The notes under the pieces were generated by a model. It made no database searches and had not been told where the DNA came from. It saw only the letters and a list, made by a program, of their open reading frames with translations. Source: Escherichia coli (GTDB lineage: Bacteria > Pseudomonadota > Gammaproteobacteria > Enterobacterales > Enterobacteriaceae). From it: 64,000 nucleotides of DNA. The translations under genes were made by a program, and so were the position numbers. Positions 1 through 64,000 of this stretch are shown piece by piece. The DNA lies in NCBI RefSeq assembly GCF_041248615.1, contig NZ_CP158426.1. One strand, given 5' to 3'. Within the stretch, counting starts at the first letter, position 1. The number at the start of each line of letters is the position of its first letter.

Positions 1-806
1 ACTTCCCTGAACGTAACCCACAAGGGGAACAGACCTGGTCGAACAACGACAAACTGTCGCCATATACCAATAACATTATTCAGGTGTGGACCAGCGGCAC
101 GGGTGTCAACAAAGACCAGGAAGAGAACGGCTACGCGTACATTAAGAAACAGTGTATGCACTGCGTCGATCCGAACTGTGTCTCCGTGTGTCCGGTCTCT
201 GCGCTGAAAAAAGATCCGAAAACCGGCATTGTCCATTACGACAAAGATGTGTGCACTGGCTGCCGTTACTGCATGGTCGCCTGCCCATACAACGTGCCGA
301 AGTACGACTACAACAACCCATTTGGTGCGCTGCATAAGTGTGAACTGTGCAACCAGAAAGGTGTGGAACGTCTTGATAAAGGCGGTCTGCCTGGCTGCGT
401 AGAAGTGTGCCCGGCGGGCGCGGTGATTTTTGGTACGCGTGAAGAGCTGATGGCTGAGGCGAAAAAACGTCTGGCGCTGAAGCCAGGCAGCGAATACCAC
501 TATCCGCGTCAGACGCTGAAATCTGGTGACACTTACCTGCACACGGTGCCGAAATATTATCCGCATCTGTACGGCGAGAAAGAGGGCGGCGGTACTCAGG
601 TTCTGGTACTGACCGGCGTGCCTTACGAAAATCTCGACCTGCCGAAACTGGATGATCTTTCTACCGGTGCGCGTTCCGAAAATATTCAACACACCCTGTA
701 TAAAGGCATGATGCTACCACTGGCTGTGCTGGCGGGCTTAACCGTGCTGGTTCGTCGCAACACCAAAAACGACCATCACGACGGAGGAGACGATCATGAG
801 TCATGA
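1..806 (+). CDS. hybA: Hydrogenase-2 4Fe-4S ferredoxin-type subunit HybA, 5-prime truncated by window edge (frame begins at nt 3)
   Basis: The frame is open from the window edge and reads ..[32 protein letters not shown]... It has multiple CxxCxxCxxxCP iron-sulfur motifs. I recognise it as E. coli HybA, and hybBCDEFG follow in canonical order. Confidence 0.95.
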
Positions 807-1974
807 TCCACAACCGCTGGGCGGCAAAATCATCAGTAAACCGGTCATGATTTTTGGACCGTTAATCGTCATCTGTATGCTCCTGATTGTGAAGCGTCTG
901 GTGTTCGGTCTGGGCTCTGTCTCTGACCTGAACGGCGGCTTCCCGTGGGGTGTGTGGATCGCGTTTGACCTGCTGATTGGCACCGGCTTTGCCTGTGGCG
1001 GCTGGGCGCTGGCGTGGGCGGTATACGTCTTTAACCGTGGGCAATACCATCCGCTGGTGCGTCCGGCGCTGTTGGCGAGTCTGTTTGGTTACTCACTGGG
1101 TGGCTTGTCGATCACTATCGACGTGGGTCGCTACTGGAACCTGCCGTACTTCTACATTCCGGGTCACTTCAACGTGAACTCGGTACTGTTCGAGACGGCG
1201 GTCTGTATGACCATCTATATCGGCGTGATGGCACTGGAGTTTGCTCCGGCACTGTTTGAACGTCTGGGCTGGAAGGTGTCGCTACAGCGTCTGAACAAGG
1301 TGATGTTCTTCATCATTGCACTTGGCGCGCTGCTGCCGACTATGCACCAGTCTTCAATGGGGTCGCTGATGATCTCGGCGGGCTACAAGGTGCATCCGTT
1401 GTGGCAGAGCTATGAAATGTTGCCGTTGTTCTCGCTGCTGACGGCGTTCATCATGGGCTTCTCGATTGTCATCTTTGAAGGTTCGCTGGTGCAGGCGGGT
1501 CTGCGTGGCAACGGTCCGGATGAAAAGAGTCTGTTCGTTAAGCTGACCAACACCATCAGTGTGTTGCTGGCGATTTTCATCGTGCTGCGCTTTGGCGAGC
1601 TTATCTATCGCGACAAGCTGTCGTTAGCGTTTGCCGGTGACTTCTATTCCGTGATGTTCTGGATTGAAGTCCTGCTGATGCTCTTCCCGCTGGTCGTTCT
1701 GCGTGTGGCGAAGCTGCGTAATGATTCCCGCATGCTGTTCCTGTCAGCACTGAGCGCGCTGTTAGGTTGTGCAACCTGGCGTCTGACCTATTCGCTGGTG
1801 GCATTCAACCCGGGCGGCGGTTACGCCTACTTCCCGACCTGGGAAGAACTGTTGATTTCTATTGGTTTTGTGGCTATTGAGATTTGCGCTTACATCGTAC
1901 TCATTCGTCTACTGCCGATACTTCCTCCTTTAAAACAAAACGATCATAATCGTCATGAGGCGAGCAAAGCATGA
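796..1974 (+). CDS. hybB: Hydrogenase-2 integral membrane (cytochrome b-like) subunit HybB
   Basis: 392-aa polytopic hydrophobic ORF. It overlaps the hybA stop and the hybC start (translational coupling) and is recognised as HybB. Confidence 0.95.
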
Positions 1975-3674
1975 GCCAGAGAATTACTATTGATCCGGTA
2001 ACCCGTATTGAGGGGCATTTACGCATCGATTGCGAAATCGAAAATGGCGTCGTTTCGAAAGCATGGGCTTCCGGTACCATGTGGCGCGGCATGGAAGAGA
2101 TCGTGAAAAACCGCGATCCGCGCGATGCATGGATGATTGTGCAACGTATCTGTGGCGTATGTACGACTACTCACGCGCTGTCTTCCGTTCGTGCGGCAGA
2201 AAGTGCACTGAATATCGACGTTCCGGTTAACGCGCAATACATCCGTAACATCATTCTGGCTGCGCACACCACGCATGACCATATCGTTCATTTCTATCAA
2301 CTTTCGGCGCTGGACTGGGTGGATATCACTTCTGCACTGCAAGCTGACCCAACCAAAGCCTCCGAAATGCTGAAAGGCGTTTCGACCTGGCATCTGAACA
2401 GTCCGGAAGAGTTCACTAAAGTTCAGAACAAGATCAAAGATCTGGTTGCCAGCGGTCAGTTGGGTATTTTCGCCAATGGCTACTGGGGTCACCCGGCGAT
2501 GAAACTGCCGCCGGAAGTGAACCTGATTGCGGTAGCGCACTACCTGCAGGCGCTGGAGTGCCAGCGTGACGCTAACCGCGTCGTGGCGCTGCTGGGCGGT
2601 AAAACGCCGCACATTCAGAACCTGGCAGTAGGTGGGGTCGCTAACCCGATCAACCTCGACGGTCTGGGCGTGCTGAATCTTGAGCGTCTGATGTACATCA
2701 AGTCCTTCATCGACAAGCTGAGCGACTTTGTTGAGCAGGTTTATAAGGTTGATACCGCGGTTATCGCCGCGTTCTACCCGGAATGGCTGACGCGCGGTAA
2801 AGGTGCGGTGAACTACCTGAGCGTGCCGGAATTCCCGACCGACAGTAAAAACGGCAGCTTCCTGTTCCCGGGCGGCTACATTGAGAATGCGGATCTGTCC
2901 TCGTATCGCCCGATCACTTCCCACTCCGATGAATACCTGATCAAAGGCATTCAGGAAAGCGCGAAGCACTCCTGGTATAAAGACGAAGCGCCGCAGGCAC
3001 CGTGGGAAGGTACCACCATTCCGGCTTATGATGGTTGGTCTGACGACGGGAAATATTCCTGGGTGAAATCACCGACTTTCTACGGCAAAACGGTAGAAGT
3101 GGGTCCGCTGGCTAATATGCTGGTGAAACTGGCGGCAGGACGCGAGTCTACCCAGAACAAACTGAATGAAATCGTTGCGATTTATCAGAAACTGACTGGC
3201 AACACGCTGGAAGTGGCGCAGCTGCACTCCACGCTGGGCCGTATTATTGGTCGTACCGTTCACTGCTGCGAATTGCAGGATATCCTGCAAAATCAATACA
3301 GTGCACTGATCACCAATATCGGCAAAGGCGATCACACCACCTTTGTGAAGCCGAACATTCCGGCAACGGGTGAGTTCAAAGGTGTTGGCTTCCTCGAAGC
3401 GCCGCGCGGTATGCTCTCTCACTGGATGGTTATTAAAGACGGTATCATCAGCAACTACCAGGCAGTTGTTCCATCAACCTGGAACTCTGGCCCACGTAAC
3501 TTCAATGATGACGTCGGTCCTTACGAGCAGTCGCTGGTGGGTACACCGGTTGCCGATCCGAATAAACCGCTGGAAGTGGTGCGTACCATTCACTCCTTCG
3601 ACCCGTGCATGGCCTGTGCGGTACACGTAGTGGATGCCGACGGCAACGAAGTGGTTTCAGTGAAGGTTCTGTAA
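1971..3674 (+). CDS. hybC: NiFe hydrogenase-2 large subunit HybC
   Basis: 567-aa ORF with the N-terminal RICGVC and C-terminal DPCMACAVH NiFe-binding motifs. Confidence 0.97.
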   Translation: MSQRITIDPVTRIEGHLRIDCEIENGVVSKAWASGTMWRGMEEIVKNRDPRDAWMIVQRICGVCTTTHALSSVRAAESALNIDVPVNAQYIRNIILAAHTTHDHIVHFYQLSALDWVDITSALQADPTKASEMLKGVSTWHLNSPEEFTKVQNKIKDLVASGQLGIFANGYWGHPAMKLPPEVNLIAVAHYLQALECQRDANRVVALLGGKTPHIQNLAVGGVANPINLDGLGVLNLERLMYIKSFIDKLSDFVEQVYKVDTAVIAAFYPEWLTRGKGAVNYLSVPEFPTDSKNGSFLFPGGYIENADLSSYRPITSHSDEYLIKGIQESAKHSWYKDEAPQAPWEGTTIPAYDGWSDDGKYSWVKSPTFYGKTVEVGPLANMLVKLAAGRESTQNKLNEIVAIYQKLTGNTLEVAQLHSTLGRIIGRTVHCCELQDILQNQYSALITNIGKGDHTTFVKPNIPATGEFKGVGFLEAPRGMLSHWMVIKDGIISNYQAVVPSTWNSGPRNFNDDVGPYEQSLVGTPVADPNKPLEVVRTIHSFDPCMACAVHVVDADGNEVVSVKVL

Positions 3675-4168
3675 TGCGTATTTTAGTCTTAGGGGTTGGC
3701 AATATTTTGCTGACCGATGAAGCCATCGGCGTGCGGATTGTCGAAGCGTTAGAGCAACGATACATTCTGCCGGATTATGTTGAGATCCTCGATGGCGGCA
3801 CGGCGGGAATGGAGCTTCTTGGCGACATGGCAAATCGCGATCATCTGATTATTGCGGATGCCATTGTGTCGAAAAAGAACGCGCCGGGAACGATGATGAT
3901 CCTGCGGGATGAAGAAGTTCCGGCGTTGTTTACCAACAAAATCTCTCCGCATCAGCTTGGCCTGGCCGACGTATTGTCGGCCCTGCGCTTCACCGGTGAG
4001 TTTCCGAAAAAGCTGACGCTGGTCGGCGTGATCCCGGAATCGCTGGAGCCGCACATCGGCTTAACGCCGACGGTCGAAGCGATGATTGAACCTGCGCTTG
4101 AGCAGGTTCTGGCTGCGCTGCGCGAATCAGGCGTGGAAGCCATCCCACGGGAGGCGACTCATGACTGA
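3674..4168 (+). CDS. hybD: Hydrogenase-2 maturation endopeptidase HybD
   Basis: The ATG overlaps the hybC stop (TAATG). Translation reads MRILVLGVGNILLTDEAIG..., 164 aa. The longer ORF-track start at 3605 lies inside hybC and was rejected. Confidence 0.93.
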   Translation: MRILVLGVGNILLTDEAIGVRIVEALEQRYILPDYVEILDGGTAGMELLGDMANRDHLIIADAIVSKKNAPGTMMILRDEEVPALFTNKISPHQLGLADVLSALRFTGEFPKKLTLVGVIPESLEPHIGLTPTVEAMIEPALEQVLAALRESGVEAIPREATHD

Positions 4169-4649
4169 AGAGATAGCAGGTTTCCAGACCTCCCCGAAGG
4201 CGCAAGTGCAGGCAGCTTTTGAAGAAATTGCCCGGCGTTCGATGCATGATCTCTCTTTTCTGCATCCTTCAATGCCGGTGTATGTTTCTGACTTTACGCT
4301 GTTCGAAGGTCAGTGGACGGGGTGTGTGATCACCCCGTGGATGCTGAGTGCAGTTATCTTCCCCGGCCCGGATCAACTCTGGCCGCTGCGCAAAGTGAGT
4401 GAAAAAATCGGTCTGCAACTGCCGTATGGCACCATGACCTTTACCGTTGGCGAACTGGACGGTGTTTCGCAATACCTCTCCTGCTCGCTGATGTCGCCGC
4501 TTTCGCACAGCATGTCGATTGAAGAGGGCCAACGCCTGACGGATGACTGCGCACGAATGATCCTTTCGCTGCCAGTCACGAATCCGGATGTACCACACGC
4601 AGGGCGTCGCGCCCTGCTGTTTGGCCGCAGGAGTGGCGAAAATGCATGA
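4161..4649 (+). CDS. hybE: Hydrogenase-2 operon chaperone HybE
   Basis: The internal Met of the ORF-track entry gives MTEEIAGFQTSPKAQVQ..., 162 aa, overlapping the hybD end. Confidence 0.9.
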   Translation: MTEEIAGFQTSPKAQVQAAFEEIARRSMHDLSFLHPSMPVYVSDFTLFEGQWTGCVITPWMLSAVIFPGPDQLWPLRKVSEKIGLQLPYGTMTFTVGELDGVSQYLSCSLMSPLSHSMSIEEGQRLTDDCARMILSLPVTNPDVPHAGRRALLFGRRSGENA

Positions 4650-4983
4650 GTTGTCGCTTTGCCAGAGCGCCGTTGAAATTATCCAACGGCAGGCGGAGCA
4701 GCACGATGTTAAGCGCGTCACCGCCGTGTGGCTGGAAATTGGCGCGCTCTCCTGCGTTGAGGAGAGCGCCGTCCGTTTTAGTTTTGAAATTGTCTGTCAC
4801 GGAACGGTGGCGCAAGGGTGCGATTTACATATCGTCTATAAACCCGCCCAGGCCTGGTGCTGGGATTGCAGCCAGGTGGTGGAGATTCATCAGCACGATG
4901 CGCAGTGTCCGCTCTGTCATGGCGAGCGGTTGCGTGTCGATACCGGCGATTCGCTGATCGTCAAAAGTATTGAAGTTGAATAA
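4642..4983 (+). CDS. hybF: Hydrogenase nickel-insertion protein HybF (HypA paralogue)
   Basis: Translation reads MHELSLCQSAVEIIQ..., 113 aa, with the CxxC...CPxC zinc motif. Confidence 0.92.
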   Translation: MHELSLCQSAVEIIQRQAEQHDVKRVTAVWLEIGALSCVEESAVRFSFEIVCHGTVAQGCDLHIVYKPAQAWCWDCSQVVEIHQHDAQCPLCHGERLRVDTGDSLIVKSIEVE

Positions 4984-4995
4984 CCGGAGTTAACA

Positions 4996-5244
4996 ATGTG
5001 TATTGGCGTTCCAGGCCAGGTGCTGGCTGTCGGTGAAGATATTCACCAGCTTGCGCAGGTTGAAGTATGTGGTATCAAGCGCGACGTGAATATCGCCCTG
5101 ATTTGTGAAGGTAACCCTGCCGATCTGCTGGGCCAGTGGGTGCTGGTACACGTCGGATTTGCCATGAGCATCATCGACGAAGATGAAGCCAAAGCCACAT
5201 TAGACGCGCTGCGCCAAATGGATTACGACATTACCAGCGCGTGA
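4996..5244 (+). CDS. hybG: Hydrogenase maturation factor HybG (HypC family)
   Basis: 82-aa ORF starting MCIGVPGQV, the HypC family N-terminal Cys signature. Confidence 0.93.
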
Positions 5245-5270
5245 TGATTAAAGCCGGATGCGGCGTAAAT

Positions 5271-6025
<755 letters not shown>

Positions 6026-6129
6026 ATCAGCATACTTGTCCTTAGCCTTCTGCAGTGACAGCTGGTAGTACAGCGTGCTTCTGGCCAGCCCTGCAGCCTT
6101 TAACAGGTCAGACTGGCAGTGTCCGCACC

Positions 6130-7612
<1,483 letters not shown>

Positions 7613-7846
7613 TAGAGACTCAGAATGCCCGAGAGCATAAAGAACCACGCAAAGTTTATCTTCAGGAGAATAGCTACGCTTGTGTCTGCAATCCAGTGCC
7701 CGAGGACCGTGAAGAAGAAAAAGATTAATCCAGTGTGAGAGGCTGGTGTGAGAAAGTTGAAAGAGTTTTGCCGTAGAAATGATGCCTGCATGACCAGCCA
7801 GGTAATGATTTACAGCGGCAAGTTTTACTTCAAATGAATGTTTCAT
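7613..7846 (-). pseudogene. N-terminal fragment of the outer IS orfA (HTH part)
   Basis: Translation reads MKHSFEVKLAAVNHYLAGHAGIISTAKLFQLSHTSLSHWINLFLLHGPRAL..GHSESL, then runs into the inner IS end. The architecture resembles the N-terminus of IS150 InsJ. Confidence 0.7.
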
Positions 7847-8358
7847 AAACTGCACCTTCAGATGTCAGATTATGTCCAACATTTGGGGTGCAGTTCAATA
7901 TCATCCGGCTTCATTTACATTATTCTGTCTTATTAATGGGAAATCATTTCCTGCTTTATTATCCATGAAATAATAATATTTTGCGTTCAGATAACCTGCT
8001 AAATAATTAAGAGCGTGAGAACATCTGTTTTTTTATCACGCAAAACAAGCCTGTATTAATTATGTTCGCTTGATGAGCAAACACCGTTCTATCTGTTGCT
8101 TTTGCAATCTTAATCGTTAAAACTACCAACAAATTTATATAGTTACGTTGTGAAAGATTGTTAATTTTTTGTTTATTGAAATTCCGTAAAAATAACCAGA
8201 CAGACATCAAATAGGGGTTGTTCTTATAAATTTTACCTGTTTTTCTATCAGTGATGCCGTTTTCTTAAGAATGGAGGAAGTTATTAGAGAAGATAAAACA
8301 TAAAACTATTTCTCCCAGTTACGAATTTTTTAACATTGTTTTGTCACTTGCGTTATTA

Positions 8359-11300
8359 ATGAATAAGAAATTTAAATATAAGAAATCGCTTTTAGCGGCT
8401 ATTTTGAGCGCAACCCTGTTAGCCGGTTGTGATGGCGGTGGCTCCGGATCTTCCTCCGATACGCCGCCTGTAGATTCTGGAACAGGGTCTTTGCCGGAAG
8501 TGAAACCTGATCCAACACCAAACCGGAGCCGACGCCGGACCCAGAACCTACGCCGGAACCGACACCTGATCCTGAGCCAACACCTGAACCGGAGCCAGAA
8601 CCTGTTCCTACGAAAACGGGTTATCTGACCCTGGGCGGAAGCCAGCGGGTAACTGGTGCTACCTGTAATGGTGAATCCAGCGATGGCTTTACATTTACAC
8701 CTGGTGAGGACGTTACTTGCGTGGCGGGTAACACGACAATTGCCACCTTCAACACTCAGTCAGAAGCTGCGCGTAGCCTGCGTGCGGTTGAAAAAGTGTC
8801 GTTTAGTCTTGAGGACGCGCAAGAACTGGCGGCTTCCGATGACAAGAAAAGCAATGCGGTTTCGCTGGTAACGTCCAGTAACAGCTGTCCGGCGAATACA
8901 GAACAGGTTTGCCTGACGTTCTCCTCAGTGATCGAGAGTAAACGTTTCGACTCGCTGTATAAGCAAATCGATCTGGCACCGGAAGAGTTCAAAAAGCTGG
9001 TCAATGAAGAGGTGGAAAACAATGCCGCGACCGATAAAGCGCCATCCACTCATACTTCACCGGTCGTGCCTGTCACCACGCCGGGAACAAAACCGGATCT
9101 GAACGCTTCCTTCGTGTCGGCTAACGCGGAACAGTTTTATCAGTATCAACCTTCGGAAATCATTCTCTCCGAAGGTCGACTGGTAGATAGTCAGGGGGAT
9201 GGTGTAGTTGGCGTCAACTATTACACCAATTCCGGCCGTGGTGTAACCGGAGAAAACGGGGAATTTTCCTTTAGTTGGGGGGAAACCATCTCCTTTGGCA
9301 TCGACACTTTTGAGCTTGGTTCTGTGCGTGGTAACAAGTCGACTATTGCGCTGACGGAGCTGGGCGATGAAGTTCGCGGGGCAAATATCGATCAGCTTAT
9401 TCATCGCTATTCGACGACCGGGCAAAATAATACCCGTGTTGTGCCGGACGATGTACGCAAGGTCTTTGCCGAATATCCCAACGTGATCAACGAGATTATC
9501 AATCTCTCGTTATCCAACGGTGCGACGCTGGATGAAGGTGAGCAAGTTGTTAATCTGCCAAACGAATTTATTGAGCAGTTTAAGACGGGTCAAGCCAAAG
9601 AGATCGATACCGCGATTTGTGCGAAAACCGACGGTTGTAACGAGGCTCGCTGGTTCTCGCTGACGACGCGCAATGTTAATGACGGCCAGATTCAGGGCGT
9701 TATCAACAAGCTGTGGGGTGTGGATACAAGTTACAAATCTGTCAGCAAGTTCCATGTATTCCATGACTCCACCAACTTCTATGGCAGCACCGGTAATGCG
9801 CGCGGTCAGGCGGTGATGAATATCTCTAACGCGGCCTTCCCGATTCTGATGGCGCGTAATGATAAAAACTACTGGCTGGCCTTCGGCGAGAAACGCGCCT
9901 GGGATAAAAACGAGCTGGCGTACATTACGGAAGCGCCTTCTCTTGTTGAGCCGGAAAACGTTACGCGCGATACCGCCACCTTTAACCTGCCGTTTATTTC
10001 GCTGGGGCAAGTCGGTGAGGGCAAACTGATGGTTATCGGTAACCCGCACTACAACAGCATTTTGCGTTGTCCGAACGGTTACAGCTGGAACGGGGGCGTT
10101 AATAAAGACGGGCAGTGTACGCTCAGCGGTGATTCAGATGACATGAAGCACTTCATGCAGAACGTACTGCGCTATCTGTCCGACGATAAATGGACTCCGG
10201 ACGCGAAAGCCAGCATGACCGTAGGCACCAACCTGGATACTGTCTATTTCAAACGTCATGGTCAGGTTACAGGAAACAGTGCTGCGTTCGACTTCCATCC
10301 GGATTTTGCGGGTATCTCGGTTGAGCATTTAAGTAGCTATGGCGATCTCGATCCGCAGGAAATGCCGCTGCTGATCCTTAACGGCTTTGAGTATGTGACT
10401 CAGGTGGGGGGCGATCCCTATGCAGTGCCTCTGCGTGCAGATACCAGCAAACCGAAGCTGAGCCAGCAGGATGTGACCGATCTGATCGCCTATCTGAACA
10501 AAGGCGGTTCGGTGCTGATCATGGAAAACGTGATGAGCAATCTTAAGGAAGAGAGCGCGTCTGGTTTTGTGCGTCTGTTGGATGCTGCAGGTCTGTCAAT
10601 GGCACTGAACAAGTCGGTGGTGAATAACGATCCTCAAGGGTATCCGAACCGCGTTCGTCAGCAGCGCGCAACGGGCATTTGGGTCTATGAACGTTATCCT
10701 GCCGTAGACGGTGCGCTGCCGTACACCATCGATAGTAAGACAGGGGAAGTTAAGTGGAAATATCAGGTAGAAAACAAACCTGATGACAAACCGAAGCTGG
10801 AAGTTGCCAGCTGGCTGGAAGATGTAGATGGCAAACAGGAAACGCGTTATGCCTTTATTGATGAGGCCGATCATAAAACAGAGGATTCTCTGAAGGCTGC
10901 GAAGGAGAAAATTTTCGCCGCGTTCCCGGGGCTGAAAGAGTGTACTAATCAGGCATATCACTACGAGGTCAACTGTCTGGAATATCGTCCTGGCACGGGG
11001 GTTCCGGTTACTGGTGGCATGTATGTTCCACAGTATACGCAACTAAGCCTTAACGCCGACACGGCAAAAGCGATGGTGCAGGCTGCGGATTTAGGCACCA
11101 ACATTCAGCGTCTGTATCAGCATGAGCTCTACTTCCGGACCAATGGTCGCAAAGGTGAGCGTCTGAGCAGCGTCGATCTGGAACGTCTGTACCAGAACAT
11201 GTCGGTCTGGCTGTGGAACGAAATTGAATATAGCTATGACAGCAGCAAGGATGACGAGCTGGGCTTTAAAACGTTCACCGAGTTCCTGAACTGCTACGCC

Positions 11301-12905
11301 AACGATGCTTACACCAAAGGTACGCTGTGCTCCGCAGAGCTGAAACAATCGCTGATCGATAACAAGATGATCTACGGTGAAGGCAGCAAAGCGGGCATGA
11401 TGAACCCGAGCTATCCGCTCAACTATATGGAAAAACCGCTGACGCGCCTGATGCTGGGTCGTTCCTGGTGGGATCTGAACATCAAAGTTGATGTCGAGAA
11501 GTATCCGGGAGCAGTATCGGAAGAGGGGCAGGAGGTTACTGAAAGCATCAGCCTGTACTCGAATCCGACCAAATGGTTTGCGGGTAACATGCAGTCTACT
11601 GGTCTGTGGGCTCCGGCTCAAAAAGAGGTCACCATTAAGTCCAATGCGGACGTTCCTGTGACTGTCACCGTGGCGCTAGCCGACGACCTTACCGGACGTG
11701 AGAAGCATGAAGTTGCTCTGAACCGTCCGCCAAAAGTGACGAAAACCTATGAGCTGAAAGCCAATGGTGAGGTGAAGTTTACGGTTCCTTACGGTGGTCT
11801 GATTTATATCAAGGGCAACAGCAAGGAGAATAATAAATCTGCCAGCTTCACCTTTACCGGTGTGGTGAAAGCGCCGTTCTATAAAAATGGCGCATGGAAA
11901 AACGCTCTGAACTCCCCTGCGCCGTTGGGCGAGCTGGAATCAGACGCTTTCGTCTACACCACGCCGAAGAAGAACCTTGAGGCCAGCAATTTCACTGGTG
12001 GTGTAGCAGAATTCGCTAAAGATCTGGATACCTTTGCCAGCTCGATGAATGACTTCTACGGTCGTGATGGCGAAAGCGGTAAGCACCGGATGTTTACCTA
12101 TAAAAACTTGACGGGCCACAAGCATCGTTTCACCAACGATGTGCAGATCTCCATCGGTGATGCGCACTCGGGTTATCCGGTAATGAACAGCAGCTTCTCG
12201 ACGAACAGCACCACGCTGCCGACGACGCCGCTGAACGACTGGTTGATCTGGCACGAAGTAGGGCATAACGCCGCCGAAACGCCGTTGACTGTACCGGGCG
12301 CGACCGAAGTAGCGAACAACGTGCTGGCGCTGTACATGCAGGATCGCTATCTCGGCAAGATGAACCGTGTCGCTGACGATATTACCGTCGCACCGGAATA
12401 TCTGGAGGAGAGCAACAACCAGGCATGGGCACGCGGCGGTGCGGGTGACCGTCTGCTGATGTACGCGCAGCTGAAGGAATGGGCAGAGAAAAACTTTGAT
12501 ATCAAACAGTGGTATCCAGAAGGCTCTCTGCCAGAGTTCTACAGCGAGCGTGAAGGGATGAAAGGCTGGAACCTGTTCCAGTTGATGCACCGTAAAGCGC
12601 GCGGCGATGAGGTTGGCAATAACAAGTTCGGCAGTAAGAACTACTGTGCTGAATCTAACGGTAACGCTGCCGACACGCTGATGCTGTGTGCCTCCTGGGT
12701 CGCCCAGACGGATCTTTCGGAGTTCTTTAAGAAATGGAATCCGGGCGCGAATGCTTACCAGTTGCCGGGAGCGACGGAGATGAGCTTCGAAGGCGGTGTG
12801 AGCCAGTCGGCTTACAACACGCTCGCGTCACTCGATCTGCCGAAACCGAAGCAAGGGCCGGAAACCATTAATAAGGTTACCGAATATTCGATGCCTGCTG
12901 AATAA
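8359..12905 (+). pseudogene. sslE: SslE/YghJ secreted lipoprotein mucinase (M60-like metalloprotease), frameshifted near nt 8523
   Basis: The N-terminus MNKKFKYKKSLLAAILSATLLAGC carries a lipobox. The frame breaks in the Pro-rich repeat (..PDPTPN then out of frame). The downstream frame reads EPTPDPEPTPEPTPDPEPTPEPEPEPVPTKTGYLTLGG... and runs to 12905 with the HEVGHN zinc motif. The two frames differ by one nucleotide. Confidence 0.85.
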
Positions 12906-12908
12906 CCC

Positions 12909-13045
12909 GGATAAGGCGCTCGCGCCGCATCCGGCATGAAATAAGGCGCATCGGGTCAACACATATGCCCGATGCGCCAGCTTATCGGGCCTGGAGGAAA
13001 GCCGTATGGCATACACCTGCAGGCCCGCATCCGGCAAGTTACAAC
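12909..13045. repeat. Cluster of REP/BIME-type extragenic palindromes
   Basis: REP-like units seen by eye are ccggataaggcgctcgcgccgcatccggca, tgcccgatgcgccagcttatcgggcc and aggcccgcatccggcaag. Confidence 0.7.
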
Positions 13046-13060
13046 AAATAACCTTTAACC

Positions 13061-13870
13061 ATGTTTTTTGATGTTTTTCAGCAATACCCCGCGGCGATGC
13101 CCATACTGGCAACCGTCGGAGGATTGATTATCGGCAGTTTTTTGAATGTGGTGATTTGGCGTTACCCCATCATGCTGCGCCAACAAATGGCGGAGTTTCA
13201 CGGTGAAATGCCGAGTACGCAGTCAAAAATAAGCCTGGCGCTGCCACGCTCGCACTGTCCGCATTGCCAGCAGACCATCCGGATACGTGACAATATACCG
13301 CTGCTCTCCTGGCTGATGCTCAAAGGGCGCTGCCGCGACTGTCAGGCGAAAATCAGCAAGCGTTATCCGCTGGTGGAGTTATTGACGGCACTCGCTTTTT
13401 TGCTGGCGAGTCTGGTGTGGCCAGAAAGTGGATGGGGGCTGGCGGTGATGATATTATCCGCCTGGCTGATTGCCGCGAGCATCATTGACCTCGATAACCA
13501 ATGGCTGCCCGATGTTTTTACTCAGGGCGTATTGTGGACCGGGCTGATTGCGGCATGGGTCCAGCAGAGTCCGCTCACGCTACAAGACGCAGTTACCGGC
13601 GTACTGGTGGGATTTATCACTTTTTACTCCCTGCGCTGGATAGCCGGAATAGTTCTGCGTAAAGAAGCATTAGGCATGGGCGATGTATTATTGTTCGCTG
13701 CGTTAGGTAGTTGGGTGGGGGCGTTGTCGCTGCCCAATGTTGCTTTAATCGCCTCATGCTGCGGCCTGATATATGCCGTTATTACAAAAAGAGGATCAAC
13801 CACACTGCCTTTTGGACCGTGTTTAAGTCTGGGCGGTATAGCAACACTTTATCTACAGGCATTGTTTTAA
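13061..13870 (+). CDS. pppA: Prepilin peptidase (type 4 prepilin-like leader peptidase/methylase) PppA
   Basis: 269-aa polytopic ORF with paired CxxC motifs (CPHCQQ.., CRDCQA) and GMGDV. It sits between sslE and yghG as in E. coli. Confidence 0.9.
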
Positions 13871-13935
13871 TGATAACCACGTCATTATCGAAGTGACATT
13901 TTTACTCTTATTAATAACCTTAGAGATTATTTACC

Positions 13936-14346
13936 ATGTCGATAAAACAAATGCCAGGGAGGGTATTAATATCGCTATTGTTGAGCGTTACAGGATTATT
14001 AAGTGGCTGTGCCAGCCATAATGAAAATGCCAGTTTACTGGCGAAAAAACAGGCGCAAAATATCAGCCAAAACCTGCCGATTAAATCTGCGGGATATACC
14101 TTAGTGCTGGCGCAAAGTAGCGGCACGACGGTAAAAATGACCATTATCAGCGAAGCGGGTGCTCAGACCACGCAGACGCCTGATGCCTTTTTAACCAGCT
14201 ATCAACGACAAATGTGCGCTGACCCGACGGTGAAATTAATGATTACCGAGGGAATTAATTACAGCATAACGATTAATGATACACGTACAGGTAACCAGTA
14301 TCAGCGGAAACTGGATCGTACCACCTGTGGAATAGTCAAAGCATAA
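13936..14346 (+). CDS. yghG: T2SS-beta pilotin lipoprotein YghG (AspS/GspS-beta)
   Basis: 136-aa ORF with the lipobox LLSGCAS, in the canonical position upstream of gspC. Confidence 0.85.
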   Translation: MSIKQMPGRVLISLLLSVTGLLSGCASHNENASLLAKKQAQNISQNLPIKSAGYTLVLAQSSGTTVKMTIISEAGAQTTQTPDAFLTSYQRQMCADPTVKLMITEGINYSITINDTRTGNQYQRKLDRTTCGIVKA

Positions 14347-14363
14347 CGTCGGGTAGATATAAA

Positions 14364-15323
14364 TTGGCGCGGGTTGTTTTTCGTGACGCACGAATTTATC
14401 TCATTCAATGGCTGACAAAAATTCGTCACACTCTTAACCAGAGACAATCTCTTAATACAGACAAAGAGCATCTGCGAAAAATTGTACGCGCGATGTTCTG
14501 GCTGATGCTGCTTATTATTTCTGCAAAAGTGGCGCATTCACTCTGGCGCTATTTCTCCTTTTCTGCGGAATATACGGCGGTTTCCCCATCGGCGAATAAA
14601 CCGCCCCGTGCAGATGCAAAAACGTTCGATAAAAATGACGTGCAATTAATCAGCCAGCAAAACTGGTTTGGCAAATATCAGCCTGTCGCCGTGCCGGTAA
14701 AACAACCTGAACCTGCGCCTGTGGCAGAAACACGTCTTAATGTGGTGCTGCGCGGGATCGCCTTTGGTGCCAGACCCGGCGCGGTTATTGAAGAAGGCGG
14801 TAAACAGCAGGTCTATTTGCAGGGTGAAACGCTTGGCTCGCACAACGCAGTGATTGAGGAAATCAATCGCGACCATGTGATGCTGCGCTATCAGGGAAAA
14901 ATAGAGCGCCTGAGCCTGGCAGAAGAGGAGCGTTCCACCGTAGCCGTGACCAACAAAAAAGCCATCAGTGACGAAGCAAAGCAAGCTGTTGCTGAACCTG
15001 CTGTCAGTGCGCCAGTTGAGATTCCGACTGCCGTGCGTCAGGCACTGGCGAAAGATCCGCAGAAAATTTTTAACTATATCCAGCTTACGCCTGTGCGTAA
15101 GGAGGGAATTGTCGGTTATGCAGTGAAGCCGGGGGCAGATCGTTCTCTGTTCGATGCCAGCGGTTTCAGGGAAGGCGATATCGCCATTGCGCTCAATCAG
15201 CAGGATTTCACTGATCCACGAGCAATGATTGCTCTGATGCGGCAGTTACCTTCAATGGATTCCATTCAACTTACGGTTTTACGCAAGGGTGCGCGCCACG
15301 ACATTTCCATCGCGCTGCGCTAA
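14364..15323 (+). CDS. gspC: Type II secretion protein GspC (YghF-like); start codon uncertain (TTG at 14364 or ATG at 14493)
   Basis: It has an N-terminal transmembrane segment (FWLMLLIISAKVA) and a C-terminal PDZ-like region, and sits immediately upstream of gspD. Confidence 0.8.
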   Translation: MARVVFRDARIYLIQWLTKIRHTLNQRQSLNTDKEHLRKIVRAMFWLMLLIISAKVAHSLWRYFSFSAEYTAVSPSANKPPRADAKTFDKNDVQLISQQNWFGKYQPVAVPVKQPEPAPVAETRLNVVLRGIAFGARPGAVIEEGGKQQVYLQGETLGSHNAVIEEINRDHVMLRYQGKIERLSLAEEERSTVAVTNKKAISDEAKQAVAEPAVSAPVEIPTAVRQALAKDPQKIFNYIQLTPVRKEGIVGYAVKPGADRSLFDASGFREGDIAIALNQQDFTDPRAMIALMRQLPSMDSIQLTVLRKGARHDISIALR

Positions 15324-15352
15324 CCGCATTTAATCCAGGAGAATCATTCATC

Positions 15353-17413
15353 GTGTTTTGGCGTGATATTACGTTGTCGGTCTGGCGTAAGAAGACAACT
15401 GGCCTCAAAACAAAAAAGCGTTTACTGCCGCTGGTGCTGGCAGCGGCATTATGCAGTTCACCGGTCTGGGCGGAAGAAGCCACTTTCACCGCTAATTTTA
15501 AAGATACCGACCTGAAATCGTTCATCGAAACCGTCGGCGCTAACCTTAATAAAACCATCATTATGGGGCCGGGCGTACAGGGGAAAGTGAGTATTCGCAC
15601 CATGACCCCGCTCAATGAACGCCAGTATTACCAGCTATTCCTTAACCTGCTGGAAGCACAGGGGTATGCCGTCGTACCGATGGAAAACGACGTGCTGAAG
15701 GTGGTGAAATCCAGCGCCGCGAAAGTCGAGCCACTGCCGTTGGTCGGTGAAGGTAGCGACAACTACGCGGGCGATGAAATGGTCACCAAAGTAGTGCCGG
15801 TACGTAATGTGTCGGTCCGCGAGCTGGCACCGATCCTGCGCCAGATGATCGACAGCGCGGGGTCTGGAAACGTAGTTAACTACGATCCCTCCAACGTAAT
15901 TATGCTCACCGGACGCGCCTCCGTCGTGGAGCGCCTGACGGAAGTGATCCAGCGCGTGGATCACGCGGGTAATCGCACTGAAGAGGTGATCCCGCTGGAT
16001 AACGCCTCGGCTTCGGAAATCGCCCGCGTGCTGGAAAGCCTGACCAAAAACAGCGGCGAGAACCAGCCAGCAACGCTGAAATCTCAAATTGTCGCCGATG
16101 AACGCACCAACAGTGTGATTGTCAGTGGTGATCCCGCCACGCGGGACAAAATGCGCCGCCTGATCCGTCGGCTGGACTCAGAAATGGAACGCAGCGGCAA
16201 CAGCCAGGTTTTCTATCTCAAATACAGCAAAGCCGAAGATCTGGTCGATGTGCTGAAGCAGGTCAGCGGCACGCTCACGGCGGCTAAAGAAGAGGCGGAA
16301 GGCACGGTCGGTAGCGGGCGTGAGGTTGTCTCCATCGCCGCCAGCAAACACAGTAATGCCCTGATTGTTACCGCGCCGCAGGACATCATGCAGTCGCTGC
16401 AAAGCGTGATTGAACAACTGGATATTCGCCGTGCTCAGGTGCATGTCGAGGCGTTAATCGTGGAAGTTGCTGAAGGCAGCAATATCAACTTCGGCGTGCA
16501 GTGGGCGTCGAAAGATGCCGGATTAATGCAGTTTGCTAACGGTACGCAGATCCCTATCGGTACGCTGGGCGCAGCGATTTCTCAGGCAAAACCGCAGAAA
16601 GGCTCGACGGTGATCAGTGAAAACGGTGCTACCACCATAAATCCGGATACTAACGGCGATCTCTCCACGCTTGCTCAGCTTCTTTCTGGCTTTAGCGGTA
16701 CGGCGGTTGGCGTGGTGAAAGGCGACTGGATGGCGCTGGTACAGGCGGTCAAAAACGACTCCAGCTCGAACGTGCTCTCCACGCCGAGTATCACCACGCT
16801 GGACAACCAGGAAGCCTTCTTCATGGTGGGCCAGGACGTTCCGGTATTAACTGGATCTACCGTTGGCTCCAATAACAGCAATCCTTTCAATACGGTAGAG
16901 AGGAAAAAAGTCGGCATCATGCTGAAAGTCACGCCGCAGATTAATGAAGGTAACGCGGTACAGATGGTGATTGAGCAGGAAGTCTCGAAAGTGGAAGGGC
17001 AGACCAGCCTCGATGTCGTGTTTGGCGAGCGCAAACTGAAAACCACCGTGCTGGCTAACGATGGTGAGCTGATCGTGCTTGGCGGTCTGATGGACGACCA
17101 GGCGGGAGAAAGCGTGGCGAAAGTGCCGCTGCTGGGTGATATCCCGTTGATTGGTAACCTGTTTAAATCGACGGCGGATAAAAAAGAAAAACGTAACCTG
17201 ATGGTGTTTATCCGCCCGACCATTTTGCGTGACGGTATGGCGGCAGACGGCGTGTCGCAGCGCAAATATAACTACATGCGCGCTGAGCAAATCTACCGCG
17301 ATGAGCAAGGCTTAAGCCTGATGCCGCACACCGCGCAGCCGATATTGCCAGCGCAAAATCAGGCCTTACCGCCGGAAGTACGCGCGTTCCTCAATGCCGG
17401 GAGAACGCGTTAA
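15353..17413 (+). CDS. gspD: Type II secretion secretin GspD; start uncertain (GTG)
   Basis: 686 aa with a signal peptide ending ..SPVWAEEA. It has N0-N3 domains and a secretin C-domain (..[14 protein letters not shown]..). Confidence 0.92.
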
Positions 17414-18906
17414 TGGTGCCTGTAGCACAGGAAACCACCGCTAACACCGTGCGTCTGCCCTACAGTTTCAGCCGTCGGTTTAGCCTGGTGGCATGGTGCG
17501 AAGCGTCGCTGGAGATCCTCCATGTTCATCCGTTGTCGCTCTCTGTTTTGCAGGAGCTGCAACGGGGGCTGAACGCGCCCTTTACGCTGCGGCAAATCGA
17601 CGAGGCCGAATTTGAACAGCGGCTGAATGCGGTCTGGCAGCGGGACTCTTCCGAAGCTCGCCAGTTGATGGAAGATCTCGGTTCCGCCGAGGACTTCTTT
17701 ACCCTCGCAGAAGAGCTGCCAGAAACGGAAGATTTGCTGGAAAGTGACGACGATGCGCCGATCATCAAACTGATCAACGCCATGCTGGCAGAGGCGATTA
17801 AAGAAGGCGCTTCGGATATCCACATCGAGACGTTTGAAAAGAGTCTGGTGATCCGTTTTCGCGTTGACGGCACATTACATGAAATGCTGCGCCCGGGGCG
17901 CAAACTGGCCTCGCTGCTGGTATCGCGTATCAAGGTGATGGCGCGGCTGGATATTGCCGAAAAGCGCGTACCGCAGGATGGACGTATTGCGCTGCTGCTG
18001 GGCGGTCGGGCGATTGACGTGCGTGTCTCCACCATGCCTTCTGCCTGGGGCGAGCGCGTGGTGCTGCGACTGCTGGACAAAAACCAGGCCCGCCTGACGC
18101 TGGAACGTCTGGGGTTGAGTCAGCAACTGACCGTGCAGTTGCGCCAGCTGTTACACAAACCGCACGGTATCTTTCTGGTGACGGGGCCGACGGGTTCCGG
18201 CAAAAGCACCACGCTGTACGCTGGATTGCAGGAGCTGAACAACCATTCGCGCAACATTCTCACGGTTGAAGACCCCATCGAATACATGATTGAAGGGATC
18301 GGTCAGACGCAGGTTAACACCCGCGTCGGCATGACCTTCGCCCGTGGCCTGCGCGCGATTTTGCGTCAGGACCCGGATGTGGTGATGGTCGGTGAAATCC
18401 GCGATACCGAAACCGCAGAAATTGCCGTCCAGGCATCGCTTACAGGGCACCTGGTACTTTCCACGCTGCATACCAACACGGCGGTGGGGGCGATCACGCG
18501 TTTGCAGGATATGGGCGTGGAGCCTTTCCTGCTCTCTTCCAGTCTGACGGGCGTGATGGCGCAGCGGCTGGTTCGCACGCTGTGTCCCGACTGCCGCCAG
18601 GCCCTGCCTGCCACTGACGAAGAAAAACGCCTGCTGGGAATTACCGACGCCCGTACTGTCACGCTGTACCATCCACAGGGCTGTCCCGCCTGTAATCACA
18701 AAGGTTTTCGCGGACGTACTGCCATCCATGAGCTGATCGTGGTGGATGCCACATTGCGTGATTTGATCCACCGTCAGGCCGGGGAACTGGAGCTGGAACG
18801 TTATGTCCGGCAACACTCTGCGGGTATCCGCAGCAACGGCATTGAGAAAGTGCTCGCCGGAGAAACCTCTCTCGATGAAGTTCTGCGGGTAACCATGGAG
18901 GCGTAA
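17413..18906 (+). CDS. gspE: Type II secretion ATPase GspE
   Basis: 497 aa with Walker [10 protein letters not shown] and a tetracysteine motif (CPDC...CPAC). Confidence 0.95.
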
Positions 18907-20129
18907 TGGCACTGTTTTACTATCAGGCGCTGGAGCGTAATGGTCGCAAAACCAAAGGCATGATTGAGGCAGATTCCGCGCGTCATGCCCGCCAGTTGTT
19001 ACGCGGTAAAGAGCTTATTCCCGTGCACATTGAAGCCAGGATGAATGCTTCGGCAGGGGGAATGTTGCAGCGTCGGCGGCACGCACATCGTCGCGTGGCG
19101 GAGGCAGATCTGGCGCTGTTCACGCGCCAACTGGCAACGCTGGTGCAGGCAGCAATGCCGTTGGAAACCTGCTTACAGGCGGTCAGTGAGCAAAGTGAAA
19201 AACTGCATGTGAAAAGCCTCGGAATGGCGCTGCGCAGCCGGATTCAGGAAGGTTACACCCTGTCGGACAGCCTGCGCGAACATCCCCGCGTCTTTGACTC
19301 CCTGTTTTGTTCGATGGTCGCTGCCGGAGAAAAATCCGGACATCTCGACGTGGTGCTCAATCGCCTGGCGGATTACACCGAACAGCGGCAGCGTCTGAAA
19401 TCACGCCTGCTGCAGGCCATGCTCTACCCGCTGGTACTGCTGGTGGTGGCAACGGGCGTGGTCACTATTTTGCTGACGGCAGTAGTGCCGAAAATTATCG
19501 AACAGTTTGATCATCTCGGACACGCGCTGCCCGCCTCCACCCGAATGCTCATCGCCATGAGCGACGCGTTACAGGCCAGCGGCGTGTACTGGCTGGCGGG
19601 TTTGCTGGGGCTTCTGGTGCTGGGGCAACGGCTACTCAAAAATCCTGCGATGCGCCTGCGCTGGGATAAAACCTTGCTGCGTTTGCCCGTGACGGGGCGT
19701 GTTGCGCGCGGACTGAATACGGCGCGTTTTTCCCGCACATTAAGCATCCTCACCGCCAGCAGTGTTCCGCTACTGGAAGGCATTCAGACCGCCGCCGCCG
19801 TGTCGGCAAATCGTTATGTCGAGCAACAACTGCTGCTGGCGGCAGATCGCGTCCGCGAAGGAAGCAGCTTGCGCGCCGCGCTGGCGGAGTTGCGCCTGTT
19901 CCCGCCGATGATGCTGTACATGATCGCCTCCGGCGAACAGAGCGGTGAACTGGAAACCATGCTTGAACAGGCCGCAGTCAACCAGGAACGGGAATTTGAT
20001 ACCCGGGTGGGGCTGGCGTTAGGGCTGTTTGAGCCTGCTCTGGTGGTGATGATGGCGGGCGTGGTGCTGTTTATCGTCATCGCCATCCTCGAGCCGATGC
20101 TACAACTGAACAATATGGTTGGAATGTAA
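18906..20129 (+). CDS. gspF: Type II secretion inner-membrane platform protein GspF
   Basis: 407 aa with the duplicated GspF-type domain architecture, translationally coupled to gspE. Confidence 0.93.
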   Translation: MALFYYQALERNGRKTKGMIEADSARHARQLLRGKELIPVHIEARMNASAGGMLQRRRHAHRRVAEADLALFTRQLATLVQAAMPLETCLQAVSEQSEKLHVKSLGMALRSRIQEGYTLSDSLREHPRVFDSLFCSMVAAGEKSGHLDVVLNRLADYTEQRQRLKSRLLQAMLYPLVLLVVATGVVTILLTAVVPKIIEQFDHLGHALPASTRMLIAMSDALQASGVYWLAGLLGLLVLGQRLLKNPAMRLRWDKTLLRLPVTGRVARGLNTARFSRTLSILTASSVPLLEGIQTAAAVSANRYVEQQLLLAADRVREGSSLRAALAELRLFPPMMLYMIASGEQSGELETMLEQAAVNQEREFDTRVGLALGLFEPALVVMMAGVVLFIVIAILEPMLQLNNMVGM

Positions 20130-20145
20130 TTTACGGAGTTATCAC

Positions 20146-20601
20146 ATGAATTCGTTATCCCGCACACAAAAACCACGGGCAGGTTTTACCCTGCTGGAAG
20201 TGATGGTGGTGATTGTTATTCTTGGCGTCCTGGCAAGTCTGGTGGTGCCTAACCTGTTGGGCAATAAAGAGAAAGCGGATCGGCAAAAAGCCATCAGCGA
20301 TATCGTGGCGCTGGAGAATGCGCTGGATATGTACCGACTGGATAACGGGCGTTATCCGACTACCGAGCAGGGGCTTGAGGCGCTGATCCAGCAACCGGCC
20401 AATATGGCGGACGCCCGCAACTACCGTACCGGTGGATACATCAAACGACTGCCAAAGGATCCGTGGGGCAATGATTATCAGTATCTCAGCCCGGGTGAAA
20501 AAGGGCTGTTTGATGTTTACACCCTGGGGGCAGATGGTCAGGAAAACGGGGAGGGCGCTGGCGCAGATATCGGTAACTGGAATTTGCAGGAGTTTCAGTA
20601 A
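20146..20601 (+). CDS. gspG: Major pseudopilin GspG
   Basis: Translation reads MNSLSRTQKPRAGFTLLEVMVVIVILG, a prepilin leader plus the G/FTLLE cleavage motif. The ORF-track start at 20119 was rejected in favour of the ATG at 20146. Confidence 0.93.
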   Translation: MNSLSRTQKPRAGFTLLEVMVVIVILGVLASLVVPNLLGNKEKADRQKAISDIVALENALDMYRLDNGRYPTTEQGLEALIQQPANMADARNYRTGGYIKRLPKDPWGNDYQYLSPGEKGLFDVYTLGADGQENGEGAGADIGNWNLQEFQ

Positions 20602-20604
20602 TCA

Positions 20605-21168
20605 GTGCCTGAACGCGGATTCACACTTCTGGAAATCATGCTGGTGATTTTCCTTATCGGCCTTGCCAGTGCGGGCGTGGTACAGACGTTTGCGACCGCT
20701 TCAGAGCCGCCTGCGAAAAAAGCGGCGCAGGATTTTCTGACTCGCTTTGCGCAGTTTAAGGACAGGGTAGTGATCGAAGGGCAAACACTCGGTGTACTAA
20801 TCGATCCTCCTGGCTATCAGTTTATGCAGCGTCGTCAGGGGCAGTGGTTGCCCGTTTCTGCGACCCGGTTATCGGCACAGGTTACGGTGCCGAAACAGGT
20901 GCAGATGCTGTTACAACCCGGCAGTGATATCTGGCAGAAGGAATATGCGCTGGAGCTGCAGCGTCGTCGCCTGACGCTGCACGATATTGAACTGGAGCTG
21001 CAAAAAGAGGCGAAAAAGAAGACGCCGCAGATCCGTTTTTCGCCTTTTGAACCCGCCACGCCGTTTACGCTGCGCTTCTACTCGGCGGCGCAAAACGCAT
21101 GTTGGGCGGTAAAACTGGCACACGATGGCGCGTTATCCCTCAATCAATGTGATGAGAGGATGCGATGA
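20605..21168 (+). CDS. gspH: Minor pseudopilin GspH
   Basis: It has the prepilin N-terminus ERGFTLLEIMLVI and a GTG start. Confidence 0.88.
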   Translation: MPERGFTLLEIMLVIFLIGLASAGVVQTFATASEPPAKKAAQDFLTRFAQFKDRVVIEGQTLGVLIDPPGYQFMQRRQGQWLPVSATRLSAQVTVPKQVQMLLQPGSDIWQKEYALELQRRRLTLHDIELELQKEAKKKTPQIRFSPFEPATPFTLRFYSAAQNACWAVKLAHDGALSLNQCDERMR

Positions 21169-21536
21169 AGCGCGGATTTACCTTGCTGGAAGTGATGCTC
21201 GCGCTGGCGATTTTTGCGCTGGCTGCCACGGCGGTGTTACAGATTGCCAGCAGCGCGCTGAGTAATCAGCACGTTCTTGAGGAAAAAACGGTAGCGGGGT
21301 GGGTGGCTGAAAACCAGACCGCGCTGCTCTACCTGATGACCCGCGAGCAGCGGGCGGTCAGCCATCAGGGCGAGAGCGATATGGCAGGAAGCCGCTGGTA
21401 CTGGCGAACCACACCGCTGAGTACAGGCAACGCGCTGCTCCAGGCAGTGGATATTGAAGTCAGCCGTCACGAAGACTTTTCGTCGGTGATTCAGTCACGA
21501 CGCGCCTGGTTTAGCGCCGTGGGAGGCCAACAGTGA
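21165..21536 (+). CDS. gspI: Minor pseudopilin GspI
   Basis: The N-terminus reads MKRGFTLLEVMLALAIF, 123 aa. Confidence 0.9.
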   Translation: MKRGFTLLEVMLALAIFALAATAVLQIASSALSNQHVLEEKTVAGWVAENQTALLYLMTREQRAVSHQGESDMAGSRWYWRTTPLSTGNALLQAVDIEVSRHEDFSSVIQSRRAWFSAVGGQQ

Positions 21537-22138
21537 GAAGGACTTGCGCTGGTTTCACGTTACTGGAAATGCTGGTGGCAATTGCCATTTTTGCCTCGCT
21601 GGCACTGATGGCGCAGCAGGTGACTAACGGCGTCACACGCGTGAATAGCGCCGTCGCCGGACACGATCAAAAACTAAACCTCATGCAGCAAACAATGAGT
21701 TTTCTGACCCACGATCTGACACAAATGATGCCGCGTCCGGTAAGAGGCGATCAGGGCCAGCGTGAACCAGCGTTACTGGCGGGCGCTGGCGTTCTGGCGT
21801 CTGAGAGTGGAGGAATGCGTTTTGTGCGCGGCGGTGTGGTTAACCCGTTGATGCGTCTGCCACGCAGCAATCTGCTCACCGTCGGTTACCGCATTCATGA
21901 CGGTTATCTCGAACGGTTAGCCTGGCCGCTGACCGATGCCGCAGGCAGCGTGAAGCCGACAATGCAAAAGTTGATTCCGGCGGATTCGCTCCGCTTGCAG
22001 TTCTACGACGGCACGCGCTGGCAGGAGAGCTGGTCGTCAGTACAGGCGATCCCTGTGGCAGTGCGCATAACCCTGCATTCGCCGCAATGGGGCGAAATTG
22101 AACGCATCTGGTTGTTACGCGGGCCGCAATTATCATGA
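21533..22138 (+). CDS. gspJ: Minor pseudopilin GspJ
   Basis: It has the N-terminus AGFTLLEMLVAIAIF, 201 aa, and a GTG start overlapping gspI. Confidence 0.88.
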   Translation: MRRTCAGFTLLEMLVAIAIFASLALMAQQVTNGVTRVNSAVAGHDQKLNLMQQTMSFLTHDLTQMMPRPVRGDQGQREPALLAGAGVLASESGGMRFVRGGVVNPLMRLPRSNLLTVGYRIHDGYLERLAWPLTDAAGSVKPTMQKLIPADSLRLQFYDGTRWQESWSSVQAIPVAVRITLHSPQWGEIERIWLLRGPQLS

Positions 22139-23112
22139 TCACCTTACCACCAAAACGCGGAATGGCACTGGTCGTGGTGCTGGTATTGCTGGCGGTTATG
22201 ATGCTGGTGACCATCACGCTTTCCGGGCGGATGCAGCAACAACTTGGGCGAACGCGCAGCCAGCAGGAATACCAGCAGGCGCTGTGGTACAGCGCCAGTG
22301 CAGAAAGCCTGGCGTTGAGCGCACTCAGTCTGAGCCTGAAAAATGAAAAGCGCGTGCATCTGGCGCAGCCGTGGGCTTCCGGCCCTCGTTTTTTCCCACT
22401 GCCGCAGGGGCAAATCGCCGTCACTCTGCGTGACGCACAGGCCTGCTTTAACCTGAATGCCCTCGCTCAGCCGACGACGGCGTCGCGTCCGCTCGCGGTA
22501 CAACAACTGATTGCCCTGATCTCGCGCCTTGATGTACCTGCTTATCGGGCCGAACTGATAGCCGAAAGCCTGTGGGAGTTTATTGACGAAGACCGCAGCG
22601 TGCAGACGCGTCTGGGTCGTGAAGACAGCGAGTATCTCGCCCGCTCGGTGCCGTTCTACGCCGCTAATCAACCGCTGGCGGATATCAGCGAGATGCGCGT
22701 GGTGCAGGGAATGGACGCCGGGCTTTATCAAAAACTGAAACCGTTGGTCTGTGCGCTGCCGATGGCCCGCCAGCAAATCAACATCAATACCCTGGACGTC
22801 GCGCAAAGTGTGATTCTTGAGGCGCTGTTTGACCCGTGGTTAAGCCCTGTACAGGCGCGGGCGTTATTACAACAACGTCCGGCGAAGGGCTGGGAAGATG
22901 TCGATCAGTTTCTTGCTCAGCCGCTACTTGCAGACGTCGATGAGCGTACTAAAAAACAGCTAAAAACCGTCCTGAGCGTGGACAGCAATTACTTCTGGCT
23001 GCGTTCAGATATCACCGTGAATGAGATTGAACTGACGATGAATTCGTTAATTGTCCGCATGGGCCCACAACACTTTTCTGTTCTCTGGCATCAGACAGGA
23101 GAAAGTGAGTGA
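22135..23112 (+). CDS. gspK: Minor pseudopilin GspK
   Basis: 325 aa with an N-terminal hydrophobic helix (GMALVVVLVLLAVMML), in the canonical position. Confidence 0.88.
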   Translation: MITLPPKRGMALVVVLVLLAVMMLVTITLSGRMQQQLGRTRSQQEYQQALWYSASAESLALSALSLSLKNEKRVHLAQPWASGPRFFPLPQGQIAVTLRDAQACFNLNALAQPTTASRPLAVQQLIALISRLDVPAYRAELIAESLWEFIDEDRSVQTRLGREDSEYLARSVPFYAANQPLADISEMRVVQGMDAGLYQKLKPLVCALPMARQQININTLDVAQSVILEALFDPWLSPVQARALLQQRPAKGWEDVDQFLAQPLLADVDERTKKQLKTVLSVDSNYFWLRSDITVNEIELTMNSLIVRMGPQHFSVLWHQTGESE

Positions 23113-24287
23113 GTTCCATGCTTGAGATTTTTTTCCCGCTTTGCGCCGCTGATCCCATCCGCTGGCAGCGCCGTACACCCGACGTGGAGTGCGGCATCTG
23201 GCCTGACGTTGCTGATGAATGTCTCCAGCAATGGCTGCAAACTGATGCGATTCGACTCTATATTCCCGGCGAATGGATCAGCGTCTGGCAGGTTGAACTG
23301 CCTGATGTGCCCCGTAAGCAGATACCGACGATTCTGCCCGCCTTGCTGGAAGAAGAGCTGAACCAGGATATCGATGAACTGCATTTCGCCCCGTTGAAAA
23401 TCGACCAGCAACTGGCAACCGTAGCTGTGATTCACCAGCAGCATATGCGCAACATTGCGCAATGGTTGCAGGCAAACGGCATCACCCGCGCTACCGTCGC
23501 GCCAGACTGGATGTCCATTCCTTGTGGGTTTATGGCTGGCGATGCGCAACGGGTTATCTGCCGCATCGATGAATGCCGGGGATGGAGCGCCGGGCGGGCG
23601 CTGGCTCCGGTCATGTTCCGTGCACAGCTCAATGAGCAGAATTTACCGCTTTCGCTAACCGTGGTCGGCATTGCACCGGAAGAACTATCTGCATGGGCTG
23701 GTGCGGACGCCGAACGCCTGACCGTTACGGCTCTGCCAGCCATTACCACTTATGGCGAACCGGAAGGGAACCTGCTAACAGGGCCGTGGCAGCCTCGTGT
23801 CAGCTACCGAAAACAGTGGGCGCGCTGGCGGGTGATGATTCTGCCGATATTGCTGATTCTGGTTGCGCTGGTAGTGGAACGGGGCGTGACGTTATGGAGC
23901 GTCAGCGAACAGGTGGCGCAAAGCCGCACCCAGGCGGAAAAAAAGTTCTTAACACTGTTCCCGGAGCAGAAGCGGATTGTGAATTTGCGTTCCCAGGTGA
24001 CGATGGCGCTGAAAAAATATCGCCCGCAGGCCGACGATACCCGGCTGCTCGCAGAATTGTCAGCGATCGCCAGTACCCTGAAATCAGCGTCACTTACCGA
24101 CATCGAAATGCGTGGTTTCACCTTTGATCAAAAACGCCAGACGCTTCACCTTCAGCTACGGGCTGCAAACTTTGCCAGCTTCGACAAACTGCGTAGCGCA
24201 CTGGCGGCAGATTATGTTGTGCAACAGGACGCGTTACAGAAAGAGGGTGATGCGGTTTCCGGCGGCGTAACGTTGCGGAGGAAATAA
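23109..24287 (+). CDS. gspL: Type II secretion protein GspL (start GTG at 23109 or ATG at 23118)
   Basis: 392-aa bitopic protein with a central transmembrane segment (WRVMILPILLILVALVV), in the canonical position. Confidence 0.88.
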   Translation: MSSMLEIFFPLCAADPIRWQRRTPDVECGIWPDVADECLQQWLQTDAIRLYIPGEWISVWQVELPDVPRKQIPTILPALLEEELNQDIDELHFAPLKIDQQLATVAVIHQQHMRNIAQWLQANGITRATVAPDWMSIPCGFMAGDAQRVICRIDECRGWSAGRALAPVMFRAQLNEQNLPLSLTVVGIAPEELSAWAGADAERLTVTALPAITTYGEPEGNLLTGPWQPRVSYRKQWARWRVMILPILLILVALVVERGVTLWSVSEQVAQSRTQAEKKFLTLFPEQKRIVNLRSQVTMALKKYRPQADDTRLLAELSAIASTLKSASLTDIEMRGFTFDQKRQTLHLQLRAANFASFDKLRSALAADYVVQQDALQKEGDAVSGGVTLRRK

Positions 24288-24288
24288 C

Positions 24289-24825
24289 ATGTTACGCGAT
24301 AAATTTATTCACTATTTTCAGCAATGGCGTGAACGCCAGTTAAGCCGTGGCGAACACTGGCTGACACAACACCTGGCGGGGCGTTCTCCGCGTGAAAAAG
24401 GCATGTTACTGGCAGCGGCGGTGTTCCTGTTTAGCGCCGGATATTACGTCCTCATCTGGCAGCCGTTGAGCGAACGGATAGAACAACAGGAGACGATGTT
24501 GCAGCAGCTGGTGGCAATGAACACCCGACTGAAGAGCGCCGCGCCGGATATTATTGCAGCGCGAAAATCTGCCACAACAACGCCTGCGCAGGTATCGCGG
24601 GTCATCAGTGACAGTGCTTCCGCGCACTCGGTGGTCATCAAGCGGATAGCCGAGCGTGGGGAGAATATTCAGGTCTGGATAGAACCTGTGGTGTTTAATG
24701 ACCTTCTGATATGGTTAAACGCACTGGATGAAAAATATGCGCTGCGGGTGACACAAATTGATGTCAGTGCTGCTGAGAAGCCTGGGATGGTGAATGTGCA
24801 GCGGCTGGAGTTGATAAGAGGATAA
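24289..24825 (+). CDS. gspM: Type II secretion protein GspM (YghD-like)
   Basis: 178-aa ORF with a single N-terminal transmembrane segment. It is the last gene of the cluster. Confidence 0.88.
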   Translation: MLRDKFIHYFQQWRERQLSRGEHWLTQHLAGRSPREKGMLLAAAVFLFSAGYYVLIWQPLSERIEQQETMLQQLVAMNTRLKSAAPDIIAARKSATTTPAQVSRVISDSASAHSVVIKRIAERGENIQVWIEPVVFNDLLIWLNALDEKYALRVTQIDVSAAEKPGMVNVQRLELIRG

Positions 24826-24866
24826 GTGTTCCAGTAAATTCCTTACCTGTGAAATTCAGTCCGAAA

Positions 24867-24897
24867 GGTGAGTGTATAATCTTCTTATCCACTCACC
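24867..24897 (+). terminator. Hairpin downstream of gspM (possible operon terminator)
   Basis: An 8-bp stem GGTGAGTG / CACTCACC encloses a 15-nt loop. It is followed by an AT-rich tract but not by a clean U-run. Confidence 0.3.
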
Positions 24898-25175
24898 GAG
24901 TTAAATATTTTTGCAATAAGAAATATCCCACTTCCGCCATCACTGAATGTTCTGCAAAACGACAGATACGAGTTCTCTCCTGAAACAGCCCTGCGTCCTA
25001 TAAATATGCTTACGTGTGGCAATACATCATGATTATTAATAGATGCAATGAATCATTAGGTAGCAATTGATAGGTCAAAACATATAGGATAATTCTTGTG
25101 TGATCTGTATGTTGTGTAGCCTGGAAATTAGTAAAATTCCTGGAGATAATCAGAGAGGGAATTTCAAATAGTATA

Positions 25176-25840
25176 ATAATTTCCCAAGAAACTATTCGTC
25201 GATTTTAGGAAAAGTCTGCTCAGGTATATCTACCGAGGGATAATGCTGGCTGTAACGCTGGTTAAAATAGATACACAAAATAATCAAGATGTATATTTTA
25301 ATCGACGAAAATAATTACTTCCGGGATTATTGATGCGACTTAAATAACACCATTTAAATGTGATATAAATCACAAATATGGCTGTGAAGAGGGTGCTGTA
25401 GATATAAATAAGAAGTACATGAGTGAATTTTAAATAGGGGAATAGTTTCTCGCTAAACAATTTGTTGGTGATCAATCACATGCGTTCTGGTTTGAGGCAG
25501 ATTGCAGGTGTTGTTACGCATAAAATTCATAGGTGGTATTATAATCAAGTAGTTAACAGTAATAGTAAAAAATAATTTCTTGCGAAATTAGCAGCCCATT
25601 TTGAATAAGTGTGTTCCGGAGTAATCCAGAGCGCATGCTGCTTTACGTCTTTTTCAAGCCATGTTGGTTAAGCAAAAAGAGGTAGAAATAATTTCCTGAG
25701 AAATTAACTCAACATTCTGAAATGGCCAGTTTTCTGAAATTACCAGAAGACCGAATACATTCATGCCTGAAGAATGGATTAGAAGAAACGAGACGGAAAT
25801 AGATCTATTTATCCCTGCGGAAATAATTTCTGATGAAATT
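25176..25840 (+). repeat. Four dispersed copies of the motif ATAATTTC-N4-GAAAYT (palindromic core AATTTC-N4-GAAATT) upstream of kpsM
   Basis: The cores lie at 25178-25193 (one mismatch), 25574-25589, 25690-25705 and 25825-25840. Each is preceded by ATA or AATA. A TTCTGAAAT direct repeat lies at 25716 and 25732. Confidence 0.6.
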
Positions 25841-25908
25841 GTTTTCGGCTATTAAAAAGGTCAAACCGGCTGAGTGAATTTTATCCAGTTACAAACAAGT
25901 ATTACCTC

Positions 25909-25947
25909 CAGTGTATTGGTAGCTGTTAAGCCAGGGGCGGTAGCATA
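25909..25947 (+). promoter_or_regulatory. JUMPStart element with ops site (RfaH recruitment) upstream of kpsM
   Basis: The sequence cagtgtattggtagctgttaagccaggggcggtagcata contains GGCGGTAG at 25936-25943, about 30 nt upstream of the kpsM ATG. Confidence 0.85.
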
Positions 25948-25975
25948 CCTGAAGAGAATAGGATCACATCACCAA

Positions 25976-26752
25976 ATGGCAAGAAGTGGATTTGAAGTCC
26001 AGAAAGTCACCGTAGAGGCATTATTTCTACGAGAAATACGAACACGCTTTGGTAAGTTCCGTCTGGGATATCTGTGGGCGATTCTCGAACCCTCTGCGCA
26101 TTTGCTGATACTGTTGGGCATTTTTGGTTACATTATGCACCGCACGATGCCAGACATCTCATTCCCGGTGTTTTTACTTAATGGCCTGATTCCCTTTTTT
26201 ATCTTTAGCAGTATCAGCAATCGTTCTGTAGGTGCTATTGAAGCGAATCAGGGGCTGTTTAATTATCGACCAGTAAAACCCATCGATACGATCATTGCGC
26301 GTGCATTGCTTGAGACACTGATTTACGTTGCTGTTTATATATTGCTTATGCTTATCGTCTGGATGGCAGGCGAATATTTCGAAATAACAAACTTTTTACA
26401 ACTTGTGCTCACCTGGAGTCTGCTGATCATTCTTTCATGTGGCGTCGGCTTAATATTCATGGTCGTTGGCAAAACCTTCCCTGAAATGCAAAAGGTCCTG
26501 CCGATACTGCTTAAGCCGCTGTATTTCATCTCCTGCATCATGTTCCCTTTACACTCGATTCCAAAGCAATACTGGTCATATCTACTCTGGAACCCATTAG
26601 TGCATGTCGTAGAGTTAAGCCGCGAGGCAGTTATGCCTGGCTATATCAGCGAAGGCGTGAGTCTGAACTACCTTGCAATGTTCACTCTGGTCACCCTGTT
26701 CATCGGTCTGGCGTTATACCGAACGCGTGAAGAGGCAATGCTGACATCATGA
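25976..26752 (+). CDS. kpsM: Capsule export ABC transporter permease KpsM (region 3)
   Basis: Translation reads MARSGFEVQKVTVEALFLREIRTRFGK..., 258 aa. The longer ORF-track start at 25874 covers the ops element and was rejected. Confidence 0.95.
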   Translation: MARSGFEVQKVTVEALFLREIRTRFGKFRLGYLWAILEPSAHLLILLGIFGYIMHRTMPDISFPVFLLNGLIPFFIFSSISNRSVGAIEANQGLFNYRPVKPIDTIIARALLETLIYVAVYILLMLIVWMAGEYFEITNFLQLVLTWSLLIILSCGVGLIFMVVGKTFPEMQKVLPILLKPLYFISCIMFPLHSIPKQYWSYLLWNPLVHVVELSREAVMPGYISEGVSLNYLAMFTLVTLFIGLALYRTREEAMLTS

Positions 26753-27426
26753 TTAAAATTGAAAATTTGACGAAGTCATATCGCACGCCAGCGGGTCGAC
26801 ATTATGTCTTTAAGAATTTAAATATTGAAATCCCTTCAGGAAAAAGTGTTGCCTTTATTGGTCGCAACGGAGCGGGTAAATCAACGTTACTGAGAATGAT
26901 TGGCGGCATTGACCGCCCCGACAGTGGAAAGATCATCACTAATAAAACAATATCATGGCCAGTCGGCCTCGCAGGTGGATTTCAGGGAAGTTTAACCGGA
27001 CGCGAAAACGTAAAATTTGTTGCCCGGTTATACGCGAAGCAAGAAGAACTAAAAGAGAAAATTGAGTTTGTCGAAGAATTTGCCGAACTCGGTAAGTACT
27101 TCGATATGCCGATTAAAACTTACTCATCTGGTATGCGATCGCGTTTAGGCTTTGGTTTAAGCATGGCATTTAAGTTTGATTATTATATCGTCGATGAAGT
27201 AACCGCAGTCGGTGATGCCAGGTTTAAAGAAAAATGCGCTCAATTGTTTAAAGAAAGGCATAAAGAGTCTAGTTTTTTAATGGTTTCACATAGTTTGAAT
27301 TCATTGAAAGAGTTTTGTGATGTGGCCATTGTGTTTAAGGATGATAATGCGGTTGGTTTTTATGAGGATGTTCATGAGGGGATAAAATCATACCAAATAA
27401 ATGAAAATACAACTATTAAGATTTAG
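26749..27426 (+). CDS. kpsT: Capsule export ABC transporter ATPase KpsT (region 3)
   Basis: 225 aa with Walker A GRNGAGKST, the signature YSSGMRSRL and Walker B YYIVDE. Confidence 0.95.
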   Translation: MIKIENLTKSYRTPAGRHYVFKNLNIEIPSGKSVAFIGRNGAGKSTLLRMIGGIDRPDSGKIITNKTISWPVGLAGGFQGSLTGRENVKFVARLYAKQEELKEKIEFVEEFAELGKYFDMPIKTYSSGMRSRLGFGLSMAFKFDYYIVDEVTAVGDARFKEKCAQLFKERHKESSFLMVSHSLNSLKEFCDVAIVFKDDNAVGFYEDVHEGIKSYQINENTTIKI

Positions 27427-27612
27427 GCCATTACGTGAAGATATAATTTACACTCCCCAAGTTAATACATATAAGTAATTATATTAATAAATATTTATAA
27501 AAGGCATCTAAAGAATAGATGCTTAGAGCCACTTAAACTGCTGTATTGTCTAAATGTAAGAAATAACGAAATGGGTTTTTGGTGATTACTGTACTCAAAA
27601 GGAGTCAAGAAT

Positions 27613-30600
27613 ATGAAATCAATATTGTATTATTTAGAGCCACGTACAGAATTAAATGACAAATTATTTCGCTATGCAACACTACGCTCTTATCTACTAC
27701 CTGAAATTGATGGCCTTAGGATAGCTGATAAGAGCCTCGATTTTAAAATGATCGTTTCTCGTACGATTTATAATAAAGCAAAACAAAATAATTTAAAAAT
27801 GGAGGGTATCGATTTTATAATTATTGATGAAGATGTATTTGAAAAGAACTCATATCTGAAGAATATTAATGTTAGTAATGAATTATATCATGGGAATTTA
27901 AATATAAAGGCTAATGAAGAACTAAAATCAATCATATCTGCTTGCCTTCCTGTTGATTATAAACCAGATATTATTATTTCATATGAAAGCCCAGCTCCAT
28001 TTTTTAAAGAGATATTTCCATCATCTTTACTTTTAAACGCTATGTTTGGAATTTTTTCAAGGGCACCATTTCCTGCATATGGGTTATTAGACCCATGTGG
28101 TTTGTATGAATATTCATATCAATATAAATATGCTGATAAAATTCGTGCTGAGGAGATTTCAGAAGAAGAAAAGGAAGTTATAAAATTACTCAGAAGACAA
28201 AGTTCAAGAGCACTTGCTGCTTATCATCCTCTCAAGAAATATATTTCATCATTATATGAAAAATATGATCGACTTGTTGTATTAGCATGTCAAGTGGATA
28301 ACTATTTTTCTTATAATAGTTGTACCAATTATCCATCACAATATGCGATGGTGGAAGATGTTCTTTCTCAAGTTCCATCAAATATTGGTGTTATAGTTAC
28401 AGAACATGGCTATAAAAGACAAATAAGTGACGAGCAAATTGAGTCTTTAAATGAAAAATACAGTAATTTTATATATTTTTCTAAAAAAGATGTATTCACA
28501 CCAAGTCAATTTATTCTTCCTTATGTAGATGGTGCTTTATCAGTCTCGTCATCGATTGGTTATCAGGCTGCTTTATGGCAGATTCCATATTTTGGTCTTG
28601 GAAAATCACAAGTCGATGTACTCTGTTCAAATACATCATTAATGAGCTTCGTTAATGATGTTGAAAAAGGCATAAAGATTGATCGTGATAATATTCTTTA
28701 TGTTTTACTTTCAAAAGTTCACTTATCACATAAAAATGATTTGTTTAATGGAAAATCTTATCTAAATAAGTTGAAGGATTTATTTAATAAGTTTACCTCT
28801 AATTGCGACGAATATGAGTATTTTAACACTAAAAAAAGTATTGATGAAGTTCGAAAAGATATCATCTGTGGCAACAGAGAATGGTTACTGAAAAAAAACT
28901 TTATTGACTCAAAATTAGTTCCTGAAGTAGACCATTTACGTGTTGCAATGTCGCATTCAAAAGCGATCTCTTATGATCTTTTTGATACTCTTGTTGAACG
29001 TGATTTTGTTGAACCTCATGAATTATTTAATCTAATTGAATCCCGTGTACGTAATGAGTTAAACAATAAAAACTTCCCTTTCTATTATGTAAGACGACAA
29101 GCCGAAATTGACTTGCGCAGAGAGACAAGAGGTGAGTTTGAAATTACTCTCGATGAAATTTACGAAAGATTTCCAAGATACTTTGATCTTACTTTAGAAC
29201 AACTAGAGAAGATAAAAAATATAGAAATAGATGCTGAAGTCGAACTCGTTCATCCGAAAAAAGAAATGGTTCGTGAATTTTATTTTTCTCAAATGATTTG
29301 TGAAAGTGTATCTATCATTACAGATATTTATCTTTCTCAGAATGTTATTGAGCGTATTTTACAAAAAGTAAAAATTAGTGGTTACAATAAATTATTGGTT
29401 TCAGCAGAAACTAAAACAAGAAAACATAACGGAACTATTTATCCTGAATATTTGAAATATATAAGAGATAATTTTGATATTAATGCAGGACAGGCTCTTC
29501 ATGTCGGTGATAATAAACAAGCTGATGGTGATATGGCTAAAAAACATGGCATAAAAACATATGTATTTCAAAAAGCGATTGATAATTACAAAAAATCTTT
29601 AATTGCTGATATTTTACGTTCCAGTATTAATCATCCAGGTATTTCGAGTTCTGTTATTAATGGTTTGTTTGCTAACAAATATCACGCAGGACACTGGTTT
29701 AAAATTAACAAGGAATCAATTTTTAATGCTGACGAATATAATTATGGCTATATGGCAATAGGGCCTCTTGTTGTTGGCTTTACTCAGTGGTTGTATCGGC
29801 GGGTTAATAAATTAGGTATCAAAAAATTATATTTCTTATCCCGCGATGGATGGATTCTTAAAAAAACATTCGATTATTTTTATCCTGAATCATCATCTGG
29901 CATCAAGACCGAATACCTGTACAGCTCTCGTCGAACTGCAATGGTAGCATCGTTAAGAAATATTGATGATATTATTGAAGTTGCCTCTCAAAACTTCAAT
30001 GCTAGAAAGCTAAGTGACTTTTTATCTACTCGTTTTGGGCTGGATGTGGATACTGTTAAAAAATCTGTTCTTGAAAAATATAATTACAAGCATGACACTA
30101 TTGTTTCTCCTTATTTTGAATTTGGAAAGCTGATTGGTTTTTTAAAAGATATTCATCATACAATATTGTCTAATGCAAAAAATGAACGTGAAAGCTATAT
30201 CGATTATTTACGAGAAACTGGATTTGAAAATGATTGCTTAAATGGCGGTGCTACTGTTGTTGATATTGGTTACAGTGGTTCCATGCAATATTATTTAAAA
30301 AAAATACTGCAATGCCCTTGTGTGAACGGATTTTATTTTTTAACACATCACCATAGTCGTGATTATTTTTCAAATGATCATTTTGAAGGTTTCTTGCAAA
30401 ATCTTGATGATCATAAGATCGCTTATAGACATGGATTAAATGATCATGTGTTTATTTTTGAAGCAGCATTAAGTTCCCCTGAAGGAAGTCTGATTAAAAT
30501 GGAAGGGAAAGGTCAAGAAAGAGAAATGATTTTTCTCGAGGCAGAAGAAGAGATTGTAAGAAAAAATGCTCTATTAGGAACACATCGTGGCGTAATGGAC

Positions 30601-31122
30601 TTTGTTCATGATATCAAAACTCGTTTTGGTTCTTACTTTAAATACATTGAATTTTCTCCTATTCTTTCTTCTCAACTTATTTTGAATTTTGCGAATAATC
30701 CCAACGGTATAGATGCAGGGATGTTTGCTTCTCATGAAGTCGAAAATGTTTTTGGTGGGGGGTCTGTATGCTTAATTTCGCCTTTACTAGATTGCTATAA
30801 GGACTCTAATGGCACCATTAACCCTAAAATTATCGATGAGTTATTAAAAGCATCTAAATGGAAGAGAGGTGCCAGTGCTTATTATAACTTAGTCAATGGA
30901 ACTCAACCGCGAGTTAATCCTGCTAAAATGCCAGCGCCATCTGTTAACCCAGTTGTTGTGAAGCAAACGCCACAAACTACTTATGCACATCCTTTAAAGA
31001 CAACTACGCAGCGTAAACTTGCTAAGTTAAAAAAAGACCCATATTTATTCTTTAATGATTCCCAAAAACCTCTTTTAAAAAGTTTACGATTGTTCTTCAA
31101 AAATACATCAAAGCTTAATTAA
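27613..31122 (+). CDS. Region 2 giant multidomain protein, putative capsule polymerase (KpsS/KpsC-like Capsule_synth-type domain, HAD-like domain, unassigned C-terminal domain, basic tail)
   Basis: 1169-aa ORF in very AT-rich DNA. Residues around 215-330 align by motif with the KpsS and KpsC of this same window (VLACQVDNYFSY vs VLQVYNDSQI / QVEDDASI; VIVTEHGYK vs VIKHHPMD; ALSVSSSIGYQAALWQIPYFGLG vs VVTINSTAGISALIHNKPLKVMG). HAD motif I (SYDLFDTLVERD) and motif IV (HVGDNKQADGDMAKKHGIKT) are present. Confidence 0.6.
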   Translation: MKSILYYLEPRTELNDKLFRYATLRSYLLPEIDGLRIADKSLDFKMIVSRTIYNKAKQNNLKMEGIDFIIIDEDVFEKNSYLKNINVSNELYHGNLNIKANEELKSIISACLPVDYKPDIIISYESPAPFFKEIFPSSLLLNAMFGIFSRAPFPAYGLLDPCGLYEYSYQYKYADKIRAEEISEEEKEVIKLLRRQSSRALAAYHPLKKYISSLYEKYDRLVVLACQVDNYFSYNSCTNYPSQYAMVEDVLSQVPSNIGVIVTEHGYKRQISDEQIESLNEKYSNFIYFSKKDVFTPSQFILPYVDGALSVSSSIGYQAALWQIPYFGLGKSQVDVLCSNTSLMSFVNDVEKGIKIDRDNILYVLLSKVHLSHKNDLFNGKSYLNKLKDLFNKFTSNCDEYEYFNTKKSIDEVRKDIICGNREWLLKKNFIDSKLVPEVDHLRVAMSHSKAISYDLFDTLVERDFVEPHELFNLIESRVRNELNNKNFPFYYVRRQAEIDLRRETRGEFEITLDEIYERFPRYFDLTLEQLEKIKNIEIDAEVELVHPKKEMVREFYFSQMICESVSIITDIYLSQNVIERILQKVKISGYNKLLVSAETKTRKHNGTIYPEYLKYIRDNFDINAGQALHVGDNKQADGDMAKKHGIKTYVFQKAIDNYKKSLIADILRSSINHPGISSSVINGLFANKYHAGHWFKINKESIFNADEYNYGYMAIGPLVVGFTQWLYRRVNKLGIKKLYFLSRDGWILKKTFDYFYPESSSGIKTEYLYSSRRTAMVASLRNIDDIIEVASQNFNARKLSDFLSTRFGLDVDTVKKSVLEKYNYKHDTIVSPYFEFGKLIGFLKDIHHTILSNAKNERESYIDYLRETGFENDCLNGGATVVDIGYSGSMQYYLKKILQCPCVNGFYFLTHHHSRDYFSNDHFEGFLQNLDDHKIAYRHGLNDHVFIFEAALSSPEGSLIKMEGKGQEREMIFLEAEEEIVRKNALLGTHRGVMDFVHDIKTRFGSYFKYIEFSPILSSQLILNFANNPNGIDAGMFASHEVENVFGGGSVCLISPLLDCYKDSNGTINPKIIDELLKASKWKRGASAYYNLVNGTQPRVNPAKMPAPSVNPVVVKQTPQTTYAHPLKTTTQRKLAKLKKDPYLFFNDSQKPLLKSLRLFFKNTSKLN

Positions 31123-31130
31123 TATAATGT

Positions 31131-31158
31131 GAGTCGCACTATGGTGTGACTCTTTTTT
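31131..31158 (+). terminator. Rho-independent terminator between the two region 2 genes
   Basis: A 9-bp stem GAGTCGCAC / GTGTGACTC (one G-U pair) with loop TATG is followed by TTTTTT. Confidence 0.7.
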
Positions 31159-31240
31159 ATATGTCAGTGATAGTTATTAATGAAATATTTAATGCGCGAA
31201 GGTGTACGATTTTTACAATATTTAGAGACTGGTGGGTCAA

Positions 31241-32230
31241 ATGAGTATTTCTTTGAAAAATATTGATTTTGCTAAAGGTCCTGTTGATTCCCTCCATCAT
31301 GATTATTACTTATGGCGAGGGAAGAACATTGAGGATAAAAGACTTTTTCTCGTTTTCTCATCTCGGGGAGCAGGTCCTGGAGAATTTAGTTTTTTCAAAA
31401 CTTTTGATGCGCTTAATGTAAATGTTTTGCATGTTACACCCTCTGATTTTTCATGGTACCAAAAAGGGTTAGTCGGTTTAGGGAGTGATTTGCCTTCTGC
31501 ATTTAAAGCCCTATCTGACCGAATAGATAATTTCTGTATTTATCATAAAATAAAACAAATTATCTGTGTAGGGGCTTCCATGGGAGGATATGGTGCTTTA
31601 ATTTATGGGGCTTTATCTAGTAGAAAAATAAAAACAACACTTATTCTTTTTGGCACCGAAACAATATTAAAACTTCCTTATTCTAAAAGTTCTGAGAGTG
31701 AATTTGATATTCTCAAAAAATTTAAAGATGTAAGGTTTCTAGATTATTCTGATCTTGATGTGAATATGATATTTGGTGAGTTTGATATTGTAGATACTTA
31801 TTGTGCTTTATCGATGCGACATGATCGAAATTTTTCATTTTTTTCATGCACTAGCGCCTCACATGTTGTTCCGGAATACTTAAATAGACAAATTGGAATT
31901 GTTAATTTTTTTACAGACTTCTTATCGGGTGGAAGATCTTTTATTGGAAGAGGCCACATTGCTTCTGAGCTTTATCCTGAGGATATTTCTCCTCTTCTGT
32001 TCTCGAAACAATTTACTGAGGAATACAATAATGCCCTCCTCTGTTGCTTGAAAAAATATCCTTCATTTGGGTTTGCATGGAATAGATTAGGCGTATATTT
32101 ACACAATATAGGAGATCTGGCTGGGTCTTTAGCAGCATTAAAAAGAGCATTTTTCATCAACCCTGATTATCCAAATACAATTGAGCATCTTAACTCGGTA
32201 AGAAATAAACTAAAAACTAAAAACTTTTAG
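31241..32230 (+). CDS. Region 2 alpha/beta-hydrolase-fold protein with C-terminal TPR-like repeats (possible capsule O-acyl/acetyl modifying enzyme)
   Basis: It has the nucleophile elbow VGASMGGYGAL, with later Asp (GEFDIVD) and His (SASHVVPE) in canonical Ser-Asp-His order. The C-terminus AWNRLGVYLHNIGDLAGSLAALKRAFFINPDYPN is TPR-like. The ATG at 31241 is preferred over the GTG at 31232 because a GGTGGG Shine-Dalgarno sequence lies just upstream. Confidence 0.55.
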   Translation: MSISLKNIDFAKGPVDSLHHDYYLWRGKNIEDKRLFLVFSSRGAGPGEFSFFKTFDALNVNVLHVTPSDFSWYQKGLVGLGSDLPSAFKALSDRIDNFCIYHKIKQIICVGASMGGYGALIYGALSSRKIKTTLILFGTETILKLPYSKSSESEFDILKKFKDVRFLDYSDLDVNMIFGEFDIVDTYCALSMRHDRNFSFFSCTSASHVVPEYLNRQIGIVNFFTDFLSGGRSFIGRGHIASELYPEDISPLLFSKQFTEEYNNALLCCLKKYPSFGFAWNRLGVYLHNIGDLAGSLAALKRAFFINPDYPNTIEHLNSVRNKLKTKNF

Positions 32231-32307
32231 TTTTTATGTATACTTGTGTGAGGAATGAATAGCAATATATCTCAATATCTAAGAGCTGGTTTTTATATCG
32301 TTCATAG

Positions 32308-33516
32308 TTATAATTTTTTTACTTTTATTTGTTTTCTTACTCTATCCCCATAATAAACCCCATTAACCTGCGTCTTCACCAATAAATACCCCCGAAACTT
32401 CTTAAACAGTTTCATATCCGGTTTAAAATCGGCCTGCCAGAACTGGTGCAAATGCCCTTGATACGTCAAGCCTTTGATGTCGTACAGGGCATTGCCCATC
32501 ACTTTGAGTGGTTTGTTGTGAATCAGCGCAGATATCCCCGCCGTACTGTTAATTGTCACCACCGCTTTTGCGTGGCGTAACAATTCCGGCATCGGGAGAT
32601 CGTGCACATAAATGACTCGTTCCCCTAAGCCATATTCCTTACTCAACCGCTTAATTAATGGTCGATAGAGTCTGTGACCACGATCCATTGGATGGTGCTT
32701 GATCACCAAATAACTTTCTTTCGGTGCTTTACGTGAAAATGAGTACATGACTTCATTAATATAGTCACGCACATCGTTATAATTGCTGTGGTTACGAATC
32801 TGGCTATCGTTATACACCTGCAAAACGGCAAGATAATAACGCTGATCCAGCTCATTCATTAACCTCGGCAATACCTTACGCTGTGTTACCTTGTAAAGTT
32901 GCTTGCGCCAGTATGCACGAACCCAGCAACGTGCTTCATACCAGGGGGAAAACGATTTATGGTGGCGGTAGCGAGGGAACTCATGGCGGTAATGCCAGCC
33001 CATCAGGTAATACCACATCGCATGACCTATACGTTTCATCGTTGAAGGTTTTAAGTTCTCAACGTGCGGCGCAGGCATATCTGGTAACTTACGATAAAAA
33101 TCCGGATCGCGCGGTAGCGATGAATATGCGTTTACTCCGCCTTCTTCAACGGTTATAAATTGCGGGCGTAAATATCCTTCTTCAAATGCCAGAAAGCGGA
33201 GCCCTTTCGACTTTGCCCAGCGTTTTGCTTCTTTATGCAATGGGCGACAGTCACCAAAACAGAGGATGGTATCAAAGTCATATTGCCGGTGGAGATCCCG
33301 TAACCATCCGGGGAACTCTTTCGGCGTTTGGTAGTAGGCCAGGTATTGTCGATGGCGGCAGTAAAAACGATCCCCACCGTTGAATACAACATTCACAGCG
33401 TTACGTCCTAATGACTCTAACCATTCGGCGACGTCATTGAAAAAAGGTCCCATCGGCCCCTGCAATAGCAGATATTTTTTACCGGATAATAAAACGGTTA
33501 GTGCATTACCTTGCAT
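32308..33516 (-). CDS. kpsS: Capsule beta-Kdo transferase KpsS (region 1)
   Basis: Translation reads MQGNALTVLLSGKKYLLLQGPMGPFFNDVAEWLE..., 402 aa, recognised as KpsS. Confidence 0.93.
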   Translation of the reverse strand: MQGNALTVLLSGKKYLLLQGPMGPFFNDVAEWLESLGRNAVNVVFNGGDRFYCRHRQYLAYYQTPKEFPGWLRDLHRQYDFDTILCFGDCRPLHKEAKRWAKSKGLRFLAFEEGYLRPQFITVEEGGVNAYSSLPRDPDFYRKLPDMPAPHVENLKPSTMKRIGHAMWYYLMGWHYRHEFPRYRHHKSFSPWYEARCWVRAYWRKQLYKVTQRKVLPRLMNELDQRYYLAVLQVYNDSQIRNHSNYNDVRDYINEVMYSFSRKAPKESYLVIKHHPMDRGHRLYRPLIKRLSKEYGLGERVIYVHDLPMPELLRHAKAVVTINSTAGISALIHNKPLKVMGNALYDIKGLTYQGHLHQFWQADFKPDMKLFKKFRGYLLVKTQVNGVYYGDRVRKQIKVKKL

Positions 33517-33550
33517 AAATAATTTGCGTAATAGTCAACTATGAAATTGT

Positions 33551-35578
33551 TTAGCCAAATCTGACCTTGCAGAACATAATTAATTTGCGGTAATAGCGTA
33601 TTACCCGTCCCGCTTTTTTTCGGGTAATAAACATCGGCTTACGCGGCGTCTGGATTAAATATTCCGCAGCTTCCTCAACCGTAATAGGCTGTAGCCGTGT
33701 TGGGTGAATATATGTTGGGTAAACAATCAACGCCTGATAGATCAAGTCTGCTATCGTTAATTTTTGCTCGCGGCGCGGGCAATGATGTTCATCAACGGTT
33801 AAACCCCAACCGGCATAGAAGGGCAGGCCGTAACAATGAACTTGCTTGCCATGTAATAACGCTTCAAACCCGGACAATGATGTCATGGTGTGCACTTCAT
33901 CTGCGCGCTGAATGCATTGAATAATATCGGCGCCCAGTGCCTGATAATCAGCGAGTTCAGCAGTCAGTTCTGCCGGAATATCGCCCTTGCGATTCCCCAC
34001 CAGTACATCCGGGTGCGGTTTATAAACAATGTAGGCGTGCGGATTGCGCTCGCGTACTGTGCGTAATAACTCAAGGTTGCTCTTAATCGAGACAGTGCCT
34101 GTTTTAATGGAGGCATCGTCCTCTACCTGACCCGGCACCAGGATAACTTTTTTATCTTTGGCTTCGGCTGGTAGAGAGAAATCGGCTCCCAGGTTGTACT
34201 TACTCAGTTTGCTTTCAACCAGTCGCTGGCGTAATTTTTCAGCTCGCATCTGCTGCGCCAGCGTTAACTGGCTGTGATTAAGCAGGACTTCCAGGTCGCT
34301 GGGGCGCGTGGCGTCATAGTAGATCCCGCGTTTATCCAGTACCAACGATAGCGGCGGCAGCAGGTCAGAGCCAAGTCCGGATGAACGCAGAAAACCATCT
34401 TCCATTCGCCATAACGGCAGTGATTTTTGTTGCGCTTCGGCTCGCCATTGCTGTTCTCCCTTTACACCCCATACCACGCAGGCGCTCGCCGCAGTACAGC
34501 GACGTGAAAAACTCAGCCGGTTTGTTGCCGTTTGCAAGAAAGGTTTCAGGATCGCTGACTTCCACAGCGTTAAGCCTGGCGCCCATAAATAACCATCACG
34601 CTGTTGCAGATGTCGACGTTGTAATTGCAGCCATTGCAGCACGGTAAATAGATCGCTTACTTCTCCCGTTTGCGGATCGATATAGCGACAGTAACGCAGG
34701 TATGCAGCGGCAAAAAGTTCCTCCAGCGTGGCAGAACCGCGTCGGGCAGATAACAAAGCGGACTGTGGATGACGATCGTCGGTTAAACCCCAACCTGCAT
34801 ACCAAGGCTGGCCGAAACATGTTACTGGTTTTCCTGCCAGCAAGGCTTCAAAGCCGTACTGGGAGGTCACGACGTAAACCTGGGAAACGTGTCGCAATAG
34901 CGACTGCGGGCTGACATTCTCGGCAATCAAACGTACTCGTTGCGTGGCACGCAGATCAGCGAAATAACCTGTTTTCTTTCCTTCCAGTACATCTGGGTGC
35001 ACCTTCACCCAAATTTCGGCTTGAGGATTTTCCGCCATCGCGGCTTCCAGCATGGCAGCAAACTCATGCGGGCCAGCATTGCCATACGTCACTGACATAT
35101 CATTAAATGTCTGATCGACAACCAGAACGATGTCTGCACGTTCTGACTCATCAGCCACAAACGCAGGTGCCAGGTTATATTTCGACAAATCTCCGGTCAC
35201 GATGGTGTGCATCGCTTCTCTGGCCTGGCTTATCAGAGCTGTATTTCCGGCTTTATCCTGTACCAGTTTCTCCAGTGCTGAAGGCTTGCTGGCATCGTAG
35301 TAAATGCCACAATCATCCACCACCAGAGAAAGCGGCGGCTCGCCATTGACGCCAAGATCCAGCGAACGCACAAATCCATCTTCCAGACGAATGACGGGTT
35401 TTCCCGCTGCTTTGGCGATGGCGACTGGTTTCGCCGCGCTGGGACGATGTCCCCACACGGCGATAGCATCAACTTCTTGCGGAACAGGGCGCAGCAGAGA
35501 AAGTTTCTGGCACGGTTGCGCCAGAAATTTCTCCAGATGCGGAATACGCCAGATGCCAGGCGAGTAAATGCCAATCAT
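33551..35578 (-). CDS. kpsC: Capsule beta-Kdo transferase KpsC (tandem Capsule_synth domains)
   Basis: 675 aa starting [19 protein letters not shown]..., with duplicated HPDV motifs. Confidence 0.95.
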
Positions 35579-36315
35579 GCGTTTTCAGCCAGTTCCTGTG
35601 CCATCAGGGCGCGCACTTTTTCCAGGCATGCTGGGGTGTCGACGCCCGGACCGGTTGCGGCAACCTCAAATGTGCGGATGTTGATCCCTGCGCTCATCAA
35701 CCGCAGCTGCTCCAGTGATTCTGCCTGCTCTGGCATGGACTCCGGTAACTGACTGTAGTTTTGCAGCACATCGCGACGATAAGCGTAAATACCAACGTGT
35801 TTCAGGTAGCGCGCTTTTTCAGCATTACGCGGATAGGGAATCGGCGAACGGCTGAAATAAAGCGCATCCTGGCGGGTATTTACCACCACTTTTACCGTGC
35901 TTGGCTCGGTCGCTTCTTCGGCAGAAATCGCGTGGCATAGCGTTGCCACTGGCAACGCGGGATCATCACGCATTCCTTGTAACAGCGTTTCTACATCCCG
36001 CGGGCGAATCATTGGTTCATCGCCCTGCAGGTTAATGTAGATATCTGCCTCGACTTTATGCATCACCTCGACCAGCCGATCGGTGCCGGATTCATGATCG
36101 TTGCGCGTCATGATGGCTTTCCCGCCAAACGCCTGCACGGCCTTTTCAACACGCGGGTCGTCTGTTGCCACCCAAACTTCCGCAACGCCCGCCACCTGTA
36201 ACGCACGCTCGTAAACATGCTGGATCATCGGTTTACCAACAATATCGAGCAGTGGCTTACCCGGCAGGCGCGAGGAGCCATAGCGAGCCGGAATGACAAT
36301 AACTGCTTTGCTCAT
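35575..36315 (-). CDS. kpsU: CMP-Kdo synthetase KpsU
   Basis: 246 aa starting [25 protein letters not shown], overlapping the kpsC start. Confidence 0.95.
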
Positions 36316-36324
36316 TTCAACTCC

Positions 36325-38001
36325 TTACAAAGACAGAATCACTTTTGCACCCACCGCCAACTGGTAAAGGATGGTGGAAATACCGCGAGTAACTTCAATG
36401 TTTTTCGATTCATATTTCGGCAGAACCATAATCTCATCGCCCGGTTTGAGTGAATCCACATCTTCTGCGTTGACGGCTGCACCGTTCTGACGAATGACGA
36501 TAATTCTGGCGTTACCCGATTTCTGCGTCAGGCCACCACATTTCTCGATGTAATCCTCGGTGGTCATACCCTTCTGCCAGCTCACCGCGTTCGGGAACAG
36601 CACTTCGCCATGAACCATAACCAGCGATGTTTTCTCCGGAATATTGATGACGTCGCCATCTTCAAGCAGAACAGAATCAATATTGGATTCGTTGAGGATC
36701 ACTTCACCTTTCGGAACAACGGTGCGTGCTTTCGCCACAAAGCGGCTGATCAGTTGTGCTTCCTGCATTCGCAGGCTGGCTTCTTCTTTGGTGGATGACT
36801 GGGCAGAAAGTGATGCTTCCTCCAGCTTTTGCAGCGAGAGATTCAGCATCTCTTTCTGACGCTGAGCCACTGATGGGCGATAAAGCTGAACTGCGTTCAT
36901 CTGCGACATGCTGTTCGGGCGGACTTTTTCCAGAACCGCACGCATAGTGGAACCATAAGGCAGTACCATGGCATGTTCACCGGAGTGTGCGCCTTCAACC
37001 CGCACCTGAATGGTGCCGGCATAGCGGTCAGTGCTCACGATTAAGGTATCGCCATTTTGCAACATACGGCCTGGCGCAGAACTGATCGGATAGTATTCGC
37101 TGCGTTTTTGCAGCCCCTGTTTACGCATAATCGTAATGTGAGTCGCGCCAGGCTTAGGGCGCGCCCAGCTCAACGCTTCCGTTACGGGAATGCTGCTTTC
37201 GCGGAACTCAAAGTCGTAGCTGTTAAAGACATCGCCCTGAACGCTGAAAGTATGCTGACGCGGCCCGACGATGATGGTGTCACCATCGGCGAACTGCGAA
37301 AGCCCCAGTTTGCCGTTCAGCAGGAAGTCGTACAGGTTGACGTTGGAGCGCACGCGGTTACCGCGCTTGACCACAATATCAACGTAACTTCCGCGCTCTG
37401 GATCAACGCCGCCAGCCTTGATCAGATAATTGAGTAACGAATCAGACGTCACACCGCCATACAGACCAGGATTACGCACAAATCCGGTCACGTACACTTT
37501 TACTGGCTGCGCCTGTAATAAGGAGGCGTAGACGTTGACGTTGGACTGGTATACTTCCTTCACTTTGGATGTGACCAGGGCATTTAGCTGACTATTACTG
37601 ACGCCAGCAACTTTCACCGGACCAACGTTCGGCAGGAAAATATTACCTTTGGGATCAACCTGTAACGCACCATCAAAGGTGAACGCACCCCACAAGCGAA
37701 CCTGAATGCTATCACCCGGATTCAGAATATAGTCAGGGTTGAATCCTACCGTCGCACCGCTATCTGCGCTGGTGCCGTTGAAAAGTTGAGCACCAAACAT
37801 ACGGCTCATTACCACCGGCGGTGCGGGCGGCGGGGTATTGTCGAAGCCGCTCATGTTTTGCGTATCCGACTGTTGCCCGTTCAGAATACCGGTAAGCGGC
37901 GCGGCTCCTGTAAGGTTTGGGTCGGCGTTAATATCAATGGCCGCGCTGGCCTGCGCCGCGTGACAGGCGGCAATCAGTAAAATTGATTTAAATAATTTCA
38001 T
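36325..38001 (-). CDS. kpsD: Capsule outer-membrane/periplasmic export protein KpsD (OPX family)
   Basis: 558 aa starting MKLFKSILLIAACHAAQASA (signal peptide), recognised as KpsD. Confidence 0.95.
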   Translation of the reverse strand: MKLFKSILLIAACHAAQASAAIDINADPNLTGAAPLTGILNGQQSDTQNMSGFDNTPPPAPPVVMSRMFGAQLFNGTSADSGATVGFNPDYILNPGDSIQVRLWGAFTFDGALQVDPKGNIFLPNVGPVKVAGVSNSQLNALVTSKVKEVYQSNVNVYASLLQAQPVKVYVTGFVRNPGLYGGVTSDSLLNYLIKAGGVDPERGSYVDIVVKRGNRVRSNVNLYDFLLNGKLGLSQFADGDTIIVGPRQHTFSVQGDVFNSYDFEFRESSIPVTEALSWARPKPGATHITIMRKQGLQKRSEYYPISSAPGRMLQNGDTLIVSTDRYAGTIQVRVEGAHSGEHAMVLPYGSTMRAVLEKVRPNSMSQMNAVQLYRPSVAQRQKEMLNLSLQKLEEASLSAQSSTKEEASLRMQEAQLISRFVAKARTVVPKGEVILNESNIDSVLLEDGDVINIPEKTSLVMVHGEVLFPNAVSWQKGMTTEDYIEKCGGLTQKSGNARIIVIRQNGAAVNAEDVDSLKPGDEIMVLPKYESKNIEVTRGISTILYQLAVGAKVILSL

Positions 38002-38024
38002 CACAAACTCATTCAGCGACAGCG

Positions 38025-39173
38025 TTAGTCTCGGTGATCTTCAATAACAGCCAGCAACAGTTTCAGGGTGCCGAATAGCAGGCAGCACACCAGTAACCAG
38101 CAGGCGATCAAATAAGGGATATTTGGAAAAGACGATTCCTGCGGCAACTGTGGCGAACTGATCACTGACAGCACCTTGAGCTTACGAGCCGCTTCTACAC
38201 GGGTCTTTTCAATGGAGGTCAGGGTCAGTTTGTACAGCTCGGTGTTGAACTCTACTTTTGATTTGATTTCTTCAAAATCCACCGCCATACGGTTTAGCTT
38301 GTCACCCTGCGGCGCTGTGATTTTGCTTTTTTCTTCGTCAATTTGTGCCTGCAATGACTGAATCGCATTACGCGCACTCACAACTTGCGGGGCGTCTTCA
38401 CGCAGATACGTCAGCAAGTTCCGCAGGTCCGCTTCCATCTGGATCTTCTGGCCCATCAGCGTATTGACTAACGTGCTCGCCGCCTGTGCCTGTGCCTGTG
38501 GATCCAGAACGTTGTTGTTGTCCTGATAAGAGAGCAATTCCGCTTTGCTGGCGTCCAGACGCTGGCGTGCCTTTTCCATCTCCGTTTCTGCAAAGGCAAG
38601 CTGGTCACGCGCGATGCGATGTGACATCTCATTGATAAAGCGCTCTGACTCTTTCAGCACGGTCTGGTTAAACTTAAGCGCAAACTCCGGGCTAAAGCCC
38701 TGCGTCTGAATATTCAGTAATCCGGTTTTATCGTCATACGAGACGTTGATACGGTCCTTGTAGTACTTCAGGAAGCCTTCTGCAGTTTCATCCTTGCTAA
38801 GATGATTAAGAAAATCGAGCCCGCTGTGGCTAAACGCTTCACGAAAATTTAGTTGCTTATCCAGTGCCGCCAGCATATCCGGCGAGTTGATGTACTCTTT
38901 CAGATACAACGCATCTTCTGCGGAACTGGGGTTAGAGGCACCCAGAAGCAGACCAAAATTCAGGCTGCCGCTGTTTAAATCATCCGAGCGTTTAATGGCG
39001 ACTTTCGACTCGCTCATATAGCGAGGCTGGCTGAAGATAGCCAGATAGATCAGCAGCACCGCCATCGGTGCCAGAATGATGATTTTCGCCAGGTGTTTTT
39101 GGATATCTGCCAGTGAGATGGCAGACAGACGAGCACGCATCCAGGATACGGCAGACTTCACTTTTATCAACAT
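38025..39173 (-). CDS. kpsE: Capsule export inner-membrane PCP-3 protein KpsE
   Basis: 382 aa with N- and C-terminal hydrophobic segments and coiled-coil-like middle, recognised as KpsE. Confidence 0.95.
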   Translation of the reverse strand: MLIKVKSAVSWMRARLSAISLADIQKHLAKIIILAPMAVLLIYLAIFSQPRYMSESKVAIKRSDDLNSGSLNFGLLLGASNPSSAEDALYLKEYINSPDMLAALDKQLNFREAFSHSGLDFLNHLSKDETAEGFLKYYKDRINVSYDDKTGLLNIQTQGFSPEFALKFNQTVLKESERFINEMSHRIARDQLAFAETEMEKARQRLDASKAELLSYQDNNNVLDPQAQAQAASTLVNTLMGQKIQMEADLRNLLTYLREDAPQVVSARNAIQSLQAQIDEEKSKITAPQGDKLNRMAVDFEEIKSKVEFNTELYKLTLTSIEKTRVEAARKLKVLSVISSPQLPQESSFPNIPYLIACWLLVCCLLFGTLKLLLAVIEDHRD

Positions 39174-39244
39174 GTAACGATTATCAAAGTTTCAGTGGGG
39201 CGCAAACTCAATGAGAGACTAACCTCTCGCACCCCGTTGCTTAA

Positions 39245-40228
39245 TTAGTCGAAAATGCGCACAAGGCCAGTGACTTTATTTGCCTTGTTGGTCACCAATA
39301 ACGTTGAGACGCGGTGCTTTTGCATTTTTTCTTCCGCTTCAATGATCATGGTGTCTTCCGGTAGCGTCAGCGGTTCACGTGTCATCATCTGCGCAGCCGT
39401 GGCGGATGTCAGAGAATCCTCTTTTTCCATAAAGCGACGCAGGTCACCGTCGGTGATAATGCCCGCTAGCCCACCTTCTGCGTCTTCTACCATCACCATT
39501 CCCTGGCATCCGCTGGTGATACGTTGAATCACGGTTTTAAATGACGCATCCAGCTGTACCGCAGGAACATCATGCTGCATGACATCAGCAACGCGGGTCA
39601 GCAGGCGACGACCTAATGAACCGCCCGGGTGATAGCGCGCAAAATCATTCGGCATAAATTTGCGTTGGTGGATCATGGCAATCGCCAGCGCATCGCCGAT
39701 CGCCATCGTCAGCGTGGTAGACGTTGTTGGTGCAAGATTATTCGGGCAGGTTTCATTCGCCATGTGGAGTTCCAGCACGGCATCAGCATTTTTCGCCAGC
39801 GTGGAATTTCCATTATTGGTAATGGCGATAATTCGGTTGCCGAAATTTTTCAGTGAAGGAACTAGCTTGAGGATTTCATCCGTTTCACCGCTGGCAGAAA
39901 TAAGGATCAGAAGATCGTAAGGCGTAATCATGCCCAGATCGCCATGGAAAGCTTCTGCAGGATGAATAAAGAAACTAGGCGTACCCGTAGAGGCCAGCGT
40001 CGCTGACATTTTACGACCGACATGCCCTGATTTACCCATTCCCGAAAGAATAACGTGCCCTTTACAGTTCATTATCAAATTAAGGACACGCTGGTACTGC
40101 CCGGAATCCAGTTGTTTAGACAAGTTTTGTAATGCTGCGCCTTGTTCTGCCAGAGTCTGGCGAACAGAGGTAATTAGATATGGATCGATAGTACTGCTCT
40201 GGTCATCAGGTAAATGTCTTTCAGACAT
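39245..40228 (-). CDS. kpsF: Arabinose-5-phosphate isomerase KpsF
   Basis: Translation reads MSERHLPDDQSSTIDPYL..., 327 aa, with SIS plus tandem CBS domains. The ORF-track start at 40264 was trimmed to the internal ATG. Confidence 0.93.
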   Translation of the reverse strand: MSERHLPDDQSSTIDPYLITSVRQTLAEQGAALQNLSKQLDSGQYQRVLNLIMNCKGHVILSGMGKSGHVGRKMSATLASTGTPSFFIHPAEAFHGDLGMITPYDLLILISASGETDEILKLVPSLKNFGNRIIAITNNGNSTLAKNADAVLELHMANETCPNNLAPTTSTTLTMAIGDALAIAMIHQRKFMPNDFARYHPGGSLGRRLLTRVADVMQHDVPAVQLDASFKTVIQRITSGCQGMVMVEDAEGGLAGIITDGDLRRFMEKEDSLTSATAAQMMTREPLTLPEDTMIIEAEEKMQKHRVSTLLVTNKANKVTGLVRIFD

Positions 40229-40880
40229 ATCAGCTCCTTTGCACGGAAATAATGCCACAGTCACAACAAACCCGAACCCACTATAATTTATTTATGCTAA
40301 ATCAATGGGTTGTAACAAAATTTTTAATGAATATAAAACCATGGTCAGTCCATGCTTATATGCAGGACTTATCACCTTCTTATTAAGTCGCAATGTCTCA
40401 TGGAGGTGCGAAGATGCTGCAATATTACAGGCGAGAAGGGGAACCAAATTTTGCCCACCTATTTAACACACCCCTACATTATGAACAAGGAATTTAGGAT
40501 TTTTATCATTTATTAAAATGTTTCCTACTTGACTATTAAACCAAAAAACAATTTATCAATTGATTATTTCCTTGTAAAAAAAGAACGTATGACCATGTTA
40601 TTAATAAATAAAACACGTAAATAATGGTGATGTTGTTTTGTGATTAACTATTTAAGAGTGGCATAATAAACAAGTTGACAATTTCTATGTAAAGAAGAAG
40701 AAAATAATAAAATTTTAGCGGTGACTATTGAATGATATGATAGTTGTGGTGTTGATTATTTCTGGTAATGAATGCGGAATTAAATCTGGCCGGATTGTAT
40801 TTTTGCTATATCTATTTTTCAGGAGATTATTATTAAATATAAAAATAACAATGGTGATTATCTCCGGTTGACCTGGAGTC
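40229..40880 (-). promoter_or_regulatory. AT-rich kps region 1 promoter region upstream of kpsF
   Basis: This is a very AT-rich noncoding stretch in the position of the described region 1 promoter. The exact -10/-35 elements and regulator sites were not mapped here. Confidence 0.5.
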
Positions 40881-41026
40881 ACGTATGCCAGCGAGTGCTT
40901 TCTTCCGGGCCTTCCTTCACTTCAGAGAAAAAGAGGCAATCATCAGGCTCTTTTTGAGTCATATGCGCCGATAATCAACTGTCTTGAACGTAAAAATTAT
41001 GGAGCAACATGATGCTACGATTCATT

Positions 41027-41231
41027 TCACTCTTCGTTCTTTCTGAGCATTGCGTTCAGGATGGTCAGCAATTTACGCATACTGTCAACCAGCGCCACTT
41101 TTTTGGTTTTTCCGGCTGCTGACAGATGCATGTAAAATGCCTTTATCACCGGATTAAACCAGGTTACCACAAGCGCTGCCATGTGCAGGGCTGCTCTTGC
41201 CTCCGTACGCGCACTGGCGTCGTTCGGCCAG
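41027..41231 (-). pseudogene. C-terminal remnant of an IS110-family transposase
   Basis: The minus-strand translation WPNDASARTEARAALHMAALVVTWFNPVIKAFYMHLSAAGKTKKVALVDSMRKLLTILNAMLRKNEE-stop matches the conserved IS110-family C-terminus. No upstream part is present. Confidence 0.75.
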
Positions 41232-41364
41232 CAGATATGTGTGGGATAACAGGGATGTTATGTGAACTGAACTGTGTTTTGTTAGCGGGGGGATGTTTAT
41301 TGATGATTCGGGAGTGTTTAAGACCTGATGGCGTTATGCTCCCAAGTTTATTTTATATAAAGAT

Positions 41365-41396
41365 CCAAAAGCAAAAACCCGCCTTGTGGGCGGGTT
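41365..41396 (-). terminator. Rho-independent terminator downstream of the DUF4942 gene
   Basis: The stem AACCCGCC / GGCGGGTT has a short loop. On the minus strand it is followed by TTTGCTTTTGG. Confidence 0.6.
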
Positions 41397-41407
41397 CTTT
41401 AGAATAG

Positions 41408-41429
41408 TGGTGCCGGAATCGGAATCGAA
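41408..41429 (-). repeat. Degenerate copy of the tRNA-Phe 3-prime end (island att-type direct repeat)
   Basis: The minus strand reads TTCGATTCCGATTCCGGCACCA. The E. coli tRNA-Phe 3-prime end, as I recall it, is TTCGATTCCGAGTCCGGGCACCA. That is one substitution and one missing G. Confidence 0.65.
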
Positions 41430-41539
41430 AATTTCTTTTATCATATTGATATTAATATAATTTGTTTGGTTTGATTAAAAATGTACCCTCAATTATACCC
41501 GCAGTCCCTTTTGATATCGAAAGGGAATCACACTCGGGA

Positions 41540-42382
41540 TCAGGCTGAGAGCACAGAAGGAAAGTACCTGGCTATTATATCGTTAATTCTGTCAATCAGT
41601 TCCAGCCTTTTGAAAGTGATGTGTGCAGATCCCTTCTTAAAGTATTTAATGATGAACATCTCGTCTTCATAGCGCTCTTTACCCTGAACGGACTGGATGT
41701 GACCATCCAGACGAATAGTGATGTTTTCCCGGTTGTCGGGGATCGGTTTGCCGCTGAACAGATGTAGCATTCTTTCCAGGTCGACGAGTCGGTCAGTCTG
41801 TTGCCCGGTGATAAGATGAAACCCCCACCGGTCCCACCTCACCAGGTTGTTGACGATAATTTTACTGCCAAATTTGCAGGGGCAATTGGTTTTGTAATTC
41901 CAGCTCAGTCCCCTGAAGACGTTGATCACCCCTCGCTCAAACACCTCATCCTTATTCTGGTGTAGTTGTTCAAATGTGATCAGAATGTTCGCTTCACTGA
42001 TTTCCGGAAAATTATCGTACTCCAGTGACCGGTACCATGTATCACGGGCCTGTGCATCCATTAAGGAAAGCATCCCTGAACGTTGCATCAGGTCACGCCA
42101 GATTTCGCGATCGAGATTGCGTGTGATGGCTTTCATTGCGGTTTCCGGTTTCTCCATCAGCCAGCAGCCGCAGCGAAAATCCTGTTTCATGGCCCAGCCC
42201 GGGGCGGCTTTACCGCCAATACTTTCTGTCATTGCTGATATTTCAGCCAGTTGCCGGATAAGTGTGTCGATTTGCAGCAGTGTACTCTTTCGTACAGCCA
42301 GAATGTGGCGGATATTGGTTGAGCAGATAACGTCCGTATGCCCGGTGACCACTTCCGGACGGGAGATTGTGATGTCTGACAT
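41540..42382 (-). CDS. DUF4942-family protein typical of CP4-like islands
   Basis: 280-aa ORF (MSDITISRPEVVTGHTDV...), in the usual position distal to the cbtA-like toxin. Confidence 0.7.
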   Translation of the reverse strand: MSDITISRPEVVTGHTDVICSTNIRHILAVRKSTLLQIDTLIRQLAEISAMTESIGGKAAPGWAMKQDFRCGCWLMEKPETAMKAITRNLDREIWRDLMQRSGMLSLMDAQARDTWYRSLEYDNFPEISEANILITFEQLHQNKDEVFERGVINVFRGLSWNYKTNCPCKFGSKIIVNNLVRWDRWGFHLITGQQTDRLVDLERMLHLFSGKPIPDNRENITIRLDGHIQSVQGKERYEDEMFIIKYFKKGSAHITFKRLELIDRINDIIARYFPSVLSA

Positions 42383-42466
42383 TATCGGTTTCCCTTTTGG
42401 TTTATAAACGAAAACGCCAGCCCTGTTCAGGCTGACGTCAGTGGAATGAAGTATGGTGAGTGATAT

Positions 42467-42889
42467 TTACCGGTTCTGGTGCAGAAGCTGCAGGTGACGA
42501 AGAGTACGGACATCCTCCCGGGCCTGTTCGATACAGGGCAACAGTGCTGCCGAATCCGTTTTATCCTCATCGTTGTCAAAGATAATTCCCGATTCGCAGT
42601 CGATATTGTCCTGCAGCCACGCAATGAGGATATCCAGCGCTGTTTCAGTGGTTAATGGCATCACGCTCTGTATCACTGTATTGTCTTCCGGCAACTGATG
42701 AGGGCTGGCAGAAGTCGCCGGTGTTTCGGTAGCGTCATGTTCATCCACCACGCGGAGTGAATAACCGTTTTCAGCGACTTTGTTAATCAGTTCAGCGAGC
42801 TTAATACCATCGACGTCAACGACAATGCGCCCCATGTTCAGCGCCTGCGCATTAATGCTGTCGGCTTCCAGCGTCAGGGCCAGTTTCAT
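42467..42889 (-). CDS. Conserved island protein (YeeW/DUF5983-like), acidic
   Basis: 140-aa ORF overlapping the stop of the cbtA-like gene. The assignment rests on synteny. Confidence 0.55.
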   Translation of the reverse strand: MKLALTLEADSINAQALNMGRIVVDVDGIKLAELINKVAENGYSLRVVDEHDATETPATSASPHQLPEDNTVIQSVMPLTTETALDILIAWLQDNIDCESGIIFDNDEDKTDSAALLPCIEQAREDVRTLRHLQLLHQNR

Positions 42890-43263
42890 TGTTTCGCCTC
42901 CGGATGCTTACCCAGAGTAATGTTATTTACTGTTCGGTAATTGTCGCGGGTCATCAGGCCGGTCGCCCTGCGAGCCCGGAGGATATCGATGCTGTTTATT
43001 AACTGAGAGCGGGTACAGGCGCTGAATCCCGGCTGGTCGGTACGCACCAGCGCGTATTTTTCCACGAGAAAGTTCACCGCATCACACAGTGAAATGCCTG
43101 CCTCAATATGCTGCTCAATCACACGTTCATCAGCGAACGGTGTGTCATTCAGTGTGAGGCCGTAATGCTGGTCCAGCAGTCGGGTGAGCAGTGTATGCCA
43201 GATGGTGACGGGAGACGGGCAGCACGATGCCTCCCGTACGTGTGTGTCAGGTAATGTTTTCAT
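42886..43263 (-). CDS. CbtA/YkfI/YpjF-family type IV toxin
   Basis: Translation reads MKTLPDTHVREASCCPSPVTIWHTLLTRLLDQHYGLTLNDTPF..., 125 aa. The ORF-track start at 43407 overlaps the antitoxin gene and was rejected. Confidence 0.88.
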   Translation of the reverse strand: MKTLPDTHVREASCCPSPVTIWHTLLTRLLDQHYGLTLNDTPFADERVIEQHIEAGISLCDAVNFLVEKYALVRTDQPGFSACTRSQLINSIDILRARRATGLMTRDNYRTVNNITLGKHPEAKQ

Positions 43264-43309
43264 CTTAAGTTCTCTGTAACTGGTAGTGCTAAAGGTGAGA
43301 TATTCGGGG

Positions 43310-43684
43310 TTATGAGGTGGTTGCGGGTGCCAGTGTCGGATAAACAGCCATATAAACGTAACCACAGGAGCCGAGGGTGTCGGCTTCACAGGCCAGCCCC
43401 TTCGCATACAGTGTCACGGTATGCTGATGGCGGGGATTCAGTTCACCGCTGGTGAGCATGAGCTCCAGTTGTTTCATCAGCAGCGGAAAGGCCTGGTCCA
43501 GGTGGTACGCATCTGCATCGCTGAACAGGCCTCTGATACCGGCGCGGTCGGCAAGGTAATGCAACCGGTTACCCTCCTGCACCAGACGTGCCCCGAAACA
43601 GGGCGTCACGGTGCAGGGCAGCCCCCACCAGGGGCGGTCGTGATTGTCGTCGGGAAGTGTTGTCCCGGGGAGTGTGTCTGACAC
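43310..43684 (-). CDS. CbeA/YeeU/YfjZ-family type IV antitoxin
   Basis: 124 aa (MSDTLPGTTLPDDNHDRPWWGLPCTVTPCFGARLVQEGNRLHYLADRAG...), immediately upstream of the toxin. Confidence 0.88.
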   Translation of the reverse strand: MSDTLPGTTLPDDNHDRPWWGLPCTVTPCFGARLVQEGNRLHYLADRAGIRGLFSDADAYHLDQAFPLLMKQLELMLTSGELNPRHQHTVTLYAKGLACEADTLGSCGYVYMAVYPTLAPATTS

Positions 43685-43759
43685 GATAAAATCCTCACAG
43701 AAAATCGGTTAAGAATGGTCCGGTAGTGGCGATAATTCTGCTCATCAGAATGCCCTGAC

Positions 43760-43981
43760 TCAGTTCAGGGTGACACTCATCAGGCGGACATACGGGCCAA
43801 AACTGTCCTTACGGCGTTCTGCAAATACAGCCAGCACACCGGGAATATCCTGCACTTCACGACCGGTATACGCCTCAGCACTGCCGTGCCAGCGGTATTT
43901 ACCGGTACAGAACGGAAAAAGACGGGATGTCGGATGTTGTTGGTGAATACGCATGGCTTCACCACGGGTGATGATTTTCAT
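43760..43981 (-). CDS. YeeT-like DUF987 protein
   Basis: 73 aa (MKIITRGEAMRIHQQHPTSRLFPFCTGKYRWHG...), in the canonical position. Confidence 0.8.
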   Translation of the reverse strand: MKIITRGEAMRIHQQHPTSRLFPFCTGKYRWHGSAEAYTGREVQDIPGVLAVFAERRKDSFGPYVRLMSVTLN

Positions 43982-44049
43982 GGTGTGATACCTCTGAAGA
44001 CAGAAGATAAAAGTGAAAACAGGTGTGATGTGGTGGTGACGGTGACGGG

Positions 44050-44526
44050 TTAAAGCAGACCGTGTTCCGCAAAGGAGAAAACCTGGCTGCCACCGACTAT
44101 CAGATGGTCCGGTACCCGGATATCCACCAGGCCCAGTGCCTGTACCAGACGTTCCGTGATAAGGCGGTCTGCCTTGCTGGGTGTGACTTCACCGGACGGG
44201 TGATTGTGTGCCAGCACCACGGCAGCGGCATTGTGGTGCAGGGCGCGTTTAATCACCTCCCGGGGATGGACTTCCGTGCGGTTGATGGTGCCGGTGAAGA
44301 GGGTTTCACCGGCAATCAGCTGATTCTGGTTATTCAGATACAGCACCCGGAATTCTTCACGCTCCAGTCCCGCCATGTTCAGAATCAGCCATTCCCGTGC
44401 CGCACGGGTGGAGGTGAAGGCCACGCCGGGTTCATGAAGATGGCGGTCCAGGGTTTTCAGGGCCCGCTGAATGAGACTGCGCTCGCCGGGCGTCATTTCT
44501 CCGGGCAGAAAGGAAATCTGTTGCAT
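44050..44526 (-). CDS. RadC-like JAB-domain protein (YeeS/YkfG/YfjY family)
   Basis: 158 aa with the HNHPSG JAMM-like motif. Confidence 0.88.
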   Translation of the reverse strand: MQQISFLPGEMTPGERSLIQRALKTLDRHLHEPGVAFTSTRAAREWLILNMAGLEREEFRVLYLNNQNQLIAGETLFTGTINRTEVHPREVIKRALHHNAAAVVLAHNHPSGEVTPSKADRLITERLVQALGLVDIRVPDHLIVGGSQVFSFAEHGLL

Positions 44527-44541
44527 TGTTCCTGCCCCCTT

Positions 44542-45027
44542 TCAGTCAATAATGCGCATAATGGCGTCGTATTCCGGATGTTGCAGGGCGTAATCCCGCA
44601 GCCGGTAATAATGGACCGTCATGGCATAACACTCCGTACGACAGGCATGATGACTGTACGTCATCAGACAGGCAGCAATGCCGGCGGCTTCCGGGCTCAT
44701 TTCAGCGCGGTTACTGTTCATGACATTGAACAGTACCCATGTTTCGTCATCATCGTCATCCGGTTCGGGTGCCATAAATGCCCCTCCGTTATTCAGTGTG
44801 TACAGATTCCAGATACCACCGCAGTAGTCTTCACACAGACGGTCCATCCAGCCGAAGACACGGGGCTCCAGGGTCACCCACTGTGGAATGAGGCCAAAGT
44901 GCTGTGGCCAGAAGCTGATGCACTGTTCATCAGGGACGGGAGTGGCAACCAGTTGAGACTGGTTATTCCCTGATGCAGTAGTTACGGAAACAGAAGGTGT
45001 GGTGGAATTATGTGAAACGGTTGTCAT
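44542..45027 (-). CDS. Antirestriction protein (YfjX/KlcA-like family)
   Basis: Translation reads MTTVSHNSTTPSVSV...FWPQHFGLIPQWVTLEPRVFGWMDRLCEDYCGGIWNLYTLNNGGAFMAPE. The start was trimmed to the internal ATG. Confidence 0.8.
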   Translation of the reverse strand: MTTVSHNSTTPSVSVTTASGNNQSQLVATPVPDEQCISFWPQHFGLIPQWVTLEPRVFGWMDRLCEDYCGGIWNLYTLNNGGAFMAPEPDDDDDETWVLFNVMNSNRAEMSPEAAGIAACLMTYSHHACRTECYAMTVHYYRLRDYALQHPEYDAIMRIID

Positions 45028-45117
45028 GATATTATTCCTTATAAAAAGCAAATGAATGAAGAAGGCTCGGGGGCAGGGACAGACGTGAGTCAGGACGGCG
45101 CTTTCAGGTAAACGGTA

Positions 45118-45936
45118 TCAGCGCATGTTCTCCAGCAGCGTTTCCGCCATCACCCATAATGCGCGATTGAGCTTAATATCGGTGTCGATGCTGTGAATGG
45201 CCCGGGTATGGATACGTTTTCCTCTGGCACTGCGGCCGGAAATTCCGCCTTTCAGCATATTCTCCTGGATGGTCTGATATGCGCTCCACAGGTCCTTACC
45301 GTAATCCTCCCTGCGTCGTGGCGTAAGAATGTCAGCGGTGGTGACGGGCTGATGTTCGTCACCATAACGGTAAGTCAGGGCCGCCTGTGCCAGCGCCTGG
45401 CGTGCCGGTGGCGGCAGGACCAGCGACTGCATGGCATCACGCTTCTCCTCTATCCGGTCAAACACGCCCACCACCTCGTAAGCCCCTTCGATAACTTTCT
45501 CCACTACATTTCCCCGGTGTGGAACACGCACTTCCCCCAGAGACTGGCCACAGACGCACCCGTTCTGGCAGACGAACCTGAAGTAACCCGGCAGCATCTG
45601 GTAGCTGGAGGTACCGTCATGAGAGTTGAGCAGAATAATTTCAGGGACATGTTCTCCGTTTATCTCTCCGGCCCGCCGCAGACGCAGCATGTGTTTGGTA
45701 TATTCCCGGCGGCTCTGGTCGCGCACACGGGTCTGGCAGGCGAAGAACGGCTGAAAGCCTTCCCGCTGCAGATTTTCCAGGACGGTAATGGTGGGAATGT
45801 ACGCATACCGTTCACTGCGGGAGGTGTGCCGGTCTTCCCCAAAAATACTGGGTACATGGCGTATCAGTTCTTCATGTGTCAGCGGACGGTCACGGCGTAT
45901 CTGGTTTACATGACCAAAACGACTTGCTAATCGCAT
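45118..45936 (-). CDS. DUF932 protein (YfjQ/YafZ family)
   Basis: 272 aa (MRLASRFGHVNQIRRDRPLTHEEL...), assigned by synteny. Confidence 0.8.
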   Translation of the reverse strand: MRLASRFGHVNQIRRDRPLTHEELIRHVPSIFGEDRHTSRSERYAYIPTITVLENLQREGFQPFFACQTRVRDQSRREYTKHMLRLRRAGEINGEHVPEIILLNSHDGTSSYQMLPGYFRFVCQNGCVCGQSLGEVRVPHRGNVVEKVIEGAYEVVGVFDRIEEKRDAMQSLVLPPPARQALAQAALTYRYGDEHQPVTTADILTPRRREDYGKDLWSAYQTIQENMLKGGISGRSARGKRIHTRAIHSIDTDIKLNRALWVMAETLLENMR

Positions 45937-46026
45937 GATTTGCTCCTTATGAATGAGTTAGCGGTATAAATGAAAAAGCCGCGTCTTCTGGAGAAGACGC
46001 GGCCTGATGGATCAAGTGAATGACGT

Positions 46027-46260
46027 TTATTGCCTGAGAATTCCCTCACTGGCGAGATACGGATTTAGCTGTTTTCCGGCATCAGGTTCAAAATTCCAGC
46101 ACCGCCAGCGTAGCTGCCCTTCAGCATTGCGAATAACCAACCGGGAATATGTTCCCTGGTCATCTTCAGTAAACACATTGCGGTAAGCTGTTTTGACGGC
46201 AACAGCCTGTTCGCGTGAGAAAGGGCCTTCGGGCAATAAACGTGATGTACAACCCGGCAT
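46027..46260 (-). CDS. DUF905-like small protein
   Basis: Translation reads [30 protein letters not shown].... The ATG at 46260 with a GGGAG Shine-Dalgarno sequence is preferred to the ORF-track start at 46296. Confidence 0.65.
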
Positions 46261-46330
46261 ATCTGTTGCTCCCTGAAAGTAAAAAGCCCCGGTCATGATG
46301 ACCGGGGCCTGAAGGAGAGTGACCTGATTA

Positions 46331-48448
46331 TCAGAAAGTCACATTCAGCGTGGCCTGACCGTTATAACCTTCAGCGCTGCTGCCGCTGACACTGTGGGCA
46401 TAACCGGCCTGAACGCCCAGGGTGATATTTTCCCGGACACGGGCTTCCAGTCCGGCCTGCAGGTCCAGTGACGTGCCATTCCGGGACGGTGAGAACGTCA
46501 TGTTACTGCCGGCGGCGGCTGTACCCATGCTCATGTCACCCCGGGAGCTGAAAGTGCGGATAACAGAAGGCTGTACCCACCAGTTCACCGGCAGTTCACT
46601 CACACGGTGTTTTGTACTGTCGCGCAGAGTGTCACGGGATGAGGTGCCTTCGCCAAAGGTCATATCGTTGTGGCTGCCCAGACGGAAGCCGGCACGCACA
46701 TGTTGTGTACTGCCATGCCCGAACTTCACATAACCGGCGTTATCCTGGCCGTCATCCAGGGAGAGCCCCTGCCAGGTGTACTGCAGTTGTGGCTCCAGCA
46801 TCAGGTTGTCAGTGATACTGAAGGGCAGACCGGTTTCCAGTGAGCCCAGCCAGCCCCAGCCCCGGGCGCGGAAGTCGTTATTGTCCGATGACGCTTTCAT
46901 GCTGTGGCGGGTTCCCTGTGCCACAATGTCAGCCCACAGGCCGGAGGACGTGTGTGTCAGATTCAGGTATCCGCCCAGGCTGCCGGCATCATCCCGGACC
47001 GTGCCGGCGCGGGAACCGTCATCATCCTTAACATCAACGGAAGAATGGCCTGCAGCACCATATACCCCTGTCGTCAGAGACATACCGGCAACCTCTGTTC
47101 TGAGCAGGTCACCCTCCAGATGGACGAAGCCATAGCTGCCGCTGCTTTCCGGCGTGGCTCCACGGGCAATACCGCCGTTGTTATCGTGACCGAGATGACC
47201 GCCCTGAATGCTGAGACGGACGCTGTTATTTTCACCGCTTACACCGGTCTGATGGCTGCGGGAGCCTGCCAGAATCCGGTCATAGTCCATTGCCTGTGTC
47301 AGCATGGAGGCATACAGGGGGACTTCAGCACGATAAGCATTTTCACTGCGCAGGTACCAGTCTTCATCGCTGTCACGGTTCAGGGTGTAGTTAAAGGCTC
47401 CGGCCTGAAGCGGGCGACTCAGGGCAAACGCACCTTCTTCTGTGGTGGCACCATTCTGTGCATCCACAACCCGGATACCCTGTCCGGAGGTTGCCACCCC
47501 GAGGTTACTGTTTCCGACATTTGTAAACGCAAGCCAGGTTTTGCCGGTTGCCTGACCACCATTAATCACCAGCTGGTCAGAGGTATTGCTGCCATCAAGG
47601 CGAACACGCATATTGATGGTGCCACCCTGACCGGTGAGGTTACTGGTTGTCAGTTTATGGAACGTTACCGGGGCGTTGCCTTTTGCAACAGCACGGCTCA
47701 GTACGGCATCCGGTGTTGTCTGATTGTCAAAGTAAATCTCCCCTGCGTTAACAATATCGCCGGTACTGACCACATCACCATTCAGTACCATGCTGGCGCC
47801 TTTACTGAGCTGTGTTCTGCCACTCAGACTTCCCCCGGCAGCCAGCATCAGTGTTCCACGATGTCCGACAGTGGTGTTGCTGGCCTGTCCCCCGGCATTA
47901 ACCGTAAAGCTGCCGCCATTTTCCAGCAGCAGGTCGCTGGCCTGACCGGATATGCCATCAATACTGAACTTACCGCTGGCATTGGTCCCCTCAACAGTGG
48001 CACCACTGTCTGCTATCAGGGCACCACCGGATGTCATGGTGACATCTGTTGCCTTACCACCGGCAGACACTGCCAGGGTACCGCCGTCATCCACCAGTGT
48101 TTTCTGCGCTGAATGGCCCTCCAGTACATCCAGGCGACCGCCGGACTCCAGAACAACGCCGTCAGCCTTACCGTTTTCCACTGTGAAATTGCCCAGACGG
48201 TTGCTGCCGGTGACGGTTGCCGCCGTACTGGTGACCAGTGCGCCGCCCTGCGTCAGGGTGACATTCGTGGCTGTACCACCGGCGTTCACCTGCAGTTTGC
48301 CTTTCTGGTTAACGGTGGTGAAATCCGCCAGACCACCTTCCTTGATAATCTGCCAGCCGTCACTGTTAACAACAGTGCCAGACGCCGTACCGCCGTTGTG
48401 CACATACTGGTACCCCCCATTCAGCGTGGTATCCAGTGCGTGACCATG
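46331..48448 (-). pseudogene. flu: Antigen 43 (Flu) autotransporter, distal part (rest of passenger plus beta-barrel), separated from its 5-prime part by an IS
   Basis: The frame is open from the IS junction (HG HALDTTLNGGYQYVHNGGTASGTVVNSDGW...). It ends in a beta-barrel with the terminal ..GQATLNVTF. Confidence 0.9.
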
Positions 48449-48533
48449 TGCGTATTACCGTGAAGGAGATCGGTGAGTAACATCGATGGAGATCGGTTCG
48501 TGTCACTTTCACAGAACCGTTTTTAAATTACCT

Positions 48534-49283
48534 TCACTGATCTCCTTCGGTCAACGGAGATTGTATTTTCCGCATTGATTCTCCTTTAAGTTCGATCTTG
48601 ATACTGCCATGAACCAGTCGATCTAGGATGGCATCCGCATGTGTGGAGTCTCCGATCATTTTGTACCAGTTTTCCACCGGCAACTGGCTCACTACGATGA
48701 TTGAGCCTCGTTGGTACATCAGATCCACTATTTCCAGCAGGTCGCTACGCTGTTCTGATGAGAGAGGTTCCAGCCCCCAGTCATCCAGAAGCAGCAGATC
48801 GCTATTATTCAGCCTGGTCAAAAGTTTGCTGTATCTTCCATCAGCATGCCCCTGATAGCACTGTTCCATCAGCGCTTTAAGGCGATAATAGTAGACCTTG
48901 TATCCCTGTCGGCAGGCATTATGACCAAGTGCACATGCCAGGAACGTTTTACCGCTGCCGGTGGCCCCGGTCAGTAAAATATTTTGTTTCAGGGTTAACC
49001 AGTTTCCCTGACTGAGTGAACGGATGAGGGCCCTGTCCAGCCCTCTATTGTTACGATAATCCAGCTTTGATAACTCAGCATTAAGTCTGAACCGTGCATG
49101 TTTGATCAGACGCTCTGCCTTCCTGTTTTCACGGCAGGTTAGTTCTTCTGCTGTCAGTAATGACAGGCGTTCTTCGAAGCCCAGCTCCTGGTATGTGCCC
49201 GGCTGAGCAAGTTGCTTTTTAAGCGCATCACGGAAGCCGGTGAGTTTAAGTGCGGTCAGTTGTTCGTAAAGATGATTCATCAT
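48534..49283 (-). CDS. istB: IS21-family helper ATPase IstB
   Basis: 249 aa with Walker A GATGSGKT and Walker B LLLLDDWG. Confidence 0.92.
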   Translation of the reverse strand: MMNHLYEQLTALKLTGFRDALKKQLAQPGTYQELGFEERLSLLTAEELTCRENRKAERLIKHARFRLNAELSKLDYRNNRGLDRALIRSLSQGNWLTLKQNILLTGATGSGKTFLACALGHNACRQGYKVYYYRLKALMEQCYQGHADGRYSKLLTRLNNSDLLLLDDWGLEPLSSEQRSDLLEIVDLMYQRGSIIVVSQLPVENWYKMIGDSTHADAILDRLVHGSIKIELKGESMRKIQSPLTEGDQ

Positions 49284-49294
49284 TGGATCCCGTA

Positions 49295-50836
49295 TCAGTG
49301 GTAATACTCACTGCCGCGTACGTTTTCGTGTTCCATCGTGGATAACAGATCTGGTTTTGGATCCTGAACAGGTTGTTTATCCAGACCTTTTTCCAGGATC
49401 GATTTAATACCTGACAGACGCCATACCTTTGTTTTCAGAGCTCTTGCACATGCTGCATTAAGTCTGGCTTTACTGTATTTTTTATGAAGGTTCAGGAGTC
49501 CAAGGCAGAAGCGATAGCTTTGTTCCGGATGTGGACGAGAGTTCAGTATATGAAGCACATAACTATGAGTTTCACTGCCTATGTGCCCCGCCCATTCCAG
49601 AAGACGCTCTGGCGTCCAGGTGGCATGCTGTCGATGAGCTTCAGGCATGTGCTCGTTGCGGGTACTGTAGCCATAAGTACGCTTGCGCGGGTGCACAGCA
49701 ACCTCCTGCCCCTGATTGAAGAGTCTTACCAGTTCTCCGGAGATCCATGCTTCCAGTTGCTGGCCTAACAGCGAACATGGAACCGAGTAGTAATGTTTGT
49801 CGATTTCCACGTGGTAATCGGCATGAACTCTGACTTTCTTCACCAGGGTGTAACTGTAACTGGCTTCAGGAAGAGGCTTCAGTGCGGGTTTATCAAGCTG
49901 GATGAAGAGTTCTGCACGTGAATAACCCAACTTCTGCATTATTTTGTTATTCAGTCTTTCCAGCAACTCCCGAATGCGCTGATTAAGCGATGCAAGGCTG
50001 TAGAAGATCTCATGCCTGATTCGGGCCATGATCCAGCGTTCAACAACCTGAACGCCAACTTCAGCTTTGGCTTTATCTTTCGGTTTACGTGGCCGCGCAG
50101 GCAAAACTGCGACATTATAATGCTCAAGCATCTGCTGGTAGGTAGGGTTAACGTCAGGATCATACTTACATGCCCTGGATGTGGCGCTTTTCAGATTGTC
50201 CGGAACAACAAGTTCAGGAACGCCACCCAACCACTGGAAGCAGCGAACATGACTCATCACCCAGTCTTCAAGCTGCTGAGACCAGGTGGCCTCTGCCCAT
50301 GTGTAACTTGATGCCCCGAGAACAGCTACGATGACCTGAGCAGTTCTTATTTCTCCGGTCTCAGGGTCGGTAACGCCAACGGTAGGTCCACAGTAATCAA
50401 CGAAAAGTTTTTCGCCAGCTTTATGTACCTGACGCATTGATGGTGAAGTGGTTTTGAGCCATTCACGGTACATCCGGCAGTAATGGTTATAGCTGTAAAA
50501 ACCGCCTGGATTACGCTCACAGTATTCTTCCCAGAGTAGCTGCAGCGTCACGCATTTATTACGCAGTTCCCGGTGTACTGTAGCCCAGTCAGGCAGAGAG
50601 TGCTTCTTCATCTTAACCTGGGTCTGAAGGAACGCATGTTTTAGTTTTGTATCATCCCATCCTGTAGGTAAGGGCCACTGCTTTATGCCAAGTTGAGCCG
50701 CCCGATTAGCATATCTGGATACAACGGAAGGGGAGATTGCAAGACTACGACCAATTTGTCGATGGCTGAGTCCAACACCGTATTTAAGCCTAAGAATTTC
50801 TTTAAGTTTTCTCATAGAAATTGGAACTGTTGGCAT
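49295..50836 (-). CDS. istA: IS21-family transposase IstA
   Basis: 513 aa with an N-terminal HTH (GLSHRQIGRSLAISPSVVSRY) and a DDE core. It lies directly upstream of istB. Confidence 0.9.
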   Translation of the reverse strand: MPTVPISMRKLKEILRLKYGVGLSHRQIGRSLAISPSVVSRYANRAAQLGIKQWPLPTGWDDTKLKHAFLQTQVKMKKHSLPDWATVHRELRNKCVTLQLLWEEYCERNPGGFYSYNHYCRMYREWLKTTSPSMRQVHKAGEKLFVDYCGPTVGVTDPETGEIRTAQVIVAVLGASSYTWAEATWSQQLEDWVMSHVRCFQWLGGVPELVVPDNLKSATSRACKYDPDVNPTYQQMLEHYNVAVLPARPRKPKDKAKAEVGVQVVERWIMARIRHEIFYSLASLNQRIRELLERLNNKIMQKLGYSRAELFIQLDKPALKPLPEASYSYTLVKKVRVHADYHVEIDKHYYSVPCSLLGQQLEAWISGELVRLFNQGQEVAVHPRKRTYGYSTRNEHMPEAHRQHATWTPERLLEWAGHIGSETHSYVLHILNSRPHPEQSYRFCLGLLNLHKKYSKARLNAACARALKTKVWRLSGIKSILEKGLDKQPVQDPKPDLLSTMEHENVRGSEYYH

Positions 50837-51029
50837 AGGTATCCTTTACCGGAATGGCAAAAGATACAGATCAACACACCTGTGAAGTTCCAATAACATT
50901 GATGGAGATCACTGAATAACAAAATGAGTCAAAAGTGATCTCCATCGATGTTATTCAGCGATCTGTTCAAATGTTATTACCCGATCTCGATGGAAGTTAT
51001 TGAGTGATCTCCTTTCATGAAAATACGCA

Positions 51030-51764
51030 ACCATGTACAGTCTGGTCGCCGCCGGCATAAACCACAGTGGTATTTGCCGTTCCTTCAGCAGCCACAATCT
51101 GACGACCATTTTTATTGATGGTGGTGCGTACGGCATCTCCGTAGACGGTCTGCCCGGTATCACCATTTTCCGCATCCGGTCCCCCTTCCGCGCCGGTATT
51201 CACAACCGTGTCGGTTGCCACTGCGCCGGATTTGACGGCCTGCCAGCCCTTCTCATTAATGACGGTACCCGTTGCAATCCCGCCTTCATGTACCCACTGC
51301 TCACCGCCGTTCAGCGTGGTGTTCACTGCCTGCCCCTGAAGGCTCTGTCCGCCTCCGGCACTGATAACCGTGTCTGAAACGCTTCCTCCGGCATTCACTC
51401 TCTGAAGACCACCACCGGTGACAGTAGTGTTGTTGGCGATACCGCCATTTTGTATCCATTGCCCGCCGGTATTGACCTCGTTATCCGGCCCATACTCCAG
51501 CCCGGTACTGATGGTCATTCCGTTGGTCGTACCGAAGACAATCTGGTTGTCATGATTTTCCAGTGCTCCGCCGCTCACGGTTTCTCCCGCCTGTACAACC
51601 GTGTCAGCAGCCAGTGCCGGGACTGATGTGACAGCAGCAAGAGACAGCGCAACCGCCACACCGGCGCGTTTTCCCCGTGAGCGGGCCAGTTCGGAGGCCA
51701 CCACCAGGGTGCCCGTAATGTGATTCCATACCAGCCTGTAGCTGGTGTTCAGATGTCGTTTCAT
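51030..51764 (-). pseudogene. flu: Antigen 43 (Flu) 5-prime part (extended signal peptide plus start of passenger)
   Basis: Translation reads MKRHLNTSYRLVWNHITGTLVVASELARSRGKRAGVAVALSLAAVTSVPALA ADTVVQAGETV... It runs into the IS after ..DQTVHG. Confidence 0.9.
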
Positions 51765-51981
51765 CAGCTTTTCCTTACAGAGGGTGAATAAAAAAGCCGG
51801 TACCCACAAATGTGGATACCGGCAGGTACAAAACAGCATGGTCAGATAAAGTGTTTTTTCCCGGACATAAATGCTTCCCCTCTCTCATCCGCCAGAGAAG
51901 TATCAGTCCGTTGTGTGCAATTCCGTTCTGCATGATGAAGAGATTCAGCTGCCTTTTCGCAGGCCATTAACCACTATAAAC

Positions 51982-52017
51982 GATCGATTGTGACGATCGA
52001 TACCTGTTTTATCGATC
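51982..52017 (-). promoter_or_regulatory. Three-GATC cluster upstream of flu (Dam/OxyR phase-variation switch)
   Basis: GATC sites lie at 51982, 51995 and 52014 within aacGATCGATtgtgacGATCGATacctgttttatcGATCGtttt, about 220-250 nt upstream of the flu ATG. This matches the known agn43 arrangement. Confidence 0.8.
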
Positions 52018-52136
52018 GTTTTATTCTATTAATAACAAGGCAGCCACGCAAGAGAAACAGGAGGAGTATGAGGGGTTTGTGTCATGTTTTCAGTTGGTTA
52101 ACGCAATGTAATCAGGCATTTCCTCTGGCAGAGTGT

Positions 52137-53009
52137 TCAGAAGAAAATCCAGTTCCATACCGCGCGGGCAACAGAGACCACGGTGTCACGGACGGCACGC
52201 AGAACCGTACGAGCCACAGAGGCAACACAGACGCTCTCCGCCGTGTCAAATATCCGGTCCACCGCACCGGTAAACTGTTCACGGGCCTGCCCCCGGACAG
52301 ATTCCGTGCACAGCTCGTCCTGCAGGCGGGTCATCAGGGGACTGGCGGCATGGTCGGGAAGTGCTGTCATGAGCGCACTGACCAGCGTATCCAGTTCCCA
52401 GCCGGTGCGGGCCGATACGGCCACAACCGGATGTACGGGCCGGAACAGCCGGAATACCGCATCTGTTTTCTCACGAATGTTCTGTTCCTGTGCGGGAGAA
52501 GGCTGAATACCTGCCATATCCCATTCATGGCAGGGCTCCGTTTTGTCGGCCTGCGTCACCACAAACAGCACCTGCTGATGTCCCCGGTGCAGGATGTGTC
52601 GCCAGAAATAGTCATCCACAGACAGGGCCCGGTCATCGGCTTTAATCAGCCACAGTACCAGGTCAAGTTCAGGCAGAATGTCACGGTACAGGGCTTCATA
52701 CTCTGCATCCCTGTCCCGGCTCTCGCCCACCCCGGGCAGGTCAGTGATAACCATGCTGTGACCATGGCCACTCAGACGGAAGCGCTGCACTTCCCGGGTG
52801 CCGGCGTGAACATCACTGACCGGGGTGACCTCCCCCTGAAACAGTGCATTACAGAGTGAGGATTTACCGGCCCCGCTTTTTCCCATAATGCCAATCACGG
52901 GTTCGTGGCTGGTGAGTTTGCGCAGATGTTCCAGGATGTGACGGGAAAGTGAGTAAGGCAGGGAGGAGAGCGGTTTTTCAATTGCCTCAATGGCATCAGA
53001 CGGATTCAT
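52137..53009 (-). CDS. YeeP/YfjP/YkfA-family small GTPase
   Basis: Translation reads MNPSDAIEAIEKPL... with the P-loop GKSGAGKSS and a DLPG G3-like motif, 290 aa. The ORF-track start at 53072 was trimmed. Confidence 0.85.
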   Translation of the reverse strand: MNPSDAIEAIEKPLSSLPYSLSRHILEHLRKLTSHEPVIGIMGKSGAGKSSLCNALFQGEVTPVSDVHAGTREVQRFRLSGHGHSMVITDLPGVGESRDRDAEYEALYRDILPELDLVLWLIKADDRALSVDDYFWRHILHRGHQQVLFVVTQADKTEPCHEWDMAGIQPSPAQEQNIREKTDAVFRLFRPVHPVVAVSARTGWELDTLVSALMTALPDHAASPLMTRLQDELCTESVRGQAREQFTGAVDRIFDTAESVCVASVARTVLRAVRDTVVSVARAVWNWIFF

Positions 53010-53238
53010 ACATGTATTCCCGGTGAAAAAAGACAAAACCCCGCGCACCGGAAAGGTGGCGGGGGGATTCACGGAGATAATATCTGCCTGAAATTATTTG
53101 GAATGCAGGTATATGTGGCTGATTTGTATCAGCTAATGAGTACAGGTCTGAATCTAATCTGACAGTCCGCTCTGTGCCAGGAGCGGACATTGTTTTCCAA
53201 CTATTACCTAAGCCTGCGAACCATCTCATCTTCACCCC

Positions 53239-54126
53239 TTAAATTCTCAATGTATCGATAACCGCTCGTAGGGCGGGTGACACATTGCGGTGCGGATAAT
53301 AGATATATGAACCCTCCAGGCGTTGGCTGTAGCATTGCAAAACTCTGATTAGCGCCCCCTGTTCTATATCATCAGACACTAATTCCTCCGGAACATAAGC
53401 CAGCCCCAGACCTAGCCTTGCGGCTTTGGCTTCCATATAACTGTCAGCAAAGGCCCATTGTCCCTGAGGCTGATGGGTGATCTTTTTACCGTCCTGATTG
53501 AGTTCCCAGGCATACAGACTGCCGTCGCCGAACTGGTAAGCGATGCAGGGATGACCTACTAAATCGGTGGGGGTTTGTGGAAATCCGTAGCGCTGAAAGT
53601 GCCCGGGCGTGCCGACAACAGCCATCTCCATATCGGGCGAAATGCGCACCGCAACCATACCGCTATCCACTTCCGAGCCCAGACGTATACCGGCATCGAA
53701 GCGCTCAGTAATAATATCGACAAACCGGCTTTCGCTGATGAGCTCCAGCCGAATATCCGGGTATCGTTGTTTAAACACCGCCAGCTTCGGCAGCAGCACT
53801 TTATCAATGGCGTGCTGGCTCGCATTAATTCGGACCGTACCCGATGGTGTATGGCGATAATGGGCCAGCGTGGCAAGCCCCATATCTAAGGCGTCAAATC
53901 CAGATTCGACGTTTCGATAGAGTAACTCGCCGGCATGGGTGAGCGATAACTTGCGCGTGGTGCGTACCAGAAGCTGCACGCCCAGTCGCTCTTCCAGCTC
54001 GCGCACTGCACGGCTAATTCCTGACTGCGCCAGGCCAAGCCTCTGCGCGGCGGCGGTAAAACTCCCTTCTCGCACGACCTGCATAAACAGATAGAGATCG
54101 TTATAGTTTTCCCGTTTCGCCATCAT
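53239..54126 (-). CDS. LysR-family transcriptional regulator
   Basis: 295 aa with an N-terminal wHTH (FMQVVREGSFTAAAQRLGLAQSGISRAVRELEERLG). It is divergent from the hydrolase gene. Confidence 0.9.
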   Translation of the reverse strand: MMAKRENYNDLYLFMQVVREGSFTAAAQRLGLAQSGISRAVRELEERLGVQLLVRTTRKLSLTHAGELLYRNVESGFDALDMGLATLAHYRHTPSGTVRINASQHAIDKVLLPKLAVFKQRYPDIRLELISESRFVDIITERFDAGIRLGSEVDSGMVAVRISPDMEMAVVGTPGHFQRYGFPQTPTDLVGHPCIAYQFGDGSLYAWELNQDGKKITHQPQGQWAFADSYMEAKAARLGLGLAYVPEELVSDDIEQGALIRVLQCYSQRLEGSYIYYPHRNVSPALRAVIDTLRI

Positions 54127-54293
54127 CCTTCCCCTGCTGCATCACAATTCAGAACAATATGTTATTAATCTTAGCATTTTTTACCCTCTAATTAGCACTA
54201 TTAATGCTAACTATAATGTGCGCGTTGCAACAAAGCACAGCAGTGTTATCCGTATGAAACCAGTATCTGGCACATTTTATGAGGGGGATTTTG

Positions 54294-55430
54294 ATGACTG
54301 CTTTCACCCAAAAATTGACAGCCGCGATATCCACCATGCTGTTATGCGTATCATTAAGTGGAGTCACAAATATGAGTTACGCTGATACAACCAATCCGAA
54401 CGCGCCCGTTTCGCAGGTCGAGAAATGGGATAAAACTTTTGCTGAGAGCACGAAAGTTGATCACCGTAAGGTGACCTTTCCGAACCGGTACGGGATCACC
54501 TTAGTCGGGGATCTCTATATACCGAAGGATCGTGGCGATCGCAAGATGGCAGCAATTGCTGTTAGTGGCCCCTTCGGGGCGGTGAAAGAGCAATCCAGTG
54601 GCCTGTATGCGCAGACGCTGGCTGAACGGGGGTTTGTCACTCTGGCTTTTGACCCTTCATACACGGGGGAAAGCGGCGGCTACCCGCGAAACGTCGCATC
54701 TCCGGATATCAACACCGAGGATTTCAGCGCGGCGGTTGATTTCTTAGGCCTGCAAAAAGAGGTGGATCGCAACCGTATCGGGTTGCTCGGCATCTGCGGA
54801 TGGGGTGGCATGGCCTTAAACGACGCCGCGATGGACACACGTGTCAAGGCGGTGGCGAGCAGCGTGATGTATGACATGAGCCGTGCAATGGGGCATGGCG
54901 TGGGCGATGGCAAAGACCGCTATACCACTGCCGATCGTCGTGCCGTATTGCAGTATTTGAACATGCAGCGCTGGAAGGATGCTGAAAATGGCGCTTTCGC
55001 GCCAGGCGGGCATGATATTTACGTTGATGAGAAGGGCAACGTCACCGCTTCCGATCGTATTTTACCGGAAACTTTGCCAGCGAATTCTAATCCGGTATTG
55101 AAAGAGTTCTTTGATTATTACCGCATGCCGCGTGGTTTCCATGCGCGTTCGGTCAACTCAACCAGTGCCTGGAATGCAACCATGCCGCTGTCATTTATGA
55201 ATATGCCGCTGCTGAGTTACGCTAATGAAGTTACTATCCCTACACTCATCGTGACCGGTGAAAAAGCCCATTCACGCTATTTTGCTGAAGATGCCTTTAA
55301 GGCAATCGGCAGCAAAGAGAAAGAGTTAGTGATTGTCCCCGAGGCAAACCATGTTGATCTGTACGACAACGTTGCGGGTAAGATCCCATTTGCCAAATTT
55401 GAGCAATTTTTCAAGGCAAACTTAAGATAA
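54294..55430 (+). CDS. Secreted alpha/beta-hydrolase (dienelactone-hydrolase-like, Cys nucleophile elbow)
   Basis: It has the signal peptide MTAFTQKLTAAISTMLLCVSLSGVTNMSYA and a GLLGICGWGG elbow (GxCxG). Confidence 0.7.
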   Translation: MTAFTQKLTAAISTMLLCVSLSGVTNMSYADTTNPNAPVSQVEKWDKTFAESTKVDHRKVTFPNRYGITLVGDLYIPKDRGDRKMAAIAVSGPFGAVKEQSSGLYAQTLAERGFVTLAFDPSYTGESGGYPRNVASPDINTEDFSAAVDFLGLQKEVDRNRIGLLGICGWGGMALNDAAMDTRVKAVASSVMYDMSRAMGHGVGDGKDRYTTADRRAVLQYLNMQRWKDAENGAFAPGGHDIYVDEKGNVTASDRILPETLPANSNPVLKEFFDYYRMPRGFHARSVNSTSAWNATMPLSFMNMPLLSYANEVTIPTLIVTGEKAHSRYFAEDAFKAIGSKEKELVIVPEANHVDLYDNVAGKIPFAKFEQFFKANLR

Positions 55431-55606
55431 CCCGAAAGGTTTACCAGGCCACCTGTCGTAAACGGGTGGCTTTTAACTGCCTGGTGTGATGCAGAATATG
55501 CCGCATCTCCCTATATTCTCACCCAACTATTATGTCGTTATTCCCTGAATAACTTCTGACCCGATTGCGCTTGAATCTGGCTGGTTCGATATTAAGGGGG
55601 CTAATA

Positions 55607-56800
55607 ATGTCCACTGTAAGTCTCAAACAATTATACGGAAAAACGCATGCATACTGGAGCGGCGTATTCGCCATGACGCTTTGCGTGTTTGTGCTGATCG
55701 CTTCTGAGTTTATGCCAGTCAGCCTGCTTACGCTCATTGCCCATGATTTGCACGTTACCGAAGGGCTGGCAGGGCAAGGAATTGCTGTCTCTGGTGCGCT
55801 GGCGGTGCTTACCAGTCTGACTATCTCCCGTATTACCGGAGACCTGAATCGAAAATATCTTCTGCTGGGGCTGACGGCCTTAATGGCCATATCGGGAATA
55901 GTTATCACCATAGCACCTGACTATCCGGTTTATATGCTGGGGAGGGCCCTGATTGGTATCGTCATTGGAGGGTTCTGGTCAATGTCGGCTGCAACCGCCA
56001 TTCGGCTCGTGCCGAAGCAGCATGTCCCCCGCGCACTGGCAATTTTTAACGGCGGAAACGCACTGGCCACCGTTGTGGCAGCGCCACTTGGTAGCTATCT
56101 GGGGACAACCATCGGCTGGCGTGGGGCCTTTTTATGTCTGGTCCCCCTTGCGATAGCTGCGTTCATCTGGCAATGGGTCAGTCTGCCTCCGATGGAAAGT
56201 GATAAAACACAAAAGCTACAGAGATCTGTGCTTCGCCTGTTCAGCGTTGCCATCGTACCAACGGGACTGCTGGCCTGCGGACTCTTCTTTATGGGACAGT
56301 TTGCTTTATTTACCTACGTGCGCCCCTTTCTGGAGAGCGTCACCAGAGTGGGACCTTCTGATCTTTCTCTGATTTTGCTCGCAATAGGTGTAGCAGGTTT
56401 TGTCGGCACAATGATCGTCTCAACATTCCTGAACACCATATTTTATAAGACCTTAATAATGATCCCGTTGCTTATGGCAGCGATTACCGGTGCGTTACTG
56501 CTGGTCGGACACCATATCTGGGCTGTTGCCGTTTTACTCAGCCTGTGGGGGCTACTTGCGACAGCTGCGCCAACGGGGTGGTGGACATGGATAGCACGCG
56601 CGTTACCCGAAGATGCAGAGACGGGGGGAGGCCTCATGGTTGCAGTGATTCAGTTATCTATTGCACTTGGTTCAACGGCTGGAGGTCTGGTATTCGACAG
56701 TCTGGGATGGAGAAGTGCTTTTGGTTTAAGTGGTTTGTTACTTCTGGGAGCGGTAGCGATGACATGTGCCACATCCCGTCAAAACAGGAAGGCGCAGTAG
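55607..56800 (+). CDS. MFS transporter, NepI-like (purine ribonucleoside efflux family)
   Basis: 397-aa protein with 12 predicted transmembrane segments. It aligns by eye with E. coli NepI (..FLPVSLLT.., ..GGFWAMSA.., ..GWRxAF..). The ATG at 55607 is preceded by AAGGGGG. Confidence 0.75.
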   Translation: MSTVSLKQLYGKTHAYWSGVFAMTLCVFVLIASEFMPVSLLTLIAHDLHVTEGLAGQGIAVSGALAVLTSLTISRITGDLNRKYLLLGLTALMAISGIVITIAPDYPVYMLGRALIGIVIGGFWSMSAATAIRLVPKQHVPRALAIFNGGNALATVVAAPLGSYLGTTIGWRGAFLCLVPLAIAAFIWQWVSLPPMESDKTQKLQRSVLRLFSVAIVPTGLLACGLFFMGQFALFTYVRPFLESVTRVGPSDLSLILLAIGVAGFVGTMIVSTFLNTIFYKTLIMIPLLMAAITGALLLVGHHIWAVAVLLSLWGLLATAAPTGWWTWIARALPEDAETGGGLMVAVIQLSIALGSTAGGLVFDSLGWRSAFGLSGLLLLGAVAMTCATSRQNRKAQ

Positions 56801-59262
56801 CGCAATCCTTTTATTTCTGGCGTACGCTCTTTAAGGCATCCGGCTGAGAGGCTAATGATCACTCCTCGCTCACAACGGACCTTCAGCTCAGCCGCTCCGG
56901 CCGCTTCATGCCATGAATGTACGCAGCCAGTCAGAATATTAAGGTGCGGATTTCAGTTCACTTGTCAGCCCAGTGATACAGGACAGTAATGACCAACAAT
57001 TTGGTATTGATACAACAAGTTGCGGCCCCGGTTCGTGGGGGAGATGAAACGACGGTAGCTGAAGTTACTGAAATGAAGAATTCAGAGAGACTGAATGATA
57101 TGCCTCACCTTTAGTGAATAGTGTAAAAACGGGAGACTCTCACCCGAGATTATCCACTCATGCTCAATGTATAATTTTCGTGCCCCTCACAGGTAAGAGC
57201 CGGATGCATTCGTTGTGTACGTTGCAGAATTGGTAACCGGGGACCCTGCAGTCTTTAACTCCGAGTCTTGTGCTGCTCATTTGCCACAAAATCCTGGTAC
57301 GCCAGCTCAATCATTTCATTCAACAGTTTTTTTGGGGGGCACCACGACTTCGGGCAATACTTTCAGGCTGTTTGTGGATTTTTCCGGACAGTTTCAGCGG
57401 AACGGAACCATCAGCACGTTCATCACGCCTTTTTTGTTGCTCCCGGGCACTTTTCAGTTCATCCACAATATAGCTGCTCTTCTCGCATTTTTGCCGATTT
57501 TAAAAATGCGAACAAAACATCCGTACATGATGTACAGATTAAACTGCCAGGGACTGGTGTCAGAAAGCCTCCGGTTAGCCTGCTCTTTCCGGAATGTGCC
57601 GGTTATGAAAAACCGGAAATTCAGTCTCTGTTGTAAGATGTACCCTCTGATACTACGTTTTCGTTTTCTCTGTGTATTTAACTCACTGTATTTATTGTCT
57701 TTTTAAGCCTGACTGATATTCTCCGGTCATAGTGTGCCGGATAGACATCCCGTAACCTTCTCATTTTTATATAAAAATACCTGCACTGTCTTCAGCGCAT
57801 CTGTCTCCTTTAAGTAAAAAATGTTTTCACGTATTGCTGTAAATTCATTTTAAATCAGTATGTTATCCTGATATTGCTGTCTCCTGGTTTGATGCGTAAT
57901 CGTTCTGCCTTTCTGGATGATTCTGGTGCTTCCGGGTGCATTCTCCTCTGCACATGCAACAGTTCGTCATCGCCACGTGCCCAAAAAGCATATAAAAACG
58001 AATCGAATCTGATCGTTTTTTCAATCGTTTTTCACAGGAATTTCGTAGGGTGTTCTCCGCTATAGCCTCCATATTTGCTGTCTTTTTCTTCATAAATCGT
58101 ATGCAATATAACCAGTCTGTCAAGACATCTTCCCTGCTGTTGAGGTGACGATCTCATTTCTGGTCTTTTCCGGGAGAGAGACGGTCAGATGAGCGAGCCG
58201 GATTTACTGCCAGAGGTACTCCCCGCGGCAGAAAATAGTGCTCCTGTTTCCGCAATCCGGGATCGGCAACGTCCCATGGTTAATGCCACTTGCAGCGTCA
58301 GGCACTGCAGGTTTACGTCGTGATCTGATTTCTTCTGCACTTATCCCGATCACGGAAGTTCCCCCTGCGCAGACATCGGTTCCTGCCGACATCTCACAAT
58401 ACCGCCAGGCTGTCATGCAGTAACACCCGCAATGCGGTCTGCGGTTTTAAGCGCACTCTCCTGTTTTCAGTGCACCGATAAGCGTTATAGAAAGTCTGGG
58501 GTGAGTTACTGAATGTCTGTTAAGTGGTGCCGTGGGTGGAGACTGCTTACTTTTCCACAGCAACTGCAGTCATTCAGGATGCTCAGGAGAGAATATGTCA
58601 ACGCCACGAGCCGGGCCATTTTCATGCCAGCCAGTATATTTTCTACACTGATGCAGTCTGATTTTCACCATTCCATCCTCACTGATTGTCGTGTTGTTTT
58701 GGGTCATCACCACAGCTTTCCGTTTCTCTTTTAATCGGTAACGCTCTCCTTTGATATTCAGCGTGGTTGAGTGATGCAGCAGTCAATCCAGGAGCGCTGT
58801 TGTCCGGCAACCACCATATCAACTTCTTCCCGGCGTGCCGGCGCTGGTATCCAGGCCGGGTTTCGAAGCGAAGCGTTCCTGACGGACTCATTGACATCCG
58901 GGCCGGATGTAGTCATGCAGCATGGAACGTCCGCCCGTATACACTGACGGCGTCCGGCCGTGTACAGAGATCGGTAAAATTCGTTACTACAACTGTTCCT
59001 GAATATCTGACGAAGAAACATTCAGCAATAACATCCGGCCGTGTACATCTCTTTTGCGGTGCAGGGAGCACTGTCGCCATGTACTTATTGTCACCAGGGT
59101 GAGGCATGTACCGCAGCATGCCAGCTCAGCAATGACAGGATGCCCTTAAGACATCCGTCATGGCTCAGTATGATGACGACGAACACGCTCTGCAGGTGAG
59201 CATGCAGGGCCGGGGGTATCATCATTTCCGTATTTTGCCGCACCTTCCGGAAACAACCGGCA

Positions 59263-59871
59263 TCAGTTACGGTTACCGTCAACCGTTGTGCGGTATGCCA
59301 GGAGCACGTACTGATCCATCAGATCCGTCAGTGCTGCGTTCTGCTTCTGACGGTCGATGATCCATTCCCCCAGCTCTTTTTCTGATTTCCGTTTCAGGTT
59401 CTCCGTCCAGTCGTCAAGGCTGTTTCCGGTCATTAAATCAAGCCAGCAAAGCCAGACCAGTTTGAGGCGCAACTCCGTGCCACCAAACTGACGGAAGAGG
59501 CTGATCAGTTTATTTGCCAGAGAACGCTGCCTCAGACGTTCACATTCAGACAGCAGAATCCCTTCCAGCATCGGATGATGAACCAGCAGATGTTCGCTGG
59601 TGCATAAGTTCACCACCAGATCATCATCCAGGGGCGGCGTGGCCCGTTTGTCAGAGCCATAAATCAGCCGGTGCAGACTCCGGGGTACGATGGCAATCTT
59701 CGGTTTTTCACCATTGAATGACACCCACCCGGGCGTCAGATTATGGAAGTAGTGGATATTCGGATGACACACGCCCCAGGATACGGCGTGCCGGGTGAAG
59801 CCGGTCAGCCATTTCTGGTAGCTTTCGTGGAGCAGCTCGTAACGGGTCTGATACTGTGGTTTCATTTTCAT
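59263..59871 (-). CDS. Hypothetical protein (about 202 aa), downstream of alpA-like gene
   Basis: It has a clean ORF with an AGGA Shine-Dalgarno sequence before the ATG at 59871. I recognise no motif. Confidence 0.55.
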   Translation of the reverse strand: MKMKPQYQTRYELLHESYQKWLTGFTRHAVSWGVCHPNIHYFHNLTPGWVSFNGEKPKIAIVPRSLHRLIYGSDKRATPPLDDDLVVNLCTSEHLLVHHPMLEGILLSECERLRQRSLANKLISLFRQFGGTELRLKLVWLCWLDLMTGNSLDDWTENLKRKSEKELGEWIIDRQKQNAALTDLMDQYVLLAYRTTVDGNRN

Positions 59872-59958
59872 ATTCCTCACGGGGGATAACAGGCAGCAGA
59901 GTGCCGCCGGCAGGCCGGAGATTGCGTCTGCTGTGGGCGAAGGGCCAGTGGTTAAAAA

Positions 59959-60165
59959 TTACGGACGGGACTGTGCAATACGCGCCTGCAGCCAGGCTTC
60001 CACTTCACTTTTCAGCCAGCGGGAGCTGCGGCCGAGTTTGATGGGAGCCGGAAAGGCCCCATCCTTGATGAGCTTGTAAAACCACTTATCGGTCAGGCCG
60101 GTCAGCTGAGTGATAAACGTCATATCGACCATCTGGTCATCCATCAGCGAAACTGGGGTGGTCAT
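59959..60165 (-). CDS. alpA: AlpA-family (prophage CP4-57 regulatory) DNA-binding protein
   Basis: 68 aa; FITQLTGLTDKWFYKLIKDGAFPAPIKLGRSSRWLKSEVEAWL matches the AlpA/MerR-like HTH pattern. Confidence 0.85.
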   Translation of the reverse strand: MTTPVSLMDDQMVDMTFITQLTGLTDKWFYKLIKDGAFPAPIKLGRSSRWLKSEVEAWLQARIAQSRP

Positions 60166-60548
60166 AAAAATCTTCTCCGGATGTTGTTAATCTCAGCCGG
60201 CGTTGATGATGAAAACAACGCACCACCTTCACCGGCATAACAACCGGGGAGAAACGTAAAAAATCAGTAGGGGAATATTCCTGCCAGGAGAGAAACTGTT
60301 GTGTACAGGCAATACAGGTTGTCTGTTTTGTCAGTGAAGCCGGTATAAACGGAAGATGATTTTGTGTTGCCGGAATATGGGATGGCGTTTTGCCGTGACA
60401 GGATCAGTATTTTCAGTGATGATTATTACTGTGCAGGGGAGTACCGGAGATAAACCACGCCCTGTACCTGCCAGAGCGGAGGTTTGTATTGACTGAACGG
60501 AAGATAAAGCGAGGTAAACACTGTTGCGGTGAGCGGAGAAGACTGAGA

Positions 60549-61340
60549 TTATTCTCTGTAATTACAAACAACAGTGATCTGATCCGGTTTTTTTACCGTT
60601 ACGGGTTTCCGGGGATCAATTTTATAGACCGGGGTAATGACCACGCCGGAATTTATGGAGAAAAGCGGGATCCAGCAATAAACGTCCGGATATTTCTGTG
60701 TCTCCGGAATACCTTTTGTGCCAGAGGCCATCAGATCTTTAACGCTCACGAAAAATGACTTCCGCAGATCAAAAAAGTACTCGTTATATATCACATCCTT
60801 TGCCAGCAGGATGACTGCATTACCAACAGCCGATTTTACAGGTGTTTCATCAGGTGGATTATCGTGATTGTATATTGTTCTTTCTATATAAATAAAACAG
60901 GCATATTTCGTCTTCTCCCCGGATAGTTGCATCTGGTATTCGCAAATGTCTTTGATATACCGACTTTCAACCCTTCCAATCATCTTATCCCGGCGATAGT
61001 GTCTTTTATGTTTCAGCGCGTACAGAACACCATTTGAACTGTCAAACTCCAGGACACTTCTGGTGAAAAGTTTGTTTTCCCAGATCTCCAGACAATACTT
61101 CTCTGCACTGACGACATTGCGTTTGTGGGGAAGATTCCGTTGATACACTCCATTTAATAAGCGTGACTGCAGTTCGCCTGCAAGTTGATAGTAACAGTTA
61201 ATGTCATTAAGGACAGGTGCTGTGGCGTTGAGTAATGTGTTGATTACCTTAGAGCGCGAAAGTTTGTGGGTATGACAGTACTCATCCACAATTCGCAGTG
61301 TCTCATCACTGGTCATATTGAAAGTTATACGTGTTGTCAT
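60549..61340 (-). CDS. Hypothetical protein with N-terminal ribbon-helix-helix-like segment fused to an unassigned domain of about 210 aa
   Basis: 263-aa ORF in AT-rich DNA. The N-terminus TTRITFNMTSDETLRIVDEYCHTHKLSRSKVINTLL has the beta-strand, helix, helix pattern of CopG/Arc/MetJ proteins. The rest has no motif I recognise. Confidence 0.55.
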   Translation of the reverse strand: MTTRITFNMTSDETLRIVDEYCHTHKLSRSKVINTLLNATAPVLNDINCYYQLAGELQSRLLNGVYQRNLPHKRNVVSAEKYCLEIWENKLFTRSVLEFDSSNGVLYALKHKRHYRRDKMIGRVESRYIKDICEYQMQLSGEKTKYACFIYIERTIYNHDNPPDETPVKSAVGNAVILLAKDVIYNEYFFDLRKSFFVSVKDLMASGTKGIPETQKYPDVYCWIPLFSINSGVVITPVYKIDPRKPVTVKKPDQITVVCNYRE

Positions 61341-61670
61341 GATGAAGTTTTCTGTTAATCATACTGGTTGATATGCATAACATTTCATAAAAAATACTGT
61401 TAATTCATATAATTGATTTTTTGACTGGTTTTATCCTCGTGTGGTGGAAAGCAGTATTACTGCCACTGTAGTCAGCATAAATCTATCACACAGAACCACC
61501 GAAAATGAAGCATTGCTCAGGGGGAAGCTGCCACTCGTATGAGTTCTCTGAACCATGATAACCAGTATTTTTCGTTTTGGGTGATTTGTTTATCGTTACA
61601 GCTACATACAGTTCATGTACCATTAAAAAATAATAAAGGTTAATTAGTATTATTTATAGAAGTATGTTTA

Positions 61671-61748
61671 TGTAATTCTACCGTGTAAATGAACCCTGTA
61701 ATTCTACCTTGTAAATACACCTTGTAACCAAGTCCTGTAGAAGTCTGT
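61671..61748 (+). repeat. Six phased 13-bp tandem repeats with TGTAA/TGTAG core (two near-identical 26-bp units, then diverging)
   Basis: TGTAA(G) starts at 61671, 61684, 61697, 61710, 61723 and 61736. The units are tgtaattctaccg / tgtaaatgaaccc / tgtaattctacct / tgtaaatacacct / tgtaaccaagtcc / tgtagaagtctgt. Further CTGTA(A/G) copies are scattered to about 61960. Confidence 0.8.
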
Positions 61749-62018
61749 CTCATAGAAGTATCTGTGCAGTGATATTCTCTGTAGTAGTACTTGTAACTCT
61801 GTTCTTAACTCTCTCTTCAGTAATGTAGTCCCGCAACACCTGAATATAAATCTGTAATGTTCACACACTGACTGTAACGTGCTTTGTTAAGTAATGTCTG
61901 CTATTTTTTTTCTGTTATTTTTCCTGTTGTTTTCTGTATTTTGTTGTATGGTGTAATAACTATTCTGAACCCGTCATCACCTTTATAGCTAAGAGTATGA
62001 CTTCGCCAGTGTTGATAC

Positions 62019-62027
62019 TGTGGATAA
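62019..62027 (-). promoter_or_regulatory. Perfect DnaA-box 9-mer (TTATCCACA on minus strand)
   Basis: TGTGGATAA is read on the plus strand. This is a single copy, so it may be chance. Confidence 0.3.
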
Positions 62028-62756
62028 CGGTGATTAAGGAATTACTGTTAATGATCTGTTCCTGCAGCTCACCTGATGAGTTTTGGTAGTAATACGTAAA
62101 AGAGTATGCCTCATGTCATTAAAAAGTCTTCCGGAGTGTTGTTTAACCCTGTACCTCTGTTACTCATGTAGTACGTTGCGGAAAGCTACGTTAATTGTAA
62201 TATCTGGTTATGGCGTTATGCCTTCAGTATTAAAAACATCTTTTACCGGAGAAACTGGGAAGTGGAAAGGCTTTCGGGATAACGTCAGGCCATTATGACG
62301 ATATTACGTTAATCACAGTACAAGATAACGAGAGGGTAATGGAATTTTAAACCAGAGTAGTTCCACTGTTGTTCACTGGAAAAAGTGATTTCCCACGCGC
62401 GTTATAAGCTTACTCCAGAGGAGATGGAAGCCTTCAACTCTGCGGTCGATCACCGGCTGGCAGAACTGACCATGAACAAACTTTACGATCGTGTTCCCGC
62501 TTCAGTCTGGAAATATGTTACCTGATAAATGTTTCTGATGAAGTACAGTCGTCACAATGACATCACTTCAGATATTATCTGCGCTGTGATTGACTGTCAC
62601 GTATGCCGTTCTCTGTATGGTTCTGATACCCGGGTGTGGTCCCACTTTCTCTGTGGCGCCCGGGGAGTTGTGAACCTGCACGTCTTCGTGTGATAACGTT
62701 TTCTTCAAAAATTACGCCAGCGCTTCTTCCTGTGTTACAGAACACGAGGAAGAAAC

Positions 62757-63356
62757 ATGAAGACTTACAACACCAATCCCGGTTACGAAATGGATCCCCA
62801 GCTCCTGACACACTTTAACCAGCATCTGGATTCATTATTCGGGGTATATTCGAAACTGTTACCGTTCAGAATGGATTTTGCTTACCGAAAAAACACCCTC
62901 AGCTACAGATGTGCCTGCAGGTACGCCATGTGCGCGGAGATACTGCGACTGATTAACGAAGTGGGAGAGAAACTGGTCGGGTATGCCTGGGTAATGGAAT
63001 ATACGGAACGTAAAGGGCTTCACATTCATTTTGTGGGCTATCTGAACGGTCAGAGCCACAGGAGTTCGTATCTGGTATCCAGATTGATGGGAGATATCTG
63101 GAGGCGGGTTACCGGGGGGGATGGTTACTACCACTGGTGCCGGTTTAATAAAAATTATCCGGTAAACATTAACCACGTCATTCACTATTCAGATCACAAA
63201 GCGGTGAATGCCTTACGCTATGCCATCAGCTACCTGGCCAAACGAGAACAGAAAGAATGTGGCATCATCCTGAAATGCAGCGGGCTTCCTGAAAAAAGTA
63301 ATCGGGGTCGACCGCGACTGGGCAGCCCCCTGCCGGAGACTTATTCTCTGGTGTAA
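62757..63356 (+). CDS. YfjJ/YagK-family (inovirus Gp2-like) protein
   Basis: 199 aa; ..LPFRMDFAY.., GLHIHFVGYL and RYAISYLAKREQK parallel the K-12 YfjJ motifs as I recall them (..HYHVVLFL.., ..ISYLAKAKTK..). Confidence 0.75.
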   Translation: MKTYNTNPGYEMDPQLLTHFNQHLDSLFGVYSKLLPFRMDFAYRKNTLSYRCACRYAMCAEILRLINEVGEKLVGYAWVMEYTERKGLHIHFVGYLNGQSHRSSYLVSRLMGDIWRRVTGGDGYYHWCRFNKNYPVNINHVIHYSDHKAVNALRYAISYLAKREQKECGIILKCSGLPEKSNRGRPRLGSPLPETYSLV

Positions 63357-63516
63357 GACCCTGAACGACAACTACGGGCTGGCGCTAATTGTTACAGTCG
63401 GTTCCGGAGGCCACTTCAGGGACTCTGCGCATTTTTTACGACATGAGCCTGTACATAGATTTGTGTAATTGCCTGATTTTGATATGTTCAATCCAGCATC
63501 AAATGAAGGTTAATTT

Positions 63517-64000
63517 ATGGACGAAAAACAGTTACAGGCTCTGGCTAACGAACTGGCCAAAAACCTCAAAACCCCTGAAGACCTCAGTCAGTTTGATCGG
63601 CTGCTGAAAAAGCTCAGCGTTGAAGCCGCTCTCAATGCAGAGATGACACACCATCTTGGGTATGAGAAAAATCAGTCCAGACCAGGAGCTAACTCCCGCA
63701 ACGGTTATTCCACAAAGACCGTTATCACAGGCGACGGTCCACTGGAACTGCGTACTCCGCGCGATCGTGACGGTACCTTCGAACCACAACTGGTAAAGAA
63801 AAATCAGACCCGTATTACCGGGATGGATAACCAGATCCTCTCGTTGTATGCCAAAGGGATGACCACCCGTGAGATAGCCGCTGCGTTCAAAGAACTGTAT
63901 GACGCAGATGTTTCACCGGCACTGATATCAAAGGTTACCGATGCCGTGATGGAGCAGGTTGTAGAATGGCAAAACCGACCACTGGATGCTGTTTACCCCA
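63517..64000 (+). CDS. IS256-family transposase (IS1414-like), 3-prime truncated by window edge
   Basis: The ATG at 63517 opens a frame that runs to the window end: MDEKQLQALANELAKNLKTPEDLSQFDRLLKKLSVEAALNAEMTHHLGYEKNQSRPGANSRNGYSTKTV.... It is absent from the ORF track because there is no stop in the window. Confidence 0.85.
   Translation, partial: MDEKQLQALANELAKNLKTPEDLSQFDRLLKKLSVEAALNAEMTHHLGYEKNQSRPGANSRNGYSTKTVITGDGPLELRTPRDRDGTFEPQLVKKNQTRITGMDNQILSLYAKGMTTREIAAAFKELYDADVSPALISKVTDAVMEQVVEWQNRPLDAVYP

Follow-up and report, generated by a model that had tools for sequence, protein, structure and literature searches.

Long 5' untranslated regions (UTRs) in enterobacteria carry stabilizing or structural stem-loops, for instance the 5' hairpin of ompA, and RNA thermometers are known from a capsule locus, in the css 5' UTR of Neisseria meningitidis, as well as in the form of fourU and ROSE elements. 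REP/BIME sequences are short, GC-rich palindromes that potentially form mRNA hairpins and undergo deletions by recombination between copies. Other palindromes serve as protein-binding sites on DNA: VirB-type proteins relieve H-NS silencing from virS sites, in which the arms are 5 bp apart. For ParB/Noc/VirB sites, including parS (TGTTTCACGTGAAACA) and the Noc-binding site (ATTTCCCGGGAAAT), the described pattern is (A/G)TTTC arms 4 bp apart, and in ParB and Noc the central core (CACGTG or CCCGGG) sets specificity (PMC7383237). In the capsule (kps) locus itself, the JUMPstart/ops element of RfaH operons (Rfam RF01707), which as an RNA/DNA signal is conserved in front of polysaccharide operons, is needed for transcription into regions 3 and 2, and the thermoregulation of kps has been reported as transcriptional (PMC8960920).

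The kpsMT leader in the 64-kb stretch of Escherichia coli DNA analysed here (the window) contains a family of short inverted repeats that compares with these systems as follows. Like ompA-type leaders, it combines an extreme-5' stem with internal hairpins that would affect mRNA fate and not the ribosome-binding site; the kps leader differs in having six copies, one stem sequence and regular spacing. With the RNA thermometers it shares AU-rich, marginal hairpins in the leader of a thermoregulated capsule operon; however, with more than 130 nt between them and the kpsM Shine-Dalgarno sequence, these hairpins are too distant to sequester it, and we found no sequestration of either this sequence or the start codon, the nearest element ending 133 nt upstream of the kpsM ATG. 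The likeness to REP/BIME extends to short palindromes, potential mRNA hairpins and deletions between copies, whereas the kps repeats are AT-rich, located 5' of genes and confined to one leader; a test for dispersed repeats of the REP/MITE kind detected no core motifs outside the leader, either in the window or across related loci totalling 766 kb. Like JUMPstart/ops, the repeats would act in cis in the same leader, but they are located outside the JUMPstart model, 65-730 nt upstream, and occur only in Escherichia, whereas JUMPstart is found across Enterobacterales.

A six-member family of inverted repeats in the kpsMT leader

The preliminary description reported three perfect copies and one single-mismatch copy of the palindrome AATTTC-N4-GAAATT upstream of kpsM, and our analysis confirms the perfect cores at 25574, 25690 and 25825, with the reported spacing of 116 and 135 bp, and the one-mismatch core at 25178. 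This palindrome is the core of a 22-nt element, AATAATTTC-N4-GAAATTATT, which is present in the kpsM leader in six copies on the same strand (Table 1). The extended element adds the copy at 25310 to the four already noted, and a weaker sixth copy follows the same period as the other five. The start-to-start distances between the six copies are 135, 131, 130, 116 and 135 bp, an evenness with P ~2e-5 relative to random placement, the sixth copy having been chosen partly by position. All six copies have a single orientation and a conserved flank (AAT) on the 5' side only. The same-orientation extension proposed for the four cores, ATAATTTC on the + strand, is indeed common to all of them and accounts for four of its nine occurrences in the window, and the TTCTGAAAT direct repeats described between the copies are found at 25715 and 25732. 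The leader also carries one other perfect 6-N4-6 palindrome, TGTGAT-N4-ATCACA (25358-25373), with the same tetraloop geometry as the repeats.

Table 1. Features of the kpsMT leader and their positions in the window.
Feature	Positions	Strand	Basis
Probable region 3 (PR3) transcription start	25119..25121	+	Homology to published K5 start
5'-terminal partner UGGAAAUUA, predicted to pair with H0 left arm (25177-25185)	25122..25130	+	RNAalifold helix
H0: AATAATTTC-CCAA-GAAACTATT, 1 mismatch to 22-nt consensus	25175..25196	+	Motif match
Hx: AATAATTAC-TTCC-GGGATTATT, 3 mismatches	25310..25331	+	Motif match; RNAalifold hairpin
Hy: AATAGTTTC-TCGC-TAAACAATT, 4 mismatches, weakest copy	25441..25462	+	Motif match
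H1: AATAATTTC-TTGC-GAAATTAGC, perfect 7-bp arms TAATTTC/GAAATTA	25571..25592	+	Motif match
116-bp unit (H1 and its spacer), precisely missing from the common short leader	25571..25686	+	Alignments
H2: AATAATTTC-CTGA-GAAATTAAC, perfect 7-bp arms	25687..25708	+	Motif match
Hz: separate hairpin GUUUUCUG-AAAUUAC-CAGAAGAC, holds second TTCTGAAAT repeat	25729..25751	+	RNAalifold
H3: core AATAATTTC-TGAT-GAAATTGTT (25822-25843), extended to predicted 13-bp stem-loop	25818..25847	+	Motif match and fold
JUMPstart/ops element, outside the repeat family	25909..25947	+	Rfam RF01707, 53.6 bits, E = 9e-11
kpsM coding sequence	25976..26752	+	Translation intact in all alleles

The family far exceeds its chance expectation. 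When only the AT-rich intergenic region (1,150 bp; 64% A+T) was dinucleotide-shuffled 20,000 times, the mean number of cores was 0.00055 for perfect copies and 0.017 for copies with at most one mismatch, and no shuffle reached three or four copies. In the whole window, cores with at most one mismatch are limited to the four sites given above (0.30 expected from shuffles), and the full element with at most three mismatches has five matches, all of them in the kpsM leader (0.04 expected). The half-sites upstream of kpsF that had been considered related do not belong to the family: the best full-element matches there have 5 mismatches (5/18), and 16-mers matching with 3 mismatches are no more frequent than chance predicts. 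Thus, the reported motif forms the centre of a 22-nt inverted repeat (AAUAAUUUC-N4-GAAAUUAUU) whose six family members are located ~130 nt apart within the kpsMT leader; the repeats are real and non-random, and the signal is stronger than the preliminary description suggested. JUMPstart was the sole Rfam family detected at E <= 1, no family covering the repeats, and in a full-text literature search we found no paper printing the repeat sequences.

Position relative to the transcription start and H-NS footprints

In K5, the region 3 start was mapped 741 bp upstream of kpsM (PMC8960920). In the K5 strain Nissle 1917 (L063; kpsM ATG at 1292), this distance leads to L063:551, which aligns with position ~25121 of the window. 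The leader of the strain studied here is 116 nt longer than that of Nissle 1917, thus the 741-nt distance maps to ~25121 and would place all copies in the 5' UTR. We conclude that PR3 probably starts at ~25121, assuming that the mapped K5 clone has a Nissle-type leader; a -10-like sequence, TATGTT (TATTTT in most strains), is present at 25108-25113. All six copies are located between this position and kpsM (25976), 55 to ~720 nt downstream of the probable start, in a predicted kpsMT 5' untranslated leader of ~740-860 nt. The elements are therefore presumably transcribed, judging from the homology-mapped start site, and the preliminary description was probably mistaken in locating the 25178 copy immediately upstream of the promoter.

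PR3 is silenced by H-NS, whose footprints flank the start on both sides; the downstream one, at +141 to +219 according to the coordinates of a 2022 review, is essential for repression at 20 C (PMC8960920). With the start at ~25121, this footprint would cover Hx. The repeats could accordingly be read as phased AT-tracts with TpA steps that nucleate or bridge H-NS (with SlyA or Hha) into a silencing filament at 20 C with no dedicated regulator, a reading to which the A+T content of the region, the regular spacing and a Hha/YmoA-family gene in the adjacent island also lend themselves. However, only Hx would fall within the published footprint, H1, H2 and H3 being located at about +450 to +720, beyond it, and PR1, which is equally AT-rich, has no such motif. 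Moreover, H-NS reads groove shape loosely, and it would neither fix 12-18 bases while the intervening bases drift neutrally nor impose the G-U-compatible substitution pattern described below. We regard this explanation as quite unlikely.

Conservation of the arms and natural variants of the leader

The leader was found only in Escherichia; 53 kpsM loci of other Enterobacterales had neither the motif nor an analogous repeated palindrome, and keep only ~40 nt of JUMPstart/ops. Within Escherichia, nucleotide diversity across 21 genomes is 0.035-0.056 in the arm cores, 0.094 in the leader background and 0.292 in the spacers, and in a matched strain set it is 0.055 in the arms, 0.229 at kpsM fourfold-degenerate sites and 0.345 in the spacers. 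Among 68 distinct leaders, arm evolution is ~4x slower than that of kpsM fourfold-degenerate sites; the 4-nt spacers change at approximately this neutral rate. The same contrast appears between the window and the divergent JJ1887 allele, with identities of 90% in arm cores, 74% in the background and 37.5% in spacers (Fisher P = 0.002 and 0.0002). The arms of Hx are conserved and its spacer is hypervariable; in Hy, the left arm is invariant and the spacer is the most diverse. Hence the sites are conserved above the rest of the conserved leader, purifying selection acts on the arms only, and the two-fold conservation expected of a dimeric operator, with constrained arms and a free spacer, is present.

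Hypermutation of the spacers was rejected: their diversity (0.345) is close to that of fourfold-degenerate sites, thus neutrality is enough to explain it. Loop inversion (flip-flop) as a source of the spacer diversity was also rejected, the variants found within an element not being mutual reverse complements. Finally, a leader peptide or another coding constraint is incompatible with neutral 4-nt spacers, and only scattered ORFs of 20-37 codons were found.

The number of elements differs among natural strains, being six, five or two. H1 is absent from ~70% of the leaders through a precise 116-bp deletion between repeats, with its junction within the shared AAATAATTTC; in metagenome contigs, short and long leaders number 53 and 19, respectively. 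The long form occurs in E. ruysiae, E. whittamii, E. sp. E1V33 and the JJ1887 allele, which makes a deletion the simplest origin of the short form. Hy is the left end-point of a 381-bp deletion in strain THO-015, and in the JJ1887-type allele a 10-nt insertion breaks H2. Thus, no single copy is essential, as H1 is often missing and H2 is disrupted in the JJ1887 type. As DNA, the repeats may serve as deletion end-points that give rise to the natural long, short and very short leaders.

Regular spacing, the precise deletions at repeats that change the copy number and the dispensability of individual copies would all fit a relic with no present function, formed by ~130-bp tandem amplification or by a small palindrome family, in which quasi-palindrome template switching or gene conversion, and not functional selection, keeps the arms alike. 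This is very improbable in view of the remaining evidence. The inter-element sequences have no detectable similarity; the median number of leader locations per genome is one, and the family is not dispersed in the 766 kb of Escherichia DNA; the arms evolve 4x slower than neutral sites across species-level divergence; and template switching yields complementary arms, explaining neither the same sequence in six copies nor the absence of arm changes. An origin by tandem duplication was rejected separately: with the exception of one 13-nt repeat, the six ~130-bp units and the element-masked spacers align no better than shuffles.

Base pairing and predicted folding

Substitutions in the arms follow the pairing of the sense strand. 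In Hx, Hy, H1, H2 and H3 of the 68 distinct leaders, 10 of the 12 distinct arm substitutions keep or improve this pairing and two break it; those that keep it are A>G or G/A opposite U, C>U opposite G, and one U>C opposite G. Substitutions of the A>G or C>U type make up 34% of the background, giving a binomial P of ~7e-4 for at least 10 of 12, a count of about a dozen one-sided changes that were tallied after the fact and are partly non-independent. At the A:T pairs of these five downstream copies, A>G occurs seven times and T>C never. Across genomes, pairing is retained in 100% of cells for H1 (in its 11 carriers among 21 genomes), 100% for H2 (20 genomes; arm changes C>U and A>G only) and 95% for H3, all one-sided changes there being G-U compatible.

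Double-sided compensatory covariation was not found inside the six elements; compensatory changes are limited to the neighbouring helices, namely the 5' stem and Hz. The helix between the 5'-terminal partner and H0 has all 9 of its pairs in 50 of the 68 distinct leaders, and in the JJ1887 type, the joint changes A>G at 25130 and U>C at 25177 keep all 9. In Hz of the same type, the 5' arm has one more C and, in coordination, the 3' arm one more G, which adds one C-G pair. Only the JJ1887 type is free of an A-C mismatch within the stem of H0 itself, and the changes in H0 are divided between three that preserve pairing and three that break it; 25122-25130 is a better pairing partner for the left arm of H0, whose right arm complements the left arm of Hy.

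RNAalifold recovers Hx, H2, H3, Hz and the 5' stem. When folding is local (span of at most 60 nt), the predicted core pair probabilities are 0.94 for H1, 0.86 for H2, 0.94 for H3 and 0.56 for Hx; in the equilibrium fold of the full leader, H3 stays at 1.0, H1 and H2, which there pair mutually, drop to ~0.1, and the values of H0 and Hy are close to 0. For the 5' stem-loop, the predicted stability does not exceed that of shuffled sequences (z = 0.2). H3 is predicted to fold at -10 to -14 kcal/mol at 37 C in every allele tested, including poly-T length variants and JJ1887. The repeat hairpins are AU-rich and marginally stable, with -1.5 to -4 kcal/mol at 37 C and about twice that at 20 C. A search for an intrinsic terminator (a GC-rich stem followed by a U-tract) found no terminator-like site in the leader; H3 itself was rejected as one, the variable T-run after it being absorbed into the extended stem.

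Two properties of the family weigh against RNA stem-loops as the explanation. The presence of one stem sequence in all copies is not required by structure alone and points to sequence-specific recognition of RNA or DNA, and the even spacing of ~130 bp has no obvious RNA rationale.

Leader RNA stem-loops or a DNA operator array

The preliminary description left a choice between a regulator site and RNA hairpins, and its term 'operator-like' is now the less supported of the two, given the strand-asymmetric substitutions that keep G-U pairs, the one-sided flank, the copies downstream of the start and the compensatory changes in adjacent helices; the hairpin alternative is the better supported. 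The operator reading would have a dimeric helix-turn-helix protein bind an array of TAATTTC-N4-GAAATTA sites in double-stranded DNA as a roadblock, a looping anchor or an H-NS anti-silencer, with the LysR-type YbdO/CitR, an AutA/AutR-type LuxR protein, a ParB/Noc/VirB-like protein or another factor as candidates. It deserves tentative consideration, although we consider it unlikely: perfect 16-18-bp palindromes with invariant arms and a free 4-bp spacer are a classic operator signature, and a single arm sequence in all copies and the even ~130-bp spacing agree with it, as do the H-NS silencing of PR3 and the existence of several PR3 regulators (MprA, LrhA) with no mapped site (PMC8960920). However, a symmetric dimer should tolerate mirror changes equally, and neither this mirror-image tolerance in the half-sites nor symmetric flanks are observed; the sites would be located at about +55 to +720; and PR1, co-regulated with PR3, has no full site.

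The individual candidates fare differently. YbdO shifts a fragment of 300 bp upstream of kpsM, which holds H2 and H3, with a ChIP enrichment of 241-fold (PMC9141747); however, the region upstream of citR/ybdO, where CitR autoregulation takes place, has no such motif, and because neither the citR-ybdN nor the citR-dsbG intergenic region of K-12 contains a related palindrome, we rejected the repeats as the YbdO/CitR recognition motif. The ATTTC/GAAAT arms and their 4-bp separation match those of the Noc-binding site exactly (ATTTC-CCGG-GAAAT) and are similar to parS, GTTTC-ACGT-GAAAC, a parS-like GTTTC/GAAAC variant being carried by H0 and Hy; the repeats thus conform to the general arm pattern of ParB/Noc/VirB sites (PMC7383237). 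However, the central bases that set ParB/Noc specificity (PMC7383237) evolve here at or above the neutral rate (0.345 vs. 0.229), the substitutions are strand-asymmetric, and no ParB-like gene is encoded in the window. A ParB-family gene was likewise absent from the annotation of the matching record, both in the 24 kb downstream of kpsF and among the gsp genes upstream, and the region of ybdM, a ParB-like gene located elsewhere in the genome, has no enrichment of the motif.

The retained sense-strand pairing, the compensatory changes in neighbouring helices and the hairpins recovered by RNAalifold favour RNA stem-loops over an operator array. Apart from the single stem sequence and the even spacing, the counter-evidence consists of the missing double-sided covariation within the elements, the low probabilities of H0, Hy, H1 and H2 in the equilibrium fold, the mixed changes in H0, the frequent absence of H1, the disruption of H2 in the JJ1887 type, the two copies on the YbdO-binding fragment, the position of Hx in an H-NS footprint and a start site placed by homology. 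We therefore propose, with about even confidence, that the repeats are conserved cis-acting stem-loops of the sense strand, most probably in the leader RNA; that the structured molecule is RNA and not single-stranded DNA is our inference. Such stem-loops most likely help set capsule mRNA levels as an apparently undescribed control element, the effect on expression being presumed from conservation and pairing. In every allele, H3 would form a stable hairpin of 13-16 bp; H1, H2 and Hx would form short AU-rich tetraloop hairpins locally during transcription, and the left arm of H0 would instead close a stem by pairing with the very 5' terminus of the transcript. In combination with the other conserved helices (Hz and the 5' stem), the repeats may give the leader a defined fold, which would set the share of transcripts that survive or elongate to ops, the loading site of RfaH, and this effect could correspond to the known, unexplained 'moderating' role of the UTR.

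Implications for capsule expression

A more far-reaching proposal, which we consider doubtful, is that the six stem-loops form a dedicated multi-site platform, either a temperature-dependent RNA thermosensor or processivity switch that gates RNA polymerase to ops and RfaH, or a set of loading sites for a sequence-specific binder (of RNA, or a ParB/Noc/VirB-like binder of DNA) that counteracts H-NS silencing. If true, this platform would be the missing cis-element behind the 741-nt UTR requirement in capsule thermoregulation.

Among the major virulence factors of extraintestinal E. coli are the group 2 capsules (K1, K5, K2 and others), whose expression relies on a 5' UTR of unusual length, so far described only as 'moderating transcription' and in connection with temperature control. 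The 'PR3' fragments of published binding assays include the repeats, which calls for caution in reading those assays. The repeats provide the capsule UTR with discrete, strongly selected cis-elements that are small enough to be mutated one by one, and any specific binder of these elements, should one exist, would count as a new capsule regulator.

The six-copy array in the kpsM leader

The window, 100% identical to strain NRZ14408, carries a group 2 capsule (kps) locus of E. coli. Downstream of kpsM lie kpsT, then region 2, which is specific to the strain, and then kpsSCUDEF in convergent orientation. Region 2 opens with a 1,169-aa ORF whose sole annotation is 'hypothetical protein'. The AT-rich (64%) intergenic region of 1,150 bp upstream of kpsM contains the four AATTTC-N4-GAAATT sites of the preliminary description, which are the sole matches with at most one mismatch in the 64 kb (0.30 expected). 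The stricter control that it had asked for, 20,000 dinucleotide shuffles of the intergenic region alone, gave means of 0.00055 perfect copies and 0.017 copies with at most one mismatch per shuffle, and the observed numbers (three and four, respectively) were reached in 0 of 20,000 shuffles; the sites are thus far in excess of composition-matched chance. Their consensus is wider than reported, AATAATTTC-N4-GAAATTATT, and a search with this full element (at most three mismatches) yields five matches in the window, all in the kpsM leader (0.04 expected). A weaker sixth copy with four mismatches, Hy, falls on the shared period and evolves likewise. The resulting 22-nt inverted repeats, named H0, Hx, Hy, H1, H2, and H3 from 5' to 3', have start-to-start spacings of 135, 131, 130, 116, and 135 bp; this evenness corresponds to P ~2e-5 under random placement, with Hy recognised partly from its position.

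The repeats were rejected as dispersed repeats (the leader occurs once per genome, and the related DNA examined holds no motif copies elsewhere) and as tandem duplicates (none is recognisable by comparing units). An exact 13-nt direct repeat, TGAGTGAATTTTA, with copies 451 bp apart, is the sole significant similarity among the inter-element segments. The proposed link to half-sites upstream of kpsF is to be dropped. That region contains a perfect 10-bp palindrome, ATCAATTGAT inside GGAAATAATCAATTGATAAATTG, which is unrelated to the kpsM repeats and, by arithmetic from the published PR1-1 start (PMC8960920), falls in the H-NS II/SlyA footprint region.

Features of the kpsM leader and surrounding locus, in window coordinates, with the arm substitutions that preserve sense-strand pairing (L and R, position in left and right arm)
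Feature	Position	Strand	Pairing-preserving substitutions
yghD (gspM)	end 24825		
-10-like TATTTT/TATGTT	25108-25113		
5' stem, UGGAAAUUA	25122-25130		
5' stem, UAAUUUCCA (H0 left arm)	25177-25185		
H0	start 25175	+	
H0 right arm, GAAACUAUUC	25188-25197		
Hx (added by full-element search)	start 25310	+	R3 G/A opposite U; L7 U>C opposite G; L5 A>G
FNR-half-site-like TTGAT-GCGA-CTTAA	25331-25344		
TGTGAT-N4-ATCACA	25358-25373		
TGTGA-N6-TCACA, aaaTGTGAtataaaTCACAaat	25359-25374		
13-nt direct repeat	25420-25432, 25871-25883		
Hy left arm, GAAUAGUUUC	25440-25449		
Hy	start 25441	+	R2 A/G; R5 C>U opposite G; R4 A>G
TATAAT	25540-25545		
IHF-consensus-like AATCAAGTAGTTA	25543-25555		
H1	start 25571	+	R2 A>G
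H2	start 25687	+	L9 C>U; R2 A>G
Hz	25729-25751		
H3	start 25822	+	L4 A>G
T-run	25838-25847		
JUMPstart/ops	25909-25947		
kpsM	start 25976		
Region 2 ORF	27613-31122		
Palindrome upstream of kpsF	40555-40564	-	
LysR-family regulator gene	~53239-54123		
Hha/YmoA-family regulator gene	~62376-62525 (record 958376-958525)		

Transcription start and other candidate sites

The 25178 copy had been placed upstream of the region 3 promoter (PR3) by applying the 741-bp distance between start and kpsM in K5 (PMC8960920) to a longer leader. The leader of K5 strain Nissle 1917 is 116 nt shorter than that of the window, and thus the window start is probably ~25121 by homology, assuming that the mapped K5 clone resembles Nissle. 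This position lies upstream of the copy; therefore, all six elements would be transcribed. The -10-like sequence stands without a -35 element, in line with the published promoter, and a helix formed with the H0 left arm (the 5' stem) would begin at +2, which lends the start some independent support.

A perfect CRP-consensus core, TGTGA-N6-TCACA, lies ~245 nt downstream of the probable start, with arms invariant in 21/21 genomes and varying middle bases. Because it also reads as TGTGAT-N4-ATCACA, a 6-N4-6 palindrome with the geometry of the repeats, it could bind CRP or form a further hairpin in the leader. A consensus TATAAT overlaps an IHF-consensus-like sequence in a block (TATAATCAAGTAGTTAA) nearly invariant across strains; a review reports no established role for IHF at PR3 and gives overlapping Fur and FNR sites there without coordinates (PMC8960920). 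The FNR-half-site-like sequence immediately 3' of Hx and the Fur-box-like right arm of Hx (GATTATT) possibly coincide with these sites. Farther away, an Hha/YmoA-family nucleoid-associated regulator gene, in a CP4-like island remnant ~22 kb beyond kpsF, or a LysR-family gene could affect H-NS-dependent silencing of the kps locus.

Distribution and copy-number variation

Of 5,426 complete E. coli genomes, 1,722 carry a single copy of the kpsM leader; it is also present in E. ruysiae, E. whittamii, and Escherichia sp. E1V33. The allele of the window is present at >=99% identity in only 15 of the 5,426 genomes; therefore, its K type may be uncommon. Since the motif is absent from 50 kpsM loci of Pantoea, Rahnella, Kluyvera, Yersinia, Citrobacter, and other genera, which contain no other repeated palindrome and in which only the ~40-nt JUMPstart/ops is alignable with the Escherichia leader, the array is specific to Escherichia. 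Distinct palindromes lie 80-135 nt upstream of ops in other genera: TGCTGAA-N3-TTCAGCA in four loci of Pantoea and Mixta (~-140 to -146 from the kpsM ATG), ACATCA-N6-TGATGT in five of Pseudocitrobacter, Superficieibacter, Kluyvera georgiana, and Enterobacteriaceae bacterium G50 (~-161 to -173), and ACACATC-N3-GATGTGT in three of Rahnella (~-118 to -121). A hairpin upstream of JUMPstart, at a place similar to that of H3, may be conserved by position across genera.

In about 70% of the leaders, a segment of exactly 116 bp that begins with H1 and ends just before H2 is missing, and the junction lies within the common AAATAATTTC. This short form, which is that of Nissle 1917, accounts for 41 of the 60 genomes sampled at even ranks and for 53 of 72 leaders from metagenomes; in strain THO-015, the stretch missing between Hy and H3 is 381 bp long. 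As the other Escherichia species with the leader and the divergent JJ1887-type allele all have the long form, the short forms are most simply explained by deletions between direct repeats. No individual copy is essential.

Constraint on the repeat arms

Leaders from 21 genomes were aligned and supplemented with 88 metagenome contigs fetched by a conserved leader pattern, giving 68 distinct leaders. Among the 21 genomes, arm cores show a nucleotide diversity of 0.035-0.056 and the 5' flank one of 0.024, against 0.094 for the remainder of the leader; in the 4-nt spacers, where 21 of 24 columns vary, it reaches 0.292. The sites thus pass the conservation test proposed earlier, the arms being more conserved than the leader background. 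Comparison in matched strains with kpsM fourfold-degenerate sites (0.229, against 0.055 in arms and 0.345 in spacers) shows effectively neutral spacers, moderate constraint on the whole leader, and strong constraint on the arms. At 74% identity to the window across the leader background, the JJ1887 type (51 genomes) is the most divergent allele; its arm cores are 90% identical and its spacers 37.5%. It retains perfect palindromes at H0, H1, and H3, and a 10-nt insertion breaks H2. The constraint that these alignments show on the arms is real and related to function. The repeats are very probably selected cis-elements, acting on DNA or RNA, and a non-functional relic is highly improbable.

Hairpins or operators

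Ten distinct arm substitutions in Hx, Hy, H1, H2, and H3 keep or improve sense-strand pairing, and two break it (Hx R1 G>A and G/U opposite U at the outer H3 pair). Given background substitutions of 34% A>G or C>U, 28% mirror transitions, and 38% transversions, at least 10 of 12 preserving changes have P ~7e-4 (binomial); a symmetric, stricter comparison (A>G 7 vs T>C 0) gives P ~0.02. Across genomes, pairing is kept in 100% for H1 and H2 and 95% for H3, with no double-sided change at any pair. Compensatory changes occur in neighbouring structures: the 5' stem pairs in 50 of 68 leaders and has one pair changed at both ends in the JJ1887 type (A>G with U>C), and a separate leader hairpin, Hz, which holds the second TTCTGAAAT of the preliminary description, gained one extra pair through matching additions of a C and a G. 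Independently, RNAalifold recovers the 5' stem and Hz as well as Hx, H2, and H3. In every allele, poly-T length variants included, H3 folds into a longer stem of 13-16 bp with -10 to -14 kcal/mol; the T-run directly 3' of its core varies by strain (TTGTTTT, TTGTTTG, T6, T7, T8, T9), and all variants still give the extended stem. H1 and H2 are 7-bp AU-rich hairpins (predicted -2.4 to -4.2 kcal/mol at 37 C, ~-5 to -7 at 20 C) with pairing probabilities of 0.86-0.94 in local folding and ~0.1 in the whole-leader equilibrium fold, where H1 pairs with H2. Every copy has the same orientation and a conserved flank on the 5' side only.

We therefore hold with middling confidence that the repeats function in the leader RNA as stem-loops of the sense strand. 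Such stem-loops would shape leader folding and thereby set the fraction of transcripts surviving or elongating to ops/RfaH, a role suggested by the published 'moderating' role of the UTR (PMC8960920). Several points weigh against this reading: the shared stem sequence of all copies implies that the sequence itself is recognised, RNA offers no rationale for the regular spacing, thermodynamic z-scores are unremarkable, and H0 deviates, with three preserving and three breaking changes. The H0 right arm is perfectly complementary to the Hy left arm, including the single base where each departs from the family consensus (C with G; U-G in the JJ1887 type), which may reflect long-range pairing or common origin. 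Since G-T wobbles form in single-stranded DNA as well, the hairpins could instead form on the non-template DNA strand.

The 'operator-like' label of the preliminary description is not established, and hairpins are better supported by the substitution asymmetry, neighbouring compensatory changes, RNAalifold, and shared orientation. A double-stranded operator array is rather unlikely. The 300-bp stretch upstream of kpsM with H2 and H3 is shifted by purified YbdO and enriched in ChIP (PMC9141747), which counts against the RNA reading; however, the autoregulated CitR/YbdO region has no similar motif. If a symmetric dimer bound duplex DNA, mirror changes should be tolerated to the same extent, contrary to the A>G excess.

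The repeats match the Noc-binding site (ATTTC-CCGG-GAAAT) in arms and spacing and resemble parS, whereas the central bases that determine Noc/parS specificity are neutral here. VirB-type ParB homologues relieve H-NS silencing from Noc/parS-like sites; no ParB-like gene lies near the kps locus. On these sequences, the likeness is best treated as a resemblance and a lead, not membership. That the repeats are H-NS/SlyA nucleation sites is very unlikely. They are not part of JUMPstart, for which the Rfam search of the window gave its only match, and were rejected as terminators (no terminator-like sites) and as Shine-Dalgarno-masking thermometers, because they lie >130 nt away. A full-text literature search did not find the element sequences in print. 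The feature is real, statistically robust, and under purifying selection; in this intensively studied virulence locus, it seems not to have been described before.

Follow-up and report, generated by a model that had tools for sequence, protein, structure and literature searches.

Capsule type K107 of Escherichia coli: a two-gene region 2 predicted to encode a Kdo/ribofuranose polymerase and a polymer O-acetyltransferase

Organization of the kps locus

The window, that is, the whole 64,000-nucleotide stretch of contig NZ_CP158426.1 (assembly GCF_041248615.1) analyzed here, comes from E. coli NRZ14408 and contains a group 2 kps locus of lineage 2A, which is intact and has the following features.

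25909..25947, plus strand: JUMPstart RNA element upstream of kpsM (Rfam RF01707, 53.6 bits versus a gathering score of 35)
25936-25943, plus strand: ops motif GGCGGTAG within JUMPstart (motif search)
25976..27426, plus strand: region 3, ABC exporter (Pfam ABC2_membrane and ABC_tran; RefSeq annotation of an identical record)
25976-26752, plus strand: kpsM (Pfam ABC2_membrane)
26749-27426, plus strand: kpsT (Pfam ABC_tran)
27613-31122, plus strand: ORF-A, predicted K107 capsule polymerase of 1169 aa (K107_10; ATG start, GGAG ribosome-binding site), with three catalytic modules and a tail
31131..31152, plus strand: terminator-like hairpin and T-run (9-bp stem with 5 GC pairs, then TTTTTT; consensus scan)
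31241-32230, plus strand: ORF-B, predicted polymer O-acetyltransferase of 329 aa (K107_9; ATG start preceded by GGTGG)
32308..40228, minus strand: region 1 (Pfam Capsule_synth for kpsS and kpsC; RefSeq annotation free of pseudogene flags)
32308-33516, minus strand: kpsS (Pfam Capsule_synth)
33551-35578, minus strand: kpsC (Pfam Capsule_synth)
35575-36315, minus strand: kpsU/kdsB (RefSeq annotation)
36325-38001, minus strand: kpsD (RefSeq annotation)
38025-39173, minus strand: kpsE (RefSeq annotation)
39245-40228, minus strand: kpsF (RefSeq annotation)

Region 1 genes are responsible for the poly-Kdo lipid primer, for CMP-Kdo, and for export. Exactly two substantial ORFs, both on the plus strand, are found between the stop codons of kpsT (27426) and of kpsS (32308, minus strand); an ORF scan of this interval gave no other ORF longer than 62 aa, and its interior contains no third gene, tRNA, or Rfam element. 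For ORF-B, the GTG codon at 31232 that was chosen as the start by the ORF finder falls within the ribosome-binding site. The Pfam and NCBIfam searches identified no enzyme of nucleotide-sugar synthesis in either ORF. The GC content of positions 27427-32307 is 0.318, the lowest among all 4881-bp windows of the 64 kb (median, 0.511), compared with 0.449 for kpsM, 0.383 for kpsT, 0.452 for kpsS, and 0.49-0.55 for kpsC, kpsU, kpsD, kpsE, and kpsF. IS fragments are present close to the capsule cassette.

These data bear out a sequence-only reading of the window, which had described region 2 as a minimal, very AT-rich pair of genes with no nucleotide-sugar synthesis functions. That reading had also asked whether the locus might be defective. 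All ten kps genes are intact: record NZ_LT599825.1 is 100% identical, and its RefSeq annotation gives kpsM, kpsT, both region 2 genes, kpsS, kpsC, kpsU, kpsD, kpsE, and kpsF free of pseudogene flags.

In group 2 kps loci, JUMPstart/ops elements bring about RfaH-dependent antitermination, which is also expected for the kpsMT-region 2 transcript. The putative hairpin begins 9 nt past the ORF-A stop codon, ahead of ORF-B. Scans of the region for promoters and terminators returned no more sites than did scans of shuffled sequences.

Identity with K107 and occurrence in other genomes

The kTYPr capsule catalogue (PMC13171606; 2026, preprint August 2025) lists this two-gene region 2 as type K107, which is assigned when all essential kps genes (kpsEDCSMT) are present along with K107_9 and K107_10. 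The MD5 checksum of ORF-B is the kTYPr identifier of K107_9 (e84dbe74…). ORF-A has the same length as K107_10 (1169 aa) and matching HAD coordinates (450-655/661); its MD5 checksum differs from the K107_10 identifier, and four residues differ between ORF-A of the window and that of an ST131 genome. By checksum, length, and domain coordinates, together with the intact kps genes, ORF-A and ORF-B are the kTYPr K107 cassette. The system had been proposed to be uncharacterized, which holds with the qualification that it is already catalogued as K107: our literature search found neither a solved polymer nor a characterized enzyme for the K107 region 2.

Of 5426 complete E. coli genomes, 21 from diverse sources, including O25b:H4-ST131 bloodstream isolates, carry the K107 region with at least 99.7% identity, and both genes are annotated in all 21. 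Outside E. coli, four genera have kps loci whose region 2 encodes an orthologue of ORF-A, with 47-71% identity. Homologues of ORF-A and ORF-B make up the entire region 2 in kps loci of Kluyvera, Rahnella, and Cupriavidus and in one metagenomic contig; the two genes are thus co-inherited across kps loci, where the pair comes in two different relative orientations. Both genes are under purifying selection across genera; for ORF-A, pN is 0.18-0.37 versus a pS of 0.72-0.88. In Kluyvera and Cupriavidus, the GC content of the cassette is likewise below that of its flanks.

The very low GC content, the nearby IS fragments, and the terminator-like hairpin between the genes could also be read as signs of a silent or decaying remnant of horizontal acquisition in an acapsular strain. 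We regard this as very improbable, given that neither of the ORFs nor any kps gene is disrupted, that the region is conserved and annotated in the 21 complete genomes, and that purifying selection across genera is strong. Further, low GC content is the rule for region 2, the Kluyvera and Cupriavidus cassettes are also low in GC relative to their flanks, and, according to kTYPr (PMC13171606), K107 is positively associated with invasive isolates and disease.

HAD and phosphoribosyltransferase modules of ORF-A

ORF-A, as part of an intact K107 locus, consists of the following parts.

27613..28902, plus strand: module 1 (aa 1-430), GT99/WbbB-like CMP-Kdo transferase fold
28945..29592, plus strand: module 2 (aa about 445-660), HAD-type ribose-5-phosphate phosphatase, CrpP-like (phmmer match to Bcs3; NCBIfam HAD)
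29680..30792, plus strand: module 3 (aa about 690-1060), glycan phosphoribosyltransferase, CriT/gPRT-like, predicted to use PRPP (phmmer, BLASTP)
30868..31119, plus strand: C-terminal tail (aa 1086-1169), a Pro/Thr-rich linker followed by a basic segment with 14 K/R versus 2 D/E

Modules 2 and 3 have clear homologues among characterized proteins. ORF-A matches Bcs3 (8a0c/9h50) with a phmmer E value of 3.9e-28, with D455 aligned to Bcs3 D386 and D745 to D680, and its residues 446-1048 are 30% identical to the KrkA-type K13/K20 polymerase (BLASTP, E = 7e-79). Module 2 gives NCBIfam HAD matches and contains the nucleophile D455 and motif IV (G632-D633...D638). Module 3 matches the ribofuranosyl transferase 7shg (phmmer, E = 3.3e-7) and contains D745 within an SRDG motif, as well as VVDIGYSGSMQ at positions 882-892. 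Both D455 and D745 are invariant in five orthologues, and the D680A variant of Bcs3 is (partially) inactive. With both modules homologous and the catalytic Asp present in each, ORF-A can be assigned by sequence a PRPP-dependent ribofuranosyltransferase paired with a HAD phosphatase, and we predict PRPP as the donor, followed by 5-dephosphorylation.

The same pair is found in Bcs3 of Haemophilus influenzae b (CroT-CrpP-CriT-SH3b; PDB 8A0C), which also resembles ORF-A in having a C-terminal region that is possibly membrane associated. Where ORF-A has a Kdo-transferase fold, however, Bcs3 has a TagF-like ribitol-phosphate transferase as its third module; it requires CDP-ribitol synthesis genes and makes a teichoic-acid-like polymer. 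Another parallel is KrkA (K13/K20/K23; GT140 + HAD + gPRT; PDB 9YFX-9YFZ; PMC12887879), the architecture of which was proven biochemically (K13) in January 2026, with Kdo- and ribosyl-transferase activities of the KrkA-type K13/K20 polymerase shown in vitro. Like ORF-A, KrkA is a single protein of ~1100-1170 aa from a near-minimal region 2, with the same order of a Kdo-transferase-fold module, HAD phosphatase, PRPP ribosyltransferase, and basic C-terminal region; its locus has one accompanying acetyltransferase gene, as predicted for K107. Judging from its composition and from the C-terminal regions of KrkA and Bcs3, the basic tail of ORF-A probably serves as a membrane or partner anchor.

In kTYPr (PMC13171606), K107 had been placed, by predicted structure, among the loci for Kdo/Ribf polymerases, and K107 is a further member of this recently described group. 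As far as the kTYPr tables go, its nearest E. coli relative is K16, a type with a known polymer. K16 (kTYPr K16_7 + K16_8) likewise combines an α/β-hydrolase+TPR protein (345 aa) with a polymerase of ~1137 aa that has its HAD module at 440-650, but the reported identity is just 28% for K16_8 and 25% for K16_7. Each repeat of the K16 polymer contains two riboses, and a trisaccharide repeat is accordingly conceivable for K107.

The N-terminal Kdo-transferase-like module

In a structure prediction made from an alignment without locus-derived orthologues, module 1 of ORF-A has the modified GT-B fold with an inserted helical subdomain that is typical of retaining β-Kdo transferases. Its donor-side residues Q227, R150, H265, and S312/S313 are retained, with E125 of a YE motif as a candidate base. 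H265 aligns with KpsC H194, the His of the HP motif that protonates the CMP phosphate, although the next residue is Gly, not Pro; SVSSS at 310-314 matches the Ser/Thr-rich phosphate-binding motif INSS of WbbB.

This relationship is a distant one. ORF-A gave no match to Pfam, including Capsule_synth (PF05159; KpsC/KpsS, GT107), at E values up to 0.01, and is a remote, profile-level relative of KpsC; some members of its family have a precomputed PF05159 match. No phmmer match to KrkA residues 1-356 (GT140) was obtained with the N-terminal domain at E values up to 10 in the PDB, which holds 9YFX, and comparison with the N terminus of the KrkA type produced no BLASTP alignment and an hhalign probability of 36%. 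The KrkA-type gene used here was recovered from E. coli genomes with the primer sequence given in PMC12887879, and the dissimilarity of the N-terminal domains rules out ORF-A as the “E_coli_O25b” GT140 cluster of that paper. Word-indexed homologue searches with the N-terminal domain returned 6 and 13 matches, none from E. coli; family membership was taken from an exhaustive search of representatives. In a look for the K16, K19, K74, K95, and K97 polymerases, the clusters of 10 length-matched representatives contained no E. coli protein. The family falls into 654 clusters at 50% identity, most of them fusions with HAD and gPRT modules; it retains the GT99-like fold and the Gln, Arg, His, and Ser-Ser residues of donor binding. 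Among other K types, its profile matches K155 but not the K15 region 2 proteins or the K104 polymerase. K24 was considered as an α-Kdo comparator and rejected, as it carries a GT29-like protein rather than a member of this family.

The QxxxD motif with the nucleophilic Asp (WbbB D232, KpsC D160, KrkA D193) is absent from ORF-A: Q227 is conserved, but the Q+4 position is Tyr231, which aligns with KpsC D160 (hhalign, 93.8% probability). Among 156 family members, this position is occupied by Tyr in 113, Phe in 15, His in 12, and Asp in none. The general-base Glu of characterized enzymes comes either from a hairpin (WbbB E158) or from a YE motif (KrkA E102); by our own reading of the sequence, E66 in the ExGxxR motif of the window's KpsC would be of the hairpin type. 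In ORF-A, the hairpin position is Met144, and a YE motif provides Glu125. Across the 156 members, Glu is found at position 125 in 80 sequences and at position 144 in 73, almost never at both, an alternation that suggests a functional Glu. The GT99 domain of WbbB (Raoultella terrigena; PDB 5FA0/8CSB) is 13% identical to module 1 and differs from it by Asp232 to Tyr231 and Glu158 to Met144; also, WbbB terminates O-antigen chains, whereas the Kdo module of ORF-A is predicted to be part of a polymerase. As ORF-A lacks both the Asp nucleophile and the hairpin Glu, activity and stereochemistry cannot be transferred to it from the characterized β-Kdo transferases, and Tyr in place of the nucleophilic Asp may mean that both its chemistry and the Kdo anomer deviate from those of these enzymes.

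The Kdo module could accordingly work unlike those of WbbB, KpsC, and KrkA, either as an inverting α-Kdo transferase, in which the acceptor attacks directly with Glu125 as the base, or as a retaining enzyme with a nucleophile other than an Asp at position 231 (Tyr231, as in sialidases, or Asp229); we put the odds of this only just short of even. None of the 156 members has Asp at Q+4. In PMC9587256, the conservation of Asp232 is called absolute among known retaining Kdo transferases, and the Gln, His, and Ser-Ser elements, which module 1 retains, are ascribed to an inverting, sialyltransferase-like ancestor. The α-Kdo of K16, the closest E. coli relative, would need an inverting Kdo transferase (kTYPr, PMC13171606). 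However, the equivalence of Y231 and D160 is one of profile alignment, position 229, which is Asp or Glu in each of the five close orthologues, could supply the nucleophile, and Phe at position 231 in 15 members speaks against Tyr as a family-wide nucleophile. Such a mechanism refines the Kdo/ribofuranose interpretation of K107 and does not replace it, the cassette and the sugars being the same. We propose tentatively, and with somewhat more doubt, that the whole N-domain family forms an undescribed class of capsule Kdo transferases, inverting α-Kdo or retaining with a Tyr nucleophile. In that case, the family would also provide a candidate for the α-Kdo transferases that have long gone unassigned in Kdo/ribose capsules such as K16.

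ORF-B, a predicted O-acetyltransferase

ORF-B combines an α/β-hydrolase domain (aa about 20-235) with a C-terminal TPR domain (aa about 240-329). It has the fold, the GxSxGG elbow (G111-A-S113-M-G-G), and the Ser-Asp-His triad, with invariant D185 and H208, of the α/β-hydrolase-fold capsule O-acetyltransferases (OatC/CssE, CsaC). CsaC (SacC/MynC) and OatC of Neisseria meningitidis share these three features with ORF-B and, like it, are cytoplasmic proteins whose genes lie in the serotype-specific part of the capsule locus; in contrast to these similarities, phmmer detects no significant sequence similarity, and the C-terminal TPR domain is an addition of ORF-B. By this analogy, ORF-B most likely O-acetylates the capsule polymer. 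It is unlikely, to our mind, that ORF-B instead acts as an esterase or de-O-acetylase, as a transferase of another acyl group, or mainly as a TPR scaffold required when chains are primed or elongated on the poly-Kdo primer.

Proposed route to the K107 polymer

We suggest, with a probability of about 0.75, that the K107 region 2 directs the synthesis, by ORF-A, of an acidic Kdo/ribofuranose capsule from CMP-Kdo and PRPP, and its O-acetylation by ORF-B. In this scheme, of which the donors, the order of steps, the acetylation, the linkages, and the anomeric form are predictions, ORF-A would act at the inner face of the inner membrane on the phosphatidylglycerol-poly-β-Kdo primer made by KpsS and KpsC; because there is no gene for a transition transferase, the polymer would start directly on this primer. 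The C-terminal gPRT module would use PRPP to place ribose-5-phosphate on a Kdo hydroxyl, with D745 as a key acidic residue; the HAD module would then remove the 5-phosphate via an aspartyl-phosphate on D455; and the GT99-like module would add Kdo from CMP-Kdo to the ribose, whereupon the cycle would repeat. KpsF and KpsU would boost the supply of CMP-Kdo, and the basic tail would tether ORF-A to the membrane or the export complex. Cytoplasmic ORF-B would acetylate the nascent chain by a ping-pong reaction via acetyl-Ser113, with its TPR domain docking onto the polymer or its polymerase. Transcription of the two genes would run from the region 3 promoter through kpsMT, aided by antitermination at JUMPstart/ops (RfaH).

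Much of this had been anticipated by the sequence-only reading, which assumed a single multidomain polymerase, consistent with the Kdo-transferase-like fold, HAD phosphatase, and PRPP-dependent ribofuranosyltransferase assigned to ORF-A. It had further assumed housekeeping precursors plus CMP-Kdo, in keeping with the implied donors PRPP and CMP-Kdo, neither of which would require a synthesis gene in region 2, and a second gene product that modifies the polymer, as the fold, elbow, and triad of ORF-B suggest. Of the Kdo-containing repeat that it envisaged, the Kdo is supported here, but ribose as the second sugar was unforeseen.

Implications

The prediction of an O-acetylated Kdo/ribofuranose polymer makes the structure and enzymology of K107 directly testable. 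The predicted one-enzyme route to the K107 antigen may be of use in glycoconjugate, diagnostic, or phage-receptor work, and a GT99-like fold with no Asp nucleophile would offer a handle on how α- versus β-Kdo linkages are formed in capsules.

Region 2: gene content and composition

Region 2 (27427-32307) runs from the kpsT stop to the kpsS stop and is flanked, according to Pfam, by kpsM/T and kpsS/C. The genes in question are as follows.

26749-27426, + strand: kpsT, 5' flank of region 2
27613-31122, + strand: ORF-A, 1169 aa, predicted capsule polymerase
31241-32230, + strand: ORF-B, 329 aa, ATG start, predicted polymer O-acetyltransferase
32308-33516, - strand: kpsS, 3' flank of region 2

Apart from ORF-A and ORF-B, the ORF scan of 27427-32307 finds no ORF of >62 aa between the two stops. 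ORF-B starts at ATG 31241, as in RefSeq; the GTG at 31232 proposed by the ORF lister falls within the ribosome-binding site of that ATG. The GC content of region 2, 0.318, is the minimum among all 4881-bp windows of the 64 kb (median, 0.511), against 0.38-0.55 in regions 1 and 3, and neither protein resembles a nucleotide-sugar synthesis enzyme in Pfam or NCBIfam. The sequence-only reading, which had described two genes alone between kpsT and kpsS, much more AT-rich than regions 1 and 3 and without genes for nucleotide-sugar synthesis, is borne out in all these respects.

The GC content of kpsT (0.383) is below that of kpsM, which may stem from kpsT being exchanged along with region 2. Directly 3' of the ORF-A stop, in the 118-nt gap before ORF-B, a 9-bp GC-rich hairpin is followed by TTTTTT (31131-31152, + strand); unless overridden by RfaH, it might attenuate expression of ORF-B and hence the degree of acetylation.

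Identification as K107

The 2026 kTYPr catalogue recognizes 85 transporter-dependent K-types, including 55 new ones (K104-K163), and its InterProScan table lists K107_10 (1169 aa, HAD domain at 450-655/661) and K107_9 (329 aa, α/β-hydrolase domain at 21-144, TPR at 241-329) (PMC13171606). The MD5 of ORF-B equals the per-sequence identifier of K107_9 (e84dbe74d86b57a13c4a47f10528c0ab), and ORF-B is therefore identical to that protein. The MD5 of ORF-A is not the one listed for K107_10; between the window and one ST131 genome, ORF-A differs at four residues. K107 is assigned to lineage 2A as "previously unknown," is one of two newly defined types positively associated with invasive isolates, and stands in the clinker table between K16 and K74 (identities of 28% to K16_8, 25% to K74_8, and 25% to K16_7) (PMC13171606). 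A full-text search found no other E. coli paper naming K107, and no polymer structure or enzymology for K107 was found in the literature. The earlier description of the system as uncharacterized holds for its polymer and enzymes; the locus has already been catalogued. K107, with its name already given, joins a kind of system that was described in 2025-2026.

Predicted phosphatase and ribosyltransferase modules of ORF-A

Among PDB sequences searched with phmmer, ORF-A residues 424-786 match residues 355-723 of the Hib polymerase Bcs3 (E = 3.9e-28), and the C-terminal part alone matches the Thermobacillus ribofuranosyltransferase 7shg (E = 3.3e-7). In Bcs3, residues 374-591 form the HAD phosphatase CrpP, with nucleophile D386, and residues 592-1036 form the PRPP-dependent ribose-5-phosphate transferase CriT, which requires D680 and E818. 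In the alignment, D386 corresponds to ORF-A D455 (SYDLFDT) and D680 to D745 (FLSRDG); both residues, as well as GDNxxAD (632-638) and VVDIGYSGSMQ (882-892), are invariant across five ORF-A orthologues. ORF-A 446-1048 also shows 30% identity (E = 7e-79) to the polymerase of E. coli 2013C-4282, which is of the same type as the K13 polymerase KrkA (GT140, HAD, and ribosyltransferase modules). In vitro, KrkA adds both Kdo and ribose and suffices for the K13 repeat (PMC12887879). The final 84 residues of ORF-A, a Pro/Thr-rich linker followed by a strongly basic segment (14 K/R versus 2 D/E), resemble the C-terminal regions of KrkA and Bcs3, which have been proposed to associate with the membrane.

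Fold of the N-terminal module

The N-terminal third of ORF-A has no Pfam match, no PDB match by phmmer at E values up to 10 (in a library that includes KrkA, 9YFX), and no BLASTP similarity to the GT140 module of KrkA. An exhaustive homologue search yields 654 clusters, mostly fusions of 1100-1200 aa with the same architecture. The module has a Kdo-transferase fold, with GT99 closest, on the evidence of its AF2 model (35 homologues; pLDDT, 95.3; pTM, 0.92; next fold in the comparison scoring 10.8) and of the family profile, which matches both the SSS motif of the GT99 β-Kdo transferase WbbB (E = 0.008) and the KpsC-N profile (93.8% probability; E = 1.8e-7). CMP-Kdo would be the parsimonious donor, since it is, to our knowledge, the sole CMP-sugar made by the cell without extra genes and is boosted by KpsF and KpsU of the kps locus.

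An active site without the canonical Asp

In the profile alignment, Gln227, His265, and Tyr231 of ORF-A pair with Q156, H194, and D160 of KpsC (GT107), the last being the nucleophile, which corresponds to D232 of WbbB and D193 of KrkA. Across 156 family sequences, Gln227 and Arg150 (equivalent of WbbB R163) are each found in 153, Ser312 in 140, and Ser313 in 147; at position 265, 121 sequences have His and 34 have Tyr. The residue at position 231 is Tyr in 113, Phe in 15, His in 12, and Asp in none. In the same alignment, Glu is present at position 125 (YE-type motif, cf. KrkA E102) in 80 sequences and at position 144 (ExGxxxR hairpin, cf. WbbB E158) in 73, almost never at both, so that the family seems to hold both general-base placements, the KrkA type and the WbbB/KpsC type. 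ORF-A itself has E125, M144 (codons at 27985-27987 and 28042-28044), Y231, and H265-G266.

The WbbB paper describes Asp232 as strictly invariant among the known retaining Kdo transferases (PMC9587256). The presence of Tyr231 at this site, with Asp in 0 of 156 sequences, places the module, as judged from its residues, outside the definition of double-displacement β-Kdo transferases. The module could be an inverting transferase, with α-Kdo as the product, or a retaining enzyme that uses either Tyr231 or Asp229; position 229 carries an acidic residue in each of the five close orthologues but Ser in most of the family. The listed form of Kdo is α-pyranose in K16 and β-pyranose in K19 and K97. The K155 polymerase (1172 aa; 3114-6632 of locus L013, E. 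coli NZ_CP061749.1) belongs to the same N-domain family (hmmsearch E = 1e-92) and carries Gln four residues past the conserved Gln (QVTEQY), with Tyr where ORF-A has His265, showing further variation of the predicted active site within E. coli. Among the E. coli types compared, K104 and K13/K20-type polymerases fall outside this family, and K24, an α-Kdo type, has a GT29-like protein instead.

ORF-B, a predicted O-acetyltransferase

In the AF2 model of ORF-B (pLDDT, 86.5), an α/β-hydrolase comes first and is succeeded by three to four pairs of TPR-like helices. The capsule O-acetyltransferases of the α/β-hydrolase type (OatC, CsaC, and the proposed K15 ORF5) share a GxSxGG elbow and a Ser-Asp-His triad; in 12 ORF-B homologues, G111-A-S113-M-G-G, D185, and H208 are all invariant, and the ORF-B elbow, VGASMGGYGAL, closely matches that of K15 ORF5, VGGSMGGYAAL. 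Related Kdo/Ribf loci have acetyltransferases of a different fold in the same place (vatD in K13, CatB-like genes in K104 and K155). From this signature and placement, ORF-B is predicted with moderate confidence to be an O-acetylation enzyme, in keeping with the modifying role proposed earlier for the second gene product. Its TPR domain may dock it to the polymerase or the polymer; in App polymerases, elongation from a primer requires TPR domains.

The two-gene cassette in other genera

Orthologues of ORF-A and ORF-B make up the whole of region 2 in kps-type loci at four other places, in tandem or convergent order depending on the locus.

Amino acid identity of the orthologues to ORF-A and ORF-B
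Kluyvera intermedia: ORF-A, 71%; ORF-B, 71%
Metagenomic contig L006: ORF-A, 64%; ORF-B, 54%
Rahnella: ORF-A, 60%; ORF-B, 50%
Cupriavidus taiwanensis: ORF-A, 47%; ORF-B, 51%

In Kluyvera and Cupriavidus, too, cassette GC is 15-20 points below the flanks. Synonymous sites have reached saturation (pS, 0.68-0.88), against a pN of 0.18-0.37; both genes are thus subject to purifying selection, and they are inherited jointly. ORF-A and ORF-B form a conserved mobile cassette.

Rahnella-type loci carry an extra gene between the ORF-B orthologue and kpsS (L003, 11036-12031; L004, 10981-12030). Its product, a β-helix/NosD-like protein (331-349 aa), may be a polysaccharide lyase or depolymerase. The E. 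coli, Kluyvera, Cupriavidus, and L006 loci lack this gene.

State and surroundings of the locus

Searched over 24800-41500, the kps stretch matches the E. coli NRZ14408 chromosome (NZ_LT599825.1) at 100% identity; in that record, RefSeq annotates kpsM, kpsT, two "hypothetical proteins," kpsS, kpsC, kdsB (kpsU), kpsD, kpsE, and kpsF, with no pseudogene flags. Region 2 is kept at ≥99.7% identity in 21 of 5426 complete E. coli genomes, with sources that include human blood (O25b:H4-ST131 among them), chicken meat, rivers, a plant, and a bird. There is no sign of a defective locus. Its surroundings include the following.

14364-24825, + strand: complete type II secretion cluster (gspC-M and yghD), directly upstream of the kps locus
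25909-25947, + strand: JUMPstart RNA element with ops motif GGCGGTAG (Rfam RF01707, 53.6 bits), 29 nt upstream of the annotated kpsM start
41027-41209, - strand: IS110 transposase fragment, past kpsF
46331-51764, - strand: Ag43/Cah autotransporter gene, interrupted by an ISEc12 (IS21-like) insertion

The gsp cluster is the usual chromosomal neighbor of group 2 capsule loci, in which JUMPstart/ops lets RfaH-dependent transcription run on from region 3 into region 2; the position of the element fits such read-through. A second GGCGGTAG, within kpsS on the opposite strand (32964-32971), is no more than chance predicts. The 1.15-kb yghD (gspM)-kpsM intergenic region (24826-25975) has a GC content of 0.36, versus 0.56 in the gsp cluster, and presumably contains the region 3 promoter. 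Island genes around the split Ag43/Cah gene are of CP4 type (CbtA/CbeA toxin-antitoxin, antirestriction, DUF4942), and no tRNA gene is found in the 64-kb window.

Proposed synthesis of the K107 polymer

Synthesis would start from the poly-β-Kdo lipid primer made by KpsS/KpsC, on which ORF-A would, in alternation, transfer ribose-5-phosphate from PRPP, remove the 5-phosphate, and add Kdo; the chain would then be acetylated by ORF-B and exported by KpsMTED. The locus contains no transition-transferase gene, and a mechanism without one is plausible because the primer ends in Kdo, the inferred normal acceptor of the ribosyl module. In K16 each repeat has two riboses, and the K107 repeat may have a similar Rib:Kdo ratio. 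With modules homologous or similar in fold to PRPP and Kdo transferases, ORF-A is predicted to be the single multidomain polymerase, fed by housekeeping precursors and CMP-Kdo, that had been proposed from the DNA; the finding made there is real, and its interpretation is essentially right. The points of interest are the structure of the K107 polymer and how a Kdo-transferase module without the canonical nucleophile works chemically.

Follow-up and report, generated by a model that had tools for sequence, protein, structure and literature searches.

A probable K107 capsule polymerase of Escherichia coli whose Kdo-transferase-like module carries tyrosine at the position of the nucleophilic aspartate

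The capsule locus and its large open reading frame

The DNA analysed here (termed the window) is a stretch of 64,000 nucleotides from Escherichia coli (GCF_041248615.1, NZ_CP158426.1). On its forward strand, positions 27613-31122 hold a complete open reading frame that encodes 1169 residues, begins with ATG, is preceded at 8 nt by an AAGGAG Shine-Dalgarno sequence and was judged to be real; RefSeq gives the same coordinates to WP_000836184.1, annotated only as a 'hypothetical protein'. The frame is intact, at 99.7% identity or more, in 21 complete E. coli genomes, and homologues of full length, their domains arranged in the same order, are spread across the Proteobacteria.

The frame lies in a group 2 capsule (kps) locus of E. 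coli, as the large gene of its region 2; the gene order there is kpsMT, the large gene (termed here the polymerase gene), an α/β-hydrolase/TPR gene, and kpsS-C-U-D-E-F. The region 3 genes kpsM and kpsT, which encode the ABC exporter, lie immediately upstream on the same strand (25874-27426). An ops element (GGCGGTAG; 25936-25943, forward strand), found by motif search, ends 33 nt upstream of the RefSeq start of kpsM (25976); since the window contains two matches to this motif where 1.2 are expected, it is the position and not the count that is informative. In group 2 kps loci, ops marks the region 3 transcript, which continues by read-through into region 2. On the other side, and on the reverse strand, region 1 (32308-40264; kpsS, kpsC, the kdsB paralogue kpsU, kpsD, kpsE and kpsF) provides for export and for the making of CMP-Kdo and the poly-Kdo glycolipid primer. 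Region 2, only two genes long, has a GC content of 30-34%, against 50-57% in the flanks, and the polymerase gene is the only glycosyltransferase gene within region 2 of this ABC-transporter-dependent locus. Fragments of IS elements lie just outside the kps locus; no tRNA gene and no neu-type gene (which would indicate a different CMP-ulosonic acid pathway) was found in the window.

The second region 2 gene (31241-32230, forward strand; K107_9) encodes a 329-residue α/β-hydrolase with a C-terminal TPR segment, and its partnership with the polymerase is conserved: in Cupriavidus and Vibrio loci, too, a gene of this type adjoins the polymerase homologue. The hydrolase triad, Ser113-Asp185-His208, is invariant among homologues. 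The possibility that it is a capsule O-acetyltransferase of the CsaC/OatC type was considered and gained no specific support: the triad is present, but Foldseek returns only generic α/β-hydrolases. The Cupriavidus and Vibrio loci also contain kdsA, kpsF and kdsB, and no other sugar-nucleotide gene was found in them; thus, as far as computation reaches, sugar genes at the polymerase-homologue loci are confined to the Kdo pathway, in keeping with the Kdo-containing product that the first-pass annotation had supposed. The Vibrio locus has, in addition, a small HAD gene, possibly kdsC.

The phosphatase, ribosyltransferase and C-terminal tail

Scans of the 1169-residue protein against Pfam and NCBIfam yield only sub-threshold HAD matches, with nothing on the other two domains. 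An AlphaFold2 model (pLDDT 90.4, pTM 0.85) taken together with profile searches, however, resolves three enzyme modules and a tail. All of the motifs quoted in the first-pass annotation, which had proposed a fusion of a KpsS/KpsC-like, a HAD-like and an unassigned domain, were found again in the protein and are given below at their residue positions.

The central module (residues ~440-660; 28930-29592, forward strand) is a HAD-type phosphoribosyl phosphatase (CrpP/PRP-like) by homology to Bcs3 of Haemophilus influenzae, whose CrpP domain is a proven ribose-5-phosphate phosphatase. It contains DLFDTL (455-460; motif I, with the Asp nucleophile) and GDNKQADGD (632-640; motif IV), HAD motifs II and III being recognisable as well, and its key residues, namely the nucleophile D455, S597, K604 and D633/D638, are invariant in 49 homologues, so that the HAD assignment stands with its catalytic residues in place. 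The following region (residues ~661-1095; 29593-30897, forward strand), which had been left without a name, can now be described as a PRPP-dependent glycan phosphoribosyltransferase module (CriT/gPRT-like): profiles of it match the dual-domain ribofuranosyltransferase of Thermobacillus composti (PDB 7SHG) with E 2.7e-26 and Bcs3 with E 2.5e-17. A search of the PDB with the single sequence of residues 780-1100 gave no match; a plain sequence search returned Bcs3 as the sole solved structure (E 3.9e-28). Both catalytic acids are kept, D745 (within R744-D745 of LYFLSRDGW, 739-747) corresponding to Bcs3 D680, and D884 (within VVDIGYSGSMQ, 882-892) to Bcs3 E818; R744 and D884 are invariant among the 49 homologues. 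On fold and catalytic residues the pair of modules is predicted to belong to the PRPP-dependent glycan ribofuranosyltransferases. Consistent with this placement, BLASTP aligns residues 439-1158 with the KrkA-class protein K104_9 (E 8e-44).

Comparison with characterised members of the class brings out both likenesses and differences. The CriT/CrpP mechanism has been demonstrated for Bcs3 (PMC10299916), with which the polymerase shares homologous HAD and PRPP-transferase domains (D386/D455, D680/D745 and E818/D884, Bcs3 first), the same D-x-F-D-T variant of HAD motif I, and C-terminal amphipathic helices. The N-terminal module of Bcs3, however, is a TagF-like ribitol-phosphate transferase rather than a Kdo-transferase-like domain, and the polymerase, unlike Bcs3, would not be expected to make a phosphodiester polymer. 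Bcs3 also has an SH3b-like β-domain that binds polymer; in the polymerase none is evident, the model giving no support for such a domain after the ribosyltransferase and showing two short strands only (residues 1042-1053). The T. composti enzyme has the same HAD and gPRT pair (Foldseek E 5e-20), with VDVGWKGTIQ in its PRPP loop where the polymerase has VDIGYSGSMQ. According to Kelly et al. 2022, as cited in PMC12887879 and PMC13171606, this enzyme and its Klebsiella O-antigen counterparts are stand-alone two-domain proteins that add a single ribose, whereas in the polymerase the pair is fused to a second glycosyltransferase.

Beyond a linker predicted to be disordered (residues 1099-1128; 30907-30996, forward strand; pLDDT <50), the protein ends in basic amphipathic helices (residues 1129-1169; 30997-31119, forward strand), modelled by AlphaFold2 at 1131-1162, with a net charge of +9 and a hydrophobic moment of 0.5-0.57. 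The motif in this tail (RKLAKLKKDPYLFFNDS, 1134-1150) is common to the polymerase and K104_9, and KrkA was solubilised when its equivalent C-terminal region was removed (PMC12887879). The helices are therefore probably a membrane-association element, as the basic tail had tentatively been read initially.

The N-terminal module: a family lacking the aspartate of the QxxxD box

Residues 1-436 (27613-28920, forward strand) adopt, in the predicted structure, a modified GT-B fold whose N-terminal Rossmann domain is reduced, as in the Kdo transferases (Capsule_synth/GT99-like), rather than an unrelated fold. Sequence similarity is more remote. Pfam Capsule_synth (PF05159) does not match the window protein even at E <= 1; because it does match 16 of 30 homologous N-domains at E <= 0.1 (best 8e-9), the homology of this N-domain to PF05159 is transitive only. 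Nor does an N-domain profile find a meaningful match among PDB sequences (KpsC reaches E 3, and all else is noise), and hence the register of the active site depends on remote alignments (probability 60-81%) together with the fold match. The module belongs to a large family (at least 577 clusters at 50% identity), recovered by an exhaustive search of representatives, a word-indexed profile search having returned only seven proteins; most members are fused to ribofuranosyltransferases, and some stand alone or occur in other fusions. In more than 200 members, at least 12 positions hardly vary, among them the Gln that binds carboxylate and the Ser pair that binds phosphate.

What distinguishes this family is the counterpart of the QxxxD box, Q227-V-D-N-Y231 (28291-28305, forward strand; CQVDNY, 226-231), in which, by a register taken from 'QVEDD' of KpsC and 'QVYND' of KpsS, Tyr occupies the position of the nucleophilic Asp. 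Gln227 is kept in 218 of 219 family members; position 231, in about 217 aligned members, is Tyr in 166, His in 18, Gln in 14, Phe in nine and Cys in three, and is never Asp. The 'Q-V-x-D/N box' of the first-pass annotation denotes D229 instead, a residue other than that at the nucleophile position and one that the family does not conserve, Ser taking its place in most of the wider set. The description of the N-terminus as 'β-Kdo-transferase-like' can be relied on for the fold but not for the stereochemistry, the Asp that defines retaining β-Kdo transferases being Tyr231 here.

The remaining motifs are conserved to varying degrees. V262-T-E-H265-G (262-266; 28396-28410, forward strand) is the putative counterpart of the (K/R)xHP motif that contacts the CMP phosphate: His265 aligns with the His of KHHP in KpsS, the following Pro is replaced by Gly, and position 265 is His in 133, Tyr in 75 and Asp in 11 family members. 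S312-S313-S314 (28546-28554, forward strand; within SVSSSIGYQAAL, 310-321) is a nucleotide-phosphate-binding Ser motif in which S312 and S313 are invariant, and no other stretch can be aligned with GT140, the KrkA class, as well; in KrkA, Ser271 and Ser272 bind the CMP phosphate (PMC12887879). Y124-E125-S126 (27982-27990, forward strand), a 'YE' motif, provides by conservation and position a candidate general base: E125 is kept in 45 of the 49 homologues and in 148 of the wider set, while about 30 members have Leu, Met or Val there. It may be the counterpart of KrkA Glu102 and KpsS1 Glu132, an equivalence drawn from motif and secondary-structure position rather than from an alignment. No base of the WbbB Glu158 type was identified with confidence; the module's conserved acids are E125, D160, D306 and D359.

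By sequence this module is a family separate from GT140. KrkA, the capsule polymerase of E. coli K13, K20 and K23 (GT140 plus gPRT/PRP; PDB 9YFX-9YFZ), polymerises Rib-Kdo from PRPP and CMP-Kdo in vitro (PMC12887879) and differs from the polymerase here in its N-module, which is 356 rather than ~436 residues long and contains Q189xxxD193, with Asp as nucleophile, rather than Q227xxxY231. Neither phmmer nor BLASTP matches the two N-modules, hhalign gives a probability of 23% on the Ser motif only, and no module detectably homologous by sequence to KrkA residues 1-356 is present in the polymerase. In WbbB (GT99) and KpsC/KpsS (GT107; PDB 5FA0, 8CSB, 6MGB and 6MGD) the defining residue is likewise the Asp that is Tyr here, and the HP-motif Pro is Gly here; those enzymes, moreover, serve as a chain terminator (WbbB) or linker synthase (KpsC/KpsS), whereas the present module is part of a heteropolymerase. 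The invariant QxxxD with its adduct-forming Asp, a trait of GT99, GT107 and GT140, is thus absent from the polymerase, and an N-module family lacking this Asp is the point that has not previously been described.

Capsule type, proposed mechanism and stereochemistry

The locus corresponds to K107 of the 2026 kTYPr catalogue, where K107 is placed among the Kdo-Ribf set (PMC13171606). The catalogue's supplementary InterPro table gives for K107 a 1169-residue protein with HAD coordinates 450-655/661 (K107_10) and a 329-residue α/β-hydrolase/TPR protein in a G2A kps locus, as found here; against the probable K16 proteins the identities come to 29% and 25% here, where the published values are 28.3% and 24.8%, so that the assignment is one of lengths, domain coordinates and identity values rather than of a reference sequence. 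The K16-like locus (L005), found by blastn of E. coli genomes seeded with the DNA of a metagenomic homologue, is probably K16 as judged from the length of its polymerase (WP_021564636.1, 1137 residues; NZ_CP172185.1, 896881-900294) and two identity values that match kTYPr tables. This protein and the K141 polymerase (WP_103216026.1) are full-length homologues, 29-32% identical to the K107 polymerase, and belong to the same N-terminal class, with motifs QIDNY and QVDNY, respectively. Like the K107 locus, the K16-like locus has a two-gene region 2 with an α/β-hydrolase/TPR partner; the gene adjoining the K141 polymerase is unrelated to K107_9. Because the polymerases are only about 30% identical, their linkage specificities probably differ; the K16 repeat is reported as Ribf-Ribf-Kdo. 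K107 occurs in O25b:H4-ST131 genomes, and kTYPr reports its positive association with invasive disease (PMC13171606). Examples of K107 strains are NRZ14408 (NZ_LT599825.1) and the ST131 strain 2822 (NZ_CP103742.1).

With a probability of roughly 0.8, then, the 1169-residue protein is the K107 group 2 capsule polymerase, a single chain that combines three catalytic modules and makes a Rib-Kdo product. The modules would work one after another at the non-reducing end as the chain grows: the C-terminal CriT-like module would transfer ribofuranose-5-phosphate from PRPP to a Kdo hydroxyl (PRPP being α, the product would be β-Ribf); the central HAD module would strip the 5-phosphate by way of D455; and the N-terminal module would transfer Kdo from CMP-β-Kdo to the ribose. 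Repetition of this cycle would yield a Rib-Kdo polymer, built up on the poly-β-Kdo-phosphatidylglycerol primer that KpsS and KpsC provide and exported by KpsMT-KpsE-KpsD, while the C-terminal helices would hold the enzyme at the inner membrane. Of this scheme, the homology, the fold, the conservation of catalytic residues and the gene context come from the present analysis; activities, donors and product are extrapolated from homologues that have been characterised. The first-pass annotation had arrived at phosphoribose transfer from PRPP, followed by dephosphorylation, as a route to Rib-Kdo; the same chemistry has been demonstrated for KrkA (PMC12887879) and Bcs3 (PMC10299916). Because that chemistry was in hand and the locus matches K107, this part of the finding is largely known.

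The stereochemistry of Kdo transfer is the less settled matter. The Kdo module would lack the Asp-adduct double displacement of WbbB, KpsC and KrkA, and on that reading it would be inverting and form α-Kdo, which is given here slight credence over doubt; that the module represents a new glycosyltransferase family of GT99/GT107 fold, with Asp replaced by Tyr and an inverting α-Kdo transferase activity, is put at even odds. The suggestion arises from the absence of the Asp throughout the family combined with the probable K16 member, a full-length relative (29% identity, E 4e-128), given that K16 is reported to contain α-Kdop (PMC13171606; the anomer comes from the 1990 structure, kTYPr having rechecked composition only). 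The kTYPr authors noted that K16 must have an inverting enzyme, and invoked extra or bifunctional activities (PMC13171606). Loss of the Asp is in itself no proof of inversion, because retaining sialidases are known to use Tyr as their nucleophile. It is accordingly possible, though doubtful, that the same architecture makes a Rib-Kdo product with a retaining β-Kdo module whose nucleophile is Tyr231 (in a Tyr/Glu pair like that of sialidases and trans-sialidases) or D229. Neither residue, however, is a universally conserved nucleophile, since about 20% of region-aligned members have one of His, Gln, Phe and Cys at position 231 and D229 is mostly Ser; the Asp is present in each of the four retaining families that have been characterised; and the probable K16 enzyme, of the same family, must make α-Kdo. 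K24, also reported to contain α-Kdo, does not use this N-domain family, its candidate being a GT29-like protein; the case shows α-Kdo formed by an enzyme of an inverting family and neither supports nor contradicts the inverting hypothesis.

A more radical departure, which appears improbable, is that the N-module adds no Kdo to the repeat, either using another CMP-ulosonic acid or serving as a non-catalytic acceptor-binding domain or scaffold, with the polymer being ribose-only or finished by an enzyme encoded elsewhere. The missing canonical nucleophile, the lack of a direct Pfam or PDB sequence match to the N-domain and the extra or bifunctional activities that kTYPr had to invoke for K16 could all be so understood; yet the near-invariance of at least 12 positions over more than 200 members speaks for an active site that is live, nothing but the Kdo pathway is encoded in the loci, and other CMP-ulosonic acid pathways are absent from E. 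coli except where neu-type genes, lacking in the window, are present. Least probable is that the frame is an inactive relic or mis-annotated fusion in a locus that makes no capsule, as its 'hypothetical protein' label and the neighbouring IS fragments might hint: against this stand the near-identical intact frame in the 21 genomes, the good Shine-Dalgarno sequence, the retention of all catalytic residues, the co-linear homologues across Proteobacteria and the disease association reported by kTYPr for K107.

Single-chain Rib-Kdo polymerases that use PRPP and CMP-Kdo are thus an established enzyme class, to which the central proposal of the first-pass annotation adds little, the locus being already catalogued as K107. 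There remains the large sister family without the Asp, which would show either that this fold has switched between retaining and inverting catalysis or that it employs a sialidase-like Tyr nucleophile. If the inverting reading is true, the 'missing' enzyme of inverting type, whose necessity for K16 the kTYPr authors had pointed out, would be supplied, and the K107 capsule would consist of α-Kdo and β-Ribf and be a new antigen of certain ST131 and further ExPEC lineages. A known polymer, together with a one-enzyme route to its synthesis, would aid glycoconjugate-vaccine and serotyping work.

The probable polymerase gene, its capsule locus and its distribution

The 1169-aa open reading frame (27613-31122, + strand) is intact, begins with an ATG preceded 8 nt upstream by an AAGGAG ribosome-binding site, and is annotated by RefSeq at identical coordinates as a 'hypothetical protein' (WP_000836184.1). 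Every motif quoted for it in the first-pass annotation is found at the residue numbers assigned there, and the interpretation of the protein as a fusion of a Kdo-transferase-like, a HAD-like and a third domain is supported. The gene lies within a group 2 capsule locus that adjoins the type II secretion (gsp) genes: kpsM-kpsT (25874/25976-27426, +) are upstream of both region-2 genes, namely the polymerase gene and, on the same strand, a 329-aa ORF2 (31241-32230, +); region 2 is followed by kpsS, kpsC, kpsU, kpsD, kpsE and kpsF (32308-40264, - strand). The ops/JUMPstart core (GGCGGTAG, 25936-25943, +) precedes the RefSeq kpsM start (25976) by 33 nt; this start is preferable because the longest kpsM call (GTG at 25874) puts ops inside the gene. 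In group 2 loci, transcription from region 3 is known to continue into region 2 under RfaH control, and the position of ops fits this arrangement. Beyond kpsF (40265-45100), annotation of the identical RefSeq locus lists an IS110-family transposase fragment together with DUF4942, DUF957 and CbtA-family toxin genes; no tRNA genes occur in the whole 64-kb window.

In the supplementary InterPro table of kTYPr, a 2026 catalogue of E. coli K types, K107_10 is entered as 1169 aa with a HAD domain at 450-655/661, and K107_9 as 329 aa with α/β-hydrolase and TPR assignments (PMC13171606); as tabulated there, these entries match the two region-2 ORFs. K107 is a newly defined type with a reported positive association with invasiveness, and the catalogue's available text and tables give no structure for its polysaccharide (PMC13171606).

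Region 2 (27000-32000) is 30-34% G+C, and the gsp and region-1 genes on either side of it 50-57%. Of 5426 complete E. coli genomes, 21 carry the polymerase gene, O25b:H4-ST131 strains among them; every copy has at least 99.7% nucleotide identity, and searching at low stringency revealed no more distant alleles in E. coli. The low G+C and the near-identical copies fit a single recent acquisition that then spread across lineages, ST131 included. Searching for homologues gave about 50 full-length relatives at 25-75% identity, drawn from Yersinia, Aeromonas, Vibrio, Cupriavidus, Pantoea, Rahnella, Chromobacterium, Psychrobacter and metagenomes. The homologues of Cupriavidus taiwanensis and Vibrio hyugaensis lie within kps-like loci (kpsMT, kpsE, kpsD, kpsC, kpsS, kpsF and kdsA), to which V. 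hyugaensis adds kdsB together with a small HAD gene that may be kdsC. Neither locus has any further sugar-nucleotide genes, and this supports the view that the donors are CMP-Kdo and housekeeping PRPP alone.

The predicted phosphatase and PRPP-dependent transferase modules (residues ~440-1095)

Family scans of the protein yielded nothing beyond sub-threshold HAD matches. An AlphaFold2 model, built from an alignment of its homologues, has a mean pLDDT of 90.4 and a pTM of 0.85, with disorder confined to residues 1099-1128. Fold searches with this model predict a chain of three enzymes: matches were to the GT99 β-Kdo transferase domain of WbbB (E 8e-9, score 23.8, 334 residues aligned), the H. 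influenzae type b polymerase Bcs3 (1.6e-26, 19.0), the T. composti polysaccharide ribofuranosyltransferase 7SHG (5e-20, 18.2), HAD phosphatases (about 17), the E. coli K13 polymerase KrkA (9YFX; 16.1) and KpsC (15.7 and 14.8).

Bcs3 was also the sole match in a plain phmmer search of all PDB sequences (E 3.9e-28, residues 424-786). It comprises CroT (1-373), the HAD phosphatase CrpP (374-591), CriT (592-1036), which is a PRPP-dependent ribose-5-phosphate transferase, an SH3b domain and C-terminal amphipathic helices; D386 in CrpP and D680 and E818 in CriT are essential (PMC10299916). D386 aligns with D455, and D680 with R744-D745 in 'YFLSRDG'. The profile built on residues 700-1095 matches 7SHG (E 2.7e-26) through a PRPP-loop-like motif (avvDiGYsGsmQ in the window profile versus HIVDVGWKGTIQ in 7SHG) and Bcs3 (E 2.5e-17) with D884 opposite E818; D455, S597, K604, D633, D638, R744, D884, G886 and Q892 are invariant across 49 homologues. 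By these profile matches and conserved residues, the domain that had been left unassigned is a predicted phosphoribosyltransferase, and its two previously unnamed motifs are its putative catalytic motifs.

HAD motif I (28975-28992, residues 455-460) reads D-x-F-D-T: the Asp+2 position, that of the general acid/base, is Phe, and Asp stands at +3. Within the family D455, F457, D458 and T459 do not vary. CrpP has the same variant (FDIFDT), whereas canonical HAD phosphatases have DxDxT. Unlike Bcs3, the protein has no evident SH3b-like domain in its model. Its tail (residues 1129-1169) has a net charge of +9 and is moderately amphipathic. The motif K-L-x-x-D-P-x-x-F-F-x-D-S (31012-31062, residues 1134-1150) recurs at the C-terminus of K104_9, a KrkA-class polymerase, and may serve for docking or membrane contact; the two polymerase classes have it in common although their N-modules are unrelated. 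KrkA was solubilised only after removal of the corresponding tail region (PMC12887879).

The N-terminal module and two classes of Kdo module

The proposed motif-level alignment of residues 1-436 to KpsS and KpsC proves correct, the domain profile aligning to both: it matches the C-module of the window's KpsC by hmmsearch and by hhalign (probability 80.6%, E 1.3e-5), and KpsS at 60% (E 8.5e-5). This register pairs Q227 with the Gln of QxxxD and H265 with the His of (K/R)xHP; S312-S314, G316 and A319-L321 coincide with the S/T-x-x-G-x-x-A-L segment. Pfam Capsule_synth matches 16 of 30 homologous N-domains (best E 8e-9) and gives no match to the window protein itself. The 'Q-V-x-D/N box' of the first-pass annotation is present; its D, however, is D229, at position +2 rather than the nucleophile position, and most members of the wider family have Ser there.

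Searched exhaustively against 1.84 billion representative proteins, the N-domain profile retrieved 1200 clusters at E ≤ 1e-3, of which 577 reach E ≤ 1e-30; many members are 1100-1200 aa, and others are stand-alone proteins of about 400 aa or fusions of up to 1984 aa. When 236 retrieved members were aligned to the N-domain HMM, position 227 was Q in 218 of 219, and position 231 was Y in 166, H in 18, Q in 14, F in 9, C in 3 and D in none. Other well-populated positions are R150 (213), D160 (196), T263 (196), D306 (208), S312 (210), S313 (214), Q318 (203) and E125 (148), with H (133), Y (75) or D (11) at 265. By these counts the predicted active site for a CMP-ulosonic acid donor keeps its scaffold, but the Asp of covalent catalysis is absent family-wide.

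KrkA adds Kdo and ribose iteratively from CMP-Kdo and PRPP (Govind et al., PMC12887879), and its N-terminal module, of the QxxxD class, founded family GT140 (PMC12887879). A GT140 identity was ruled out for the window protein's module, which is assigned by sequence comparison to another family, with Tyr at the nucleophile position (QxxxY): neither the protein nor the family profile matches 9YFX, versus E 3.7e-76 for the KrkA-class control K104_9 (NZ_CP007392.1, motif QTLTD); BLASTP against K104_9 aligns residues 439-1158 only; and hhalign against the GT140 class gives 23% probability, through the Ser motif alone.

A low-stringency search seeded with DNA from a metagenomic member of the family found related genes in 18 complete E. 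coli genomes. In strain GF60 the locus comprises kpsMT, a 1137-aa 'HAD-IA family hydrolase' (WP_021564636.1), a 385-aa TPR protein and then kpsS. The first protein has the length tabulated for K16_8 in kTYPr and is 29% identical to the window protein over residues 5-1158 (E 4e-128; published K16 value 28.3%), and the second is 25% identical to ORF2 (published K16_7/K107_9 value 24.8%); since length and both identities agree with those published figures, this is probably the K16 locus. Its N-module (379 bits, QIDNY) and that of the K141 polymerase (398 bits, QVDNY) belong to the window protein's family, whereas K104_9 and a 1099-aa polymerase from NZ_CP097170.1 (QTLED) are GT140-class and score below 10 bits with the family HMM. 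Among E. coli Rib-Kdo polymerases, then, the N-terminal Kdo module is of one of two classes lacking detectable mutual sequence similarity: QxxxD, GT140/KrkA-like (L002:9757-13068, the K104_9 locus, and L008:4949-8248), or QxxxY, Capsule_synth-related (window 27613-28920 for K107; L005:6001-9414, probable K16; L009:5665-9141, K141). K13, K20 and K23, with β-Kdop, are QxxxD; probable K16, reported as α-Kdop, is QxxxY, as is K107.

The K141 locus (NZ_CP026202.1, 3408052-3422844) has ISKpn26 between kpsT and the polymerase gene, two copies of ISEc33, ISSpu7 and an apparently truncated kpsC, so that this capsule may be unexpressed in that strain.

The partner protein and a proposed assembly cycle

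In ORF2 the triad of G-x-S113-x-G, D185 and H208 is invariant and a TPR region lies at the C-terminus; the model (pLDDT 84) has generic α/β-hydrolases as its only fold matches. ORF2 is a conserved partner that accompanies the polymerase in other genera: a 312-323-aa gene adjoins the polymerase homologue in the Cupriavidus and Vibrio loci, the former agreeing with an ORF2 homologue (P0243) in length and replicon and the latter giving a weak TPR match. Homologues also occur beside the probable K16 polymerase (L005:9604-10761) and in the K24 locus (L010:4602-5759; 26.6% identity, E 5e-19), where the candidate Kdo transferase is GT29-like, unlike the QxxxY module of probable K16. Both of these capsules are reported to contain α-Kdo. 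ORF2 could be a polymer-acting O-acyltransferase or esterase, or an assembly factor.

In the proposed cycle, the CriT-like module would convert PRPP and chain-Kdo-OH to chain-Kdo-β-Ribf-5-P, the HAD module would remove the 5-phosphate, and the N-terminal module would use CMP-β-Kdo to add the next Kdo to Ribf-OH; the cycle would repeat on the glycolipid made by KpsS/KpsC, with export of the polymer by KpsMT/E/D. For the first two steps, support is strong and comes from homology with enzymes of demonstrated activity together with conservation of the catalytic residues; for the third, it comes from the fold, distant homology, the conserved donor-binding residues and what the locus encodes.

With regard to stereochemistry, direct displacement by the N-module, yielding α-Kdo, is favoured (probability roughly 0.55) because Asp is absent throughout the family and because the probable K16 enzyme belongs to it. 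A serious, though less probable, rival is a retaining mechanism in which Tyr231 would act as a sialidase-like nucleophile.

Most of the finding as first written is covered by two 2026 papers and is not new, inasmuch as the enzyme class has been characterised and the locus catalogued. What stays new is a separate, uncharacterised family of Kdo modules without the canonical nucleophile, which offers a testable lead to the synthesis of α-Kdo capsules.

Follow-up and report, generated by a model that had tools for sequence, protein, structure and literature searches.

A putative capsule O-acyltransferase gene beyond a candidate intrinsic terminator in region 2 of the Escherichia coli K107 locus

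The capsule polymerase gene of the Escherichia coli K107 locus is followed by a hairpin and T-run that are best read as an intrinsic terminator, and beyond them lies a second gene that, by analogy with the meningococcal enzyme CsaC, most likely encodes an accessory capsule O-acyl (acetyl) transferase. We give the reading as a whole, in which the hairpin ends a kpsMT-polymerase unit and an accessory CsaC-like O-acyltransferase gene lies beyond it, about an even chance of being correct.

The K107 locus and its capsule polymerase

The window (the whole 64-kb stretch of DNA analyzed) contains, by ORF layout and Rfam, a group 2 kps locus in the order kpsFEDUCS, region 2, and kpsTM, with a JUMPstart element. 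Region 2 consists of ORFs encoding 1169 and 329 amino acids, and the assignment to K-type K107, a rare E. coli capsule type, rests on the identity of these lengths and their domains with those in the kTYPr catalogue. K107 was catalogued in a 2026 paper, with domain annotation only, and the supplement lists K107_10 (1169 aa, HAD at 450-661) and K107_9 (329 aa, ABH at 21-144 and TPR at 241-329) (PMC13171606).

The JUMPstart element (25909-25947, + strand) was identified both from the sequence and by its match to RF01707 (53.6 bits; gathering score, 35), and within it, in the 5' leader of the operon, is an exact match to ops, GGCGGTAG (25936-25943, + strand), the element that the initial annotation had invoked for read-through from the kpsM promoter. 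The kpsM ATG (25976) lies 32 nt downstream of this site, which by its sequence is the RfaH loading site for the transcript running from region 3 into region 2. The region 3 ABC transporter genes kpsM (25976-26752) and kpsT (26749-27426; ‘ABC transporter ATP-binding protein’ in RefSeq) were taken, on the + strand, from the ORF list, and their place in homologous loci is held by genes of the ABC2_membrane and ABC_tran types. At the other end, kpsS (32308-33516, - strand; ‘capsule biosynthesis protein’ in RefSeq), also from the ORF list, ends region 1 and is convergent with the 329-aa gene. As in K107, the K1 and K5 group 2 kps clusters carry JUMPstart/ops just upstream of kpsM, with region 2 downstream on the same strand, and their region 2 expression requires RfaH read-through originating at PR3 (PMC8960920).

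The first gene of region 2, K107_10 (27613-31122, + strand; stop codon TAA at 31120-31122), encodes the 1169-aa capsule polymerase, in which three modules can be distinguished. Residues 1 to ~430 form a GT99-like retaining beta-Kdo transferase, according to a Foldseek search of the PDB with a model of this module (pLDDT 92.8): the top 14 matches were WbbB GT99 without exception, and KpsC and KrkA came next. The module therefore matches KrkA structurally as well, yet is closer to WbbB (E = 1.5e-10 for WbbB GT99 versus 8e-7 for KrkA GT140). Residues ~450-660 correspond to the HAD phosphatase listed in the kTYPr supplement, and residues ~660-1055 to a PRPP-dependent ribofuranosyltransferase, as identified with a profile of homologs that matched Bcs3 at 2.8e-57 and the ribofuranosyl transferase 7shg at 1.4e-48. 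K107_10 thus combines the beta-Kdo-transferase fold, HAD phosphatase, and PRPP-type ribofuranosyltransferase that characterize the KrkA-like set (K13 to K19), and because of this fusion its product is predicted to be a ribose(ribofuranose)-Kdo polymer.

A terminator-type hairpin follows the polymerase gene

The hairpin and its T6 tract occupy 31131-31158 (+ strand), the stem beginning at the ninth nucleotide past the polymerase stop. Its arms, GAGTCGCAC (31131-31139) and GTGTGACTC (31144-31152), enclose the 4-nt loop TATG and form nine pairs (five G-C, three A-U, and one G-U), and the T6 (31153-31158) comes directly after the stem. A 9-bp, GC-containing hairpin with T6 just past the stop had been proposed in the initial annotation, and each of these statements holds.

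Several lines of evidence indicate that this structure is not a chance match. The 43-nt segment that contains it folds with -15.2 kcal/mol (z = -6.2), a stability equaled by none of 200 shuffles, and a site with 9 bp, five G-C pairs, and T6 appeared in 0 of 300 dinucleotide shuffles of region 2. A strict terminator scan, requiring a stem of at least 8 bp, at least four G-C pairs, and an immediate T6, returned only two sites in the whole window. A loose terminator pattern was not enriched in 25000-34000 (5 found versus 5.6 expected). The Rfam scan of the same interval returned the JUMPstart and one chance snoRNA, with no match at the hairpin or in the spacer beyond it. Among the other E. coli K107 strains checked, the hairpin is 100% identical. 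Judged on sequence, then, its best reading is a credible intrinsic terminator closing the kpsMT-polymerase unit, and from this we infer termination itself; since the T-run is just six bases long and the stem includes a G-U pair, such termination may be partial or weak.

The spacer that separates the terminator from gene 2 (31159-31240, + strand) measures 82 nt, in agreement with the ~80 nt first estimated. It holds a Shine-Dalgarno-like GGTGGG (31233-31238, + strand) ahead of the gene 2 ATG, as well as a lone TACAAT (31214-31219, + strand) with no -35 element. No sigma-70-like promoter matching at least 9 of 12 positions was found on the + strand of 31159-31240, although weaker promoters are possible. 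The in-frame ATG of gene 2 is at 31241 (not 31242), the start also given by RefSeq.

Hairpins and gene order in other lineages

We compared the K107 arrangement with that of homologous loci, and each of the seven lineages examined had a stable hairpin beyond the stop codon of the polymerase gene, including loci in which this gene ends its unit. In L031, whose polymerase is 75% identical to that of K107, the hairpin has 10 bp, six of them G-C, followed by a T-run; in L006, 12 bp are followed by a U-run (z = -5.6). The remaining four of the seven, in Kluyvera (L001/L005; 14 bp, z = -5.5), L007 (9 bp, z = -3.5), Yersinia intermedia (L003; 12 bp, z = -4.6), and Cupriavidus (L002; 15 bp, z = -4.7), have no U-tract, and may be 3'-end stabilizers or processing sites rather than terminators. 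The hairpin sequences are mutually unrelated, suggesting that a hairpin at this position is maintained rather than inherited.

Gene 2, in turn, behaves as an accessory cassette that changes position and strand and is absent from two lineages. Its homolog lies downstream of the polymerase gene on the same strand in four lineages. In L006 it comes after kpsS, on the strand of region 1, and in Cupriavidus it is a lone gene between two operons of the opposite strand, convergent with the polymerase gene and divergent from kdsA. The gene is missing beside the polymerase gene of Yersinia, whose product shares 73% identity with the polymerase of L007, where the gene is present, and it is also missing in Aeromonas.

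These comparisons bear on an alternative in which the hairpin is leaky or inactive, or serves to stabilize or process an mRNA 3' end, and gene 2 is co-transcribed as the last gene of a single RfaH-dependent operon. RfaH-modified RNA polymerase resists termination, and co-transcription would fit both the lack of a 9-of-12 promoter between hairpin and ATG and the U-tract-less hairpins at four of the seven homologous positions; the polymerase gene and gene 2 are also alike in their low G+C content (about 30-34%). However, three of the hairpins (those of E. coli, L031, and L006) are complete terminators in form, T-run included, and the gene arrangement in Cupriavidus and L006 indicates separate transcription of the gene and the polymerase. 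In addition, the 77-nt junction between gene 2 and kpsS (32231-32307), the real end of the unit, contains no stable hairpin on either strand (z = +1.07 and -0.36). We consider the co-transcription model somewhat unlikely, and favor the hairpin as a terminator closing the kpsMT-polymerase unit.

K107_9 is an alpha/beta-hydrolase-fold protein with a TPR tail

The second gene of region 2, K107_9 (31241-32230, + strand), encodes a putative capsule O-acyl (acetyl) transferase of 329 aa. Its structure model consists of an alpha/beta-hydrolase core (residues ~20-235) and a short TPR tail (residues ~241-329; 31961-32227, + strand), and has a nucleophile elbow of the GxSxGG form. The elbow, VGASMGGYG, contains S113 (31577-31579), and D182 (31784-31786) and H208 (31862-31864), all encoded on the + strand, follow in Ser-Asp-His order; D182, H208, and D185 are invariant or nearly so. 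An alignment of 40 relatives reaching down to 22% identity shows little or no variation in the GxSMGG elbow or at the Ser, Asp, and His positions, and E140, D185, and Y73 are conserved as well. The catalytic-triad order noticed in the first reading of the sequence (a GASMG serine, Asp, and His) would correspond to S113, D182, and H208. The TPR tail, also predicted at that stage, was likewise upheld: the family profile matched the TPR regions of SPINDLY and OGT at 4.6e-15 over residues 251-310 in a profile search of the PDB, the model places five helices in 246-327, and 26 of the 40 relatives match TPR_1 or TPR_2. K107_9 by itself gave only sub-threshold matches in Pfam/NCBIfam (Abhydrolase_1, Hydrolase_4, TPR, XcbB_CpsF, and Asp2).

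The family to which K107_9 belongs is large. A profile search returned 812 clusters (50% identity) at E <= 1e-10, and ~136 of the best 150 matches go through the hydrolase domain. Relatives at 30-35% identity adjoin kdsB, kdsA, and kpsF, and one of them also adjoins a gene with a HAD domain, of the type in which the ribofuranosyltransferase-phosphatase is found. More distant members (20-30% identity) are weakly enriched for a glycan context: the 92 neighbors of 17 such relatives in reference genomes include four GT1, two GT2, and two GT29 genes. The contigs of two 386-aa relatives (P0097 and P0109) are too short for informative context. K16_7, a 345-aa protein that is 24.8% identical to K107_9, was dropped as a full homolog; it is annotated with TPR at 145-343 and no hydrolase domain, so the identity probably involves the TPR only. 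A further candidate role for gene 2, that of a ‘transition transferase’ priming polymerization, was rejected, the known ones (CpsA and CpsC) being glycerol-3-phosphate transferases.

Comparison with CsaC

Among the closest characterized counterparts is CsaC (SacC/MynC), which O-acetylates the serogroup A capsule of Neisseria meningitidis (PDB 6yuo; PMC7501274) and to which K107_9 is ~13-15% identical. In a single pairwise hhalign comparison, the K107_9 family profile aligned with CsaC at 84% probability over 174 columns with 15% identity, pairing (K107_9/CsaC) S113 with S114, D182 with D198, E140 with Q138, D185 with H201, and Y73 with Y79. H208 is conserved and lies after the last core strand, but the alignment stops short of it and thus of a pairing with the catalytic His of CsaC (H228). 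For two control hydrolases the alignment with the profile was confined to the nucleophile elbow, covering 21 columns at 7% for BioH and 48 columns at 69% for a YqiA-like UPF0227 sequence. CsaC and the K107_9 family also have the weak Pfam neighbors Asp2 and UPF0227 in common.

The resemblance has clear bounds. CsaC was not among the PDB matches listed by phmmer, nor among those of the profile search of the PDB, of which the best 60 of 96 were considered. The Gln extension of the CsaC triad (Q138 with H201 and Y79) is not found in K107_9, in which the Tyr is kept, the Gln is replaced by Glu, and the His by Asp, such that its chemistry could differ from that of CsaC. CsaC does not have the TPR tail, the CsaC lid helices have no obvious counterpart in the K107_9 model, and the acceptors would be different: putatively a ribose-Kdo polymer for K107_9, versus poly-ManNAc-1-phosphate for CsaC. 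Moreover, we found no published structure of the K107 polysaccharide in the literature, and so no O-acetyl group that such an enzyme would have to explain. The O-acyltransferase role first suggested for this alpha/beta-hydrolase protein therefore gains a remote profile match, while K107_9 is no member of the CsaC family at the sequence level and has Glu at the critical Gln138 position.

A Foldseek search of the PDB with the 329-aa model returned only generic esterases and lipases, and does not discriminate among activities. K107_9 might be a hydrolase, either (i) an esterase that strips off O-acyl groups attached by an enzyme whose gene lies elsewhere, or (ii) an enzyme of the thioesterase or lipase type with the lipid end or a precursor as its substrate. 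We regard this as quite unlikely. The locus has no acyltransferase whose product K107_9 could remove, and in the alignment the N-terminus has no signal peptide-like stretch, so that the protein would act in the cytoplasm during synthesis. Further, the remote match that extends furthest is with an O-acetyltransferase, ahead of those with the two esterase controls, and the alpha/beta-hydrolase enzymes known from capsule loci of the ABC-transporter type serve in O-acetylation (CsaC, CssE, and, by prediction, K15 ORF5; PMC7387560).

That K107_9 is mainly a non-catalytic TPR adaptor with a vestigial hydrolase fold, for instance one that controls chain length or initiation by connecting the polymerase with the exporter or the poly-Kdo linker, is very improbable: the capsule polymerase CpsD does need a TPR domain for linker elongation (PMC11666461), and K16_7 is encoded in K16 region 2 beside a related polymerase, but the near-invariant GxSMGG, Ser, Asp, and His argue for catalysis, and closely related polymerases work in loci without gene 2.

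Proposed role and relation to other systems

In the model that we favor, an accessory O-acyltransferase gene beyond a terminator, transcription would begin from the promoter of region 3, RfaH would join the RNA polymerase at JUMPstart/ops, and kpsM, kpsT, and the gene for the three-module capsule polymerase would be read, after which the hairpin would close the unit. In E. coli K107, gene 2 would be expressed only through the share of transcripts that run past the terminator, or else from its own weak promoter. Either route would keep it well below the polymerase, which would fit partial O-acetylation, and could, as the initial annotation proposed, make the modification of the capsule condition-dependent. 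By analogy with CsaC, acetyl-CoA would donate its acetyl group to S113, the other members of the triad would be D182 and H208, and a second shell would consist of Y73, E140, and D185; the acetyl would be passed on to a hydroxyl of the ribose-Kdo chain, while the short TPR tail may hold K107_9 on the polymerase or the nascent chain. Of these steps, we infer the RfaH read-through, the use of acetyl-CoA, the acceptor, and the role of the TPR tail, as well as termination, from the features described above.

A more far-reaching proposal is that K107_9 is the first recognized member of a large, uncurated ABH-TPR family that O-acylates nascent glycans while its TPR docks it to the polymerase or the chain, with a Ser-Asp-His triad and a Tyr/Glu/Asp second shell in place of the Tyr/Gln/His of CsaC, and that the conserved terminator is a fixed attenuator, overridable by RfaH, that sets a sub-stoichiometric and tunable O-acylation of K107. 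This extension is speculative, and we think it unlikely as it stands.

The two-gene logic of K107 is shared with E. coli K13, K20, and K23, in which the KrkA polymerase is accompanied by the acetyltransferase VatD (PMC12887879). Both have a large fused Kdo-transferase/ribofuranosyltransferase, and in K13, K20, and K23 the acetyltransferase defines the serotype variant, these serotypes being set apart by acetylation alone (PMC12887879). The K13 enzyme VatD, however, is described as related to OatA and is not an alpha/beta hydrolase like K107_9, and no internal terminator has been described for K13. E. coli K15 ORF5 and meningococcal CssE/OatC resemble K107_9 in being alpha/beta hydrolases of capsule region 2 with a GGSMGG-type elbow and Ser-Asp-His, and both have been given a role in O-acetylation (PMC7387560). 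In K15 ORF5 the triad (S179, D253, and H281) is spaced differently; the protein belongs to UPF0227, has no TPR tail, and its assignment to O-acetylation is itself a prediction (PMC7387560). A canonical intrinsic terminator inside region 2, between polymerase and modifying gene, lies outside the RfaH model described for K1 and K5 (PMC8960920). The combination of a terminator with a modifying gene is nonetheless a sensible and fairly ordinary arrangement, which extends known themes and is unsurprising in kind.

K107 was defined only in 2026 and is reported to be positively associated with invasive E. coli isolates (PMC13171606). If gene 2 O-acetylates the ribose-Kdo backbone, the antigenic form of the K107 capsule would be set by this gene, with consequences for vaccine antigens, phage receptors, and in silico typing. 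Termination ahead of gene 2 would offer a simple reason for partial O-acetylation, and would make this a case in which the balance between building the backbone and modifying it is set by RfaH-dependent read-through. A CsaC-like alignment with Glu and Asp in place of Gln and His also bears on the question, raised for CsaC, of how a hydrolase fold comes to serve as a transferase.

The 3' end of gene 2 varies among strains. TRF identified 2.7 copies of the heptanucleotide repeat AAACTAA (32207-32225, + strand) in the last codons of the gene, and the copy number differs by strain, AVS0193 having one copy more and a product of 328 aa, and GF43 one copy fewer and a product of 336 aa.

Organization and K-type of the capsule locus

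The genes considered here belong to an E. coli group 2 (kps) capsule locus. In the ORF list, kpsM (25976-26752, + strand) and kpsT (26749-27426, +) precede two serotype-specific ORFs on the same strand, one of 1169 aa (27613-31122) and one of 329 aa (31241-32230), which converge on kpsS (32308-33516, -); kpsC, kpsU, kpsD, kpsE and kpsF lie beyond kpsS, also on the - strand. Upstream of kpsM is a JUMPstart element (25909-25947; Rfam RF01707, 53.6 bits), which contains an exact match to the ops sequence GGCGGTAG (25936-25943, +) and ends 32 nt before the kpsM ATG. A second exact GGCGGTAG match is found on the + strand at 32964-32971, antisense within kpsS; chance alone could account for two matches in the window (35 of 100 shuffles). 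Further upstream (18906-24825, +), a run of overlapping ORFs resembles, in layout only, a general secretion (gsp) operon, which in E. coli usually flanks kps on the left.

The G+C content is 30-34% across all of region 2, the serotype-specific portion, versus 45-53% in region 1 (kpsFEDUCS). Among 5426 complete E. coli genomes, 21 contain region 2 (27400-32320) at 99.7-100% identity, always on the chromosome, with both genes annotated as 'hypothetical protein'. The kTYPr catalogue (Miravet-Verde et al., Nat Microbiol 2026, PMC13171606) describes K-type K107 of lineage G2A, whose specific ORFs are K107_10 (1169 aa, HAD 450-661) and K107_9 (329 aa, alpha/beta-hydrolase (ABH) 21-144, TPR 241-329). 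The ORF lengths and domains in the window match these exactly, and on these features the locus is identified as K107. It is thus already catalogued, with domain-level annotation only. K107 is among the newly defined K-types positively associated with invasive isolates, and is grouped with the clusters K13_K23 to K19, all of which share an ORF of >1100 aa predicted to be a GT99-like Kdo transferase joined to a ribofuranosyltransferase-phosphatase (PMC13171606).

The polymerase gene

A profile built from 25 homologs of the 1169-aa protein matched Bcs3, the polymerase of Haemophilus influenzae type b, at 2.8e-57 (positions 429-866), and the ribofuranosyl transferase 7shg at 1.4e-48 (positions 445-1055). 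Residues 1-430 were modelled with a pLDDT of 92.8, and the top 14 Foldseek matches of this model in the PDB were all to WbbB, a beta-Kdo transferase of family GT99 (E = 1.5e-10, TM 0.56-0.64), followed by KpsC and then the recently solved K13 enzyme KrkA. Together, the profile matches and the WbbB-like N-terminal model justify the label 'polymerase'. The polymerase is predicted to make a ribofuranose-Kdo polymer. Neither of its donors, PRPP and CMP-Kdo, requires additional genes in region 2, which accounts for the small size of that region. The biochemistry of KrkA (PMC12887879) agrees with reading the protein as a ribose-Kdo polymerase that uses these two donors; this polymerase class is already known, having been characterised in 2026.

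The 186 nt that separate kpsT from the polymerase gene contain a terminator-like hairpin of 7 bp followed by a T-rich tail (27504-27522, -), oriented opposite to region 3/region 2 transcription, and an adjoining AT-rich repeat of 10-bp period (27481-27501).

A terminator-type hairpin follows the polymerase gene

Beginning at the 9th nt past the TAA stop of the polymerase gene, the arms GAGTCGCAC (31131-31139, +) and GTGTGACTC (31144-31152, +) enclose the loop TATG and run directly into T6 (31153-31158, +), as the initial annotation described. The start of the second gene, which had been placed about 80 nt beyond, is ATG 31241, 82 nt past the T-run; it is preceded by GGTGGG and is identical to the RefSeq start. 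A loose terminator pattern was not enriched in 25000-34000 (five sites observed versus 5.6 expected), and the hairpin at 31131-31158 was the best of the five. By more specific measures the structure exceeds chance, in agreement with the claim of a strong terminator: the 43-nt hairpin segment has a folding energy of -15.2 kcal/mol (z = -6.2; 0 of 200 shuffles equally stable), and a site with a 9-bp stem, five G-C pairs and T6 arose in 0 of 300 dinucleotide-shuffled versions of region 2. A strict scan of the whole 64-kb window, which required a perfect stem of 8 bp or more, G-U pairs permitted, with four or more G-C pairs and T6 directly after it, returned only this site and 51823-51796 (-), the latter having a 12-bp stem with eight G-C pairs, a 4-nt loop and T6. 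On neither strand does the convergent 3' junction of region 2 and kpsS (32231-32307) fold into a stable hairpin (z = +1.07 and -0.36).

Across the aligned E. coli strains the hairpin and spacer are 100% identical and hence uninformative on conservation, whereas homologous loci from other lineages are informative. Each of those examined has a hairpin after the polymerase gene: 10 bp with six G-C pairs and a T-run in L031, 14 bp in Kluyvera (L001/L005; z = -5.5), 9 bp in L007 (z = -3.5), 12 bp followed by a U-run in L006 (z = -5.6), 15 bp and G+C-rich in Cupriavidus (L002; z = -4.7), and 12 bp in Yersinia (L003; z = -4.6), where the polymerase gene is the last gene. The sequences of these hairpins are unrelated between lineages; a hairpin is thus present at this position by maintenance and not by inheritance. 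Read most simply, 31131-31158 marks the end of the kpsMT-polymerase unit, and the hydrolase-TPR gene forms a cassette beyond it. Alternatively, the hairpin may be leaky or serve mainly as a 3'-end stabiliser, the second gene then being simply the last cistron. No promoter match of at least 9 of 12 positions was found in 31159-31240; in L031, a 9-of-12 promoter-like site lies between the hairpin and the hydrolase-TPR gene.

Genomic context of the hydrolase-TPR gene

Close relatives of the hydrolase-TPR gene always occur in kps-like loci, next to a gene homologous to that of the 1169-aa polymerase, but in varying arrangements. The gene is downstream of the polymerase gene on the same strand in E. 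coli, L031, Kluyvera and L007; in L006 it lies on the strand of region 1, after kpsS, and converges on the polymerase gene; and in Cupriavidus it stands alone between two opposite-strand operons, and so must have its own promoter. Aeromonas veronii and Yersinia intermedia have polymerases of 48-60% identity but no such gene beside them. In L007, whose polymerase shares 73% identity with the Yersinia one, the neighbour is present, and these two loci provide a natural plus/minus pair. Its absence beside related polymerases indicates that the gene is dispensable for polymerisation, as expected of a modifying enzyme, and the context suggests an accessory role. Among more distant relatives, P0011 and P0076 (30-35% identity) adjoin kdsB, kdsA, kpsF and RgpF-like genes, and two further neighbours of P0076 encode a protein resembling polysialyltransferases and a HAD-domain protein of 686 aa. 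For relatives at 20-30% identity, the surrounding genes have only a mild connection with glycans.

Between region 2 and kpsS, the Yersinia intermedia locus L003 (11845-12861, -) and L007 (9036-10031, -) carry a beta-helix/NosD-family gene (331-338 aa), absent in E. coli K107, whose product could be a lyase, depolymerase or other modifying enzyme.

The hydrolase-TPR protein and its relation to CsaC

The close relatives of the 329-aa protein comprise 10 other clusters at 90% clustering (35-99% identity), from Kluyvera, Rahnella, Cupriavidus and metagenomes. Of the catalytic Ser, Asp and His proposed initially, S113 and H208 are invariant in their alignment, as are G111, M114, G115, G116, E140, E180 and D185, and D182 is nearly invariant. 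When 1.84 billion representatives were searched with a profile, 812 proteins matched at E <= 1e-10, approximately 136 of the best 150 matches running through the hydrolase domain; the family is large but uncurated. Among 40 members, down to 22% identity, W72, G111, G115, G179 and D185 are invariant, and Y73, S113, M114, E180 and H208 are conserved in at least 90%. The AlphaFold model (pLDDT 84.1, pTM 0.83) has a minimal alpha/beta-hydrolase core, with the Ser at the elbow where strand 106-112 passes into helix 114-125, acidic residues after strand 173-179, His208 after strand 198-203, and a TPR tail of five helices (246-327). Foldseek matches of this model were generic esterases and lipases, which do not discriminate between functions. 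In some members (P0104, P0152, P0181, P0145) the hydrolase domain is fused to a TupA-like ATP-grasp, hexapeptide acyltransferase, AlgX-type SGNH acetyltransferase or sulfatase domain, several of these partners being polysaccharide modifiers.

Capsule O-acetyltransferases of the ABH fold are already known, and the protein had been likened to one of them, CsaC of meningococcal serogroup A. An hhalign comparison of the 40-member profile with CsaC (query 100% identical to 6yuo_A) gave 84% probability (E = 7.5e-6, 174 columns), pairing S113 with S114, D182 with D198, E140 with Q138, D185 with H201 and Y73 with Y79. Of two controls, BioH (sequence verified) gave 7% over 21 columns, and a UPF0227/YqiA-type sequence, confirmed as a UPF0227 member only, gave 69% over 48 columns. 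The weak Pfam matches of CsaC, UPF0227 and Asp2, are also those of the family members. In CsaC, Q138, H201 and Y79 form a 'triad extension' that its authors found critical for transfer (PMC7501274); where CsaC has Gln138 and His201, however, the family has Glu and Asp, and CsaC was absent among the matches listed by our sequence searches. The analogy thus stands at the level of remote homology and does not extend to membership of one family. New here are this connection of CsaC to an ABH-TPR family whose second shell differs, and a conserved terminator between a polymerase gene and a putative modifier gene.

We postulate that the hairpin terminates a large fraction of transcripts, and that low-level expression of the second gene comes from RfaH-modified polymerase or a weak promoter. 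The enzyme would form an acetyl-Ser113 intermediate from acetyl-CoA and pass the acetyl group to the ribose-Kdo chain, and the TPR tail would dock it. Non-stoichiometric O-acetylation is typical of E. coli K antigens, and expression of the modifier below that of the polymerase would fit it; condition-dependent modification of the capsule is speculation. Less probably, the gene product acts not as a transferase but as a hydrolase, for example an esterase. It may also be chiefly a TPR adaptor, although the conserved triad argues for catalysis.

K16_7, a 345-aa protein of the K16 locus (kTYPr supplement; TPR 145-343), is 24.8% identical to K107_9 and adjoins a ribose-Kdo polymerase of related type; polymerases of this class may thus repeatedly be accompanied by small TPR proteins. 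At its very end, the 329-aa ORF of K107 contains 2.7 copies of the heptanucleotide repeat AAACTAA (32207-32225) within the last codons. E. coli K107 strains differ in copy number by +1 or -1 unit, and the frame shifts accordingly. The resulting C termini, ...KTKNF (329 aa), ...KTKN (328 aa) or a different tail of 12 residues (336 aa), differ only in residues beyond the TPR.
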